Below, in pieces: positions 1-64,000 of a stretch of 64,000 nt of DNA. The stretch comes from Hemiscyllium ocellatum (taxonomy: Eukaryota), in assembly GCF_020745735.1 (NCBI RefSeq), contig NC_083409.1, forward strand, positions 18,310,341-18,374,340, in the 5' to 3' direction. The notes under the pieces were generated by a model that ran no database searches, was not told the DNA's origin, and worked only from the letters and a program-made list of their open reading frames with translations. The position numbers were made by a program, and so were the translations under genes. How positions within the stretch are numbered: position 1 is the first letter of the stretch; the number at the start of each line of letters is the position of its first letter.

Positions 1-570
1 TCCTGCGGTGGCAGGGGAGGGTGTCAGGAAGGGAGGGTGGGTTGTTGGGGGACGTGGACCTGACCAGGTAGTCACGGATGGAATGGTCTTTGCGGAAAGC
101 AGGAATGGGTGGGGAGGAAATATATCCCTGGTGGTGGAGTCCGTTTGGACGTGGCGGAAATGTCGTCGGATGATGTGGTTTATGCGAAGGTTGGTAGGGT
201 GGAAGGTGAGCACCAGGGGGATTCTGTCCTTGTTATGGTTGGAGGGGTGGGGTTTGAGAGCGGAGGGGTGGGATGTGGACGAGCTGCGTTGGAGCGCATC
301 TTTGACCACGTGGGAAGAGAAATTGCAATCTCTAAATAAGGAGGCCATCTGGTGTGTTTTTTGGTGGAACTGGTCCTCCTGGGAGCAGATATGGCGGAGG
401 CGGAGAAATTGGGAATATGGGATGGCATTTTTGCAAGAGGTAGGTTGGGATGAGGTGTAATCCTCAGGGTCAGTAGATTTGTATAAAATGTCAGTGTCAA
501 GTCGGTCATCATTAATGGAGATGGAGTGGTCCAGGAAGGTGAGGGAGGTGTCAGAGATGGTCCAGGTGGT
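1..570 (-). mobile_element. Penelope-like retroelement fragment (RT C-terminal region, degenerate)
   Basis: Minus-strand translation across frameshifts gives PLE-type text (..TD..YLDYTSSH..CKNAIPYSQFLRLRRICSQEDQFHQK..RIPLVLTFHPTNLRINHIIRRHF..). Confidence 0.7.
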
Positions 571-1332
571 CATTAATGGAAATCTGTTTGGAATCTTGTA
601 ACCTCAAATGATTCCAGATCAAAGGGATCATTTGAAAGTGATTGATGATTGGCTGTCAGTATCCTCTACAATGGATGTGTCATTGATTGACAGGCCAATG
701 AGCCAATTGTGACAATGCCATGCTGAAATGTAGCCAATCAGCTGAATGGAGTGGTCAATCTCCAAAGCGCACACAGAGACAGAGACTGAATCTTCTTCAT
801 CTTTATTCCCTTTCCAGATTGACATTGACAGAAAACAGACTGCAATTAACAGCCCAGACAGAGGAAGCTGCACAAATTCACAGCCACAATGGAGCTTGAG
901 GAAAACACTTGTGGAGGTTTTCTCAATAGCACGAGAATCCTGTCCCTTCAAACAGTGACAAAACCTTAAATTGGAACTGGCGGCTGAGCAGGAAGGAGAT
1001 CTGGTTTACTGAAACAGAGACTTCTGAGGTTCACATTGTTTTGTACAGCTGACAGTCTTTAGCAACTTCAAGAGATTTTACTTGGCATCACAACTCAACT
1101 CTGTCCCAATCAAACATTCCCAGAACAGGGACAGCATGGGGTTTGACACAGTGTAAAGTTCTATCTACAGTGTCCCAATGACCTGCCATAACCCCTGAAC
1201 CTCAGAAATGTCTCTGATTCGGTCCTGAGAAGGAAGAGAGTTGAAATTCAGTTCTGACAATGACATTTGTCCTGCCAGCTCAGCCCTGTTCTATTTAAAG
1301 TTGTGTCTCCTCTATGGACTGTCTTGAACACT

Positions 1333-1635
1333 CTACATGCATTCTGATCTCCTGATGCTCTTGCTGAGGGGAGAGGGGAGGGTCACGTGTGTGAGGCCAG
1401 TCAGACCCAGAGAGGGTCAGCAGGCTGCTGACACTGTAGGTGCTGTCTGAAGCTCGCAGGTAGTTGCTGGTCTGAACCCCGTCCAAAATGACTGCACCGT
1501 CCTTCTTCCACTGCACCTCCAGTTCATCGGGATAGAAGTGATTGGCAAGGCACTCCAGGGTGGCAGTGCCCTTGGCATTGACCTGCTCCGGGGAGGGAGG
1601 CAGCAGGGTCAGCTTGGGCTGAGAGTTTTCGCAGC
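1333..1635 (-). pseudogene. IGKC: Ig kappa (NS4-type) constant exon of cluster 1, frameshifted
   Basis: Acceptor ttgtctttcag at 1636-1637. Reads (S)CENSQPKLTLLPPSPEQVNAKGTATLECLANHFYPDELEVQWKKDGAVILDGVQTSNYLRASDSTYSVSSLLTLSGSDW, then a frame-breaking deletion at 1396/1397. The other frame resumes LTHVTLPSPLSKSIRRSECM* (TAG at 1333-1335). The second domain Cys is missing. Confidence 0.95.
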
Positions 1636-1774
1636 CTGAAAGACAAGAGAAACAATTTTAATCCCTGTTATTTGAAGGGATTTTAACTCTCTGAACATTC
1701 ACTGGCAAAACAATCCATTTGAACATTTGTCGCCAATACCTAACAAAGCCCAGAAATAAACAGGTATTGTTCAA

Positions 1775-2090
1775 ATTGCTTCTTGGATGTGAGTGTCACT
1801 GCTAGGATCAGCATTCATTGCCCATCCCTAATCACCCAGAGGGCAGTTTAGAGTCAACCACATTGCTGTGGGTCTGGAGTCACATGGTAAGGATGGCAGG
1901 TTCCTTCCCTAAAGGACATCAGGGAATCAGATGGCTTTTTCCTGACAATCAACAATTGTTTCACTATCATCATTCGACACTTAATTGTAGATTATTTTAT
2001 TGAATTCACATTCCACCATCTGCTGCAGCAGGATTCTAACTCTGGCCCCCAGAACATTAATCTGGATCTCTGGATGAACAGCTCAGCAAT
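1775..2090. mobile_element. Old interspersed repeat fragment (SINE/LINE 3'-end type)
   Basis: The gggtctggagtcacat..ggtaaggatggcag..ttccctaaaggacat motif recurs, diverged, near 37200-37440 and 41420-41460. Family not assigned. Confidence 0.5.
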
Positions 2091-2189
2091 AGTACCATTA
2101 AATCATCACCTCCTTTATCTGATTTTTCGTTGCAAGTGAAAGCAAGAAGTTTGTTTCTGAGCAGGGTGATTAGAAATAGAACAACTGAA

Positions 2190-2900
2190 AGACTCCCAGT
2201 TCAACCCAAAAAAGATTAGTTCCTTGAAAGTGGAGTTGCAGGTAGGTAGGGGGGTGACGAAGTCATTTGGCATGCTTTCCTTTATTGGGCAATGCATTGA
2301 GTATTGGAGTTGGGAGCTGATGCACCTGTATAGAACATTAGTTTGGCCCCTTTTGGAATACTGTGTGGAATTCTGGCCTCCCTGCTGTAGGAAAAATGTT
2401 GGGAACCTTGAAATGATTCAGAAAATATTTCCAAGGATGTGCCAAGTTGGAGGGTTGGAGCGATCGGGAGAGGCTGAATAGGCTGAGGCTATTTTCCCTG
2501 GATGGCTGGAGGCTGAGGAGGTGACCATATCGAGGTTTCTAACATAATGAGGGACATTGATCAAGTGAATAGAGAAGATATTTTGGTCAGAGTGAAGGAG
2601 TCCAGAACTAGGGGGCATAGGTGGAAAGTATCAGGAGAATGATTTAAACGGGAACTAAGGCATAATGTTTTACTGCAGAGAGTGGTACATTTTTGGAATG
2701 AGCTGCCAGAGGAAGTGGTGGAGGCTGGTATGATAACATTTAAAAGGCATTTGGGTGAGTATATGAATAGGAAGGGTTTGGAAGGATATGGGCCAAATAC
2801 TGACAAATGGGACTAGATTAATTTAGGTTATCTGGTCGGCATTGCCGAGTTACACAGAAGGATCTATTTCTGTGCTGTACATCTCTCTGACACTATGACT
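2190..2900 (+). mobile_element. CR1 LINE 3' fragment
   Basis: RT C-terminal text (LYRTLVWPLLEYCVEFW) and ctatgactct tail. Confidence 0.8.
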
Positions 2901-3329
2901 CTATGTCTCTGTGGTTGACATGGATGAGTCAGATCGAAGAGTCTGTTTCCATGCTGTACATCTCCCTGACTCTAATTGTGTTTCAATCAAGCCCTCGGCA
3001 CCTCAGGCTCTCCCAAAGACAGTTACACTTTGCTTGAAAACCAGTCACTGTTGCAATTTCAGGAAAGGGGCAGCCAATTTCTGCACAGCAAGATCCCACT
3101 GGAAGCAATGACATCAAAGAGCAATAATGATGTTGGCTCAATGAATAATATTGGCCTGAACTCAACCCAAAGAGAAAGTAATTTGGTTCAGTTGAATGGA
3201 AACTGAGAAAATAGAAGATAAAGGAGAAGGTAGGATTGCTAGTTAGTGATGGGATTATTGTTACAAGTAAATTAAAGGAGGAGATGGAATTTTTGAACAT
3301 CAAAGGAACCATAAAAATGCAGGGAAAAT

Positions 3330-5420
3330 CAATAATAGATCAAACTTAAAGATTTTGTGTCTAAAGTGCACGAAGCATTCCGAGTCAGGGAGACAAAGTG
3401 ATGCCCCAAATCGAGGTAAATTGAATTTCCAAATAATTTAAACTATTTAAAGTGGAGGAGGGCTCAGGAGAGGTTAGCAAAGCTTCTAGAAGATGTAATA
3501 GAACTGAGAACATGGAAGGGATCAGGAATCAAATGCCAAGCACAGCAGATAAGAGGACAATGATGAGAAGGAGGGCAGTCAATGTAGGACTGAGGGTGTT
3601 GTACTTAAATGCACAAGATATACACAATAAGCTTGTAGTACAGTCAGAAGGTGTAGAATCTGTGTGGGGAGTGTTGAGGAACCCAAGAAATAAAGAATCT
3701 GATGCAAGTTCAGGTCTCCAAGCAGTAAACAGGGTGTGGGGAAGGAAATCAATCAGGAGACAGAAAAGTCATAAAAAAAATGTCAGGGCAGACTTCAATG
3801 GAGAGGTGGATTGGGTAGCACGTCTCAACAAAAAGATTTCATGGAATGTCTATGAGATGGTTTTTGAAGCAGCTTGCGGTTTGGAACAGGCAGTTCTGGA
3901 TTCAGTGATGTGTAATGAGGCAAACTTGGTCAGTGAGCTGAAGATGAAAGTGTCCCTCTGGATAAATGACCATAATACGATAGAACTCCCCCTGCAGTTT
4001 GAGAGGGAGAAGCTGCAATCAGATGGAACAGTATTTCAGTTGAGTAAAGGGAACGACAAAGACGTGAGGAAGGAGCTGGCCAGAGTTGATTGGAAGGGGA
4101 GCTGAGCAGGTAAGATGGTGTGGCAGCAAACAGCAGGGTTTCTGGGGGTAATTCAAGAAGCAGAGTAGGAATTTATCCCTAAAAAGAAGAAACACACTAA
4201 GGGAAGGACAATGTAATCATGGCTGATGGGGGAGGTCAAGGACAGCATAAAAGCAAAAGAAAAAGCACACAATGTGGTGGAAAATAGTGGGAGGCCAGAG
4301 GATTAGGAAGTCTTTAAAAACCTGTAGAGGATAACAAAAAAAAACATTCAGGGTACAGAAGGTGAAATGTGGGGGAAAGCGAGCCAGTAATATAAAAGAA
4401 TATTGCAAGAATTTCATCAGATATATAAAAAGGAAGAGGGAGGCAGAAATAGACATTGGAAAAGGAATAATAGGAAATGAAGAAAAAGCAGAGGAATTGA
4501 ATACATACATTACATCAGTCTGCACAATGGAAAACACCAGCAGTGTCCCAGTACTTCAAGACTGTCAGGGGGCAGAGGTGAGTGCAGTGGCCATTACTCA
4601 GGAGGAGGTACTGGGGAAGCTGAAATGTCTGAGTGTGGATAACTCACCCAGACTAGATGAATTACACCAGTGTGTTCTGAAGGAGATCACCGAGGAGATT
4701 GTGGAGACATTTTTGATGATCTTTCAGGAATCAATGGAGTCAGGGAGTGGAGGTATTTTCTAAATGAGGAAAGCCTTTGGAAATCTAAAGCACAAACTTC
4801 ATTCAGGATTTTCTTAAGGTTAACAGGCAGGTCCAGTTTGTGCTTGGGAAGGCAAATGAAATGTTCGCATTCATTTCAATAGGGCCAGAATAGAAGAGCA
4901 GAGATGTACTGCTGAGGCTGTGTAAGGCTCTGGTCAGTCTGAATTTGGAATATTGTGAGCAGATTTAGGATCCATATTCTTTGAAACGATGTGCTGGCAT
5001 TGGAGGGGTTTACAAGAATGATCCTGGGGATGGAGGGCTTGTCATATGAGGCACGGTTAAGGACTCTGTGTCTGTACTCAATGGAGTTTAGAAGGATGAG
5101 GAGGGATCTTATTGAAATTTGCAGAATACTGATAGACCTGGATAGGGTGGATGGGGAGAAGATGTTTCTGAAAACAGGAGAGACGAGGTAACCAAAGCAC
5201 AGCCTCAGAATGAAGGGCCGACCCTTTCGAGATGAGATGAGGAGGAATTTCTTCAGCCAGAGGGTGGTGAATCTGTGGAACTCATTGTTACAGAGGACAG
5301 GGAGGCCAAGTCACTGAGTGTATTTAAGACAGAGATAGATAGGTTCATGGTTGTTAAGGGGATGGAAAGTTCCTGTGGAGTAGGCAGGAGAATGGGGGTG
5401 AGAAGCATATCTGCCAAGAT
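3330..5420 (+). mobile_element. Degenerate CR1 LINE fragments in the J-C intron
   Basis: Endonuclease-like LRVLYLNAQDIHNK, then NSPRLDELHQCVLKEITEEIV and LYSMEFRRMRRDLIEI. Mirrored at about 48850-51400. Confidence 0.8.
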
Positions 5421-5917
5421 CAAATGTTTTCTGGAGAGTTTCTCCAAAACCCTGGAACACTGAACCGACTGAACACTGGACTGTGAGCCCTGATTTAGCT
5501 GTTTGTCATCACAACTTTGCAAAGAGATAATCCAAGAGTGGAGAGAGTGTGCATCCATGTGAGAACTTCAGAATGTTTCCCAGCTCCTGGAATACCATGA
5601 GTACAGGAAGTGTGGTCAGTGACAGCAGTTGGAGCTCCGGGTTTTGGAGGTGGACCAGCATTTGGTGTCAGTGTGGAGCGTCCATGAGGCTGAGAGCTCC
5701 ATGGAGAAACGTTTCTAGATGTGGTCACTCCGCCGCTTCAGAGTATGCAGGGAGAGAGGGAATGGGGGAGCAGCAGACAGTCCAAAAGGGCCAGGCAGCT
5801 AGTACAGGAATCCCCTGAGTGTATCCCACTCTCCAGCCAGGATTCAGTTCAGAATCCTGATGAGAATGATGGTTCATCTGGGGAGTGTAGCCAGGGCGAA
5901 GTCCCTGGCACCACGGT

Positions 5918-5939
5918 GGGGGGGGGGGGGGGGGGGGGG
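5918..5939 (+). repeat. Poly-G run (G22)
   Basis: Read directly; absent from the paralogous intron. Confidence 0.9.
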
Positions 5940-6318
5940 CAGCTGTACAGGGGGGCACAAGGAAGACTGGAAGAGCGATAGTGAGAGGAGATTGGAGAGT
6001 GAGGGCAGTCGATAGATGTTTCTGCAGCTGCAGATGGGAATCCAGGATGGTGTGTTGTCTCCCTAGTGCCAGGGTTAAGGATGTCACTGAGCAGCTGCAG
6101 AGCACACTGAGGGGAGAGGGGGAACAGGCAGCAGTTGTTTTCCTCATCAGTCCCCGTGACAGAGGGAGGAAAGGGATGTAGTCCTGCAGTCAGAAGTTTT
6201 GGAGCTTCCTACTTTTAAGTAATGTGGAGCTTCCTACTTTTGAGTTCCTGCTGCTAATTAGTAGCAGGAACTCAAAAGTAGGAATCTCCAGATTATTCCC
6301 AGTGCCCCACGCAAGTGA

Positions 6319-6405
6319 AGAAGGGCTCAGACCCGAAACGTCGACTCTCCTGCTCCTTGGATGCTGCCTGACCTGCTGCGCTTTTCCAGCAACACATTTT
6401 CAGCA
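6319..6405 (+). mobile_element. 87-bp Penelope-tail insertion, 5'-truncated within the hammerhead motif
   Basis: agaagggctcagacccGAAACGTCga..aacacattttcag, flanked by ccccacNcaagtga at 6305-6318 and 6406-6419 (1 mismatch). Confidence 0.7.
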
Positions 6406-6808
6406 CCCCACACAAGTGAGAATAGAATCAGGAGGTGAACACAGGTGATTGCTGGGCTGGAAAGAGGATCCATGAGGGAGGGCTTTAGATTTTTGTGAGG
6501 TGGTTTACTACTGTTAGAGAGGGTTTAAACTAACTTGGCAGGGCTGTGGGAGCCAGGGGCTAATATCAGAGAGGAACACCAAGGACCACAGAATCCTCAG
6601 AGCAGTTAGTAAGTCACCACCCAGTGGGAAGGATGTGGAGGAATACAAATGCAAGGAATTTACAGAGACCTGCAAATATGATAGAGCCATTATAAATGGA
6701 GGAGGGGGGTCTTTAATTTCTGAATATAGTGACCAGAGTGGCAAGAGTGTGTTTAGGTGAATTTTCAGGTGGCATTGGTGGCTTAGTGGTGGCTCAGGGG
6801 TGGGGGTC

Positions 6809-7010
6809 AGCATGGTGGCTCAGTGGTTAGCACTGCAGCCTTATAGTACCAGGGCCCCAGGTTCGATTCCAGCCTTGGGTGACTGTCTGTGTGGAGTTTG
6901 CGCATTCTCCCTGTGTCTGCGTGTTTTTCCTCCAGGTGCTCTGGTTTCCTTCCACAATCCAAAAATGTGCAGGTCAGGTGAATTGGCCATGCTAAATTGC
7001 CCATAGTGTT
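6809..7010 (+). mobile_element. HE1/V-SINE-type tRNA-derived SINE (5' part)
   Basis: ggtggctcagtggttagcactgc A box, gttcgattcc B box and V-SINE core. Paralog at about 48110-48290. Confidence 0.9.
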
Positions 7011-7016
7011 TGATGC

Positions 7017-7298
7017 TGAAAATGTGTTGCTGGTTAAAGCACAGCAGGTCAGGCAGCTTCCAAGGAACAGGAAATTCGACGTTTCGGGCCGGAGCCCTTC
7101 ATCAGGAATGAGGAGAGGGTGCCAGGCAGGCTAAGATAAAAGGTAGGGAGGAGGGACTTGGGGGAGGGGTGATGGAGATGTGTTAGGTGGAAGGAGGTCA
7201 AGGTGTGGGTGATAGGCCAGAGTGGGGTGGGGGCAGAGAGGTCTGGAAGAAGATTGCAGGTTAGGAGGGCGGTGCTGAGTTCAAGGGAATCGACTGAG
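7017..7298 (-). mobile_element. Penelope-like 3'/pLTR fragment inserted into the SINE
   Basis: Ends cacattttca and carries a hammerhead motif. TSD tgtttgatgc at 7007-7016 and 7329-7338. The site is empty in the paralog at 48079-48111. Confidence 0.8.
7074..7109 (-). ncRNA. Minimal type I hammerhead ribozyme motif (Penelope-associated)
   Basis: attc-CTGATGA-a-gggc-tccg-gccc-GAAAC-GTC-gaat: stem I attc/gaat, stem II gggc/gccc, palindromic stem III. There is one extra A after the CUGAUGA core. Confidence 0.75.
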
Positions 7299-7459
7299 AT
7301 TTCCCTCTCAGTAATGCATCAAACACTATGTTTGATGCATTACTGAGAGGGAAATGGGTCTGGGTGGGTTACTCTTCGGAGGATCGGTGTGGACTTGTTG
7401 GGCCGAAGGGCCTGTTTCCACACTGTGGAGAATCTAATCTAATCATTGGCAGTGAAGAA

Positions 7460-9840
7460 GGCTATCTAAGAATACAATGGAATCTTGACCAACTGGGCCA
7501 GTGGGCTGAGGACTGGCAGATGGAGTTTAATTCAGATAAATGTGAGTGCTGTATTTTGGTAAGACATAAGAGATGCGTGAGATCCTGAACAAATATTTTA
7601 GGTCAGTATATATTGTGGGGAAAGCTAGGGAATTTGGAAAAATAGTGATGTCTTGAAAAGAGACCACATATAAATGAGGAGACACTAAAGATCTTAAAAC
7701 ACAGATAAACCCTAGGACCTGATCAGGTGTATCCCAGAACATTGTGGCAACTGGGGAAGAGATTTTTGGGACCCTTGCTGAGATGTATGTATCATCGGCA
7801 ACCATGGTTAAGGTGCTGGAAAAACAGAGAGGTTGGCTAAGATTATGCCCTTATTTCAGAAAGGCTGTAAGGAAAAGCAAGGGAACGATAGACCAGTGAG
7901 CCTGATGTCAGTGCTGGGTAAGATGTTGGAGTGGATTCTGTGGGACAGGATTTACATCGTTTGGATAATCAGTGTGGCTTTGTGCATGGGAACTCACGTC
8001 TCCTGAATTTGATACAGGAGGTGACAAAAATGATTGATGAAGACAGAACAGTAGACATTGTCAATATGGGCTTCAGAGTAAAGTGTTTGACAAGGTTCCA
8101 CATGATAGACTGGTTGTGAGGTTAGACCAGGTGGGATCCAGGGGGAGCGAGCCATTGGAGTCAAAAAATTGGCTTGAAGATAGGAGACAGAGAGTGGTGG
8201 TAAAAGGTTGCTTTTCAGAGTGGAGATCTGTGAACAGCTGTGTGCCGCAAGGATTGGTGCTGAGTCCACAAATGCTTTTCATCATTTAAAGAAATGATTT
8301 GGATGTGAATATAGGAGTTACGGTAAGTTTGTAAATGACACCAGAATTGGTGGGACAGTGGATAGTGAAGAAGATTATCTCAGGGTACAGCGGGACCTTG
8401 ATCAGTTGGGACAAGGGCAGAAGAGTGGCAAATAGAGTTCAGTTTAGATAAATGTGAGATGTTGCATTTTGGAAAGACAAACCAGGGCAGGAGTTATACA
8501 GTTAATGGGAGGGCCCTGTGGAGTGTTGCTGAATAACAGACCTGGGGTGAAGATGCAGGTACATTATTCCTTTAAAGTGGGGTCACAGGTAGACAGGGTG
8601 ATGAAGAAGGTGTTTGGTTTGCTTGCTTTTGTTCATCACTGCATTGAGTCCAGGAGTTGGAACATCATGTTGCAGCAGTACAGGAGATTGGTGAGGCCAC
8701 TTTGGGAATGATGTGAACAATCCTATTATCCTGAGATAGTAAGGATGTTGTTAAACTTAAAAAGCTGCAGAAAAGATTTACAAGGATGTGGCCAGGATTT
8801 GGAGGGTTCGAGCGACAGGGAAAGGCTGAAGAAACTGGGGCTATATTCCCTGCAGCATCTAAGGCCTCGGGGTGACGTTATAGATGTTTATAAAACCATG
8901 ACGGTCATGGACTGGGTGTATATTCAAGGTCTTTTCCATGGGAAAGGGATTCCAAAACAAGAGGACATGAGTTTAAGGTGAGAGGCAAAAGATTCAAAAG
9001 GGACCTGAGGGGTAACTTGTCACACAGAGGGTGGTGCGTGTCTGCATTGAGCTGCCAGAGAAAACGTTGGAGGCAGATACAGTTACAGCATTTAAAACAC
9101 ATTGGGATGGGAACATGAATAGGTTGGGTTTCGAGAGATGTAAGCCAAATGCTGGCAAATGGGATGAGGTCAGTTTAGGATATTTGGTTAGCATGGACAA
9201 GTTGGACTGAAACGCTGTATGACTCCATGATTATGAGCGGCTGGAAAAGCTGAGACTTCTTCCCCTGAAGCGGAAGGTTCTGAGGAGTGACCTTGTAGAG
9301 GTTTGGAAAATCATGAGGGACATAGATAATGTGAAGAATTCTGGAAGGAGGCGAATGTTTTGTAGCGATGGCAAAAATTGTTCCCAAAGATCATTCCAGG
9401 GATGAGGAACATCAGTTATGAAGTTTGATTGGAGAATTTGGGACTGTCTTCTTTGGAGAAGGCTGAGAGGAGATTTGTTCAAGGAATTCAAAATCAGGAA
9501 GGGCCTGGACAGAGTAAATGGGGAGAAAATGTTCCCAATTAAGAAAGGATTCAGACCAAGAGACCACAGATTGAAAGTAATTGGGAAAAGTAACAAAAGT
9601 GAGATGGGGAACAACATTTTCAGCCAGTGAGTGTTAAGGTGTGGAATGCACTGCCTGAGAGTGTGGTGGAGGCAGCTTCAATTGAAACATTCCGAAGGGA
9701 TGAGGCTGTTATTTGAAAAGGAACAATGCGCAGGGTGACAGGGAGAAGGCAGGAGAATGACACTCAGTGAATTGCTCATTCAGAGAGCCGGTCCAGACAG
9801 GATGGGTGGAATGGCCTCCTTGTGCACTGTAACAATTCTC
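7460..9840 (+). mobile_element. CR1 LINE RT fragments (two or more degenerate copies)
   Basis: QCGFVHGNSRLLNLIQEV..FDKVPHDRLV..VPQGLVLSP and LRGDLFKEFKI motifs. Mirrored at 45300-47320. Confidence 0.85.
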
Positions 9841-9900
9841 TGATTGTGTGATTGAGCAGAGTTAAAGCTGGGGGAGGTGGGAGCTCGGTGTCTCACTGTG

Positions 9901-9924
9901 CTGCTGCTGCTGCTGCTGCTGCTG
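9901..9924 (+). repeat. (CTG)8 microsatellite in the J-C intron
   Basis: Read directly; (CAG)7 in the paralog at 45213-45233. Confidence 0.9.
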
Positions 9925-10297
9925 AGGTCAGTGAGATCAGAGACTGGGACAGGGAGTCAGAGCTCACATCAAAATCTGCCCGTGTCCATCACACTGAGAC
10001 TGGCAGGAGGTTACTCACTGATTTCACTCCATGTTGCAGGAATGGGACCACAGGCTGCAAATGGACAGAGCTCCTCCACACAGTGAGTAAAACTTACTGA
10101 CTTCTGTCTTGTTGCTTAAGCGGGGCAATGGAACGAAAGAAATACAGCTGGACACCCTGTTCGACACAGTGCTCCTCAATCAACCATTTCGTTCACTGCA
10201 GCTCCCCACTAACACCTTCAACAATTCAGTAACTGTATTTTAGAAAGTGTGTTTCAGTATTGACAGAGTTAATAATGGACAATTGAGGTTTACTTGC

Positions 10298-10332
10298 TCA
10301 GTCTGAGTTTGGTTCCTTTACCGAACGTGGAC
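10298..10332 (-). other. IGKJ: Unrearranged J-kappa segment of cluster 1
   Basis: G TCC ACG TTC GGT AAA GGA ACC AAA CTC AGA CTG A = STFGKGTKLRL with the FGxG motif. Followed by donor GCAAGT at 10297-10292 (GC instead of GT). Confidence 0.95.
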
Positions 10333-10371
10333 CACAGTGAGAGCTCCCAGTGCAGAGGCTGTATAAAAACC
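10333..10371 (-). promoter_or_regulatory. J recombination signal sequence, 23-bp spacer
   Basis: Plus-strand CACAGTG 10333-10339, 23-bp spacer 10340-10362, nonamer ATAAAAACC 10363-10371 (8/9 match). Confidence 0.95.
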
Positions 10372-10815
10372 TCTGCTCTCTGCTTCCCCCTGTCATTCTC
10401 AACCTCTCCCTGTCTCTCTCTGTCTCTGTCTATTCTTGGTCAATCTCATTCACTCCCTACCCCTCTCTGTCTCTTCCTCATTCATGTGTCTTTCTCTCTC
10501 TGTCTTCCTGGGTTGCGTCCAGCTACTCTCGGGGGTTTGTGAAATTTAGTTTTCATTGTTAAATCTTGCAGCTGTTCTTCACATGTGGCCATGGAGTGTA
10601 AGAGGGAAACTTGAGGCCTTCAGTGAGCGGTGGACACCACAGGGACTGGAGTGTGTAGTGGACAGTGACAAACGCAGCATGGGGTAATTTGTTTAATTTA
10701 CTTTATATATAACTGTGGATGTGTCAGTGCAGGAGATGGGACTATCTGTCCATTATTATACATTTCATATAACTGTTGGATGTGTCAGTACAGAAGGTGG
10801 TGTTGTGCGTGTTGA

Positions 10816-10843
10816 GGTTTTTGTATGGCACTGTATCACTGTA
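10816..10843 (-). promoter_or_regulatory. V recombination signal sequence, 12-bp spacer, heptamer mutated
   Basis: Minus-strand TACAGTG (10843-10837), 12-bp spacer, perfect ACAAAAACC (10824-10816). V12/J23 is the kappa configuration. Confidence 0.95.
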
Positions 10844-11139
10844 AAGGCTGCTGCTATACTGCTGACAGTAATAGTCAGCGACATCTTCATTCTGAACGTT
10901 GCTGATTGTCAGGGTGAAACTGGTCCCTGATCCACTGCCGGTGAATCGATTGGAGACTCCTGTGAGTCGATTTGTTGCATCATAGATCAGGAGAGCGGGT
11001 TTCTGACCTTCTCACTGCTGGTGCCAAGCCAGGTTGCTGCTAATGCTTTGACTGGTCATCCAGGTGGTGGTTGCAGTCTGGCCCAGTCCCATTAACAGCA
11101 CCGGGGGAGACTCGGTCATGATGATGTCCCCACTGATAC
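10844..11139 (-). pseudogene. IGKV: V-kappa exon of cluster 1 (pseudogene)
   Basis: [101 protein letters not shown] at 11014-11012 (CGA in paralog); first Cys is Trp. Confidence 0.95.
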
Positions 11140-11325
11140 CTGAGGGGTCAGAGAGAAACACAGTGAAGTCAGAACTGTCACAGAAAGAGCCTGTCAAATG
11201 AGAGATTGTTGGAGACACTGAGCATTCCTCTGGTTTCAGCATTTTCCCTTCAATCACAAGTCAGTGGAATTGGAGTGAAATGGAGAGCAGCTAAAGATTC
11301 AAGGTGGAAGGAGAGAGATTTGTAC

Positions 11326-11374
11326 CTGCGACACAGAATGCCAGGGGCCAGATCAGCTGGATGTGTGAAATCAT
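11326..11374 (-). pseudogene. IGKV: Leader exon of cluster 1 V (intact on its own)
   Basis: ATG at 11374-11372, MISHIQLIWPLAFCVA(G), GT donor, 186-bp phase-1 intron 11140-11325. Confidence 0.93.
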
Positions 11375-11434
11375 GGTGTGTGCTCCTGTCCCTGTGCCTG
11401 GATCCTGATAAACTCTCCCTTCACTGGGTTCTGC

Positions 11435-11514
11435 TTTATAAAGCTGCAGCCTGTGAGAGTCTGACTGGGTGTTCCTCAGTATGCAAATGACATCAGGCAG
11501 AGAGAGCCACGTCA
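11435..11514 (-). promoter_or_regulatory. V promoter of cluster 1: TATA, octamer, TGACGTGG
   Basis: TATAAA 11440-11435; perfect ATTTGCAT 11488-11481 in light-chain orientation (TCATTTGCAT); TGACGTGG 11514-11507. Confidence 0.9.
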
Positions 11515-11529
11515 GCCCTTCACAATTCC

Positions 11530-11592
11530 TCTTCTCTCTCTCCCTCTCTCGCTCTCTCTCTCTCTGTCTCACACACACACACACACACACAC
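11530..11592. repeat. Compound (CT)n(CA)n microsatellite upstream of the promoter
   Basis: Read directly; inverted paralog (GT)n(GA)n at about 42305-42380. Confidence 0.9.
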
Positions 11593-12117
11593 CCTTTGTC
11601 TCTGACTCACAGTGTCCCAGGTTGTGGCAGTTGAATTCAGGATGAATCTCCCTCTCTCTGCCCCACTCATGGATGTTAACCCTTGACCCCAGAAGCATGT
11701 TTTCTCCTGGAGTAAGGCCCCATTTTCCACATTGACCTGGATTTGGCCTCTCTCAGAAAGATGGCTAGATTCTTGTCAAATGAAGGGCAGTTCTGTGCTG
11801 TTGGCCTGTTCTCACTGGAGACTTGTTTGGACACAAAGCTCATTCCATGAAGGCCCAGCAGAGAGAGGAGATCCTCAGGCCATCAGTGTGAGCTAGAGGG
11901 ACAGCACAGGATCTGACCCCCTGATCCAGCATGTCCATTCACAACATTTTCCAATCCCTTCCCCTCCCCTACCCCTCTCCTTCTCTTTCCATGATCAGTC
12001 TCTGAGTCAGGGTGTTTTACTGGGATGTGGGTTGAACCATTATACAGTTACAACAGAAAGGAACTGAACCCCACACTCACCTTGGAGTCCATAATGCACT
12101 GGACTCTCCTTCAGAGT

Positions 12118-12381
12118 CCAGTAAACATGGGCCTCCTTCCTGCAGGAGCCTCCACTAGAGACCAGTAAACATTGGTCTCCCTCTGACTGGAGTCTCCAAA
12201 GGAGACCAGTAAACATGTACCTCTTTCGGACTGGATCGTCTAGTAAAGACCAGTAAACATGGACCTCCTTCCTGCTGGAACCTCCAACACAGACCAGTAA
12301 ACATGGATCTCCTTCTGACTGGATCCTCCAAGACAGACCAGTAAATATGGGCCTCCTAATCACTGCAACTTCCAATGGAGA
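12118..12381. repeat. 44-bp degenerate minisatellite, 6 units
   Basis: ccagtaaa(c/t)at starts at 12118, 12162, 12206, 12250, 12294 and 12338. Confidence 0.92.
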
Positions 12382-13610
12382 TGAGTAGATGGTTGAGTTT
12401 TTGAAGAAGGAAGCAAGAAGATAGGTAAAGATAGAGTAGTGCACTCTGTCTACATGGAGTTAATACAAGGTTCCCTATGGTAGACTGCTCAGTAAGATTA
12501 TATCACATAGGAGCCAGGGACAGCTCACCAATTGGATATGAAATTGTCCTGATGATAGGAGGCTGAGGCTGGTGAGAGAGGGTTGTTCTTCAGACTGGAG
12601 GCCAGTGACCAACTGTCTGTCACAAGAATCGATCATGGATCCACTGTTGTTCATCATTTATGTGAACAATTTGGATGAGAAAATAGCAGGAATGGTCAGT
12701 AAGTTTGTGGCTGATGTTAAAATTGTTGGCATAGTGGACAGGGAAGAAGGTTATCCAAGAGTGCAATGTCATCTTGATCAACTGGGCCAGTGGGTCAACA
12801 AATCCAGATGGAAATTTTAATAAATGGAAGGAGTTGCATTTTAGGAAGACAAACCAGGGCAGAAATTACACAATTAATGGTAGAGCCATGGGGAGTGTTG
12901 TTGAACAGAGAGACTGAGGGGTACAGGTACATAGTTCCTTGGAAGTGGTGTCACAGGTAGACAGGGTGGTGAAGAAGGTACTTGGCACGCCATCTTCACT
13001 GGTCAAAGCAGGGAGTACAGGAGCTGGGACATCATATTACAGCTGTACAAGGCATTGGGAAGGCCACATTTGGACACAGTACATTTCTGCTCACCCTGCT
13101 ATAGGAAGGAAGTTATGACAGTGGTTTGAATAAAAGAAAGATTAACAGGATGTTATCAAGATTGGAGGATTTGAATTACAAGATGAGGATGAATAGGCCA
13201 AGATGTTTTTCCAGGGAATGCAGGAGATTGAGGGGTGACCTTATAGAGGTTGTGGAATTAGGAAGGTCATAGATAAGGTGAATAGTCAAAGTCTTTTCCC
13301 CAGGGTAGGAGAGTCCAGTACTAGAAGGAGTAGGTTTACGTTGAGTGGGGAAAGAATTAGTAGGAAACTGAGGGGCAACATTTTCACACAGAGGTTAGTG
13401 TGTATGTGTAATGAGCTGACAGAAGAATTCGTAGAGGTGAGTACGATTACTACATTTCAAGGACATTTTTACAGGAACATGGATAGGAAGGATTAGAGAG
13501 AATTGGGCCAAACACATGCAAATGGGACTAGTTCAGTTTTGGATACTTGGTCGGCATGGATGAGTTGAGCTGAATGGCCTGATCACATGCTGTAAACCTC
13601 TATGACTCTT
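12382..13610 (+). mobile_element. CR1 LINE 3' part inserted into the 44-bp array
   Basis: DPLLFIIYVNNLDEKIAGMVSKFVADVKIVG RT motif and ctctatgactct tail. Paralog at 51790-53040. Confidence 0.85.
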
Positions 13611-13644
13611 TGGTGATATATACATGGGACACTTTCCCATAGAA

Positions 13645-13775
13645 CCAGTAAACACGGACCTCTTTCCACTGGAACCTCCAATAGACACCAATAAACAGGG
13701 ACCTCCTTCCCATTGGATGCTCCAGAAGAGACTAGTAAACATGGTCCTCCTTCCCTCAGGACTGTCCAGCACCTG
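13645..13775. repeat. 44-bp minisatellite, 3 further units
   Basis: Unit starts at 13645, 13688 and 13732. Paralog units at 53074, 53117 and 53161. Confidence 0.85.
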
Positions 13776-14974
13776 AGCTACAAATCCAACATCCTCTCCA
13801 TAATGTAGGTCTCTTATTTCAATCTCAACAACATTGTCTCTGCACTACCTCGGCCTCTTGAACACAGAAACCCCAATTCCTGCTCGTCCTGCCCCCTAAC
13901 TCTATGATTCCAATGTCCTCTCCCAGCTTCCTAAAGCCATATTCCATAAACTCCAACTTGTCTGATATGAAGTGGGCCCTTCCCTGTCTTATCCATCTGT
14001 CATTCCAGAATGACCCCTGACCTCACTGCTAGCCAATTGCCTCCATGGCCTCCCCCCTCCCTCCGTCTGTGTCCTGCTGCAGACTCACATTCCCTCCCTC
14101 CCCCTTCCATCTTCTGTCTCTGGTCTCCTGCCCATTGCTGCTTGCTCCATCCCACCATTGACAGCAGAGCATTCAGATCCATACAGCATGCTCTCTGACC
14201 TCCTGCCCTTGATCCCTCCCCCTCTGAATGGTTGTGCTATCGAATATACTGTTCAATCCCATCACTTTTGGTTCACTGTTCCCTTGCCATTGATTTGCTG
14301 AATTATTCCTCATCAGTGAATCTAGTCTGGCCTGTTCCTTGAGTTGGTTCAAGAGAGTTTCCCTTGAGAAAACACTCTTCTGTAAACTGGGTTGTCTGTT
14401 TCTCCCAGTCTTTGTGTAAAGGTGAGTCTAAGTGTGTGTAAGCTCTAAAACAGCACAGACAGAGGTCACTGGGCTGATTGTGACTGTTAGTCAAATGAGT
14501 CCAATGAGTTCCCATTTCTCCAGCCCTTCCTGTATAACCCTGCAATTATTTCCTTTTCAGCTATTTCTCCAAATGCCCTTTTGAAAGTTGCTGTTGAATC
14601 CACTTCCACTCACCTTGCAGACAGTCATTATGAACTCGCTGGATAAAAAATGTTCCTATCTTCTCTCTTGTGCTTTAGACTCTTTCTGAAATGTGTGCCC
14701 TCTGGTTACTGACCCTCCTGCCTGGAGAAACAATTTGTCCAGTATTTACTGCATCCAAACTCTCTAATTGTGAACCCCTCATTGAGTGAGACCTATTTCC
14801 AGCACAGGGGGAGAACATTCAGCCTGTCAGGTAAATGCTGTCATTTCATGGAGCAATCCAGTCAGTCCCACACCCTCCCCTACTCGACCCCCAGGGCCTT
14901 GCAGGTTTATTTCCATCAAGAGCCCATCCAATCTGCCATGCAATCACTGAGTGTCTTCACCTGTCTCACCTGAA

Positions 14975-15560
14975 TGGGCATTAATTTCCAAGACTTTGCC
15001 AATTTCTGCTAAAATCAAAGTTCTTTCTGACATTCCATATCTCTTGCCCAACAGAATGTAAGATAATCTCAAAGGGAAGACAGGATTTTGTCTCCACACG
15101 GACTGTGCGGTGGTCACTCTTACTGATACTGTCATGGACAGATACACCAGCAGCAGGCAGGTTGGTGAGGGTGATAGTGAGTATGTTTTTCCCTCTTGTT
15201 GGTTCCCTCACCACCTGCCCCAGGTCCAGTCTAGCAGCTGAATCAGGTGGACTTGACCAGCTTGCTCAGTAGTGATGCTTCTGAGCAGCTCTTGATGGTG
15301 GGCTTTGAAGTCCCTTACTCAGGGTATATCCTGCATCATTCCCTCCCTCAGTGCTCCCACCAAGTGTTGTTCAACATGGAGGAGGACTGACTGCTCAGTT
15401 GAGGTTGGAGGGGAGGGCGGTGCTATGTGGTAATCAGCAGGAGGTTTGCTTCCCCATGTTTGACCTGCTGTCATGAGGCTTCATGGATTCCATAGTTAAT
15501 GGTGAGGACTCCCAGGGCAACTCCCTTCCGACTGTACACATCACTGTGTTGCCTCCCCTG
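14975..15560 (-). mobile_element. LINE endonuclease-region fragment (CR1/L2 clade)
   Basis: VREPTRGKNILTITLTNLP..SDHRTVRVETK. Paralog at 54400-54990; a related independent copy at about 39850-41400. Confidence 0.7.
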
Positions 15561-15744
15561 CTTGGTCTATCCTGCCAGTTATAAACTGAATGAGGGAAAA
15601 ATTCTGTGCAGGTTTCACAGCTTGGAGACAGAGCTGCTGCTGGATTCTGTTTCTGATCTCCGAGTGCAGGCGTGTGTGTTTGTGAGAGAGTGACTGACAC
15701 TTTTTCCAAAACTGTGCTGCTTCTGCAAAAAATAAATCCTAGAA

Positions 15745-16015
15745 CCAGCCTCCTGTGCTGTCAGATTCCAGGGAGTGCAGATGGTTCACAGTTTTCTCCC
15801 GTCTCAGTAACAAACACCCAGCTGCTCCGAGCTCCTTCTTTCACTTCCTCTTTTTTGTGAAGTTTCAACCTTGCGATCTGACAGTCTTTGCAGTTATTTT
15901 TTACACTGGGGCTTTCTGCTTTAGTCAGAATCTCTAATAATAAGTGTCCGATCAGTGACAATCACAGCAGCTAAGAGCAGTCAGGACTGAGGAGCCAGGC
16001 TCACTGTGAAACATA
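15745..16015 (-). promoter_or_regulatory. Candidate B-cell enhancer upstream of cluster 1
   Basis: Minus-strand AAAAGAGGAAGTGAAA (EICE core 15848-15839); E-boxes CAGCTG 15819-15824 and CAGATG 15778-15783. Conserved in three paralogs. Confidence 0.55.
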
Positions 16016-16480
16016 TTGGGAAGATCAAAGCCATCCTCTTCAGATCCTGGTATAAGCTCCATCCCTCTCCCTGAGAATTGTCTGCTGCTCAATCAGACTC
16101 TTTACAAACTGGGTCTCATGTTTGAGAATGATCTAAGACCCATATCTTCCATATCACAAAGATCAGCCACTGAAAATCTCAGCCATGTTTATGGGGCTCC
16201 AAACATGACCATTCCAATGGCTGATGCACATCACAGCCACTGCCCTCCGTATCCTTCAGCTCATCCAAAATTCTGCAGCCCGTATCCAAACTTGCACCAA
16301 GTCCCGTTCCCACAACCCCTGCATCCCGTGCTTATATTGGCTCCTGGTCAAGCAACACCTCAATTTTCAAATTCTCATCCTTGTTCTCAAATCCCTCTCT
16401 GCCCTCCACTCTCCCTACCTCTGTAACCTCCTCCAAGCTGCCTCACTCCGTGTGGTCAGCAGTCTTGGATAATTGGCTCT
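16016..16480 (+). mobile_element. L2-type LINE RT C-terminal fragment
   Basis: LQLIQNSAARIQTCTK..LYWLLVKQHLNFQILILVLK. Paralogs at 38290-38790 (-) and 55440-55860 (+). Confidence 0.75.
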
Positions 16481-16689
16481 CTATTCCTTCATCCAAGTCA
16501 TTGAGAAATATTGTGAAATACTGAGGCCCCTGCACAAATCTCTGGGGACACCAACATTCACATCTTGTTCATTAGAGAGAACGCACATTATCCCTCGTCT
16601 CTGTCTCCTACCTCCAAACTAATTCCTAACCCAAGACAAATACTTTTCTATCACTGTCTTGATGATAGGAAGCAGAGGTAATATTGTCA

Positions 16690-17520
16690 GACTGTCAGAC
16701 TGGAGGCCTGTGTTGAGTGGAGTGCATCAGGGCTCAGTGCTGGCCCCATTACTGTTTGTTATTAATATTAATGATTTGGATGAGAACCTGTAAGGCATGA
16801 TTAGTAAGTTTGATGTGCAGGTCAGGTGAATTGGATATGTTAAATTGGCCATAGTCTTAGGTACATTAGTCAGATGGAAATGTGTCTAAATGGGTTACTC
16901 TTCAGAGGGTCAGTGTGGATTGGTTGGGCCGAAGACCTGTTTCCAAACTGGAGGGAATCTAATCTCTAATCTTGTACAGGATGTCAGTGATGTCGCACTT
17001 GGAATATTGTATTCAGTTTGGTCACCTTGTTATAGGAAGGATATTACTAAACCAGAAAGAGTACAGAAGAAATTTGCAAGGATGTTGCCTGGACTCAACA
17101 ATCTGAGTTATAGGAGGAAGTTAGGCAAGTTGGACTTTTTTCTTAGAGCGTAGGAGACTGGTGGGGGAACTTTTAGAAGTGTATAAGATCATGAGAGACA
17201 TGGATAGGGTTGGGGAAACGAGGATGAGAGGGCATCAGTTTAGTGTTAGAGAGGAATGAATAAAAGGGAACCTGAGGGGCAACATTTTTACACAGAGGGT
17301 GGCAAGCATGTGGAATGAGATGCCAGCTGAAGTGATTGAGGTGGATACATTAACAACATTTAAAAGACATTTGGACAAATACATAGATAGGAAAACATTT
17401 GAAGGATATGGGCCAAGTGCAGGGAAATGGGGTTAGCGTGGATGGACATTTTGGTCAGCACGGTCCAGTTTGGGCCAAAGGGCCTGTCTCTGTGCTGTAG
17501 GACTCGATGGCTCTAAGACT
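16690..17520 (+). mobile_element. CR1 LINE 3' fragment with SINE piece
   Basis: WSPCYRKDITKPERVQKKFARMLPGL. Paralog at 56090-56950. Confidence 0.8.
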
Positions 17521-17559
17521 CTATAATTCCATATGTTTCCATGTTCATGAACAAACATA

Positions 17560-18840
17560 GAAACAAAGGAACTAGGAGCAAGAGGAAGCCATTCAGCCCT
17601 TCGAGTTAGCTCTGCCATTCAATATGACCATGGCTTTTCATCCAACTTAGTCCCCTGCTCCCATTTTTTCTCCATAAAATTTAACCTCTTTAGTCCTAAG
17701 AATATACTTATTCTCTCTTGAAAATATTGAATGTTTTAGGCTCAACTGCTTTCTGTGACAGAATATTCCACGAGCTTCCCAGTCTCTGGCTAAAGAAATG
17801 TCTCCTCAGCTCAGTCTGAAATAACATTTCCCTTTTCTTTAAACCATAATTCGTAGTTCTGGATTCCCCAGTCATCAGGAACATCCTCCCTGTGTTGCTC
17901 TAGTCTTGTCCTGTTCGGATTTTCAAGGTTACAATTTGATTCCTTTCAATCTTCTAAGCGCCAATGAATATAATCCTAACTGATCCAGTTTCTCATCAGA
18001 TCTAAGTGCTGTCATCCCAGGAATCAGTCTGGTAAACCTTTCCTTCCTTCCCTCCACGGCCAGAACATCCTTCCTCAGATAAGGAGCGCGAAACTACCCA
18101 CGACAGAATCATAAAATCACACAGTACAGAGGAGGCCCTTCAGCCCATTAACTGTGTACCAGCCAAACTACACTAAACCTATACCAGTCCCACTTTCCAA
18201 CATAAGGCCCACAGCTTGAATGTTATAACATTTCAACTGCTCACCCAAGTACATTTTAAAGTTTGTGAGGTTTCCCACCTCAACCCCACTCCCAGGCTTT
18301 GCATTCCAGATGCACACCAGCCTCTGGATGAAAAACATTTTCCTCAAAACATCTTCAAACCTCCTATCTTTCACATTGAATATGAGCCAACTTGTTATTG
18401 ACCCTCCCACGAATGAGAACAGCTGCTTTCTATCCACCCTGTCCATTCCCCTCATAACCTTATACACCTCTATCAGGTCCCCCCTCCACCTTCTCTGCTC
18501 TGAAGAAAACAACCCGAGCTGATCGAATTTCTCTTCATCACTGAAAAGCTCCATCCCACACAACATCCTGGTGATTCCCCTCTGCACCCCAACCAGTGCA
18601 ATCACCTCCTTCCTACAGTGTGGTGACCTGAACTGCACACAGTACTCCAACTGTGGCCTAACCAATGTTCTACTTAACTGCAACATATCCTCCTGCTTTT
18701 ATAACCACTAGCTGAAATGACAAAGGCAAGTGTCCCCTCTGCCTTTATAACTGCTCCGTTAACCTGTCTTGCCATATTCAGCGATCAGTGGAGAAGCACC
18801 CCAAGATCACGCTGTTCCTTAGAGCTTCCTCAGTTCAAAG
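17560..18840 (-). mobile_element. CR1 LINE 3' fragments
   Basis: RTLVRPQLEYCVQFRSPHCRKEVIALVGVQRGITRML..RGDLIEVYKVMRG. Paralog at 57000-58260. Confidence 0.85.
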
Positions 18841-18844
18841 AACG

Positions 18845-21800
18845 AAGAACAATGAAAATTACAGCACAAGAACTGGCCCTTCGGCCCTACTAGCCTGCAC
18901 TGGTCCATACCTCATCTAAATCTGTCATCAATTTTCCAAGGGTCTATCTCCCTTTGCTCCCTGCCCATCCATGTATCTATCTAGATATATCTTAAATGAT
19001 GCTATTGTGCCTGCCTCTACCACCTCCACTGGCAACGTGTTCCAGGACCAATCACTCTCTGTGTGAAGAACTTTCCATACATATCTCCTTTAAATGTTTC
19101 CACTCTCACTTTGAACTCATGACCCCGAGTAATTGAGTCCCTCACTCTGGGAAAAAGTTTCTTGCTATCCACCCTGTCTACACCTCTCATGATTTTGTAG
19201 ACGTCAATCAGGTCCCCCCTCAATGTTCGACTTTCTAATGAAAATAATCCTATACTACTCAACCTCTCTTCATAGCTCGTGCCCTCCATACCAGGCAATC
19301 TTGGTGAACCTCCTCTGCACCCTCTCCAAAGCATCTACATCCTTCTGGCTGTGTGGCGACCAGAACTGTGGGCAGTATTCCAAATCTGGCCAAGCTAAAG
19401 TCCGATATAATTCTAACATGACCTGCCAACTCTTGTACTGAATACCACGTTTGATGAAGGAAGGTATGCCATATGCCTTCTTGACCACTCTATCGATCTG
19501 TATTGCCACCTCCAGGGTGCAATGGACCTGAACACCCAGGTCTCTCTGGCCATCAATTTTCCCAGGGTGTTCCATTCACCGTACAGTTTACTCCAGATTT
19601 GGATTTTCCAAAATTCATCAGATCACATTTCACCGGATTGAACTCCATCCATCCGTTTCTCTGCCCAACTCTCCAATCTGTCTATATTCTGCTACATTCT
19701 CTGTCAGTCCCCTTCACTATCTGCTACTCCACCAATCTTAGCGTCATCTGCAAACTTGTTAATCAGATCACCTATACCTACCTCCAGATCATTTATGTAT
19801 ATCAAAAACAAGAGCGGTACCAGCACGGATTCCTGTTCTCCATTCTGAAAAACTCCTTCCACTACTACTGTCTGTCTTCTGTTGCCCAGCCTGTTCTCTA
19901 TCCATCTAGTGAGTACACTCTGGACCCCATGCGACTTTAATTTCTCCATCAGGCTGCCATGGGGAACTTTATCAAACACCTTACTGAAGTCCATGTGTAT
20001 GACATCCACAGCCCTTCCCTCCTCAATCAACTTTATCACTTCTTCAAAAACGTCTATAAAGTTGGTAAGACATGACATTCCCTGCACAAAATCATGCTGC
20101 CTGTTACTGAAATTTCTTCCAAATGTAAATAGATCTTATCCCTCAGTATCTTCTCCAGCAGCTTCTCTACCACTACATCAGGCTCACTGGTTGATAGTTA
20201 CCTGGATTATCCTGGCTACCCTTCTTAAACATGAGCAATTCTCCAGTCCTCTGGGACCTCATCCATGTTCAAGGTTGCTACAAAGATATCGATTAAGGAC
20301 TCAATTATTTCCTCTCTTGCTTCCCTCAGTAAGCTGGGATCGATCCCATCCCGACCTGGGGACTTGTGCACCTTGATGCCTTTTAAAATACCCAACACTT
20401 CCTCCTTCCTTAAACCGACTTGACCCTGAGTAATCAAACACCTATCCCCAACTTCAACATCTGTCATTTCCCTCTCCTTGGTGAATACCAACGTAAAGCA
20501 CTCATTAAGAATTTCATCCATTTTCTCTGACTCCACACATAACATTCCTCCTTTGTCCTTGAGTGGGCCAACCCTTTCTCTAGTCACCCACTTGCTCCTA
20601 ATATAACAATAAAAGGATTTGGAATTTTCCTTAATCCTGTTTGCTAATGATATTTCATGACCCTTTTTAGCCCTTCTAATTCCTCATTTCAGATCGGTCC
20701 AACTTTCCCAATATTCTTCCAAAGCTTTGTCTGTTTTCAACAACCGAAACCTGATGTATGCATCCTTTTTCCTCTTAGCTAGTCTCAAAATTTCATCTGT
20801 CATCCAGCGTTCCCTAATTCTGCCATTTCAATCCTTATTTTCACAGGGACATGTCTGTCCTGACTCTAGTCAACCTCTCTTTAAAAGCCTCCCACATATC
20901 AAATGTGGATTTCCCTTTAAACAGCTACTCCCAATCCACATTCCCCAGCTCCTGCCAAATTTTGGGATAGTTGGCCTTCCTCCACTTTAGCCCTCTTCCT
21001 TTAGAACCAATCTCATCTTTGTCCATGAGCATTCTAAAACTTATGGAATCGTGATCACTCTTCCCAAAGTAATCCCTGACTGAGATTTCAACCACCTGAC
21101 CGGGCTCATTCCCCAATACCAGGTCCAGTATGGCCCCTTCCTGAGTTAGACTATTTCCACATTACTCTGTAAAATCCTCCTGAATGCTCATTACAAATTC
21201 TGCTCCATCTTAACTGCTAACATGAAGTGAATCCCAGTCAATGTTGGGAAAATTAAAATCTTCCATCACCACCACCTTGTTACTCCTACATCTTTCCATA
21301 ATCTGTTTACATATTTGTACCTCTATCCCACGTTCACTGTTAGGAGGCTTGTAGGATAGCACCAACATTGTTACTGCACCCTTCCTGTTTCTGAGCTCTG
21401 CCCATATTGCCCCACTGCTCGAGTCCTCCATAGTGCCCTCCTTCAGCACACCTGTAATATCCACTCTTACCTGTAATGCAACTCCTCCATCCCTTTTACC
21501 TCCCTCTCAAACCCATCTGATACATCTGTATCCTGGGATATTTAGTTGCCAATCTTGCCCTTCCCTCAACCACGTCTCAGTAATAGCAATAACATCATAC
21601 TCCCAGATACTAGTCCAAGCCCTAAATTCCTCTGCCTTACCTACTACACTTCTCACATTAAAACAAATTCACCTCAGACCATCTGTCCCTTTGCGTTCAT
21701 CATCTGCTCCCTACCTACTCTTAACCTTAGTCACGCTGACTTCAATATCTAATTCCTGACAGGCTTTAGTTACTCCCTCCTTATTGCCCACTAACCTCCT

Positions 21801-22290
21801 CATTTGGTTCCTATCCCTCTGATACACTATTTTGAACCCTCCCCAAGAGTGTGATCAAACACATCCCACAGGACACTGGTTCCAGTCCTGCCCAGGTGTA
21901 GACGGCTCGATTTGTAATTGTCCTACCTCCCCAGGAACCAGTCCCAATGTCCCAAAAATCTGAACCCCTCCCTCCTGCACCATCTCTCAAGCCATGCATT
22001 CATCCTGCCTATACTTTCATTTCGACTCTGACTAGCACATGGCACTGGGAGCAATCCTGAGATTACTACCTCTGAGATCCTACATGGTTCCTAACTCCCT
22101 AAATTCTGCTTGTAGGGCCTCATTCCATTTATTACCGATATCATCCGTGTCTGCATGAACCGTCACAGCTAGCTGTTCACCTCCCCCTTCAGAATGTCCT
22201 GCAGCCGATCTGAGACATCCCTGACCCGTACAACTGGGAGGCAACATGCTATTCGTGAGTCTTGTTTTTGACCACAGAACCGCCGATCTA
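18845..22290 (-). mobile_element. Near full-length degenerate CR1 LINE (ORF1 esterase, endonuclease, RT)
   Basis: VTVHADTDDIG (ORF1), WAELRNRKG..EDFNFPNIDWD (EN), DFSKVFDKVPHG..YINDLE..FADDAKIG (RT). Paralog at 58280-61720. Confidence 0.9.
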
Positions 22291-22917
22291 CTCCCCTTAC
22301 AAAGTCCAAACAAACCATATCTATGCCCCCCCCCCCCGATCAATCCATCCACTACATCCTCAAACAATTTCGGTCGATTTTTTAAGCATGATTTCCCTTT
22401 CGAAAATTCATGCTGACTCTGTCCAGTTCTGTCACTGTTTTCAAACTACTAAGCTATAAAATATTTTATAATGAACTTGAGCATTTTCTCCACTGCTGAT
22501 TTCTGGCTCAATGGTCTAAAATTTCTTATTTTCCCTCTCTCTCTCTCTCTTTTTCAATAGACTTGTTAAATTAACTCCCTCCACTCTGTAGGACCTATTC
22601 CACAGTCAACAAACAGATAACCATCAATGTTTCTAATATTTTACAACCACTTCCTGAAGCACTCCTGAAAATAGATTATTTGGCCCTGCTGATTTAAGAC
22701 ATTCTAATTTTCCCAGAACCATTTTCCTCCAACAACTGACTTCCTTCAGCTCCTTCCTTTGATAAAACCCCAAGTTCACCAACATGTCTGAGATTTATTT
22801 GAGAATTCATTTGTGCAGAAAGATCCAGAATATGTTTATCTGTCATCTCTTTGTTCCAACGATAACATTATAACACTTGTGTGGAACTTCCTTGAATGTC
22901 ATCTGGACGTCCATATA

Positions 22918-23671
22918 AGACATAAGACATAAGACATAGGAGTGGAAGTAAGGCCATTCGGCCCATCGAGTCCACTCCTCCATTCAGTCATGGATGATGG
23001 GCATTTCAACTCCACTTACCAGTGTTCTCCCCGTAGCCCTTAATTCCTCGAGACAACAAGAATCTATCAATCTCGGCTTTGAAGACATTTAGCATCCCGG
23101 CCTCCACTGCACTCCGTGGCAATGAATTCCACAGGCCCACCACCCTCTGGCTGAAGAAATGTCTCAGCATTTCTGTTCTGAATTGACCCCCTCTAATCCT
23201 AAGTCTGTGTCCACGGGTCCTAGTCTCCTCGGCTAATGGAAATAATTTCCTAGCGTCCACCCTTTCCAAGCCATGTATTATCTTGTACGTCTCTAGTAAG
23301 TCTCCCCTTAATCTTCTAAACTCCAATGAATACAATCCCAGGATCCTCAGCTGTTCCTCATATGTTAGACCTACCATTCCAGGGATCATCCGTGTGAATC
23401 TCCGCTGGACACGTTCCAGTGTCAGTATGTCCTTCCTGAGGTGTGGGGACCAAAGCTGGACACAGTACTCCCAATGGGGCCTAACCAGAGCTTTATAAAG
23501 TCTCAGTAGCACATCTCTGCTTTTATATTCCAACCCTCTTGAGATAAGTGACAACATTGCATTCGCTTTCTTAATCACGGACTCAACCTGCATGTTTACC
23601 TTTAGAGAATCCTCGACTAGCACTCCCAGATTCCTTTGTACTTTGGCTTTAATAATTTTCTCACCATTTAG
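22918..23671 (-). mobile_element. Young 5'-truncated CR1 insertion specific to copy A
   Basis: Stop-free RT C-terminal ORF within 23006-23698 and (cttatgt)n tail. Empty site ccatataaacaacac at about 62339-62353. Confidence 0.92.
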
Positions 23672-23760
23672 AACAACACATTCCCTTATCTCACACATTA
23701 GTGACCTCGTTAAAACATGTAACCAGGTAAGCTAAAAATGTCTGACCCTTTTAAATCCAT

Positions 23761-24730
23761 GAGTAAAAAATGAGGTCTGTCATTAATTTCTGAACACAGT
23801 CTCAAATTCGATTCATAACTTCTCAAATACCAGCATATACTCATATATAACATTCAGTCAGATAAAATTCATTACTGAGTCTGCATATCTGGACTTTCAG
23901 ACTGCGCTATAGTGAGAGTCAGCATGTCAAAAAACCAGATTCATTCAGAAGCTAAGTACAAAATGACCATTCAGCGGAGCATAGAGATACAGGAACTGCA
24001 TAGACGCAGAAAGCAGAGCATAAGCAGGTAGAGTCACGAAGCAACGCTAGAGTAGCAGCAAGAGCATTGAAAGCTCAGAGCTAAGCAGGAATATGTCATG
24101 ATCACGGAGGTAAGAGCCATTCAGGACAGTGGAGACTGAATGGGAGCTTCAGCAGTGAGAACATACTGACAGCAGATGTCTGAGTCAGATGTTCTAGTAC
24201 TACTCTCAGTCGATGATGAAAACTCTCCTCAGCACACAGCTATCAGTCTTGTAGCTCCATAGTGCTACTGTTCCATCCTGACACTCTCCCACCCATCCTT
24301 CAGTAGCTCTCTCTCTGTCACAGACTTCAGTCTCACCAGCCTTCCCACATCTTCCTTGATGCAATGACTCTTTGCTGACACTTTCTCTCCGACCTTCGCT
24401 TCACCCTTGGATCTGCCTGAACTTCTTGCTCTCCAGCACACACTAACTCACATCCTCATTCCCTGATTCTTGAGTGCTGTGAGTGCTGTAACTGCATCAG
24501 ATTGAGTCACTGATCCAGGGCTGCCTCATCTGAATCCTCTAGTCATAGCTCATCCAGCAATGATCATGACACATGCTCATGCATGAAGAACAGACGACCA
24601 GACCCTCCAATTCAGCGCATCAGACCATGGCATCACACCTACATGACCCTGCCCAATTGCTCTCCCATGTCATCCCAATAATTAACCAATGGTAGTCCCA
24701 ACAGACCAACCTGACCCTGATCCGCCAAAC
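23761..24730. other. Probable low-accuracy (single long-read) assembly patch
   Basis: Both ends align only loosely, with many indels, to 62437-62720, whereas the flanks align at over 90%. Confidence 0.55.
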
Positions 24731-24734
24731 ACTT

Positions 24735-24962
24735 CTAATTCATCGAGGTAAAAACAATGACTGCAGATGCTGGAAACCAGATTCTGGATCAGCGGTGCTG
24801 GAAGAGCACAGCAGTTCAGGCAGCATCCAAAGTGCAGCGAAATCGACGTTTCAGGCTCTCTGCCTTTATTCCTGATGAAGGGCTTTTGCACGAAAGGTCG
24901 ATTTCGCTGCACTTTGGATGCTGCCTGAATTGCTGTGCTCTTCTAGCACCACTGATCCAGAA
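24735..24962. mobile_element. Penelope-tail insertion with inverted arms and a degenerate hammerhead motif (+, 24868-24903)
   Basis: Arms 24782-24852 and 24892-24962. Absent from the paralog at about 62715. Confidence 0.7.
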
Positions 24963-27900
24963 CCTTCCTATTCATATACCCATCCAGATGCCTTTTAAAT
25001 GTTGCAATTGTACCAGCCTCCACCACTTCCTCTGACAGCCCATTCCACACTCGCACCACCCTCTGTGTGAAAATGTTGCTCCGTAAGTCTCTTTTATATC
25101 TTGATGAAGACGAAGGGCTTCATTCTTGATGAAGGGCTTTTGCCCGAAACGTCGAATTTCCTGTTCCTTGAATGCTGCCTGACCTGCTGCGCCTTAACCA
25201 GCAGCACATTTTCAGCTCTTTTATATCTTTCCCCTTTTACCCTAAACCCATGCCCTCTATTCCTGGACTCCACCACCCCAGGGAAAAGACTTGGCCTCTT
25301 TGCCCTATCCAGGCCCCTCATGATTTTGTAAACCTCTGTAAGGTCACCCCTCACTCCAGGGAAAACATCCCCAGTTATTTAACCTCTCCCTATAGCTTAA
25401 ATCCTCCAACCCTGGTAACATCCTTATAAATCTTTTCTGAACCCTTTCAAGTTTCACAACATCTTTCTGATCGGAAGGAGACCAGAATTTAACGCAATAC
25501 TCCAAAAGTGGTTTAGGTGACCTCCCAACACCGATACTCAATACTCTAACCAATAAAGGAAAGCATCCCAAATGTCTTCTTCATTATCCTATCTACCTAC
25601 GACTGTACTTTTAAGGAGCTATGAACATGCACTCCAAGGTCTCTTTGTTCAGCAACATTCCCGAGAACCGTACCATTATGTGTGTAAGTCCTGCTAAGAT
25701 TTGCTTCCCTAACTGCAGCACCTTGCATTTACCTAAATTAAACTCCATCTGTCATTCCTCAGCCCATTGGCCCATCGGATCAAGATCCTGTTATAATCTG
25801 AGGTAACCTTCTTGATGTCCACTACACCTCCAATTTTGGTGTCATTTGCAAACTTACTAACTCTACCTCGTATGTTCACATCCAAATCATTTATGTAAAT
25901 GACAAAAAGTAGTTGCCCCAGCACCAATCCTTATGACACTCCACTGGTCACAGTCCTCCAGTCTGAAAAACAACACTCCACCACCACCCTGTCTTCTACC
26001 TTTGAGCCAGTTCAGTATCCAAATGGCTAGTTCTAACTGTATTCCATGAGATCTAACCTTGCTAACCAATCTTCCATGGGAACCTTGTTGAATGTCTTAC
26101 TTAAGTCCATGCAGATCCTGTCTAACGCTCTGCCCTCATCAATTCTTTCTGTTACTTCTTCAAAAAACTCAATCAAGTTTGTGAGACATCATTTCCCATA
26201 CACAAAACCATGCTGACTATCCCTAATCAGTCTTTGCCTTTCCAAATATATGGACAATCTGTCCCTCAGGATTCCTTTCAATAACTTCCTCACAATCGAC
26301 GTCTGGCTGACTGGTCTACAATTCCCTGGCTTGTCCTTACCTTTCTTAAATAGTGGCACCAATTAGTGAACCTCCAGTCTTCTGGCACATCATTTGTGAC
26401 CATTGAGGATACAAATATCACAGTAAGAGGCCCAGTAATCACTTCCCTAGCTTCCCACAGATTCGTAGGATACACCTAATTCGGTCCTGGGGATTTATCC
26501 ACTTTTATGCATTTCAAGACATTTAGCACCTCGTCGTCTGTAATATGAACGTTTTTCAAGATATCACCATCTATTTCCCTGCATTCTATATCTTCAATGT
26601 CCTTCTCCACAGTTAAAGTGAAGTAAAATACTCATTTGGTATCTGCCCCATCTCCTGCGGATCCACACAAAGGTCGTCTTGCTGATCTTTGAGGGGCCCT
26701 ATTCTCTCCTTAGTTACCCTCTTGTCCTTAATGTATTCATAAAATCCCTCTGGATTCTCCTTAACCCGATTTGCCAAAGCATTCTCATGTTGTTTCCCTC
26801 CTGATTTCCCTCTTAAGTTTACTCCTACTGCCTTTGTATATCACTAAGGATTCACTCAATCTATCCTGTCTATACCTGACATATGCTTCATTCTTTTTCT
26901 TAACCAAACCCTCAACTTCTCTCATCATCCAATATTCCCTACACCTACCAGCCTTTCCTTTCACCGTAACTAGAATATACTATCTCTGGACTCAAATTAT
27001 CTCATTTCTGAAGGCTTCCCTTTTTCCAGCTGTCCCTTTACCTGTGAGCAACTGCCCCCAATCAGCTTTTCAGAGTTCTTGCCTGATACAGGCAACATTA
27101 GCCTTCCTCCAATTTAGAACTTCAACTTCTGGATCTGGTCTATCCTTTTCCATCACTATTTTAAAATGAATAGAATTATGGTCGCTGACCAGAAGTGCTC
27201 CTCCACTGACACCTCAGTCACCTGCCCTGCCATATTTCCAAGAGTAGGTCGAGCTTTGCACCTTCTCTAGTAGGTACATCCACATACTGAATCAGAAAAT
27301 TGTCTTGTACGCACTTAACAAATTCCTCTCCATCTGAACCCTTAACACTTTGGCAGTCCCAGTCTATGTTTGGAAAGTTAAAATCCCGGAGTATAACCAC
27401 TGATAGCTGAAATCTCCTTACAAATTTGTTTCTCAATTTCCCGCTGACTGTTGGAGGGGGGCTATAATATAATCCTAACAAGGTGATCATCCCCTTCTTT
27501 TTTCTCAGTTCCATCCAAATAACTTCCCTGGCTGTATTTCTGGGAATATCCTCCCTAAGCACAGCTGTAATGCTATCCCTTATCAAAAATGCCACTCTCC
27601 CTCCTCTTGTGCCTCCCTTTCTGTCCTTCCCGTAGCTTTTGTATCCTAGAACATGAAACAGCCAGTCCTGTCCATCCCCGAGCCATATTTCTGTAATTGC
27701 TATGATGTCCCAGTCCCATATTCCTAACAACACCCTATGTTCATCTTCCTTCCCTGTTGGGCCTCGTGCACTGAAATAAATGCAGTTTAATTTATCAGCC
27801 TTACCTTGTTCTCTGCTTTGTCCCCGCCTGCCCTGACTGTTTGACTTCCCTTTGTTCTCAACTGTACCAATCTCAGGTTGAAATCTTTCCTCACTATCTC

Positions 27901-28620
27901 CCTGCGTCCCACCCGCCCACCTTACTAGTTTAAATCCTCTCGAGCAGCTCTGGCAAATTTACCTGCCAGTATATTAGTCCCCTTCCAATTTAGGTGCAAT
28001 CTGTCCTTCTTGTACAGGTAACTTCTACCTCAAGACAGCTTCCAAAGATCCAAAAATGAGAATCCTTCTCCCGAACACCAGCTCCTCAGTCATGCATTCA
28101 TCTGCTCTATCCTCCTATTCCTGCCCTCACTAGATCATAGCACCAGGAGTAATTCAGACATTACTACTCTTGAGGACCTCCTTTTTAAATTCCTGCCTAA
28201 CTCTCTGCAATCTCCCTTCAGAATTTCAACCTTTTCCCTTCCTATGTCGTTGGTTCCAAAGTGTACAATGACCTCCTGCTGGTCCCTCTCCACCTTAAGA
28301 ACATTCTGCACCCTCCCTGAGACATCCTTGATCCTGGCACCAGGAAGCAACACACCATTCTGATTTTTCACTGCTGGCCATAGAAACGTCTGTCTGTACC
28401 TCGGGCTACAGAGTCCCCTAACACAGTCAATCATTTGGGACCCGACGTACCTCCCATTACATTAGAGCCAGTGCCAATACCAGAAACTTGGCTGCTCATG
28501 CTAATGCTAAGTACCCCTGAGTTTCCATCACCCCCTACATTTTCCAAAACAGCATTCTTGTTTGAAATGGGAATAGCCACAGAAGACTCCTGCACTACTT
28601 GCCTCCCTTTCTTGCCTTTC
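24963..28620 (-). mobile_element. Near full-length degenerate CR1 LINE
   Basis: ORF1 esterase VIVHFGTNDIG (28135-28434), EN DIIAITEIW..RDFNFPNIDWD (27218-27733), RT YINDLD..FANDTKIG. 3' part duplicated at 62590-64000. Confidence 0.9.
25103..25215 (+). mobile_element. 113-bp hammerhead-containing Penelope-tail insertion with 14-bp TSD
   Basis: TSD ctcttttatatctt at 25089-25102 and 25216-25229; single copy at the empty site 62829-62842. HHR-like attc-TTGATGA-agggc-tttt-gccc-GAAACGTC-gaat at 25122-25157. Confidence 0.85.
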
Positions 28621-28659
28621 CTGGAGTAATGGTCAGAGCCCATGGGATCCAAGGCATTT

Positions 28660-30790
28660 TGGCAAATTGGATCCAAATATGAGGCAAAGAGTGATGGTGG
28701 AGGGTTGTCTTTGTGATTGGAAGCCTGTTGCAGCTGTACAGGGTGCTAGTGAGGCCACACCTGGAGCACTGCGTGCAGTAATGGTCTCCTTACTTGAAAA
28801 AGGCTATACTGGCACTAGAGGAGTGCAGAGAAAGTTCACTAGGCTGATTCTGGGGTGGAGGGGGTTGGCTTATGAAGGGAGACTGCGTCGACTGGGATAT
28901 ATTCATTGGATCTTAGAAGAATGAGGGGAACCTTATAGAAACAAATAAAATTATAAAGAGAATAGATAAGACAGAAGTAGAGAGGATGTTCCCACTGGCA
29001 GGTGAAACTAAAACAAGAGGGTTTCGCCTCAAAATTAGAGGGAGCAGATTTAGGATTGAATTGAGAAGGAACATCTTCACCCAGAGGGTCATAAATCTAT
29101 GAAATTCCTTGCTCAATGAAGAAATTGATGCTCCTTCAGTAAATGTTTTAAAGCTAAGACTTTTTTTTTGAACAACAAAGGAATTAAGAGATACAGAGAG
29201 AGCAAATTACAGATCTTGCACTTTAGCAAAAATAATACAGGCATGGTCTATTTTCTAAACAGTGAGAAAATTCCGAAAGCCAAAGTACAAAGGGATCTAG
29301 GAATGCTAGTCCTGGATTCTCTCAGGATTCACTTGCAGGTTGAGTCTGTGGTTAAGAAAGCAAATGTAATGTTGTAATTTATCTCAAGAGGATTGGAATG
29401 TAAAATGAGATGTGCTACTGAGACTTTATAAAGCTCTAGTTAGGCCCCATTTGAAGCACTGGTTCCAGTTTTAGGCCCCACACCTCAGAAAGAACATACT
29501 GGGACTGGACCGTGTCCAGTGGAGATTTACACGGATGAGCCCTGGAATGTTAAGCCTAATATATGATGAATGACCGAGGATCCTGGGATTGTATTCATTC
29601 GAGTTTAGAAGGTTGAGGGGAGGTCTGATAGAAACTTACAAGATAATGCATGGCTTTGAAAGGTTGGATGCTGGGAAATTGTTTCCGTTAGGTAGGGATA
29701 CTAGCATCCGTGGGCACCTGCTTAGAGTTAGAGGGGGTCAGTTCAAAATGGAACTGAGGAGACATTTCTTCAGCTAGAGAGTGGAATTCATTGCCACAGA
29801 GCGCAGTGGTGGTGGAGATATTAAATGTCTTCAAGGCAGAGATTGATAAATTCATAATCTTGCAATTAATTAAGGGCTACAGGGAGAGTGTGGGTAACTG
29901 GCCTTAAATGCCCATCACCCATGATTGAATGGCGGAGTGGACTCGATGGGCCAAATGGCCTTACTTCCACTCCTATGTCTTTAGGTCTTATGTGGAACTG
30001 AGTCCATGAAAAGATCAACCATGGTCTTCTTGAATGGCAGAGCAGGGTCAAACGGCTAGATGGCCTACTCCTGCTCCTAGTTCTTATGTTCTTATGTTCC
30101 TTGGGAGTACTGAGGAACAAAGGGACCTTGGTGTACAAGTCCATCAATCCCAGAAGGCATCAACTCGACTGGGTGGTGAAGAAAGCATATGGGATGCTTG
30201 TCATCATTAGCCAGGGTGTAGAATATAGAAAGGAAGAATTCTTGTTGTTACCTGATAGAGCATTGCTTAGGTCATGTCTGGAATATTGTGCACATTTCTG
30301 GTTATGACACTGTTGGAAGAACATGATGGACTGGAGAGGATGCAGAGGAGATTAACCAGAATATTCCCTGGGATGGAAAATGTTAGTTCTGAGGAGAGAC
30401 TGGATAGACTGGGTTTGTTTTCTTTGGGGGGAGTCTGATTGAGGTATACAAAAATATGAAAGGCATAGACAAAGTCAAATGTGAGAATCTTTTCCCCATG
30501 TCAGACATGTCTATGACCAGAAGGAATAAGCATACCGTGTGGAAAAGTGGTTTAGAGGGGTTTTGAGAACTTCTTTCCCCAGAGGGTGGTAGAAATATGG
30601 AATGTGCTGTTTGAGAAGGTGGTGGAGGAAGCTCCTCTCACAACATTTAAGAAACATCCAGATGAGCACAAAAAATGCCAGGGCATGGGAGGCTATGGAC
30701 CAAGAGCAGGTAAATGGAGTTTGGTGATTACTGATTGGCATCGACATGTCGACAAACAGAAGGGCCTATTTATTTGTTGTATGACTCTAT
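28660..30790 (+). mobile_element. Nested CR1 3' fragments
   Basis: VQRKFTRLILG, DLGMLVLDSL..VKKAN, RGGLIETYKIMHG and HQLDWVVKKAYGML motifs. Confidence 0.8.
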
Positions 30791-33270
30791 GACAATGAAG
30801 AGAAGGACGTGGAAGCATTGTTCATGTCGTTAGTGAAGATAGCAACACAAGTGAGGTGGGAAAAACAGGTTGGACCTTGCCCATGCAAAAATGAACTTGG
30901 GAAGCACAAGAGGTTTCTACATCCCTGTCAGAGGAATGTTCTCAGGATCATGAGGAGGTGAAAACAGCTATTCTAAGCACATATGAGTTGGTCCCAGAAA
31001 CATACAGACAGATGTTTCAGAACTTACACAGACAACCTGGACAAACCTCTACTGAGTTTAAGAGAGTTCAACAAAATAATGCTGACAGGTGGATAAGAAC
31101 ATTAACAGCTGAGAATACTTACAATGCTCTCAGAGAAGTTATCCTTTGAGAAGAATTTATAACGTCCTTCACTTCTAGAATTAGAATTCATGAAGAAGAC
31201 CAAAGGGGAACAATAGTAAGACAAACAGCTATAATGGCTAATGATGATAGACTTTGTTAAAGCCAAAACCCTGCAGATGCTGGAATCCAAAGTAGACAAA
31301 CAGGAGGCTGGAAGAGCACAACAAGCCAAGCAGCATCAGGTGGTGGAGAAGTCACCTGATGGGAGACCGATCCAGAAACCTTTTTCCCATCAGGCCCAGA
31401 AATGGGAGAAACATAAAAATTGGGAGAGTGTGAGGAAGGCAGGTAGCCAGGGGAGAGAGTGGACAGGAGGGAACAGCCCAAGAACTCCTTCTCAGCTGAA
31501 AAAGGAAATTGCTGAGGGTGGAAGTGATGATCAGAAGCTGAAATGTTTCTCTTGGAATAAGGTGGGCCATGTATGTTTGGAATGTTGAAACTTGTGAGGT
31601 AAACCCATGGGATTTATGGGAGTTCGTAAAAATGAGTCAGAGAAGGGAACACAGACAGATAATCCCACAGAGCAGGTTGTAGCTGTAACTATAACAAAAA
31701 GACTGAGGTAAATTCTGTCATTAGTAAAGGAAGTTGGAAGGTAGATGAGAGGTGGACAGGATTGTTTTTAAAAGGAATTGTGACTCCCTTTTCTTCAGCT
31801 AAACCCAGAACCAAACTGAGAGATACAGGAGCAACACAATCACTTTTACTGGAGAAAGAATTGATATTCCCTCCGCAGAGCTCGATGGGAGCTAAGGTAT
31901 TAATCAATGGGATTGGTGGAGAATATATTCCGCTTCCATTCTGAAAGGTACAACTGGAATGCAATTTGTTATCAGGAGAAGTAATTGTCGGAGTGGGGAA
32001 AACATTCCCTGTTGAGGGAGTTGATTTTCTTCTGGGGAATGTTTTGTCAGGATTAAAGGCAGTATCTTCCTCGATAATTACAGAATGTCCAAAGGAGGGC
32101 CAAGAAACAGAACAATGACAGGAACAGGTTCCTGGTCTCTCTCCTTCGTGTGAGGTAACCAGGGCAATGGTTAAACAAAATCCATCAGTAAGGGTTGATG
32201 TGACATCACAGCAAGTGAAAAGATTGCTAAAAATTTCCGAAAGGGTGAAGATAATCCAGGAGGAGTGTTTGGTATGATGTTCCTAATTACACCAGATCCA
32301 AAAAGCAGATCCTGAATGAAATAAATGAGCACAGTCAGCTCATACTGAGGTTGAGGCTGGAGGGGTTTAAGAGTGTTATTACCTTCAGAATGGAGCGCTG
32401 ATGAGGCAGTGGAGACCTCCCCCCCACCCCCTCATGTACCCCCAGATGAAGAATGGTCGGTTAGATATTGGCTAGAGGTCCCACCCAGCTATCATAGGGA
32501 GATAGTACAAGGGGCACATGAGACTCCCATGGCAGGTCACATGGGGATTAGGAAAACATAGGCATCCAGAAACAGGTATTTTACTGAGCCAAAATTGGAT
32601 AAAGATATGGTGCAGTTTTATAAAATGTGTCCTACTTGTCAATTTGTAGGTAAACCTCAACATAAAACCAGCATCCTTAATTCCTCTCCCAGTTTTTGAG
32701 GAACCATTCAGTCATGTACATGTTTGTCAAGTAGTAAGTATAATGGTGCAGGGGATCAGAAAACGCTTGAGATCAAAAAAGAACTGGACAATTCCCAAAG
32801 TAAACCTCCTGTTATTAGATGAACACATTCAGAGGTATTAGAGAATTCAGACACTGTATTTTTGCATCTGGAAAAAGATCAACAGGTTTAGTTAGTGAGG
32901 TTGCACAGAAAATAGAAAGATGTTTGTATGAGGAGTTATTGAGGACTTTGGTTCTGTACTTGATGGAGCTTGGAAGGATATTTCGGAATGACTTTGAAAC
33001 TTATAGAATACAGAGAGGCCTGGATCCAGTGGACATGGAGAAGATGTTTCCAATGATAGGAGAGTTGAAGACCCAAGGGCACAGCCTCAGAGTGAAGAGA
33101 CAATCTTTTGTTCTTGTCAAAAATTGATTTATTAAAAGAATGTTGACAAGAACTCACTGACAACTAGAACTAAGTGAGTTTCTGTATTTATCACACCTAA
33201 TGGATTATACCCAATGGCAAGTCTTGCTATTTGGACTGAGCAATGCTCCAGTCACATTTGAATGATTATT
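30790..33270 (+). mobile_element. Decayed Gmr1-type Gypsy LTR retrotransposon (gag, Zn knuckle, PR, IN N-terminus, RT piece)
   Basis: VKTAILSTYELVPETYRQMF (about 30958), KCFSWNKVGHVCLEC (about 31535), LRDTGATQSLL (about 31815), AHETPMAGHMGIRKT..CPTCQ (32510-32645), KIDLLK..FITPNGL..FGLSNAPVTFE (33120-33265). A CR1 piece lies at 32930-33100. Confidence 0.8.
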
Positions 33271-33678
33271 GTGAAAGCGAACAAGGTCACACTCCCCCAC
33301 ATTACACTCCATCTGCCCAATATCTCTCCAAAGCCCAACTGTATCTAATATTCAGCAGGATGGACCTTCACTGGGAAAGAGCCATTTGTAACTAGAATAA
33401 TGACACATCTCTGAGAATCACATTAATAACCATTTGTATTGAAGCTTTCATAAGTTCTATGTTGATTGACACAATGCTCTGGTTTGGGCTTTGCTGTCTG
33501 TACAAATCATCTGTAATGTCTTTGCTGCAATGGTTCACATTTCCATCATCAAACTCCCACTCCAAATATCCCGTCATTATTCTCCATGGGATTCACTGGC
33601 ATTCGCTCAGATCAGACTCCCAGCAGCTCAAATTGAGAGAGGGGTGGAGTTCAGAAAGAGAGAGAGATGAAGTTCAAG

Positions 33679-33685
<7 letters not shown>

Positions 33686-33720
<35 letters not shown>
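33686..33720 (+). repeat. (GA)n microsatellite
   Basis: Read directly. Confidence 0.9.
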
Positions 33721-33722
<2 letters not shown>

Positions 33723-34024
33723 CAGAGAACTGAGAGAGTGGAGGATAGAGCTTGGAGAGAGAAAGAAGGGTGGAATTCAAATAGATCTGTGCAGCTCAGG
33801 CGGGTGGGGGAGGTGGGAGCGGAGAGGGGAGAGAGAGCAAGATAGAGATGGAGGTTAAGGAGTTGTATATCAAAGATAAATTATACTCTGTTAAAGACTG
33901 CACTGGATGAATGCTGTATAACTCTCTGACTCTATTGACACTATCTACAATGCTGCCTAACTTTGTATCATTAGAAAACTAGAATATCTGACTTTCTATG
34001 CCATTATCCAAGTCATTAATAAAT

Positions 34025-34329
34025 ATTAGATTAGATTAGATTACTTACAGCGTGGAAACAGGCCCTTCGGCCCAACAAGTCCACACCGACCTGCCGAAGC
34101 GCAACCCACCCATACCTCTACATTTACCCCTTACCTAACACTACAGGCAATTTAGCATGGCCAATTCACCTGACCTGCACATCTTTGGACTGTGGTAGGA
34201 ACCGGAGCTCCCGGAGGAAACCCACGCAGACACGGGGAGAACGTGCAAACTCCACACAGTCTGTCGCCTGAGTTGGGAATTGAACCTGGGTCTCAGGCGC
34301 TGTGAGGCAGCGGTGCTAACCACTGTGCC
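34025..34329 (-). mobile_element. HE1-type SINE, near full length with (ctaat)n tail
   Basis: Reverse complement of the ggcacagtggttagcac..gggccgaagggcctgtttccac..ctaatctaat consensus. Confidence 0.92.
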
Positions 34330-34339
34330 TAACTAACTG

Positions 34340-35350
34340 AGGCGTAAATACGCATTCCTATTGGACACCATTTCCTATTGGAAATCCTGCCAATTTCAGC
34401 ACTTACCCATTATCCCTCCTGTCAGTCACCTGTCACTCAACCAATTTCCAAGTGTGTCAGTACTTTAGCCTCAGTTCTGTGGATTTCTACCTCAGTTGAC
34501 GGTTTCTTACATGGGACTTTATCAAATGCCTTCTGGAAGTCCCTGTAAACAACATCGATTGACATTACTGTGTCCAGGACTTTTGTATCCTCTTCAAAAA
34601 TGTTCAATGAGATTTCTTTCAGTGTGACCAACTTGTCATGAATCCATGCTGATTCTCCCTGATTAACTGAACATTTTCAAGGTCTTCAGTTACCACCAAT
34701 CCTTGATTATAGATCCCAACAATTTCCACACCACAAATATTGGCTTAATGACCTGTAATTTCCTGTTTTTTTCTGTCACATCATTGTTAAATATGAGGTG
34801 ATATTTGCAATTTTCCAGTCCAGAGGTATGCTGTATCCAGGGAACTCTGAAAGATTATAGCTGAAAATGTGTTGCTGGTTAAGCACAGCAGGTCAGGCAG
34901 CATCCAAGGAGCAGGAGAATCGATGTTTCGGGCTTGAGCCCTTCATCAGGAATCATTCTGAAAGATTATAGTCAGGGTGTCTACACTGTGATCTGTTACT
35001 ACCTTTATCACCCTCAGATGGAAACCTAGGTTCTGTGAATTTGTCACTCTTTAGTTCCATTAATTTCCTCATTACGGATATTTTACTGACATGAAATTTT
35101 ATTCAGTCCCTGTACCTGATCCTCTGTTATTTCCTTTGGGAATTCAGGCAAATCCTTTTCTTTTTCTAGTGCAAATCTTGAGGTAAAGTATTTATTTAAC
35201 AGGGCTGTCATCTCCCCATTGTCACTGACAAGATCCCTCATTTTCAGTTTTAAAATGGCCAACATTGCTCCTGACCTCCCAGCTCCCCTTTTATGGAACT
35301 GTAACATTTCTCCTTATTGATTTTGATTTCCCTTACATGTTCCCTTTCAG
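34340..35350 (-). mobile_element. Degenerate CR1 fragment
   Basis: DVVYRDFQKAFDKVP RT motif. Confidence 0.75.
34861..34956 (-). mobile_element. 96-bp hammerhead-containing Penelope-tail insertion with 15-bp TSD
   Basis: TSD tctgaaagattatag at 34846-34860 and 34957-34971. attc-CTGATGA-agggc-tcaa-gccc-GAAAC-ATC-gatt at 34953-34918. Confidence 0.88.
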
Positions 35351-36879
35351 TATCCCTTTTGGTGGCTCTTAGCTACATTGTGGCCCTTTGTATCGTTCCC
35401 ATTCAGCAGAACCTGTTATTTTATTTGCTTTATTGTAAACTCTTGTCTTTTCCTTATCTCTTTAATTGTCCATTGTTGTTTGTTCTAAGAAGTGGAGCTT
35501 TTCCCTCTCAGGTATAAACTGGCTTTGTGTTATGTTGAATGTTCCTTTAAATATTCCCCACTGTTCTTCAGTTGTTTTACCCATGAGCAGATTTTCCCAG
35601 TTTACTATGGACAGTCTCTGACGCATCTCGTTAAAGTCGGCCCTACCTTTATCTCAAATTCTAGCAGCTGATTCATGCTTTTTATTTTCAAATGCGACAC
35701 TGAACTCGATCATGTTATGATCACTATTTGATAAATATTCATGCACAAATAGTTACGAACTAAATCTGGCTCATTATTCATTACTAATTCCAATATTGCT
35801 GGTCCCCTTGCTGTATCCAGAACCTATTGCTGTTGGAAACTATTCTGGACACACAGCAGCAATTTCTGACAGAGGGCTTGTCTGTCTCCCAATCTAAGTT
35901 AAAGTTAAACCTCCCCATGAATAATACACTTAATGACCTGTAATTTCCTGGTTTTTCTCTCATATCATTGTGAGAGAAGCATTGTGTTTTGCTGCACACT
36001 TGTCTAATTTCTGTATATATACAATCCAGCACCTCAGAGCTGCTGCTGATAGTGTGTGTGTGTGTGTGTGTGTCTGAGGGGTGGGGGGTTGGGGGGTGGT
36101 GCACACAATATCTATGACAGTTTTAGATCCTTTTCTGCTCCTCAGTTGCACTGAATGCTTTCCCCTCATTATAACCTCCCTCACCATTGAAGTCTTTGTG
36201 TTTCTAATCAATAAATCTGCTCCACCTCTTCTGTCATTTCCCCATGTCCATCCTGTGAACCTTCTAACCGGATATATTTAGTTCCCAATCCTAACGATTC
36301 TGTAAATATGTCTCAGTAATTTATCCTATAGCAAAATCTTAAATTTGAATTTGTGTGTGCAGATTATTGAATATATTCCTTACACTCAGTGCATTCGTAT
36401 ATTTCAAACTCGTATTTGGTCCATTCACTGGAATCTGTTCCTCAGCACTGATGCTGTATTCACCTCTTTCTTATTTCTCTCTTCTGATAGCTTTCCTGAT
36501 ATTGCCCAAATATGACCTTTTGCCAATTTTCACTGAGGTTGTTGGTCCCAACACACACAACAACTAGATCCTCCCCCATTTCCCCCACCCCCCGCACGCC
36601 ATTATACTTTCAAGCTGGTTCGAGATGCCCCTTATCTTGGCACCAGGCAGGCAACACACCATGCAGGACACTCAATCCTGCTCACAAAGGATGCTATCAG
36701 TGCCCCTCATTATCAAATCCCCCTCTTTCCTTTGTGCTCCCCCAGCCTGAATGGCCTCCTGGCCCACGGTGCAGTGGTTTTCTTTCATTCATTCATCGGA
36801 TATGGGCATCTCTGGCCAAGCCAGCATTTCCTGCTCATAAGGCAGTTAACAGACAACCACATGAAATCATAGAATCATA

Positions 36880-37200
36880 GGTTCCATACAGTGTGAAACA
36901 GGCCATTCAACCCCATGAGTCCACACCAACATTCTGAGGAGCATCCCACTCAGATCTATCCCCTTATCCCTGCATCTCCCATGGTTAATGCACCTAATCT
37001 ACACATCCCTGAACACTATGGGTAATTTAGCATGGCCAATCCATCTATCTTGCACATCTTTGAATTGTGGGAGGAAACCAGAGCACCTGACACAAACCCA
37101 TGTAGACATCAGATGAACGTGCAAACTTCACACGCCCGAGAGTGAATCAACCTCGGGATCCTGACACTGAGAGGCAGCAGTGCTAACCACTGAGTCACAT
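36880..37200 (-). mobile_element. Old HE1-like SINE
   Basis: Degenerate V-SINE core and A box (cagtgctaaccactgag). Confidence 0.75.
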
Positions 37201-37554
37201 TGCTGTGTGTCTGGAGTCACACATAAGGCCGGGTAAGGATGACAGATTTTCTCGTCTAAAGGTTATTCGTGAACTGAATGAGTTTTCTCCACAATCAACA
37301 ATGGATTAATACTCACCATTAGACTCTTAATTCCAGAACCATTCTTGAATTGAAATTCCACTGTCTGCCATGGCAGGATTTGAACCCAGGTCCCCAGAAC
37401 ATTAACTGAGTTTCTGGATTAATCGTCCAGCAATAATACCAATGGCCATTGTCTCCCCCTGTGTTAGCCTACCTGATGGTGACAAAATTGGCCTTCCCCC
37501 TGTTTTGACACTTAATTTCTGCTCTATCAATATCTCTTTAATTAACATAAGTGA

Positions 37555-37750
37555 ACGGTGGCTCAGTGGTTAGCACTGCTTCCTCACAGCACCAGGGTCC
37601 CAGGTTCTATTCTGGCCTTGATCAACTGTCTGTGTGGAGTTTGCACATTCTCCCTGTGTCTACATGGGTTTTCTCTGGGTACTCCGGTCTCCTCCCACAT
37701 TCCAAAGTTGTGCAGGTCAGGTGAATAGGCCATGTTAAATTGTCCATGAT
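37555..37750 (+). mobile_element. HE1-type SINE 5' part
   Basis: ggtggctcagtggttagcactgc..ctgtgtggagtttgcacattctcc. Confidence 0.85.
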
Positions 37751-38789
37751 TGTAATTTTAAATTTCCTGTTGGTCTTTATTTTTTAATCTGTAAAATATT
37801 TCCGTCAAGGAGACAGAGAAGGCTCCAGCACAGGAAGAGGCTGTTCAGCCCGTCGTATCAGTGCTGGCTGTTTATTAACCTCATTCACAATGAACATCTC
37901 CATTCAATGTTTGTTGTCAGGAATTGATTGAATCTGTTTTTAGAGACAGGATGACTAACAAATGACTAACTAACATGAACTACTCCAAGAGAGTCAGCAT
38001 GGATTTATAAAGGTTCAGACATCTTTAACTAACCTGGTTACACTTTGTTAGGAGCACACTAGTGTGGGATATAAGGGAATGTCGATGGCTATTGTCTAAA
38101 GGGAATTCCACAAGACATTTAAAAAGAGACATGGAATCAGATGGAATTTGAGAAATGCATTTACCTTGGGTCAGGAATGGGTCTGGAGCTAGGAGACAGA
38201 GAGGAGGGATAATGTGCATGTCCTCCAATGAGCAAGATGTGAATAGTGGTGTCCCCAGGGATCTGTGCTGGGACGTCAGCTTCACACAATATTTCTCAAT
38301 GACTTGGATGAAGAAATAGAGAACCATATATCCAAGATTGTTGATCACTCTGAGTGAGGTGGTTTGGAGGGTGAGATAGGGAGGGTGGAAGGACAGGGAG
38401 AGGTTTGAGAACAAGGATGAGAACTTGCAAATCAAGACATTTCTGGACTGGGAGCCAATGTAGGTCAGTGAGCACAAGGGGAGGGAATGGGGGAATGGGG
38501 CTTGGTGGGAGTTCGGATACTCGCAGCAGAGTTTGGGATGAGCTGATGTTTACCGAAGGTGATGGCTGTGATGTGGGCCAGGACAACAGTGGAATGGTCA
38601 TGCTTGGAGTCCCTATCACATAGCTGAGATTTTCAGTGTCTGATCTTTGTGATGTGGAGGATGTGGGGCTCAGATCAGCCTCAAAGATGAATCTAAGGTC
38701 GTAAACAGTCTGGTTAAGCAGCAGACAGTTCTCAGGGAGAGGGATGCAGTTTGTATTGGGAGCTGAAGAGGATGGCTTTGATCTTCCCA

Positions 38790-39045
38790 ATGTGTTTCCC
38801 AGTGAGCCTGACTCCTCAGTCCTGACTGCTCTTAGCTGCTGTGATTGTCACTGATTAGACACTTATTATTAGAGATTCTGACCACAGCAGAAAGCCCCAG
38901 TGTAAAAAATAACTGCAAAGACTGTCAGATCACAAGGTTGAAACTTCACCAAGAGAGGAAGTGAAAGAAGGAGTTCAGAGCAGCTGGACCTTTGTTACTG
39001 AGAAAACTGTGAACCATCTGCATTCCCTGGAATCTGACGGCACAA
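38790..39045 (+). promoter_or_regulatory. Candidate B-cell enhancer upstream of cluster 2
   Basis: RUNX ACCACA 38881-38886, EICE GGAAGTGAAA 38957-38966, E-boxes CAGCTG 38981-38986 and CATCTG 39015-39020. Confidence 0.55.
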
Positions 39046-42000
39046 GAGGAGGCCATTCAGCCCATTGTGTCTGTGAGTGACCAAAGTAGTCCTACTGCTC
39101 CTCTCTCTCCCCATAATCCAGCAAACCTTTCCTTTCCAGCTCGATCTTAATGCTCTCTTGTCGACCTGGGTAGACAGCACAGGATTGCCCCTAATCTGCG
39201 TTCCAAATTGGCATCTCATTCATTCATTGGGAGACAAGCTGCCAGGGCTGGGAAATGGAGCTCAGGATCCTGAATATTCCCTCTCCCCTCCTGAGGGACC
39301 CTTCATTCGGTTTTGCATATTCATTCGTGGGAAGTGGGCTTCACCGGCTGGCCCAGCATTTTCTACCCTGTCCCTAGTTACCCTGGAGAAGGTGGTGGGA
39401 AGCTGCCTTCTTGAATCGCTATAGTCCACAAGCTGTAAGTTGACCCACAATGCTCTTCGGGAGGGAATGCCAGCATTTTAACCCAGCAAGGCTGAGGGAT
39501 TAGCAACATATTTCCAAGTCAGGATGCTAAGCTTTTCCGAGGGGAAATTGCAGCTCATAGTGTTCCCATGTGTCTGCAGCTCCTGGTCTTCGAAACAGAA
39601 GTGGATGTGGGTTTGGAAGGAAACCAAAAGAAATGCGGATGCTGTAAATCCGAGACAAAGATCTAAATTGCTGGAAAAGCTCGGCAGGTCTGGCAACATC
39701 TGTGAAGAGAGATGCACAGGTCAAGCACGAAACATTAACTCTGATTTCTCTCCCCAGATGCTGCCAGACTTGCTGAGCTTTTCCAGCGATTTCTATGTTT
39801 GTCCATGGGTTTGGAAGGTGCTATCTGAGGACCTTTGGTGAGTTTCTGCAGTGCATCTTATCGATAATACTCACTGCTGCTACTGAGCATCGGGAATGGT
39901 GAGAGTGGATGCTTTGAGAATGTGATGCCAATCAAGCAGGTTGCTTGGCTCTGGATGGTATCAAACTTTTCGATTGGATGAGAAAGACATAGACACGAAT
40001 AGATTAGAGGGATACGGGCCAAATGCAGGCAAATGAGACTCGTTCACTTCAGAAACCCTGGTCAGCATGGAGAAGATTGGCTTCAAGGCTTGTTTCTTCG
40101 CCGTATGACTCTGTGACACTATCAGTCTATGAATGTTGTTGGAGCTGCACCTGTCCAGGCAAGTGGGGAGTATTTGCTCACACTCCTGACTTGGTTGACA
40201 GGCTTTCGGGGAATCAGGAGGTGAGTTACTCAATACAGTATTTCTAGCCTCTAACCTGCTCTTGTAACCAATGAGCTTCTGTGGTGAGTCCAGTTGTGTT
40301 TCTGGTCAATGGCACCTCAAGAATGCTGATAGTGGGGATTCAGTGATGGTAATAGCATTGACTGTCAAGGGACGATGGTTAGGATGTCTCTTATTGCTGA
40401 TGGTCATTGGCTGGCATTTGCATGGCACCAATGGAAAATATCACTTCTCAGACAAAACCTGGATGTTGTCCAAATATTGTTGTATTTGAACATGGACTAT
40501 TTCAGTATCTGTGGAGTTGAGAATGGTGCTGAACATTGCCAAAGATTGCACAATCATCCCCATTTACGAGTTTGCATTGAGTTGCAATATTTGTTTGGAG
40601 TCTGTCCTATTTAGTACGGTGATAGTACCACACAACACAATGGAGGGGATTCTCAATGTGAAGGTCAGATTTTGTTTCCACAAGGACTGTGTGATGGTCA
40701 CTCTTATCAATACTGTCAAGGATAGATGCATCTACAGCCACAAGATTGGTGAGGATGGGGTCAAGCATCTTTTTCCATCTTTTTGGTTCCAGCTGCAGAG
40801 CCAGTCCCTCAGCTACATCCATGAGGAACCAACCAGATCGATCAGGAATGCTGCTGCCGAGCCACTCTCAGTGGTGGACATTGAAACCCCCCACCCAGAG
40901 TACACTCTCTGCTGTCATCACCCTCAGTGCTTCCTCCAAATGTTGTTCAACATCCAGGAGAGACTGATTCATCAGCCGAGGGAGCAAGATACCTTGTAAT
41001 CACCAGAAGGTTTCCTCGCCCATGTTTAACCTGGTGTCATGAGGTCCAGAGCCAACTTTGAGATTTTCCAGGGTAACTCCCTCCTGGCTGTAGACCACTG
41101 TGTCATCAGCTCTGCTGGGTCTGCCTTTCTGGTGGGACAGGACACATGCAGGGACAGTGATGGCGGTGTCTGGGGCATTGTCTGTAAGGTATGATTCTGT
41201 GAGTATGACTGTGTCAGGCTGTTGCTTGACTAGTCTGTAAGACAGCTCTCCTGAATTTGGCACTAGCTCCCAGATGTCAGGAAGGAGGATGGAGCAGGGT
41301 AGACAGGACTGTTTCTGTCATTGTCTTTTCAGAGTCTAGATCGGTGCCTGCGGTCTGTCCGGTCTCATTTCTTTGTTGAAATATTGTCATAATTGATACA
41401 ACTGAGAGCCCTGCTCGGCCATTTCAGAGGGCAGTTAAGGGTCAACCACATTGCTGGGGTACAGTTCCATGGACCCTGTAGTACATTCTGTCCTCTCCCA
41501 CTTCCCCATTCTTAATGTGGAAGGCTGGAGGTTGCTAGTAGGATATTCAACTGCAGGAGCTATCACAGCCCCCTGCACAATTCTGTCCCCACATTAAATC
41601 CACACAAATCTTGAAGTCACATAGCACCTGCAATGTTCAAAATGGTCCAAGATGGTTCACAAAGTTGCAGTAAGAGGAATGGGGGAGGGGGTGGAGGAAC
41701 ATAAGAACTAGGAGCAGGAGCAGGCAATTCAGCTCCACAATCCCACTCCACCATTTAATACAATCATGGCTGATCCCACCTCAGACTCAACTCCACTTTC
41801 CTGCCCACTCTCCATCATCCTTTAACCCATTACCCATTAAATATCTGTCCATCTCCTCCCTGATGTGAGACAGGGAAGGGACCACTCCATTCAGAAAAGA
41901 ATGACTATGGAAGGGGAAGGGATTGGAACATGTTGTGAATGGACAGGATGGGTCAGTGGGTCAGAGCCTGTCCTGTCCCTCCAACTCACGCTGATGGCCT

Positions 42001-42303
42001 GAGGATCTCCTCTCTCTGCTGGGCCTTCATGGAATGAGGTTTGTGTCCAAACCAGTCCCCAGTGAGAATAGGCCAACAGCACAGAACTGCCCTTCATTTC
42101 ACAAGAATCTGTCCATCTTCCTGAGACAGACCAAACCCTGGTCAATGCGGGAAATGGGGCTTTATTCCAGGAGAAGACAGGGGTCAAGGGGCAACATCCA
42201 TTTGTGGGGCAGAGCAGAGGGAGATTTATCCTGCATTCAACTGTCACCACCCAGGACACTGTCAGAAAGAGAGAGAAGCGAGACAGAGAGAGATAGAACA
42301 AGA

Positions 42304-42380
<77 letters not shown>

Positions 42381-42383
<3 letters not shown>

Positions 42384-43790
42384 CATCTGAGACAGTGTGA
42401 GATATGTGATGAAACCAAAAGAGAGGTAGAGGGAGGCAGTAATGGTGAAGTTGAGGGATAAAGAGAGAGAAACAAGATGTGAGACAGTGTGACTGATAGG
42501 GATGGAGAGAGACAAAGAGATAAGGTGAGAGAAAGGGACAGGATGGGTGTGAGACCAAGCATGAAGAGAATTGACAGAGAGGGTAGGGTGGAGTGTGTGT
42601 GTGTGAGAGAGAGACATGAGTATGGATAGATACAGAATGACAGAGAGGGAGGGAGAGCGACTGTAGATTGGGATGTAGAGAGGGAGGGAGAGAGACAGAG
42701 GGAGGAATATAGAGGGAAAGATAACAGTTGGAGGCTTTTAATTGAAGTGAGAGAGGGAGCGAGTGACAGAGACAGAGAGATGGAGAAACAGAGATTATGA
42801 GATGGAGTGAGCAATCATCAGTGAGTTGGAGGGAGTGACTATGAGACAGAGTGTGAGAAAGAGAGAGAGAAAATATGAGAGATTAACAGTGGGGGAGAGA
42901 GTGGTAGGATGTGATTGTACCTGAGAGGGTACAGGGGAGATTTCCCAGGATGCTGCCTGAATCTGAGCTTTGAGAAAAGATTGGAAAGGTTGGGGTTGTT
43001 TTCCTTGGAGCAGTGAAGGCTGAGAGGGGACCTGATAGAGAGGGATAGGAATATTTGGAGCAGTGATAGGGTGGGTAGGAAGACACTTTTTGCATGAGAC
43101 AAGGACTCAATAACCTGGGACAGAGATTGTAGGCAACACAGACATGGATACATAGAAACTGCTGCAGGAGTTAGCCATTTGGCCCATTGAGCCTGCTCTG
43201 TCATTCAGTATGATCATGGCTGATCCTCTATCTCAAAGCCATATTCCTGCTTTCTCCCTATTCCCTTCATGCTGTTAAAATGCAAACAATTATCTCTCTT
43301 TTTCTTTAATATATTCAGTTCCTTATCTTCCACAGACTTCAGTAAAGAGAATTCCACGGGTGGTCAACCCTGTATGGACTAACCCCGAAATGGACTACCC
43401 TGTATCCCCCTGAGACTGTGTCCCCTGGTTCCAGACTTCCCAACCAGGGGAAACCTCGTCCCTGCCCAGCCCTGTTAGAATTTTATACATCCATCTGAAT
43501 TTGAGTGAGTCCAGGCCCAGTCGAGTTCGAGAGTGAGAGGAGAATTGAGGAGAAATGTTTTCACCCAGAGGGTGGTGGGAGACTGGAACTCGCTGCCTGA
43601 AAGGCTGGTTGAATCACAAACTCTCGTGACATTGGAGCACTGTTTAGATATTCCCTTGTGTTGCTGTAGCCCCCAGGGTAATGGGCCAAGAGCTGGAGGA
43701 TGGGATTAGTGTCATGAGATCTTGGTTTAACAGCACAGACACAATGGGCCAAATGGCCTCATTCAGGGCTGCTCACATCAATGACTCTCT
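42381..43790. other. About 1.4-kb segment (GA-rich DNA plus CR1 fragments) present only upstream of cluster 2
   Basis: Sits inside the GA microsatellite, which is contiguous with the promoter in cluster 1. Confidence 0.75.
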
Positions 43791-43817
43791 GAGACAGAGA
43801 GAGAGAGAGAGAGAGAG

Positions 43818-43916
43818 AAGAGGAAGTGTGAGGGGCTGACGTGGCTCTCTCTGCCTGATGCCATTTACATACTGAGGAACACCCAGTCAGACTCTCACAG
43901 GCTGCAGCTTTATAAA
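43818..43916 (+). promoter_or_regulatory. V promoter of cluster 2: ETS/PU.1 site, TGACGTGG, variant octamer, TATA
   Basis: AAGAGGAAGTG 43818-43828, TGACGTGG 43837-43844, ATTTACAT 43863-43870 (7/8 octamer match), TATAAA 43911-43916. Confidence 0.85.
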
Positions 43917-43976
43917 GCAGAGACCAGTGAAGGGAGAGTTTATCAGGAACCAGGCACAGGGACAGGAGCACACACC

Positions 43977-44025
43977 ATGATTTCACACATCCAGCTGATC
44001 TGGCCCCTGGCATTCTGTATCGCAG
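43977..44025 (+). CDS. IGKV: Ig kappa leader exon, cluster 2
   Basis: MISHIQLIWPLAFCIA(G), GT at 44026, 186-bp intron ending AG at 44210-44211. Confidence 0.95.
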
Positions 44026-44211
44026 GTACAAATCTCTCTCCTTCCACCTTGAATCTTTAGCTGCTCTCCATTTCACTCCAATTCCACTGACTTGTGATTG
44101 AAGGGAAAATGCTGAAACCAGAGGAATGCTCAGTGTCTCCAACAATCTCTCATTTGACCGGCTCTTTCTGTGACAGTTCTGACTTCACTGTGTTTCTCTC
44201 TGACCCCTCAG

Positions 44212-44541
44212 GTATCAGTGGGGACATCATCATGAGCCAGTCTCCCCCGGTGCTGTCAGTGGGACTGGACCAGACCGCAACACTCACCTGTACGGCCAGT
44301 CAATCTGTTAGCAAGTGGGTTGACTGGTTCCAGCAGCGAGAAGGTCAGAAACCCTCTCTCCTGATCTATGATGCAACAACTCGATTCACAGGAGTCTCCG
44401 AGCGATTCACCGGCAGTCGATCAGGGACCAGTTACACCCTGACAATCAGCAACGTTCAGAATGAAGATGTCGCTGACTATTACTGTATGCAGCGTAACAG
44501 CTGGCCTTTCACGTTCGGTAAAGGAACCAAGCTCAGACTGA
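44212..44541 (+). CDS. IGKV: Pre-joined in-frame V-J kappa exon, cluster 2
   Basis: [110 protein letters not shown]. Both Cys and the Trp are intact, there is no RSS, and the donor is GTAAGT at 44542. Confidence 0.97.
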
Positions 44542-44752
44542 GTAAGTAAACCTCAATCTTCCTTTTTAACCCTGTCAATACTGAAACACACTTTCTAAGA
44601 TACAGTTACTGATTTGTTGAAGGTGTTAGTGGGGAGCTACAGTGAATGAAATGGTTGATTGAGGAGCACTGTATCTAACAGGGTGTTCAGTTCTATTTCT
44701 TTTGTTCCATTGCTCCCTTTAAAAAATAAGATATAAGGCAGTAAGTTTTAGA

Positions 44753-45053
44753 TTAGATTAGACTTACAGTGTGGAAACAGGCCCTTCGGCCCAACAAGTC
44801 CACACCGACCCGCCGAAGCGCAACCCACCCATACCCCTACATTTACCCCTTACCTAACACTACGGGCAATTTAGCTTGGCCAATTCCCCTGCACATCTTT
44901 GTGACTGTGGGAGGAAACCGGAGCACCCGGAGGAAACCCACGCAGACACGGGGAGAACGTGCAAACTCCACACAGTCAGTCGCCTGAGTCGGGAATTGAA
45001 CCCGGTCTACAGGCGCTGTGAGGCAGCAGTGCTAACCACTGTGCCACCGTGCC
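44753..45053 (-). mobile_element. HE1-type SINE, full length, specific to the cluster-2 intron
   Basis: Consensus-like from ggcacggtggcacagtgg to the tctaatct tail. Empty site at about 10082-10088. Confidence 0.92.
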
Positions 45054-47316
45054 GTGTGTGGAGGAGCTCTGTCCATTTGCAGCCTGTGGTCCCATTCCTG
45101 CAGCATGGAGTGAAATCAGTGAGTAGCCTCCTGCCAGTCTCAGTGTGACCGACACAGGCAGAGTTTGATGTGAGCTCTGGCTCCCTGTCCCAGTCTCTGA
45201 TCTCACTGACCTCAGCAGCAGCAGCAGCAGCAGCACAGTGAGACACCGAGCTCCCACCTCCCCCAGCTTTAACTCTGCTCAATCACACAATCACAGAACT
45301 GTTACAGTGCACAAGGAGGCCATTCTGTCCATCCTGCCTGGACCGGCTCTCTGAATGAGCAATTCACTGAGTGTCATTCTCCTGCCTTCTCCCTGTCATC
45401 CTGCACATTGTTCCTTTTTAAATGATAGTCTCATTCCCTTTGGAATGTTTTAATTGAAGCTGCCTCCACCACACTCTCAGGCAGTGCACTCCACACCTTA
45501 ACCACCCACTGGCTGAAAATGTTGTTTCCTATCTCACTTTTGTTACTTTTCCCAATTATTTTCACTCCATGGCCTATCCCTCTCAATTATTTCTCAATTG
45601 GGAACATTTTCTCCCTTTGTACCCTGTCCAGGCCCCTCCTGGTTTTAATTCCTCGAACAAACCTCCTCTCAGCCTTCTCCAAAGAAGACAGTCCCAAATT
45701 CTCCAATCTCTCTTCATAACTGATGTTCCTCATCCCTGAAATGATCTTTGGGAATTTCTTTTGCCATTTCTACAAAACGTCACCTCCTTCCTGAATTATT
45801 CACATTTTCTATGACCCTCAGGATTTTATAAACCTCTATAAGGTTTATAAGTCACTCCTCAGACTCTTACGCATCAGAGTAAAAAGTCTCAGCTTTTCCC
45901 GCCTCTTATAGTCATGGAGTTATACAGCGTGGAAACAGACCTTTCAGTCCAACTTGTCCATGATAACCAGATATCCTAAATAACCTCATCCCATTTGCCA
46001 GCATTTGGCTTACATCCCTCTAAACCCTTCCTATCCATGTTCCCATCCCAATGTCTTTTAAATGTTGTAATTTTATCCGCGTCCAACGCTTTCTCTGGCA
46101 GCTCGATCCAGACACGCACCACCCTCTGTGTGACAAGTTACCTCTCAGGTCCCTTTTGAATCTTTTGCCTCTCGCCTTAAACCAATGCCATCTTGTTTTG
46201 GACTCCCTTTCCCAAGGAAAAGACCTTGGATATGCAACTTGTCCATGTCCCTCATGGTTTTATACACATCTATAAGGCCATCCCTCAGCCTTGAATGCTG
46301 CGGGAAAAATAGCCCAGTTTCGTCAGCCTTTCCCTGTAGATCAAAACCTCAAATTCCTGGCCATGTCCTTGTAAATCTTTCCTGCAGCTTTTTAAGTTTA
46401 ACAACATCCTTCCTATCGCAGAATGATCAGAATTTTTCACATCATTCTCAAAGTGGCCTCACCAATCTCCTGTACAGCTGCACCATGATGTCCCAACTCC
46501 TGTACTCAATGCTGTGACTAATAAAGGCAAGCATACCCAACACCTTCTTCATCACCCTGTCTACCTGTGACCCCACTTTCAAGGAATAATCCACCTGCAT
46601 CTTCACCCCTAGGTCTCTTTGTTTAGCAACACTCCACAGGGCCCTCCCATTAACTGTATAAATCCTGCCCTGGTTTGCCTTTCCAAAATGCGTCATCTCG
46701 CATTTAACTAAACTGAATTCCATTTGCCACACCTCTGCCCATTGCCCCATCTGATCAAGGTCCCGCTGTACCTTGAGATGAATTACTTCACTATCCACTA
46801 TCCCGCCAATTTTGATGTCATCTACAAACTTACTGTAACTCCTATATTCACATCCAAATCATTTCTTTAAATGACAAAAGTAGTGAACCCAGCACCAATG
46901 CTTGTGGCACACAGCTATAGACAGATTTCCAGTCTGAAAAAAACCCTTTACCAACACTCTCTGTCTCCTATCTTCAATCCAATTTTTTTACCCCAATGGC
47001 TCACTCCCACTGGATTCCTTGTGGTCTAACCTTATGAACTAATCTATCATGTGGAACCTTGTCAAACACTTTGCTAAAGTCCATATAGACAATGTTTACT
47101 GCTCTGTCTTCATCAATCTTCTTTGTCACCTCCTCAATCAAATTCAGGAGACATGATTTTCTATGCATAAAACCACATTGATTATCCAAAGAATGTAAAT
47201 CCTAACCCACAGAATCCACTCCAACATCTTACCCAGCACTGACATCAGGCTCACTTGTCTATAGTTCCCTGGCTTTTCCTTACAGTCTTTCTCAAATAAT
47301 GGCATAACATTATTCC

Positions 47317-47585
47317 CGCCTTAGGCAACTGACTGTGTGGAGTTTGCACATTCTCCCCATGTCTGCGTGGGGTTCCTCCGGGTGCTCCGGTTTCCTCCCA
47401 CAGTCGTAATGTGCAGGTTAGGTGAATTGGCCACGCTAAATTGCCTGTAGTGTTAGGTGCAGGGTAAGTGTAGGGGAATGGGTCTGGGTGGTGCGCTTCG
47501 GCGGGTCAGTGTGGACTTGTTGGGCCGAAGGGCCTGTTTCCACACTGTAAGTAATCTAATCTAATCTAATCTAATCTAATCTAAT
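47317..47585 (+). mobile_element. 5'-truncated HE1-type SINE specific to cluster 2
   Basis: V-SINE core and (ctaat)n tail. Absent at about 7838 in cluster 1. Confidence 0.88.
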
Positions 47586-50559
47586 TAGCCAACCTCTCTG
47601 GTTCTCTAGCCCCTTACCCATGGTTGTCAGTAATACACATATGTCAGCAAGGGGCCCAGCAATCTCTTCCTTAGTTTCCCACAATGTTCTGAGATGCACA
47701 TGATCAGGTCCTAGGGTTTATCTACCTTTATGTCTTTTAAGATCTTTTGCGTCTCCTCATTTGTGTGTGGTCTCTTTTCAAGTCATCACTATTTTTACAA
47801 ATTCCCTAGCTTTCTCCATAACAAATAATGAACTGAAATATTTGTTTGGGATCTCACCCATCCCTTGTGTCTTACCCAAATATAGCACTCACATTTATCT
47901 GAATTAAACTCCATCTGCCATTCCTCAGCCCACTGGCCCAGTTGGTCAAGATTCCATTGTATTCTTAGACAGCCTTCTTCGCTGCCACTAATTAGATTAG
48001 ATTCTCTACAGTGAGGAAACAGGCCCTTCGGCCCAACAAGTCCACACCGATCCTCCGAAGAGTAACCCACCCGGAACCATTTCCCTCTCTGTAATGCATC
48101 TAACACTATGGTCAATTTAGCATGGACAATTCACCTGACCTGCACATCTTTGGACCATGGAGGAAACCAGAGCACCCGAGGAAACCCACGCAGACATAGG
48201 GAGAATGTGCAAACTCCACTCACCCAAGGCTGGAATCGAACCTGGGACCCTGGTACTATGAGGCTGCAGTGCTAACCACTGAGCCACCGTGGTGCACCAC
48301 CGGAGCCACCACTGAGTCACTGATGCCTCCTGAAAATTCACCTGAACACACTCTCGCAAGTCTAGCCTCTCTCTGCCAATTACACAGCTGCTACCCCAAA
48401 CTATATTCAGAAACTAAAGACTCCCATTCTCATCATGATTCTGAACTGAATCTTGGGTGGAGAGTGCGATGCACTCAGGGGACTTTTGGACTGTCTGCTG
48501 CTCCCCCATTCCCTCTCTCCCTGCATACTCTGAAGCTGCAGAGTGACCACATCTAGAAACGTGTTCTCCACGGAGCTCTCAGCCTCACGACATTTCTCAC
48601 TGACACCAGCTGCTGCTCAAGCTCCGAAACCTGGAGCTCCAACTGCTATCACTGACCTCACTTCCTGTACTCATGGTATTCCAGGAACTTGGAAACATTC
48701 TGAAATTCCCACATGGATGCACACTCTTTCCACTCTTGGATTATCTCTTTGCAGAGTTCTGATGACAAACAGCTACAGCAGGGCTCACAGTCCAGTGGGT
48801 TCATGTTCTAGGGTTTGGGGAAACTCTCCAGATGACTTTAAGAAATAGGAGCAGAAATCAGCCAGCATTGAATCTGCTCTGCCATTTGACCTTGGCAGAT
48901 ATGCTTCTCACCCCATTCTCCTGCCTACTCCACAGGAACTTTCCATCCCCTTAACAATCATGAACCTATCTATCTCTGTCTTAAATACACTCAGTGACTT
49001 GGCCTCCCCTGCCCTCTGTAACAATGAGTTCCACAGATTCACCACCTTCTGGCTGAAGAAATTCCTCCTCATCTCAGCTCGAAAGGGTCGGCCTTCATTC
49101 TGAGGCTGTGCCTTGGTTACCGAGTCTCTCCTGTTTTTGGAAACATTTTCTCTGTATCCACTCTATCCAGCCTATCTATTCTGCAAATTTTAATAAGGTC
49201 CCTCCTCATCCTTCTAAACTCCATTGAGTACAGACCCAGAATCCTCAACCATGCCTCATATGACAAGCCTTTCATCCCCAGGATCATTCTTGTAAACCCC
49301 TCCAATGCCAACACATTGTTTCTTAGAATATGGGTCCCAAATCTGCTCAAAATATTCCAAATTCAGTCTGACCAGAGCCTTACACAGCTCAGCAGTACAT
49401 CTCTGCTCTTGTATTCTGGCCCTATTGAAATGATTGTGAACATTTCATTTGCCTTCCCAACACAAACTGGACCTGCCTGTTAACCTGAAGAGAAACCTGA
49501 ATGAGGTTTGTACTTTAGATCTCCAAAGGCTTTCCTTATTTAGAAAATACCTCCACACCCTGACTCCATTGATTCCTGAAAGATCATCACCAATGTCCCC
49601 ATCACCTCCTCAGTGCTCCTTCAGAACACATGGGTGTAGTTCATCCAGTCTGGGTGAGTCCATCCACATTCAGACCTTTCAGCCTCCCAGTACCTCCTCC
49701 TTAGTGATGGCCACTACACTCACCTCGCCCCCTGACATTCTTGAAGTACTAGGACATTGCTGGTGTTTTCCATTGTGCAGACTGATGTAATGTATTCAAT
49801 TCCTCGCGTTTTCTTCATTTTCCTATTATTCTTTTTCCAATGTCTATTTCCGCATCCCTCTTCCTTTTTATATATCTGATGAAACTCTTGCAATCTTCTT
49901 TTATATTACTGGCTCGCTTTCCCCCCATTTCACCTTCTGTCCCCTGAATGTTTTTTTAGTTATCCTCTACAGGTTTTTAAAGACTTCCTAATCCTCTGGC
50001 TTCCCACTATTGTCCACCACATTGTATGCCTTTTCCTTTTGCTTTTATGCTGTCCTTGATCTCCCTCATCAGCCATGGTTACATTGTCCTCCGCTTCATC
50101 TGTTTCGTCTTTTTCAGGAGGAATTCCTACTCTGCTTCCTCAATTACCCCCAGAAACTCTGCTGTTTGCTGCCCCACCATCTTATCTGCTCGGCTCCCCT
50201 TCCAACCAACTCTGGTCAACTCCTTCCTCATGTCTTTGTCGTCCCTTTACTCAATTGAAATCCTGTTCCATCTGATTTCAGCTTCTCCCTCTCAAACTAC
50301 AGGGGGAATTCTATCGTATTATGGTCACTTATCCGGAGGATACTTTCATTTCAGCTCACTAACCAAGTTTGCCTCATTACACATCACTGAATCCAGAACT
50401 GCCTGTTCCAAATGATCAAGCACAAGCTGTTTCAAAAATCATCTCATAGACATTCCATGAAATCCTTTTGTTGAGATGCGCTACCCAGTCCATCTATCCA
50501 TGAAGTTCTGCCATAACATTTTGTATTTGGCTTTTTTGTTCTCCAGTTCCAAGCTCCAG

Positions 50560-50857
50560 CTCAGCAATGTCCCCATAACTTGTCCTACCTGCCTATCTTC
50601 TTTCCACCTATCCACTCCACCCTCCCACCCCCTATTGTACTTAACTATTGTACTCTATGCTACTTTGTCCGCAGCCCCACCCTCCTCTCACTTTTCTCTC
50701 CAACCTTCAGGCTGTCTGCCTCTATTCCTGATGAAGGGCTTTTACCCGAAACGTTGATTTTACTACTCGTCGGATGCTACCTGAACTGCTGTACTTTTCC
50801 AGCACCACTCTAATCTAGAATCTGGTTTCCAGCATCTGCAGTCATTGTTTTTACCCT
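50560..50857 (+). mobile_element. Penelope-like 3' fragment with hammerhead motif (50724-50759)
   Basis: attc-CTGATGA-agggc-tttt-accc-GAAAC-GTT-gatt. Absent from cluster 1 at about 3765. Confidence 0.75.
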
Positions 50858-51747
50858 TTTCTGTCTCCTGATTGATTTCTTCCCCACACCCTGGCTACTG
50901 CTTGGAGACCTGAACATAACTTGCATCAGATTCTTTATTTCTTGGGTTCCTCAACTCGCCCACACAGATTCTACACCTTCTGACTGTATCACTTCTTGCT
51001 ATTGATTTAAAGAAATTCTTACTAACAACACAACTCTGCCCTGTCTGCCCATCTGCCTGTCCTTTTTATAGGACATGGATCCTTGGATATTTAGTTCCCA
51101 GCCCGGATCCTTACAGCCATGTCCCTCTGTGATACCCACAACATTGTACCTGCCAGTTTCAATCTGCACTACAAGCTTCCATTGTGTATATTGTGGCATT
51201 ATAGTACAACACCCTCAGTCCCGCATTGACTGCCCACCTTCCCATCATTGTCGTCTTATCTGCGTGCTTTACATTCGATAACCTGATCCTTCCACACTCT
51301 CTGTCCTTTTACATCTTCTAGAATCTTGAATAAACTCTCCTGAGCCCTCCTCCACTTTACTTGTTTAAATTCCTTGGAATCTCAATTTACCTCAATTTTG
51401 TGGCATCATTTTTCTCCCTTACTCAGAATGCTTCGTGCATTTAGATCCAAAGTCTTAAGTTTGATACTATTATCGATTTCCCTGCATTTTTCTGATCCCT
51501 TTGATATTCAAACTCCAGTCCTTTCCTTTTATATTCTGTGTAACAATCACTCCCATCACTAACTACAATCCTACCTTCTCCTTCCCTTCCGTTTACTCAA
51601 TTTCCATCCAACTGAACCAATTACGTTTCTCTTAGGTTGATTCAGACAATATTTATCCTTGAACCAAAATCATGAAGAATGCTCTTTGATCTCATTGCTT
51701 CCAGTGGGATCTTGCTGTGTAGAAATTGGCAGCCCCTTTCCTTGAAA

Positions 51748-51760
51748 NNNNNNNNNNNNN
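51748..51760. other. Assembly gap (13 N)
   Basis: Read directly. Confidence 1.
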
Positions 51761-54700
51761 TAAATATGGGCCTCCTAATTACTGGAACTTCCTATAGCAG
51801 ATGGTCCGATGGTTGAGTTTTTGAAGAAGAAGCAAGAAGATAGTTAAGATAGAGTAGTTACAACTCTGTCTACATGGAGTTAATCAACAAGGTTTCCCTA
51901 TGGTAGACTGATCAGTAAGATTATATCACATAGGAGAACAGGGACAGCTCACCAATAGGATATGAAATTGTACTGATGACTGAGGAGGCTGAGGCTGGTG
52001 AGAGAAGAGTTGTTCTTCAGACTGGAGGCCAGTGACCAACTGTCTGTCACAAGAATCGATCATGGATCCACTGTTGTTCATATTTTATGTGAACAATTTG
52101 GATGAGAAAATAGCAGGAATGGTCAGTAAGTTTGTGGCTGATGTTAAAATTGTTGGCATAGTGGACAGGGAAGAAGGTTATCCAAGAGTGCAATGTCATC
52201 TTGATCAACTGGGCCAGTGGGTCAACAAATCCAGATGGAAATTTTGATAAATGGAAGGAGTTGCATTTTGGGAAGACAATCAGGGCAGAAATTACACAAT
52301 TAATGGTAGAGCCATGGGGAGTGTTGTTGAACAGAGAGTCTGAGGGTACAGGTACATAGTTCCTTGGAAGTGGGGTCACAGGTAGACAGGGTGGTGAAGA
52401 AGGGATTTGGCACGCCATCTTCACTGGTCAAAGCAGGGAGTATAGGAGCTGGGACATCATGTTACAGCTGTACAAGGCATTGGGAAGGCCACATTTGGAC
52501 ACAGTACATTTCTGCTCACCCTGCTATAGGAAGGAAGTTATGACAGTGGTTTGAATAAAAGAAAGATTAACAGGATGTTATCAAGATTGGAGGATTTGAA
52601 TTACAAGATGAGGATGAATAGGCCAAGATGTTTTTCCAGGGAATGCAGGAGATTGAGGGGTGACCTTATAGAGGTTGTGGAATTCGGAGGGTCATAGATA
52701 AGGTGAATAGTCAAAGTCTTTTCCCCAGGGTAGGAGAGTCCAGTACTAGAAGGAGTAGGTTTAAGTTGAGAGGGGAAAGAATTAGTAGGAAACTGAGGGG
52801 CAACATTTTCACACAGAGGTTAGTGTGTATGTGTAATGAGCTGACAGAAGAATTCGTAGAGGTGAGTACAATTACTACATTTCAAGGACATTTTTACAGG
52901 AACATGGATAGGAAAGATTAGAGAGAATTGGGCCAAACACATGCAAATGGGACTAGTTCAGTTTTGGATACTTGGTCGGCATGGATGAGTTGAGCTGAAC
53001 GGCCTGGCCTGATCCCATGCTGTAAACCTCTATGACTCTTTGGTGATATATACATGGGACACTTTCCATAGAACCAGTAAACATGGACCTCTTTCCACTG
53101 GAACCTCCAATAGACACCAATAAACAGGGACCTCCTTCCCACTGGATGCTCCAGAAGAGACTAGTAAACATGGTCCTCCTTCCCTCAGGACTGGCCAGCA
53201 CCTGAGCTACAACTCCGACATCCTCTCCATCATGTAGGTCTCTTATTTCAATCTCAACAACATTGTCTCTGCGTTACTTCGGCCCCTTGACCACAGAAAC
53301 CCTAATTCCTGCTCGTCCTGCCTCCTAAATCTATGATTCCAATGTCCTGTCCCAGCTTCCTAAAGCCATATTCCATAAACTCCAACTTGTCTGATATGGA
53401 GTGGGCCCTTCCCTGTCTTATCCATCTGTCATTCCAGAATGACCCCTGACCTCACTGCTAGCCAATTGCCTCCATGGCCTCCCCCTCCCTCCATCTGTGT
53501 CCTGCTGCAGACTCACATTCCCTCCCTCCCCCTTTCATCTTCTGTCTCTGGTCTCCTGCCCATTGCTACTTGCTCCACCCACCATTGACAGCAGAGCATT
53601 CAGACCCCTACAGCATGCTCTCTGACCTCCTGCCCTTGATCCCTCCCCCTCTCAATGGTTGTGCTATTGAGTATACTGTTCAATCCCATCACTTTGGTTC
53701 ACTGTCCCTTGCCATTGATTTGCTGAATTCTTCCTCATCAGTAAATCTAGTCTGGCCTGTTCCTTGAGTTGGTTCAAGAGAGTTTCCCTTGAGAAAAACA
53801 CTCTTCTGTAAACTGGGTTGTCTGTTTCTCCCAGTCTTTGTGTAAAGGTGAGTCTAAGTGTGTGTAAGCTCTAAAACAGCACAGACAGAGGTCACTGGGC
53901 TGATTGTGACTGTTAGTCAAATGAGTCCAATGAGTCCCATTTCCCCAGCCCTTCCTGTAAAACTGCAATTATTTCCTTTCAGCTATTTCTCCAAATGCCC
54001 TTTTGAAAGTTGCTGTTGAATCCACTTCCACTCACCTTGCAGACAGTCACCATGAACTCGCTGGATAAAAAATGTTCCTATCTTCTCTCTTGTGCTTTAG
54101 ACTCTTTCTGAAATGTGTGCCCTCTGGTTACTGACCCTCCTGCCTGGAGAAACAATTTGTCCTGTATTTACTGCATCCAAACTCTCTAATTGTGAAATCC
54201 TCATTGAGTGAGACCTATTTCCAGCACAGGGGGAGAACATTCAGCCTGTCAGGTAAATGCTGTCATTTCATGGAGCAATCCATTCAGTCCCACCCCCTCC
54301 CTACTCGACCCCCAGGGCCTTGCAGGTTTATTTCCATCAAGAGCCCATCAATCTGCCATTGCAATCACTGAGTGTCTTCACCTGTCTCACCTGAATGGGC
54401 ACTAATTTCCAAGACTTTGCCAATTTCTGCTAAAATCAAAGTTCTTTCTGACATTCCATATCTCTTGCCCAACAGAATGTAAGATAATCTCAAAGGGAAG
54501 ACAGGATTTTGTCTCCACACGGACTGTGCGGTGGTCACTCTTACTGATGATCTGTCATGGACAGATACACCAACAGCAGGCAGGTTGGTGAGGGTGATAG
54601 TGAGTATGTTTTTCCCTCTTGTTGGTTGCCTCACCACCTGCCCCAGGTCCAGTCGAGCATCTGAATCAGGTGGACTTGACCAGCTTGCTCAGTAGTGATG

Positions 54701-57700
54701 CTTCTGAGCAGCTCTTGATGGTGGGCTTTGAAGTCCCTTACTCAGGGTATATCCTGCATCATTCCCTCCCTCAGTGCTCCCACCAAGTGTTGTTCAACAT
54801 GGAGGAGGACTGACTGCTCAGTTGAGGTTGGAGCGGAGGGCGGTGCTATGTGGTAATCAGCAGGAGGTTTCCTTCCCCATGTTTGACCTGCTGTCATGAG
54901 GCTTCATGGGTTCCATAGTTAATGGTGAGGACTCCAGGGCAACTCCTTTCTGACTGTACACACCACTGTGTTGCCTCCCCTGCTTGGTCTATCCTGCCAG
55001 TTATAACTGAATGAGGGATCAATTCTGTGCAGGTTTCACAGCTTGGAGACAGAGCTGCTGCTGGATTCTGTTTCTGATCTCCGAGTGCAGGCGTGTGTGT
55101 TTGTGAGAGAGAGTGACTGACACCTTTTCCAAAACTGTGCTGTTTCTGCAAAAAATAAATCCTAGAACCAGCCTCCTGTGCTGTCAGATTCCAGGGAGTG
55201 AAGATGGTTCACAGTTTTCTCCCGTCTCAGTAACAAACACCCAGCTGCTCCGAGCTCCTTCTTTCACTTCCTCTTTTTTGTGAAGTTTCAACCTTGCGAT
55301 CTGACAGTCTTTGCAGTTATTTTTTACACTGGGGCTTTCTGCTGTGGTCAGAATCTCTAATAATAAGTGTCCGATCAGTGACAATCACAGCAGCTAAGAG
55401 CAGTCAGGAACTGAGGAGCCAAGCTCATTGTGAAACATATTGGGAAGATCAAAGCCATCCTCTTCAGATCCTGGTATAAACTCCATCCCTCTCCCTGAGC
55501 ACTATCTGCTGCTCAACCAGACTCTTTACAAACTGGGTCTCATGTTTGAGAATGATCTAAGCCCCATATCTTTCATATCACAAAGATCAGCCACTGAAAA
55601 TCTCAGCCATGTTTATGGGGCTCCAAACATGACCATTCCAATGGCTGATGCACATCACAGCCACTGCCCTCCGTATCCTTCAGCTCATCCAAAATTCTGC
55701 AGCCCGTATCCAAACTTGCACCAAGTCCCGTTCCCACAACCCCCTGCACCCCGTGCCTATATTGGCTCCTGGTCGAGCAACACCTCGATTTTCAAATTCT
55801 CATCCTTGTTCTCAAATCCCTCTCTGCCCTCCACTCTCCCTATCTCTGTAACCTCCTCCAAGCTGCCTCACTCCGTGTGGTCAGCAATCTTGGATAATTG
55901 GCTCTCTATTCCTTCATCCAAGTCATTGAGAAATATTGTGAAATACTGAGGCCCTGCACAAATCCCTGGGGACACCACTATTCACATCTTGTTCATTAGA
56001 GAGCACGCACATTATCCCTCTTCTCTGTCTCCTACCTCCAAACTAATTCCTCACCAAAGACAAATACTTTTCTGTCACTGTCTTGATGATAGGAAGCAGA
56101 GGTAATATTGGAAGGATGCTTGTCAGACTGGAGGCCTGTGTTGAGTGGAGTGCCTCAGGGCTCAGTGCTGGCCCCATTACTGTTTGTTATCAATATTAAT
56201 GGTTTGGATGAGAACCTGTAAGGCATGATTAGTAAGTTTGATGTGCAGGTCAGGTGAATTGGACATGTTAAATTGGCCATAGTCTTAGGTACATTAGTCA
56301 GAGGGAAATGTCTCTAAATGGGTTACTCTTCAGAGGGTCAGTGTGGATTGGTTGGGCCGAAGACCTGTTTCCACACTGGAGGGAATCGAATCTCTAATCC
56401 TGTACAGGATGTCAGTGAGGTCGTACTTGGAATATTGTATTCAGTTTGGTCACCTTGTTATAGGAAGGATATTACTAAACCAGAAAGAGTACAGAAGAAA
56501 TTGGCAAGGATGTTGCCTGGACTCAACAATCTGAGTTATAGGGAGAGGTTAGGCAAGTTGGACTTTTTTCTTCGAGCGTAGGAGACTGGTGGGGGAACTT
56601 TTAGAAGTGTATAAGATCATGAGAGACATGGACAGGGTTGGGGAATCGAGGATGAGAGGGCATCAGTTTAGTGTTAGAGAGGAATGAATAAAAGGGAACC
56701 TGAGGGGCAACATTTTTACACAGAGGGTGGCACGCATGTGGAATGAGATGCCAGCTGAAGTGATTGAGGTGGATACATTAACAACATTTAAAAGACATTT
56801 GGACAAATACATAGATAGGAAAACATTTGAAGGATATGGGCCAAGTGCAGGGAAATGGGGTTAGCATGGATGGATATTTTGGTCAGCACGGTCCAGTTTG
56901 GCCAAAGGGCCTGTCTCTGTGCTGTAGGACTCGATCACTCTAGACTCTATAATTCCATATGTTTCCATGTTTCTGAACAGTCTCTCAAACATAGAAACAA
57001 AGGAACTAGGAGCAAGAGGAGGCCATTCAGCCCTTCAAGTTGGCTCTGCCATTCAATATGACCATGGCTAATCATCCAACTTAGTCCCCTGCTCCCATTT
57101 TTTCTCCATAAAATTTAACCCCTTTAGTTCTAAGAATACACTTATCCTCTCTTGAAAATATTGAATGTTTTGGGCTCAACTGCTTTCTGTGACAGACTAT
57201 CCCACTAGCTTCCCAGTCTCTGGCAAAAGAAATGTCTCCTCAGCTCAGTCTGAAATAACCTTTCCCTTTTCTTTAAACCATAATTCGTAGTTCTGGATTC
57301 CCCAGTCATCAGGAACATCCTCCCTGTGTTGTTCTAGTCTTGTCCTGTTCGGATTTTCAAGGTTACAATATGATTCCTTTCAATCTTCTAAGTGCCAATG
57401 AATATAATCCTAACTGATCCAGTTTCTCATCAGATCTAAGTGCTGTCCTCCCAGGAATCAGTCTGGTAAACCTTCACTGCTCTCCCTCCACAGCCAGAAC
57501 ATCCTTCCTCAATTAAGGAGCCTGAAACTACCCACGACAGAATCATGAAATCACACAGTACAGAGGAGGCCCTTCAGCCCATTAACTGTGTACCAGCCAA
57601 ACTACACTAAACCTACACCAGTCCCACTTTCCAACATGAGGCCCACAGCTTGAATGTTATGACATTTCAACTGCTCACCCAAGTACATTTTAAACTTTGT

Positions 57701-60700
57701 GAGGTTTCCCACCTCAACTCCCCTCTCAGGCTGTGCATTCCAGATGCACACCAACCTCTGGATGAAAAACATTTTCCTTAAAACATCTTGAAGCCTCCTA
57801 GCTTTCACATTGAATGTGAGTCAACTTGTTATTGACCCTCCCAAAAAGGAGAACAGCTGCTTTCTCTCCTCCCTGCCAATTCCCCTCATAACCTTATACA
57901 CCTCTATCAGGTCCCCCCTCCACCTTCTCTGCTCTATAGAAAACAACCCGAGCTGATCCAATTTCTCTTCATCACTGAGAGGTTCCATCCCACACAACAT
58001 CCTGGTGATTCCCCTCTGCACCCCATCCAGTGCAATCACATCCTTCCTACAGTGTGGTGACCTGAACTGCACATAGTACTCCAGCTGTGGCCTCACCAAT
58101 GTTCTGCTTAACTGCACCATCTCCTCCTGCTTTTATAACCGATACCTGACATGACAAAGGCAAGTGTCCCCTATGCCTTCATAACTGCTCTGTTAACCTG
58201 TCTTGCCATATTCAGGGATCAGTGGAGAAGCACCCCAAGATCACGCTGTTCCTTTGAGCTTCCTCAGTTCAAAGACCAAAGAGCAATGAAAATTACAGCA
58301 CAAGAACTGGCCCTTCGGCCCTACTAGACTGCACTGGTCCAAATCTTCCATCTAAACCTGTCATCAATTTTCCAAGGGTCTATCTCCCTTTGCTCCCTGC
58401 CCATCCATGTATCTATCTAGATATATCTTAAATGATGCTATTGTGCCTGCCTCTACCACCTCCACTGGCAACGTGTTCCAGGACCAATCACTCTCTGTGT
58501 GAAGAACTTTCCATACATATCTCCCTTAAATGTTTCCACTCTCACCCTGAACTCATGACCCCGAGTAATTGAGTCCCCCCACTCTGGGAAAAAGCTTGTT
58601 GCTATCCACCCTGTCTATACCTCTCATGATTTTGTAGACCCTAATCAGGTCCCCCGCAACGTTCGACTTTCTAATGAAAATAATCCTAATCTACTAAACC
58701 TCTCTTCATAGCTAGTGCCCTCCATACCAGGCAATCCTGGTGAACCTCCTCTGCACCCTCTCCAAAGCATCCACATCTTTCTGGTAATGTGGCAACCAGA
58801 ACTGTACGCAGTATTCCAAATGTGGCCAGGCCAAAGTCTGATATAATTCTAATATGACCTTCCAACTCTTGTGCTGAATACCACGTCTGGTGAAGGAAGG
58901 TATGCCATATGCCTTCCTGACCACTCTGTCGATCTGTGTTGTCACCTCCAGGGTACAATGGACCTGAACACCCAGGTCTCTCTGGCCATCAATTTTCCCA
59001 GGGTGTTCCATTCACCGTACAGTTTACTCCAGATTTGGATCTTCCAAATTTCTTCAGATCGCATTTGCCTGGTTTGAACTCCATCCGTCCGTTTCTCTGC
59101 CCAACTCTCCAATCTGTCTATATTCTGCTACATTCTCTGATGGTCCCTTTCAATATCTGCTACTCCACCAATCTTAGAGTCATCTGCAAACTTGCTAATC
59201 AATCCACCTATACCTTCCTCCAGATCATTTATGTATATCAAAAACAAGAGCGGTACCAGCACAGATTCCTGTTCTCCATTTTGAGAAACTCCTTCCATTA
59301 CTACCGTCTGTCTTCTGTTGCCCAGCCTGTTCTCTATCCATCTAGTGAGTACACTCTGGACCCTATGCGACTTAAATTTCTTTATCAGGCTGCCATGGGG
59401 AACTTTATCAAACGCATTCCTGAAATCCATGTGTATGACATCCACAGCCCTCCCTCATCAATCAACTTAATCACTTCTTCAAAAAATTCTATAAAGATGG
59501 TAAGACATGACATTCCCTGCACAAATTCATGCTGCCTATAACTAATAAGTCAATTTTCTTCCAAATATAAATAGATCTTATCCCTCAGTATCTTCTCCAG
59601 CAGCTTCCTTACCACTACATCAGGCGTGTCACTGGTTGATAGTTGCCTGGATTATCCTGGCTACCCTTCTTAAACATTAGCAATTCTCCAGTCCTCTGGG
59701 ACCTCATCCATGTTCAAAGTTGCTACAAAGATATTGATTAAGGCCCCAGCTATTTCCTCTCTTGCTTCCCTCAGTAACCTGGGATCAATCCCATCCCGAC
59801 CTGGGGCTTGTCCACCTGGATGCCTTTTAAAATACCCAACACTTCCTCCCTCCTTAAACCTACTTGACCCTGAATAAACAAACATCTATCCCCAACTTCA
59901 ACATCTGTCATTTCCCCCCTCCTTGGTGAATACCAACGTAAAGCACTCATTAAGAATCTCATCAATTTTCTCTGACTCCACACATAACTTTCCTCCTTTG
60001 TCCTTGAGTGGGCCAACCCTTTCTCTAGTCACCCTCTTGCTCCTTATATATGAATAAAAGGATTTGGGATTTTCCTTAATCCTATTTGTTAATGATATTT
60101 TGTGACCCCTTTTAGCCCTTTTAATTCCTCACTTCAGATTGGTCCTACTTTCACGATATTCTTCCAAAGCTTTGCCTGTTTTCAGCTACCTCGACCATAT
60201 GTATGCATCCTTTTTCCTCTTAGCTATGCTCACAATTTCATCTGTCATCCAGCGTTCCCTAATCCTGCCATTTCAATCCCTTATTTTCACAGGGACATGT
60301 CTGCCCTGACTCGAGTCAACCTCTCTTTAAAAGCCTCCCACATATCAAATATGGATTTCCCTTTAAACAGCTACTCCCAATCCACATTCCCCAGCTCCTG
60401 CCAAATTTTGCTATAGTTGGCCTTCCCCCAGTTTAGCCATCTTCCTTTCGGACCACTCTCGTCTTTGTCCAGGAGTATTCTAAATCTTATGGAATTGTGG
60501 TCACTGTTACCAAAATAATCCCCTAGTGAAATTTCAACCACCTGGCCGGGCTCATTCCCCAATACCTGGCCCCTTCCTGAGTTAGATTATTTCCACATTA
60601 CTCTGTAAAATCCTCCTGGATGCTCCTTACAAATTCTGCTCCATCTTAACTTCTAACATTGAGTGAATCACAGTCAATGTTGGGAAAATTAAAATCTTCC

Positions 60701-63700
60701 ATCACCACCACCTTGTTACTCCTACATCTTTCCATAATCTGTTTACATATTTGTACCTCTATCCCACATTCACTCTTAGAGCCTTGTAGGATAGCACCGA
60801 CATTGTTACTGCACCCTTCCTGTTTCTGAGCTCTGCCCATATTGCCCCACTGCTCGAGTCCTCCATAGTGCCCTCCTTCAGCACACCTGTGATAACCACT
60901 CTGACCAATAATGCAACTCCTCCATCCCTTTTACCTCCCTCTCAAACCCATCGGATACCTCTGTATCCTGGGATATTTAGTTGCCAATCTTGCCCTTCCC
61001 TCAACCACGTCTCAGTAATAGCAATAACATCATACTCCCAGATACTAATCCAAGCCCAAAATTCCTCTGCCTTACCTACTACACTTCTCACATTAAAACA
61101 ATACACCTCAGACCATCTGTCCCTTTGCTTTCATCATCTGCCCCCGACCTACTCTTAACCTTAGTCACGCTAACTTCAATATCTAGTTCCTGACAGGCTT
61201 TAGTTACTCCCTCCTTATTGTCCACTAACTTCCTCATTTGGTTCCCATCCCTCTGCTACACTATTTTGAACGTGATCAAACATATCCCACAGGACACTGG
61301 TTTCAGTCCTGCCCAGGTGTAGACCACTCGATTTGTAATTGTCCCACCTCCCCAGGAACCAGTCCCAATGTCCCAAAAATCTGAACCCCTCCCTCCTGCA
61401 CCATCTCTCAGGCCACGCATTCATCCTGCCTATACTTTCATTTCGACTCTGACTAGCACATGGCACTGGGAGCAATCCTGAGATTACTACCTCTGAGATC
61501 CTACATTTTAATATGGTTCCTAACTCCCTAAATTCTGCTTGTCGGACCTCATCCCATTTATTACCAATATCATCGGTGCCTACATGAACCGTCACAGTTA
61601 GCTGTTTACCTCCCCCTTCAGAATGTCCTGTAGCCGATCTGAGACATCCCTGAGCCGTACAGCTGGGAGGCAACATGCTATTCGTGAGTCTTGTCTTTGA
61701 CCACAGAACCGCCGATCTACTCCCTTTACAAAGTCCAAACAAACCGTGTCCATGGGCCCCCCTTATCAAATCCACTCACTACATCCTCAAACAATTCCAG
61801 TCGATTTTTTAAGCATGATTTCCCTTTCGAAAATTCATGCTTACTATCTCCAGTTCTGTCACTGTTTTCAAAGTGCTAAGCTATCAAATATTTTGTAATG
61901 AACTTGAGCATTTTCTCCACTGCTGATTTCTAGCTAATTGGTCTAAAATGTTTGATTTTCCCCCTCTCTCTCTCTCTCTCTTTCAATAATCGTGTTAAAT
62001 TAGCTCCCTCCACTCTGTTTGACCTATTCCACAGTCGACAAACAGATAACCATCAATGTTTCTAATATTTTACAACCACTTCCTGAAGCACTCCTGAAAA
62101 TAGATTATTTGGCCCTGCTGATTTAACACACTTTAATTTTCCCAGAACCATTTTCCTCAACAACTGATTTCCTTCAGCTCATTCCTCTGATAAAACCCCA
62201 AGTTCACCAACATGTCTGAGATTTATTTGAGAATTCATTTGTGCAGCAAGATCCAGAATATGTTTATCTGTCATCTCTTTGTTCCAACGATAACATTATA
62301 ACACTTATGTGAAACTTCCTTGAATGTCATCTGGACGTCCATATAAACAACACATTCCCTTATCTCCCACATTAGTGACCTCGTTAAAACATGTAACCAG
62401 GTTAGTTAAAAATGTCTGACCCTTTTTAAATCCATGCTGACTTACTCTGATCTGTTCATATTTGTCAGACATTCTGTCTCTAAACCAGATTCAATTACTT
62501 CCCAACAATAGACATTCAATGGAGATGTTCATTGTGAGTGAGGTTAGTAAACAGCTAGCACTGACATGACGGGCTGAACAGCCTCCTCCTAGAGTCACAG
62601 AGTCAAAGAGATATTCAGAATGGAAACAGACCCTTCGGTCCAACTTGTCCATGCTGACCAGACATCCCAAACCAATCTAGTCCCACTTGCCAACTCCTGG
62701 CCCAGATCCCTCCAAACCCTTCCAATTCATATACCCATTCAGATGCCTTTTAAATGTTGCAATTGTACCAGCCTCTACCACTTCCTCTGCTCTCACCACC
62801 TTGTGCATGAAAAAGTTGCTCCTCAAGTCTCTTTTATATCTTTCCCCTCTTACCCTAAACCTATGCCCTCTATTACTGGACTCCACCACCCCAGGGAAAA
62901 GACTTGGTCTCTTTGCCCTATCCATGCCCCTCATGATTTCATAAACCTCTGTAAGGTCACTCCTCAGCCTCCGACACTCCAGGGGAAATATCCCCAGCCT
63001 ATTTAACCTCTCCCTATAGCTTAAATCCTCCAACCCTGGTAACATCCTTTTATATCTTTTCCGAACCCTTCAAGTTTCACAACATCTTTCTGATAGGAAG
63101 GAGACCAGAATTGAATGCAATACTTCAAAAGTGGCCTAGGTGACCTCCCAATTCCTATACTCAATAATCTGACCATTAAAGGAAAGCATATCGAATGTCT
63201 TCTTCATTATCCTATCCAACTACTACTCTACTTTCAAGGAGCTATGAACATGCACTCTAAAGTCTCTTTGTTCAGCAACACTCCCGAGGACCTTACTATT
63301 AAGAGTATAAGTCCTGCTCAGATTTGCTTTCCCAAATGCAGCACCTTACATTTATCTAAATTAAACTCCATCTGCCATTCCTCAGCTCAATTGCCCATTG
63401 GATCAAGATCCTATTGTAATCTGACGTAACCTTCTTCACTGTCCACTTCACCTCCAATTTTCGTGTCATTTGCAAACTTACTAACTCTACCGCCTATGTT
63501 CATATCCAAATCATTTATGTAAATGACAAAAAGTAGTTGACCCAGCACCAATCCTTATGACACTCCACTGGCCACAGGCCTCCAATCTGAAAAACATCCC
63601 TCCACTACCACCCTCTGTATTCTACCTTTGAGCCAGTTCTGTATCCAAATGGCTAGTTCTCCTGTATTCCATGAGATCTAACCTTGCTAACCTGTCTCCC

Positions 63701-64000
63701 ATGGGGAACCTTGTCAAATGCCTTATTGAAGTCCATTCAGATCCTGTCTAATGCTCTGCCCTTATCAATTCTTTCTGTTACTTCTTCAAAAGATTCAATC
63801 AAGTTTGTGAGACATGATTTCCCACACACAAAACCATGCTGCCCAACCCTAATCAGTCTTTGCCTTTCCAAATGTATGGACAATTTGTCCCTCAGGATTC
63901 CGGCTCATTGGTCTACAATTCCCTGACTTGTCCTTACCACCTTTCTTAAATAGTGGCACCAATTAGTGAACCTCCAGTCTTCTGGCACATCATCTGTGAC
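51761..64000. repeat. Copy B of direct duplication: upstream region of an inferred third kappa cluster
   Basis: Colinear with 12342-26400, and begins inside unit 6 of the 44-bp array. Confidence 0.93.
55170..55439 (-). promoter_or_regulatory. Candidate enhancer, third paralog
   Basis: EICE 55271-55262, CAGCTG 55242-55247, RUNX TGTGGT 55343-55348. The CAGATG E-box is lost (AAGATG). Confidence 0.5.

What the first reader, a model, noticed from the sequence alone, without database searches (positions are those of the whole stretch)
15745..16015. PU.1/IRF composite element plus E-boxes and RUNX conserved 4.5-5 kb upstream of all three clusters
Seen: (AA)GAGGAAGTGAAAG at 15839-15848(-), 38957-38966(+) and 55262-55271(-), always in the same orientation relative to its V. 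A CAGCTG lies about 15 bp away in all three, CAGATG in two, and RUNX TGTGGT in two. Between clusters 1 and 2 the block (15745-16650 versus 39045-38155) survives as an island while the DNA between it and the promoter is unrelated. Known: GGAAnnGAAA EICE with E2A sites is the core of the mammalian kappa 3' and lambda enhancers. Inference: a per-cluster shark light-chain enhancer placed 5' of V rather than 3' of C. I am not aware of a description of it.
Basis: partly seen in the sequence, partly recalled or inferred. Interest (0 to 1): 0.75.

Follow-up and report, generated by a model that had tools for sequence, protein, structure and literature searches.

The report
Candidate upstream enhancer, shark kappa clusters
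A 340-base non-coding block a few kilobases upstream of shark antibody kappa light-chain genes carries the same PU.1/IRF site as a mouse light-chain enhancer and changes about half as fast as its flanks, so it is a credible but untested candidate on-switch for these genes.

Summary
The motif observation holds. GAGGAAGTGAAAG occurs exactly three times (0.17 expected), each with CAGCTG 13 nt away. Two caveats apply.

- **Not three independent copies.** Copies 1 and 3 lie in one 10.6-kb duplication (94.5% identical). The V gene of "cluster 3" is not assembled, because the duplicate starts right after an N gap.
- **Cluster 1 is a pseudogene.**

The informative unit is a 341-bp core (38709-39049 = 16097-15749 = 55521-55172) between TE-derived flanks. 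I found it four more times: twice in one Chiloscyllium punctatum locus, once in another, and once in Stegostoma tigrinum. Wherever the V is assembled, the core lies 2.5-6.5 kb 5' of a kappa V and in V orientation.

- **Motif retention.** The EICE is intact in 6 of 7 copies, CAGCTG in 7 of 7 at fixed spacing, and RUNX in 5 of 7. CAGATG is not conserved.
- **Rate.** The core diverges at about half the rate of its flanks, including across species, but not in the oldest lineage.
- **Limit.** A 14-nt invariant run is not unusual given the core's overall conservation (P = 0.26).

Enhancer function is plausible but unmeasured. No paper describing such an element was found. The scan has noted this same element at other kappa clusters of this genome at least eight times.

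The parts
15749..16097 (-). Core copy 1 (349 bp), 4.4-4.7 kb upstream of the leader ATG of pseudogene cluster 1
   Evidence: 8.2% mismatch to copy 2 against 18-21% in the adjoining left flank. No other copies in about 190 kb.
15838..15850 (-). PU.1/IRF composite (EICE) GAGGAAGTGAAAG, copy 1
   Evidence: Exact match.
15819..15824 (.). E-box CAGCTG, 13 nt from the EICE, copy 1
   Evidence: Spacing identical in all 7 copies.
15919..15924 (+). Position of the RUNX site, mutated in copy 1 (TTTAGT instead of TGTGGT)
   Evidence: Alignments; motif table.
38709..39049 (+). Core copy 2 (341 bp), 4.9-5.3 kb upstream of the leader ATG of the intact germline-joined VJ cluster 2
38955..38967 (+). EICE, copy 2
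38981..38986 (.). E-box CAGCTG, copy 2
38881..38886 (-). RUNX site TGTGGT (read on the minus strand), copy 2; kept in 5 of 7 copies
38905..38920 (+). 16-nt stretch invariant in 6 copies (AAAAATAACTGCAAAG), holding a Myb-type TAACTG
   Evidence: The factor assignment is by eye only.
55172..55521 (-). Core copy 3, a recent duplicate of copy 1 (97% identical in the core); its V is not assembled
55261..55273 (-). EICE, copy 3
16098..16649 (-). Left flank of the ancestral block, TE-derived; used as the neutral yardstick
   Evidence: Weak 60-69% hits at several other places in the window and loci. 18-21% mismatch between copies 1 and 2. Absent in Stegostoma.
39050..39310 (+). Right flank, probably TE-derived; shared with L002, L003 and L001a but replaced in copies 1 and 3
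10293..11374 (-). Cluster 1 leader (11374-11324), V (11143-10850, in-frame stop, first Cys lost) and J (10328-10293)
   Evidence: tblastn.
1336..1630 (-). Cluster 1 C exon, frame-shifted, with about 9 codons missing including the second Cys
43977..44546 (+). Cluster 2 leader (43977-44027) and germline-joined VJ exon (44208-44546), open frame, Pfam V-set
51748..51760 (.). Assembly gap hiding the C exon of cluster 2 and the V of the cluster that owns core copy 3
   Evidence: Homology to cluster 1 runs into the gap from both sides.

Best explanation
The 341-bp core is a cis-regulatory module belonging to each kappa light-chain mini-locus, most likely a B-lineage transcriptional enhancer. In this reading a SPI-class ETS factor (PU.1 or SpiB) binds AGAGGAAGTG and recruits IRF4 or IRF8 to the abutting GAAA. 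An E2A-type bHLH factor binds the CAGCTG 13 nt away, and a RUNX factor binds TGTGGT 70 nt upstream. Together they would activate the V promoter 2.5-6.5 kb downstream.

Shown: sequence, position, orientation, recurrence across clusters and in two further species' assemblies (C. punctatum and S. tigrinum), and a roughly 2-fold slower substitution rate than the flanks.

Inferred: factor binding, B-cell specificity and any enhancer activity.
For: - The exact EICE occurs 3 times in the window against 0.17 expected. Only 6 GGAANNGAAA sites exist in 64 kb, and EICE + CAGCTG + RUNX within 340 bp occurs only at the cores.
- Seven copies were found in about 190 kb. None is detectably elsewhere, and every copy with an assembled V lies 5' of it in V orientation: 4.46 and 5.01 kb in the window, 4.8 kb in L001a, 6.5 kb in L002 and 2.46 kb in Stegostoma L003.
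- The DNA on both sides has been replaced independently. The left flank is missing in Stegostoma and the right flank is replaced in copies 1 and 3, yet the core persists.
- Core against flank mismatch rates: 8.2 vs 18.3% (c2/c1, p 2e-5); 6.5 vs 17.6 and 14.6% (c2/L002); 9.5 vs 16.2% (c2/Stegostoma, p 0.02); 8.1 vs 15.4% (L002/Stegostoma, p 0.0075). The effect is not due to CpG sites.
- In each comparison the core is about as conserved as the promoter + leader + V block.
- The EICE is kept in 6 of 7 copies, CAGCTG in 7 of 7 with no indel between them, and RUNX in 5 of 7.
- GGAAGTGAAA equals the lambdaB site of the mouse Ig lambda2-4 enhancer (PMC4872103).
- A PU.1 family exists in cartilaginous fish (Anderson et al. 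2001, cited in PMC5192425).
- The germline-joined cluster 2 needs no recombination yet keeps the full motif set.
Against:
- Shuffling the alignment columns gives an invariant run of 14 nt or more in 26% of trials. With all 7 copies the EICE window ranks only 27th of 329, so the motif is not shown to be more constrained than the rest of the core.
- The core-versus-flank contrast vanishes against the older L001 lineage (ratio 0.85-0.93, not significant). It is also alignment-sensitive for Stegostoma (not significant, p 0.02).
- L001b has 3 of 13 EICE positions changed.
- Pseudogene cluster 1 still keeps the EICE.
- L004 shows no core within 14 kb upstream, though it has N gaps.
- The comparisons share branches and are few in number.
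- Motif matching was done after the fact.
Confidence: 0.5

Rival explanations
1. The core is non-functional paralogous DNA that travelled with each cluster duplication. It looks conserved because it is a lower-mutability stretch, or one homogenised by gene conversion, between faster-decaying TE fragments. The EICE would then be a chance survivor.
For: - A 14-nt invariant run is expected in 26% of column shuffles.
- There is no rate difference against the L001 lineage.
- L001b decays at the background rate, including in the EICE.
- Pseudogene cluster 1 keeps the element.
- The neighbouring leader intron is also near-invariant among clusters (the first 36 residues of the read-through are identical to C. 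punctatum P0001), which shows homogenisation operates here.
Against: - A roughly 2-fold lower rate is also seen between species (Stegostoma against the window and against L002), where within-genome conversion cannot act.
- The effect persists outside CpG sites.
- The core survives independent replacement of both flanks.
- The a priori chance that a 340-bp block upstream of an Ig L-chain gene carries a full SPI-class site fused to an IRF half-site identical to lambdaB, plus an E2A box, is low.
Confidence: 0.2
2. The core is functional but is not a classical transcriptional enhancer. It could be a promoter for upstream germline (sterile) transcripts that open the cluster for recombination, a targeting element for somatic hypermutation, or a boundary between head-to-head clusters.
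For: - Orientation relative to V is fixed in every copy whose V is assembled, which is unusual for a pure enhancer.
- Clusters occur head-to-head with cores facing away from each other, both in the window and in L001.
- From my own knowledge, unchecked here: the motif set (ETS/IRF, E-box, RUNX/Myb-like) is the one reported for hypermutation-targeting parts of bird and mammalian Ig enhancers.
Against: - No CTCF-type consensus is present.
- No annotated upstream exon maps to the core.
- There is no Rfam match.
- Germline-joined cluster 2 needs no recombination yet keeps the element.
- Fixed orientation is also simply what duplication of whole clusters produces.
Confidence: 0.2
3. The core is part of a low-copy transposable element that happened to be captured upstream of an ancestral kappa cluster, with or without later co-option.
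For: Both flanks are TE-derived (weak extra hits), and the region is densely packed with repeats.
Against: In about 190 kb from the window's genome and two further species' assemblies (C. punctatum, S. tigrinum) the core has only the seven kappa-linked copies and no weaker relatives, whereas true repeat families in the same DNA have 5-10 copies each. Genome-wide counting was not possible.
Confidence: 0.07

Closest known systems
Mouse Ig lambda2-4 / lambda3-1 enhancers (lambdaB PU.1-IRF4 site)
   Same: The 10-mer GGAAGTGAAA is identical to the lambdaB core (AATAAAAGGAAGTGAAACC, PMC4872103). Both have a purine/A-rich 5' flank, and both are linked to a small V-J-C light-chain unit.
   Different: The mouse elements lie 3' of C, whereas this one is 2.5-6.5 kb 5' of V. 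The MEF2 site that partners lambdaB in mouse (own knowledge) has a consensus match in only 4 closely related shark copies. There is no sequence homology beyond the motif, and no activity data for the shark element.
Mouse Ig kappa 3' enhancer core (PU.1/Pip-IRF4 composite plus E2A sites)
   Same: The grammar is the same: an ETS-IRF composite with 2-nt spacing and a nearby E2A-type E-box. It also serves a kappa-type light chain. (Established knowledge: Pongubala 1992, Eisenbeis 1995; not re-read here.)
   Different: It is located downstream of C-kappa and serves one large translocon locus, not one element per mini-cluster. The spacer and flanks differ (GGAACTGAAA in mouse, from memory).
Chicken Ig lambda enhancer / hypermutation-targeting (DIVAC) elements
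   Different: The chicken element lies downstream of C-lambda, and its role in targeting AID has been shown experimentally. Nothing comparable has been tested in sharks.
Teleost cluster-type IgL enhancers (Atlantic cod, Bengten et al. 2000, from memory; not found in the held library)
   Same: A cluster-type V-J-C organisation in which each cluster is thought to carry its own enhancer.
   Different: As I recall, these were mapped 3' of C, between clusters. No sequence relation was tested.

Membership tests
Ig light-chain B-cell enhancer built on an ETS-IRF composite element | Canonical EICE, GGAA-NN-GAAA, with a SPI-class 5' flank | tested here: met
   AGAGGAAGTGAAAG is exact in 6 of 7 copies and identical to the mouse lambdaB 10-mer.
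Ig light-chain B-cell enhancer built on an ETS-IRF composite element | E2A-type E-box close to the composite site | tested here: met
CAGCTG lies 13 nt away in 7 of 7 copies with no indel.
Ig light-chain B-cell enhancer built on an ETS-IRF composite element | Physical linkage to an Ig light-chain transcription unit | tested here: met
   It lies 2.46-6.5 kb 5' of the leader ATG in 5 copies. The V genes of the other two copies (c3, L001b) lie outside the assembled or fetched DNA.
Ig light-chain B-cell enhancer built on an ETS-IRF composite element | Purifying selection relative to neighbouring non-coding DNA | tested here: inconclusive
   The core evolves at 0.37-0.59 of the flank rate in four comparisons (p 0.02 to 1e-6). 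The ratio is 0.85-0.93 (not significant) against L001a. The result is alignment-sensitive for Stegostoma, and a motif-level excess is not shown.
Ig light-chain B-cell enhancer built on an ETS-IRF composite element | Position downstream of J (intronic or 3' of C), as in all described mammalian and bird light-chain enhancers | tested here: not met
   The core is 5' of V in every copy with an assembled V. Clusters 1 and 2 are head-to-head, so the cores cannot be 3' elements of a neighbour.
Ig light-chain B-cell enhancer built on an ETS-IRF composite element | Binding of PU.1/SpiB with IRF4/8, and B-cell-specific enhancer activity or open chromatin | not testable with these tools
No chromatin or reporter data are available.
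Interspersed repeat (transposable element) | Many dispersed copies unlinked to one gene family | tested here: not met
   Only the 7 kappa-linked copies were found in about 190 kb, even at relaxed BLAST settings, whereas the flanks do show weak dispersed hits. The genome-wide count was not testable.
Structured non-coding RNA gene | Match to a described RNA family | tested here: not met
   No Rfam hit at gathering threshold in the whole window.

The most novel reading that the evidence does not exclude
The core is the autonomous switch of each shark kappa mini-locus. It would be an EICE/E-box/RUNX enhancer inherited from the common ancestor of kappa and lambda enhancers of jawed vertebrates, placed 5' of V. 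Stochastic activation of one core by limiting PU.1/IRF/E2A would select which of the many clusters a B cell expresses, and the same element would recruit hypermutation to that cluster.
Probability: 0.15. Interest if true: 0.8.

Novelty: new member of a known kind. Interest (0 to 1): 0.55.

Why it matters
I found no published transcriptional enhancer for any cartilaginous-fish antibody gene in the held library. The 2016 review 'Fish Immunoglobulins' does not use the words enhancer, promoter or regulatory element at all. Sharks carry their antibody genes as many small independent clusters, and how a B cell turns on only a few of them is an open question (PMC2435157 proposes limiting trans-factors and promoter-enhancer complexes). 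A defined 340-bp element with a testable PU.1/IRF site gives that question a concrete handle. If active, it would show that the ETS-IRF plus E2A logic of light-chain enhancers predates the split of sharks and bony vertebrates.

Tried and rejected
- **Chromosome-scale assemblies.** No DNA was returned for C. punctatum GCA_047496795.1, Hemiscyllium ocellatum, Cetorhinus maximus or Scyliorhinus torazame. No species outside Orectolobiformes could be examined.
- **Short or gapped loci.** L005 and L006 have only 2.1-2.7 kb upstream and no core. L004 shows no core, but it has N gaps.
- **Findings search.** The search of earlier findings by sequence gave nothing.
- **Coding exon.** Rejected: no annotated N-terminal extension of shark kappa models maps to the core.
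- **Known RNA.** Rejected.
- **3' enhancer of a neighbouring cluster.** Rejected, because clusters 1 and 2 are head-to-head.
- **Concerted evolution only.** I first read the data this way because MAFFT global alignment gave no core/flank contrast for Stegostoma. An affine-gap realignment restored a 0.59 ratio, so I dropped that as the main reading and kept it as a caveat.
- **Other motifs.** The CAGATG, CCAAT, TCF-like and MEF2-consensus matches are not conserved across lineages. No consensus kappaB, octamer, EBF or CTCF site is present.
- **3' EICE.** An EICE next to CACGTG at 313, about 1 kb 3' of C1, lies outside the conserved 3' flank (homology ends at 583).

Full report
**What is in the window**

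The window holds shark kappa-type light-chain clusters. Its V and C are closest to Chiloscyllium and Hemiscyllium proteins.

- **Cluster 1** lies on the minus strand: leader 11374-11324, V 11143-10850, J 10328-10293 and C 1630-1336. It is a pseudogene. The V has an in-frame stop and has lost its first cysteine. The C exon is frame-shifted, with about nine codons missing.
- **Cluster 2** lies on the plus strand: leader 43977-44027 and an open, germline-joined VJ exon at 44208-44546 (Pfam V-set). Its C exon should lie about 8.7 kb downstream, but the sequence runs into an N gap at 51748-51760.
- **The third copy.** Directly after the gap, 51761-62346 is a 94.5% copy of 12342-22918, the region upstream of cluster 1. 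No third V exists in the window.
- **Arrangement.** Clusters 1 and 2 are head-to-head.

**The observation**

GAGGAAGTGAAAG is exact at 15838-15850(-), 38955-38967(+) and 55261-55273(-), against 0.17 matches expected.

- CAGCTG sits 13 nt away in all three copies.
- CAGATG is in copies 1 and 2.
- TGTGGT is in copies 2 and 3.
- Only six GGAANNGAAA sites occur in the 64 kb.
- The triple EICE + CAGCTG + RUNX within 340 bp occurs only at these blocks.

Copies 1 and 3 belong to one recent duplication, and the V of copy 3 is unassembled. Distances to the leader ATG are 4.46 kb (cluster 1) and 5.01 kb (cluster 2).

**Delimiting the element**

The 0.9-kb block shared by clusters 1 and 2 is not uniform. 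Sliding identity is 0.86-0.96 over 16050-15750 and 0.65-0.86 over 16650-16050.

I compared it with loci fetched around kappa genes of other assemblies:

- L001 and L002 come from C. punctatum GCA_003427335.1.
- L003 comes from Stegostoma tigrinum CM060516.1.

The common unit is a 341-bp core, 38709-39049, equal to 16097-15749 and 55521-55172.

- The left flank has weak dispersed relatives, so it is TE-derived, and it is absent in Stegostoma.
- The right flank is shared by copy 2, L002, L003 and L001a but replaced in copies 1 and 3.
- At relaxed BLAST settings the core has only its seven copies in about 190 kb.

**Position and orientation**

| Copy | Position of the core |
|---|---|
| Cluster 1 | 4.46 kb 5' of the leader ATG |
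| Cluster 2 | 5.01 kb 5' of the leader ATG |
| L001a | 4.8 kb 5' of the gene start |
| L002 | 6.5 kb 5' of the gene start |
| L003 (Stegostoma) | 2.46 kb 5' of the gene start |
| L001b | inverted, 3.3 kb from L001a, consistent with another head-to-head pair |

All copies with an assembled V are in V orientation. L004 shows no core within 14 kb upstream of its divergent V, but it has N gaps. L005 and L006 are too short upstream.

**Is it constrained?**

Mismatch rates from affine-gap alignment:

| Comparison | Core | Flank | Ratio | P |
|---|---|---|---|---|
| c2 vs c1 | 8.2% | 18.3% (left) | 0.45 | 2e-5 |
| c2 vs L002 | 6.5% | 17.6% (left) | 0.37 | 1e-6 |
| c2 vs L002 | 6.5% | 14.6% (right) | 0.45 | 0.0014 |
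| c2 vs Stegostoma | 9.5% | 16.2% (right) | 0.59 | 0.02 |
| L002 vs Stegostoma | 8.1% | 15.4% (right) | 0.53 | 0.0075 |
| c2 vs L001a | 21.1% | 22.5% (right) | 0.93 | n.s. |
| Stegostoma vs L001a | 21.5% | 25.2% (right) | 0.85 | n.s. |

- The contrast is not a CpG effect.
- It is alignment-sensitive. MAFFT global alignment gave no significant contrast for Stegostoma and a marginal one for L001a.
- In every comparison the core is about as conserved as the promoter + leader + V block and better conserved than most intron and intergenic blocks. The exception is a J-proximal intron block, which is 89% identical to Stegostoma.

**Motif level**

- EICE: 6 of 7 copies. L001b has 3 of 13 positions changed.
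- CAGCTG: 7 of 7, with an invariant 13-nt spacer.
- RUNX: 5 of 7, lost in pseudogene copy 1 and in L001b.
- Myb-type TAACTG: 6 of 7.
- A non-consensus kappaB-like GGGGCTTTCT: 5 of 7.
- CAGATG, CCAAT, TCF-like and MEF2-consensus matches are not conserved across lineages.
- No consensus kappaB, octamer, EBF or CTCF site is present.

Among six copies the longest invariant runs are 16, 16, 14 (the EICE) and 12 nt. One of the two 16-nt runs (starting at 38991) spans columns skipped where copy 2 has a 7-nt deletion, so it is artificially merged. Shuffling the columns gives a run of 14 or more in 26% of trials. With all seven copies the EICE window ranks 27th of 329. The EICE is therefore among the best-kept footprints, but my sample cannot show that it is more constrained than the rest of the core.

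**Other readings tested**

- No Rfam family matches.
- No annotated upstream exon of any shark kappa model maps to the core.
- It cannot be a neighbour's 3' element, because the clusters are head-to-head.
- Chromosome-scale assemblies of more distant sharks returned no DNA.

**Comparison with what is known**

- The 10-mer GGAAGTGAAA is the same as in the lambdaB PU.1 site of the mouse Ig lambda2-4 enhancer (PMC4872103 Table 1).
- The ETS-IRF composite plus E2A-box grammar is that of the mammalian kappa 3' and lambda enhancers (established knowledge).
- A PU.1 family exists in a skate (Anderson et al. 2001, cited in PMC5192425).
- The position differs: 5' of V, one per mini-cluster.
- Library searches found no description of a shark Ig enhancer. 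The 2016 review of fish immunoglobulins never uses the word.
- PMC2435157 invokes an undefined promoter-enhancer complex to explain limited cluster activation.

**Earlier notes of this scan**

The same element has been flagged at other kappa clusters of this genome at least eight times. Four of these notes have follow-ups that reached the same "credible but untested" verdict. These are unchecked AI notes. They agree with my result and suggest that the element is general to the clusters, which I could not count myself.

**Verdict**

This is a real, kappa-linked conserved non-coding module. It is most likely a B-lineage enhancer (about 0.5). Non-functional hitch-hiking DNA (0.2), another cis-function (0.2) and a TE fragment (0.07) remain as rivals. 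It would be a new member of a known kind of element in a lineage where none has been described. Interest is moderate to high for comparative immunology, tempered by the lack of any functional evidence and by the weaker-than-claimed independence of the three copies.

Noticed in passing
window 10850-11143(-) and 1336-1630(-): Cluster 1 is a pseudogene. The V has an in-frame stop in FR2 and Trp in place of the first Cys. The C exon is frame-shifted with about 9 codons missing, including the second Cys. Its upstream core still has an intact EICE but a mutated RUNX site.
   Followed up: yes
window 51748-51760: A 13-N scaffold gap is flanked on both sides by homology that runs straight into it. The C exon of cluster 2 and the whole V-J of the cluster owning core copy 3 are missing from the assembly.
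   Followed up: yes
window 45056-45521 (and 10082-9600 in cluster 1): A non-coding block 0.5-1 kb downstream of J is the best-conserved block against Stegostoma (89%; 84% to L002, 83% to L004). It could be a second, intronic regulatory element. Its motif content was not examined.
   Followed up: no
window 307-328(+): A second EICE (GGAAGAGAAA) directly abuts a CACGTG E-box about 1 kb 3' of the C exon of cluster 1. It lies outside the 3' flank conserved with L001, L003 and L004 (homology ends at 583), so it is probably chance.
   Followed up: partly
window 1-10000, 18000-28000, 44000-52000, 58000-64000: GC skew is strong and sustained (|skew| 0.2-0.43 over many kb). In both cluster bodies the sense strand of the J-C intron is C-rich and G-poor. 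The same skew appears in 18-28 kb, where no gene was found. Unexplained.
   Followed up: no
L001:991-1346(-) and L001:4955-5298(+): Two cores sit in inverted orientation only 3.3 kb apart in C. punctatum, implying a tight head-to-head cluster pair. The minus-strand copy has a decayed EICE and RUNX site and an 8-nt insertion. Its V lies outside the fetched locus.
   Followed up: partly
L004:1-14295: A C. punctatum kappa cluster with a divergent V (60% to the query) shows no core within 14 kb upstream. An 884-N gap (3286-4169) leaves open whether it is truly absent.
   Followed up: partly
window 1-232: This stretch resembles DNA found 1.7-1.9 kb upstream of V in L002, L006 and L004 (77-81%), although here it lies 3' of the C exon of cluster 1. 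It may be a repeat or the edge of another cluster.
   Followed up: no
window 34020-34329, 37012-37198, 37555-37747, 44742-45056, 47312-47570, 47991-48291 and others: A roughly 300-bp interspersed repeat family has many copies in both orientations, including one inserted immediately after the J of cluster 2. A second family of about 1.2 kb (for example 12465-13612, 8090-9211, 25218-26400, 45910-47123) has 8 or more copies.
   Followed up: no
window 44109-44207 / 11242-11144: The leader intron, read through in frame, is 100% identical at protein level over 36 residues to the N-terminus of NCBI models of C. punctatum kappa chains (P0001, P0002). Those models probably start inside the intron, and the intron is unusually invariant among clusters.
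   Followed up: partly

Follow-up and report, generated by a model that had tools for sequence, protein, structure and literature searches.

A probable germline-joined kappa light-chain gene in the shark Hemiscyllium ocellatum

In the genome of the orectolobiform shark Hemiscyllium ocellatum, the V and J segments of an immunoglobulin light-chain gene stand fused in one open exon, behind a leader that is still split by its intron. We believe this to be an inherited (‘germline-joined’) gene of the kappa, NS4 or type III class, formed by a deletional V–J join of the RAG type, and we put the probability of this reading at roughly 85%. The gene lies in a window of 64,000 nucleotides (NCBI RefSeq assembly GCF_020745735.1, contig NC_083409.1, positions 18,310,341 to 18,374,340), the whole of which was analyzed, and it was first remarked upon in a preliminary description made from the letters of the window. 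Two clusters are referred to below: ‘cluster 2’, which is the joined gene, and ‘cluster 1’, a split paralog on the minus strand that lies head-to-head with it. The coordinates of their parts are collected in Table 1.

Table 1. Positions of features in the window, counted from its first nucleotide.
Feature	Position	Strand	Remarks
Octamer-like promoter element	43863–43870	+	ATTTACAT; one mismatch to ATTTGCAT, read directly
PstI site	43902–43907		CTGCAG; precedes the TATA-like element of the joined gene
TATA-like element	43909–43917	+	TTTATAAAG; shortly 3' of the PstI site
Leader exon, joined gene	43977–44025	+	MISHIQLIWPLAFCIA and first base of Gly; ATG at 43977
Leader intron, joined gene	44026–44211	+	186 bp; GT..AG ends
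Fused V–J exon	44212–44541	+	Single open exon; encodes a V-set domain
CDR3	44487–44513	+	27 nt; MQRNSWPFT
V–J joint	44505–44513	+	Falls inside CCTTTCACG
J-derived part	44508–44541	+	TTCACGTTCGGTAAAGGAACCAAGCTCAGACTGA
J splice donor	44542–44547	+	GTAAGT; cluster 1 equivalent is GCAAGT
J–C intron, incomplete	44548–51747	+	Colinear with cluster 1 from 10297 down to 3057
Run of 13 N	51748–51760		Assembly break
Cluster 1 leader and V pseudogene	10844–11374	-	TGA stop; Cys23 to Trp
Cluster 1 V-RSS	10816–10843	-	TACAGTG, 12-bp spacer, ACAAAAACC; first C of the heptamer missing
Cluster 1 J-RSS	10333–10371	-	GGTTTTTAT, 23-bp spacer, CACTGTG
Cluster 1 J segment	10298–10332	-	GTCCACG...CTGA, then GC donor
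Cluster 1 C-kappa exon	1336–1630	-	Sole C exon in the window

Spliced by script, the leader and the fused exon of the joined gene encode a product that reads MISHIQLIWPLAFCIAG-ISG-DIIMSQ...YYC-MQRNSWPFT-FGKGTKLRL. Cys23, Trp41, the YYC motif and the FGxG motif (FGKGTKLRL) are all present in the translation of the V–J exon, and both canonical cysteines are kept. The in-frame fusion with its nine-residue CDR3, as the preliminary description gave it, was found again: the exon is open throughout and is followed directly by the splice donor. The translation matches the Pfam V-set domain at 4e-17, and the proteins most similar to it are kappa V regions of sharks, namely those of Chiloscyllium punctatum (83–84% identity; named ‘immunoglobulin kappa light chain-like’), followed by H. 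ocellatum itself (82%), a horn-shark chain labeled kappa (77%) and a nurse-shark chain (75%). V-set domain, split leader and octamer/TATA promoter together place the joined gene among shark kappa (NS4 or type III) V genes. The octamer variant of its promoter occurs also in L001, our name for a C. punctatum kappa cluster that is split (BEZZ01019071.1), and cluster 1 has the canonical form. Several related V genes (P0003, P0006 and P0007) also encode the CDR3 tryptophan (SWP) in the germ line; the CDR1 tryptophan was absent from all 30 other relatives compared. The frame of the V exon also extends, free of stops, 118 nt upstream into the leader intron, within an ORF that spans 44094–44549 of the plus strand. 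Two C. punctatum gene models (P0014 and P0015) begin at the ATG of this same intron ORF (MLKPEECSV...); such starts are probably artefacts of annotation.

Evidence for the origin of the joined gene comes from what it lacks. By self-BLAST, 10843–11560 of cluster 1 corresponds to 44509–43791 of the joined locus (92.8% identity), 10088–10329 corresponds to 44750–44510 (89.3%), and the homology runs on until 3057 meets 51747, so that the two flanks of the joint keep their colinearity over about 0.7 kb on the upstream side and about 7 kb on the downstream side. Absent from between them is exactly the segment that runs from heptamer to heptamer in cluster 1 (10333–10843; 511 bp). Both ends of the deletion fall within 0–3 nt of the RSS borders, a coincidence that a random deletion would achieve, by our rough estimate, with a probability of about 5e-5. 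The earlier claim that both RSS and the spacer are missing from between colinear flanks has thus held up, under self-BLAST as well as a minus-strand reading of cluster 1. A strict consensus RSS pattern matched nowhere in the window, and a looser scan of the window found just one clean RSS, the J-RSS of cluster 1, and none at cluster 2. A scan for back-to-back heptamers, the mark of a signal joint, likewise found none anywhere in the window, as had been claimed; this fits deletional joining, the outcome expected of V and J segments that point the same way. V and J are, in sum, contiguous in genomic DNA, with no RSS and with the leader intron kept.

That intron disposes of one candidate explanation: a retrocopy is ruled out by its retention, just as the preliminary description had argued. 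A second candidate, that we are looking at a rearranged copy or allele of cluster 1 itself, is ruled out by the non-coding DNA around the joint, which differs from that of cluster 1 by 7–12%; divergence of this extent makes the joined gene a separate, old locus.

The joint itself can be accounted for base by base. In L001, 24 nt separate the Cys codon from the heptamer, and the distance is the same in P0003, P0005, P0006 and P0017, four C. punctatum gene models whose reading frame continues through the RSS. The J flank that precedes TTCGG is 7 nt long (GTTCACG in L001). Segments with these family-typical ends would offer 31 template nucleotides; 27 are observed, and so four have been trimmed. 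The single lost base reported at first is correct in comparison with cluster 1 only, the V end of which has itself suffered a 3-bp deletion, and not in comparison with the family-typical ends. The joint can be drawn as CCTT/TCACG or as CCT/TTCACG. In either case the V end (..CCTT) and the J end (TTCACG) template every base, leaving neither N nor P nucleotides, and the earlier statement that N addition is not evident stands. The joint, then, shows trimming without addition. In the nurse shark, germline joints contain little N, and somatic cDNA shows stretches of likely N region (PMC2193156).

Cluster 1 was described at the outset as dead, and it is, in at least five ways. Its V segment has a TGA stop in FR2, where CGA has been changed, and Cys23 has become Trp. 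The heptamer of its V-RSS is damaged, by the same 3-bp deletion that shortens the V end, as a three-way alignment with L001 reveals. The J segment has a GC splice donor. And the C exon is broken: a 26-nt deletion takes out the residues ESNARFSC, the second Cys among them, and causes a frameshift.

By alignment, the nearest obtainable DNA relative of the joined gene is not this neighbor but the split cluster L001 of C. punctatum. The V exon of the joined gene is 92.4% identical to that of L001 and 87.3% to that of cluster 1, and the J segment is identical at 32 of 32 and 31 of 32 positions, respectively. That the nearest relative is split, and that the deletion ends at RSS borders, fits descent from a split cluster rather than from an ancient, originally unsplit gene. 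The leader regions are more alike still. The leader exon matches both relatives at 48 of 49 positions, and the leader intron is 99.5% identical to that of cluster 1 and 98.4% to that of L001. Leader intron and core promoter are, indeed, nearly invariant among the three (44026–44211 and 43830–43976 in the joined gene; 11325–11140 in cluster 1; 1877–2061 in L001), when in the same clusters the V exon is 87–92% identical and the start of the J–C intron 86–88%. Constraint could account for this, or gene conversion. A maximum-likelihood tree of 31 V domains placed the joined gene in no supported clade, and the joined genes in it do not group; lacking resolution, this tree neither dates nor polarizes the join. 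Exact look-up of three ORF versions of the V–J exon in a collection of 15 billion proteins found none of them present, and a homology search sized for full-length chains returned no match above 84% identity and no public model of the joined gene.

Germline-joined kappa genes of the RAG type were described in the nurse shark by Lee, Fitch, Flajnik and Hsu in 2000 (R4, R7, R18 and RE18, of the NS4 or type III kappa class; PMC2193156), as the preliminary description had stated. The resemblance to the gene described here is close. In both, the leader intron is 186 bp long, the V–J spacer of the split relatives measures about 500 bp, a PstI site lies between octamer and leader, the joint is trimmed with no evident N, and the joined genes are found among split and pseudogene relatives (PMC2193156). 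The species differs, however, and the best matches of our gene are hemiscylliid, at 83–84%. The kinds of evidence differ, too: germline origin, spread in the population and neonatal expression of the nurse-shark genes were established by Southern blot, PCR and cDNA (PMC2193156); ours is assembled sequence.

Joined kappa genes occur also in C. punctatum. One of them, L002 (BEZZ01000502.1, chiPu_0011747), was checked at the DNA level: its leader occupies 3001–3051, the fused V–J exon starts at 3232, and the C exon spans 7099–7425. In three gene models of assembly GCA_047496795.1 (P0013–P0015), V runs into J without residues derived from an RSS, in contrast to models of split genes (P0017 and P0032), which contain them. 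Like the gene of H. ocellatum, L002 and P0013–P0015 comprise a leader and a fused V–J exon, in which V and J adjoin without an RSS. They are 73–83% identical to it, however, and their CDR3s are different, as are their J variants (FGPG and FGSG); they are separate joins, and not its orthologues. Their C exons are present in the assemblies, unlike that of the gene here. Skates and further sharks likewise have germline-joined light-chain clusters (Anderson et al. 1995; PMC2192082). These share with our gene the cluster-type organization and the fusion of V and J in the inherited genome, but there whole isotypes are joined, and here one joined member belongs to a mostly split family. A literature search for published descriptions of light-chain loci in hemiscylliid sharks found none. 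Two further entries in the set of relatives, P0011 and P0035, are shark kappa light-chain fragments that NCBI lists as sequences of Salmonella enterica and Aeromonas veronii. Their contigs measure 299 and 507 bp, and shark DNA seems to have contaminated these bacterial assemblies.

How complete the joined gene is depends on a break in the assembly. The run of N falls about 1.4 kb short of the place where, judging from cluster 1, the joined gene should have its C exon, and searches of the window by pattern and by tblastn found no second C exon, only the broken one of cluster 1. The word ‘intact’, used of the whole gene at first, is correct for the V–J exon, which is open, and applies only to promoter, leader and V–J exon; the C exon lies past the break, outside what the window contains. 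After the N run, a block of 10.6 kb (51761–62349) repeats 12342–22922, the upstream region of cluster 1, in direct orientation and at 94.5% identity. This implies a third, cluster-1-like cluster on the minus strand, of which the block would be the upstream region and the body would be absent from the assembly. Cluster 2 seems to have lost its C exon to the break, and the whole of the third cluster, which would have stood tail to tail with cluster 2, may have been lost there too. A short tandem repeat occupies 12113–12357, just upstream of cluster 1, and the contig after the N run begins at the matching place; this repeat may be the cause of the break. Two other repeated elements were seen in the window. 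One, of about 0.9 kb (15749–16649, 38151–39049 and 55172–56073), is 82–83% conserved and lies 4.4–4.9 kb upstream of each cluster. The other, an interspersed repeat of about 300 bp, has some five copies (44748–45051, 34031–34329, 47312–47565, 47991–48291 and 6744–7016), the first of which sits in the J–C intron of the joined gene as an insertion that cluster 1 does not have.

The history that best accommodates these observations would begin with an ordinary split cluster: V, a 12-RSS, about 0.45 kb of intervening DNA, a 23-RSS and J. Deletional recombination of the V(D)J type, in the germ line, would have removed the segment from RSS to RSS as a circle, with about four bases trimmed from the coding ends and none added. 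The resulting V–J exon is in frame, and its octamer/TATA promoter, its split leader and the J splice donor are all still in place. Transcription would start from that promoter, and leader, V–J and C would be spliced together without any need for RAG, to yield a kappa chain whose CDR3 is fixed and could be varied by hypermutation alone. By analogy with the nurse shark, such a chain might be used mainly early in life.

Three alternatives need to be weighed against this history. The first is that joined and split versions of the locus segregate in the species, the assembly having captured one haplotype. Some variation between individuals was seen in related bands in the nurse shark, but most joined NS4 genes were present in all seven of the animals tested (PMC2193156), and we think a segregating allele very improbable. 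The second is that the germline allele is split, and that the assembler caught a rearrangement from a somatic B cell. The assembly does break 7 kb downstream of the joint, which might be held to favor this. The sequence around the joint, however, is continuous for 51.7 kb without a gap; a single V–J clone amounts to a tiny fraction of the cells of a tissue; and somatic light-chain joints in sharks usually contain the N bases (PMC2193156) that this one does not. We regard somatic capture as very improbable. The last and weakest, a deletion by other means than RAG (replication slippage or repair at microhomology) or an originally unsplit relic V gene, is scarcely credible, for although one or two T at the joint could pass as microhomology, both ends of the deletion coincide with heptamer borders, the 87–92% identity to split genes and the near-identical intron and promoter rule out an ancient relic, and Lee et al. 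came to the same conclusion for NS4 (PMC2193156). The germline-joined reading is favored, in short, by the distinct, old locus, the long gap-free stretch, the joint without N, and the joined kappa genes in assemblies of C. punctatum. Against it count the mismatch in the octamer, the missing C exon, and the searches of public collections, in which no identical protein or ORF turned up.

Inherited V–J fusions have been known in sharks since 2000, and the gene described here is one further example. Antibody genes joined in this way demonstrate past RAG activity in the shark germ line, and they provide receptors that need no rearrangement. One might go further, and imagine that the gene makes a functional light chain independently of RAG, its specificity fixed and its CDR1 and CDR3 containing unusual tryptophans, and that selection has kept it while its split neighbor decayed, the chain serving an innate-like role in embryos or neonates; we offer this tentatively, and consider it doubtful. 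An in-frame V–J copy, intact as such and situated beside a decayed split paralog, is nonetheless a specimen on which to ask whether selection keeps such genes.
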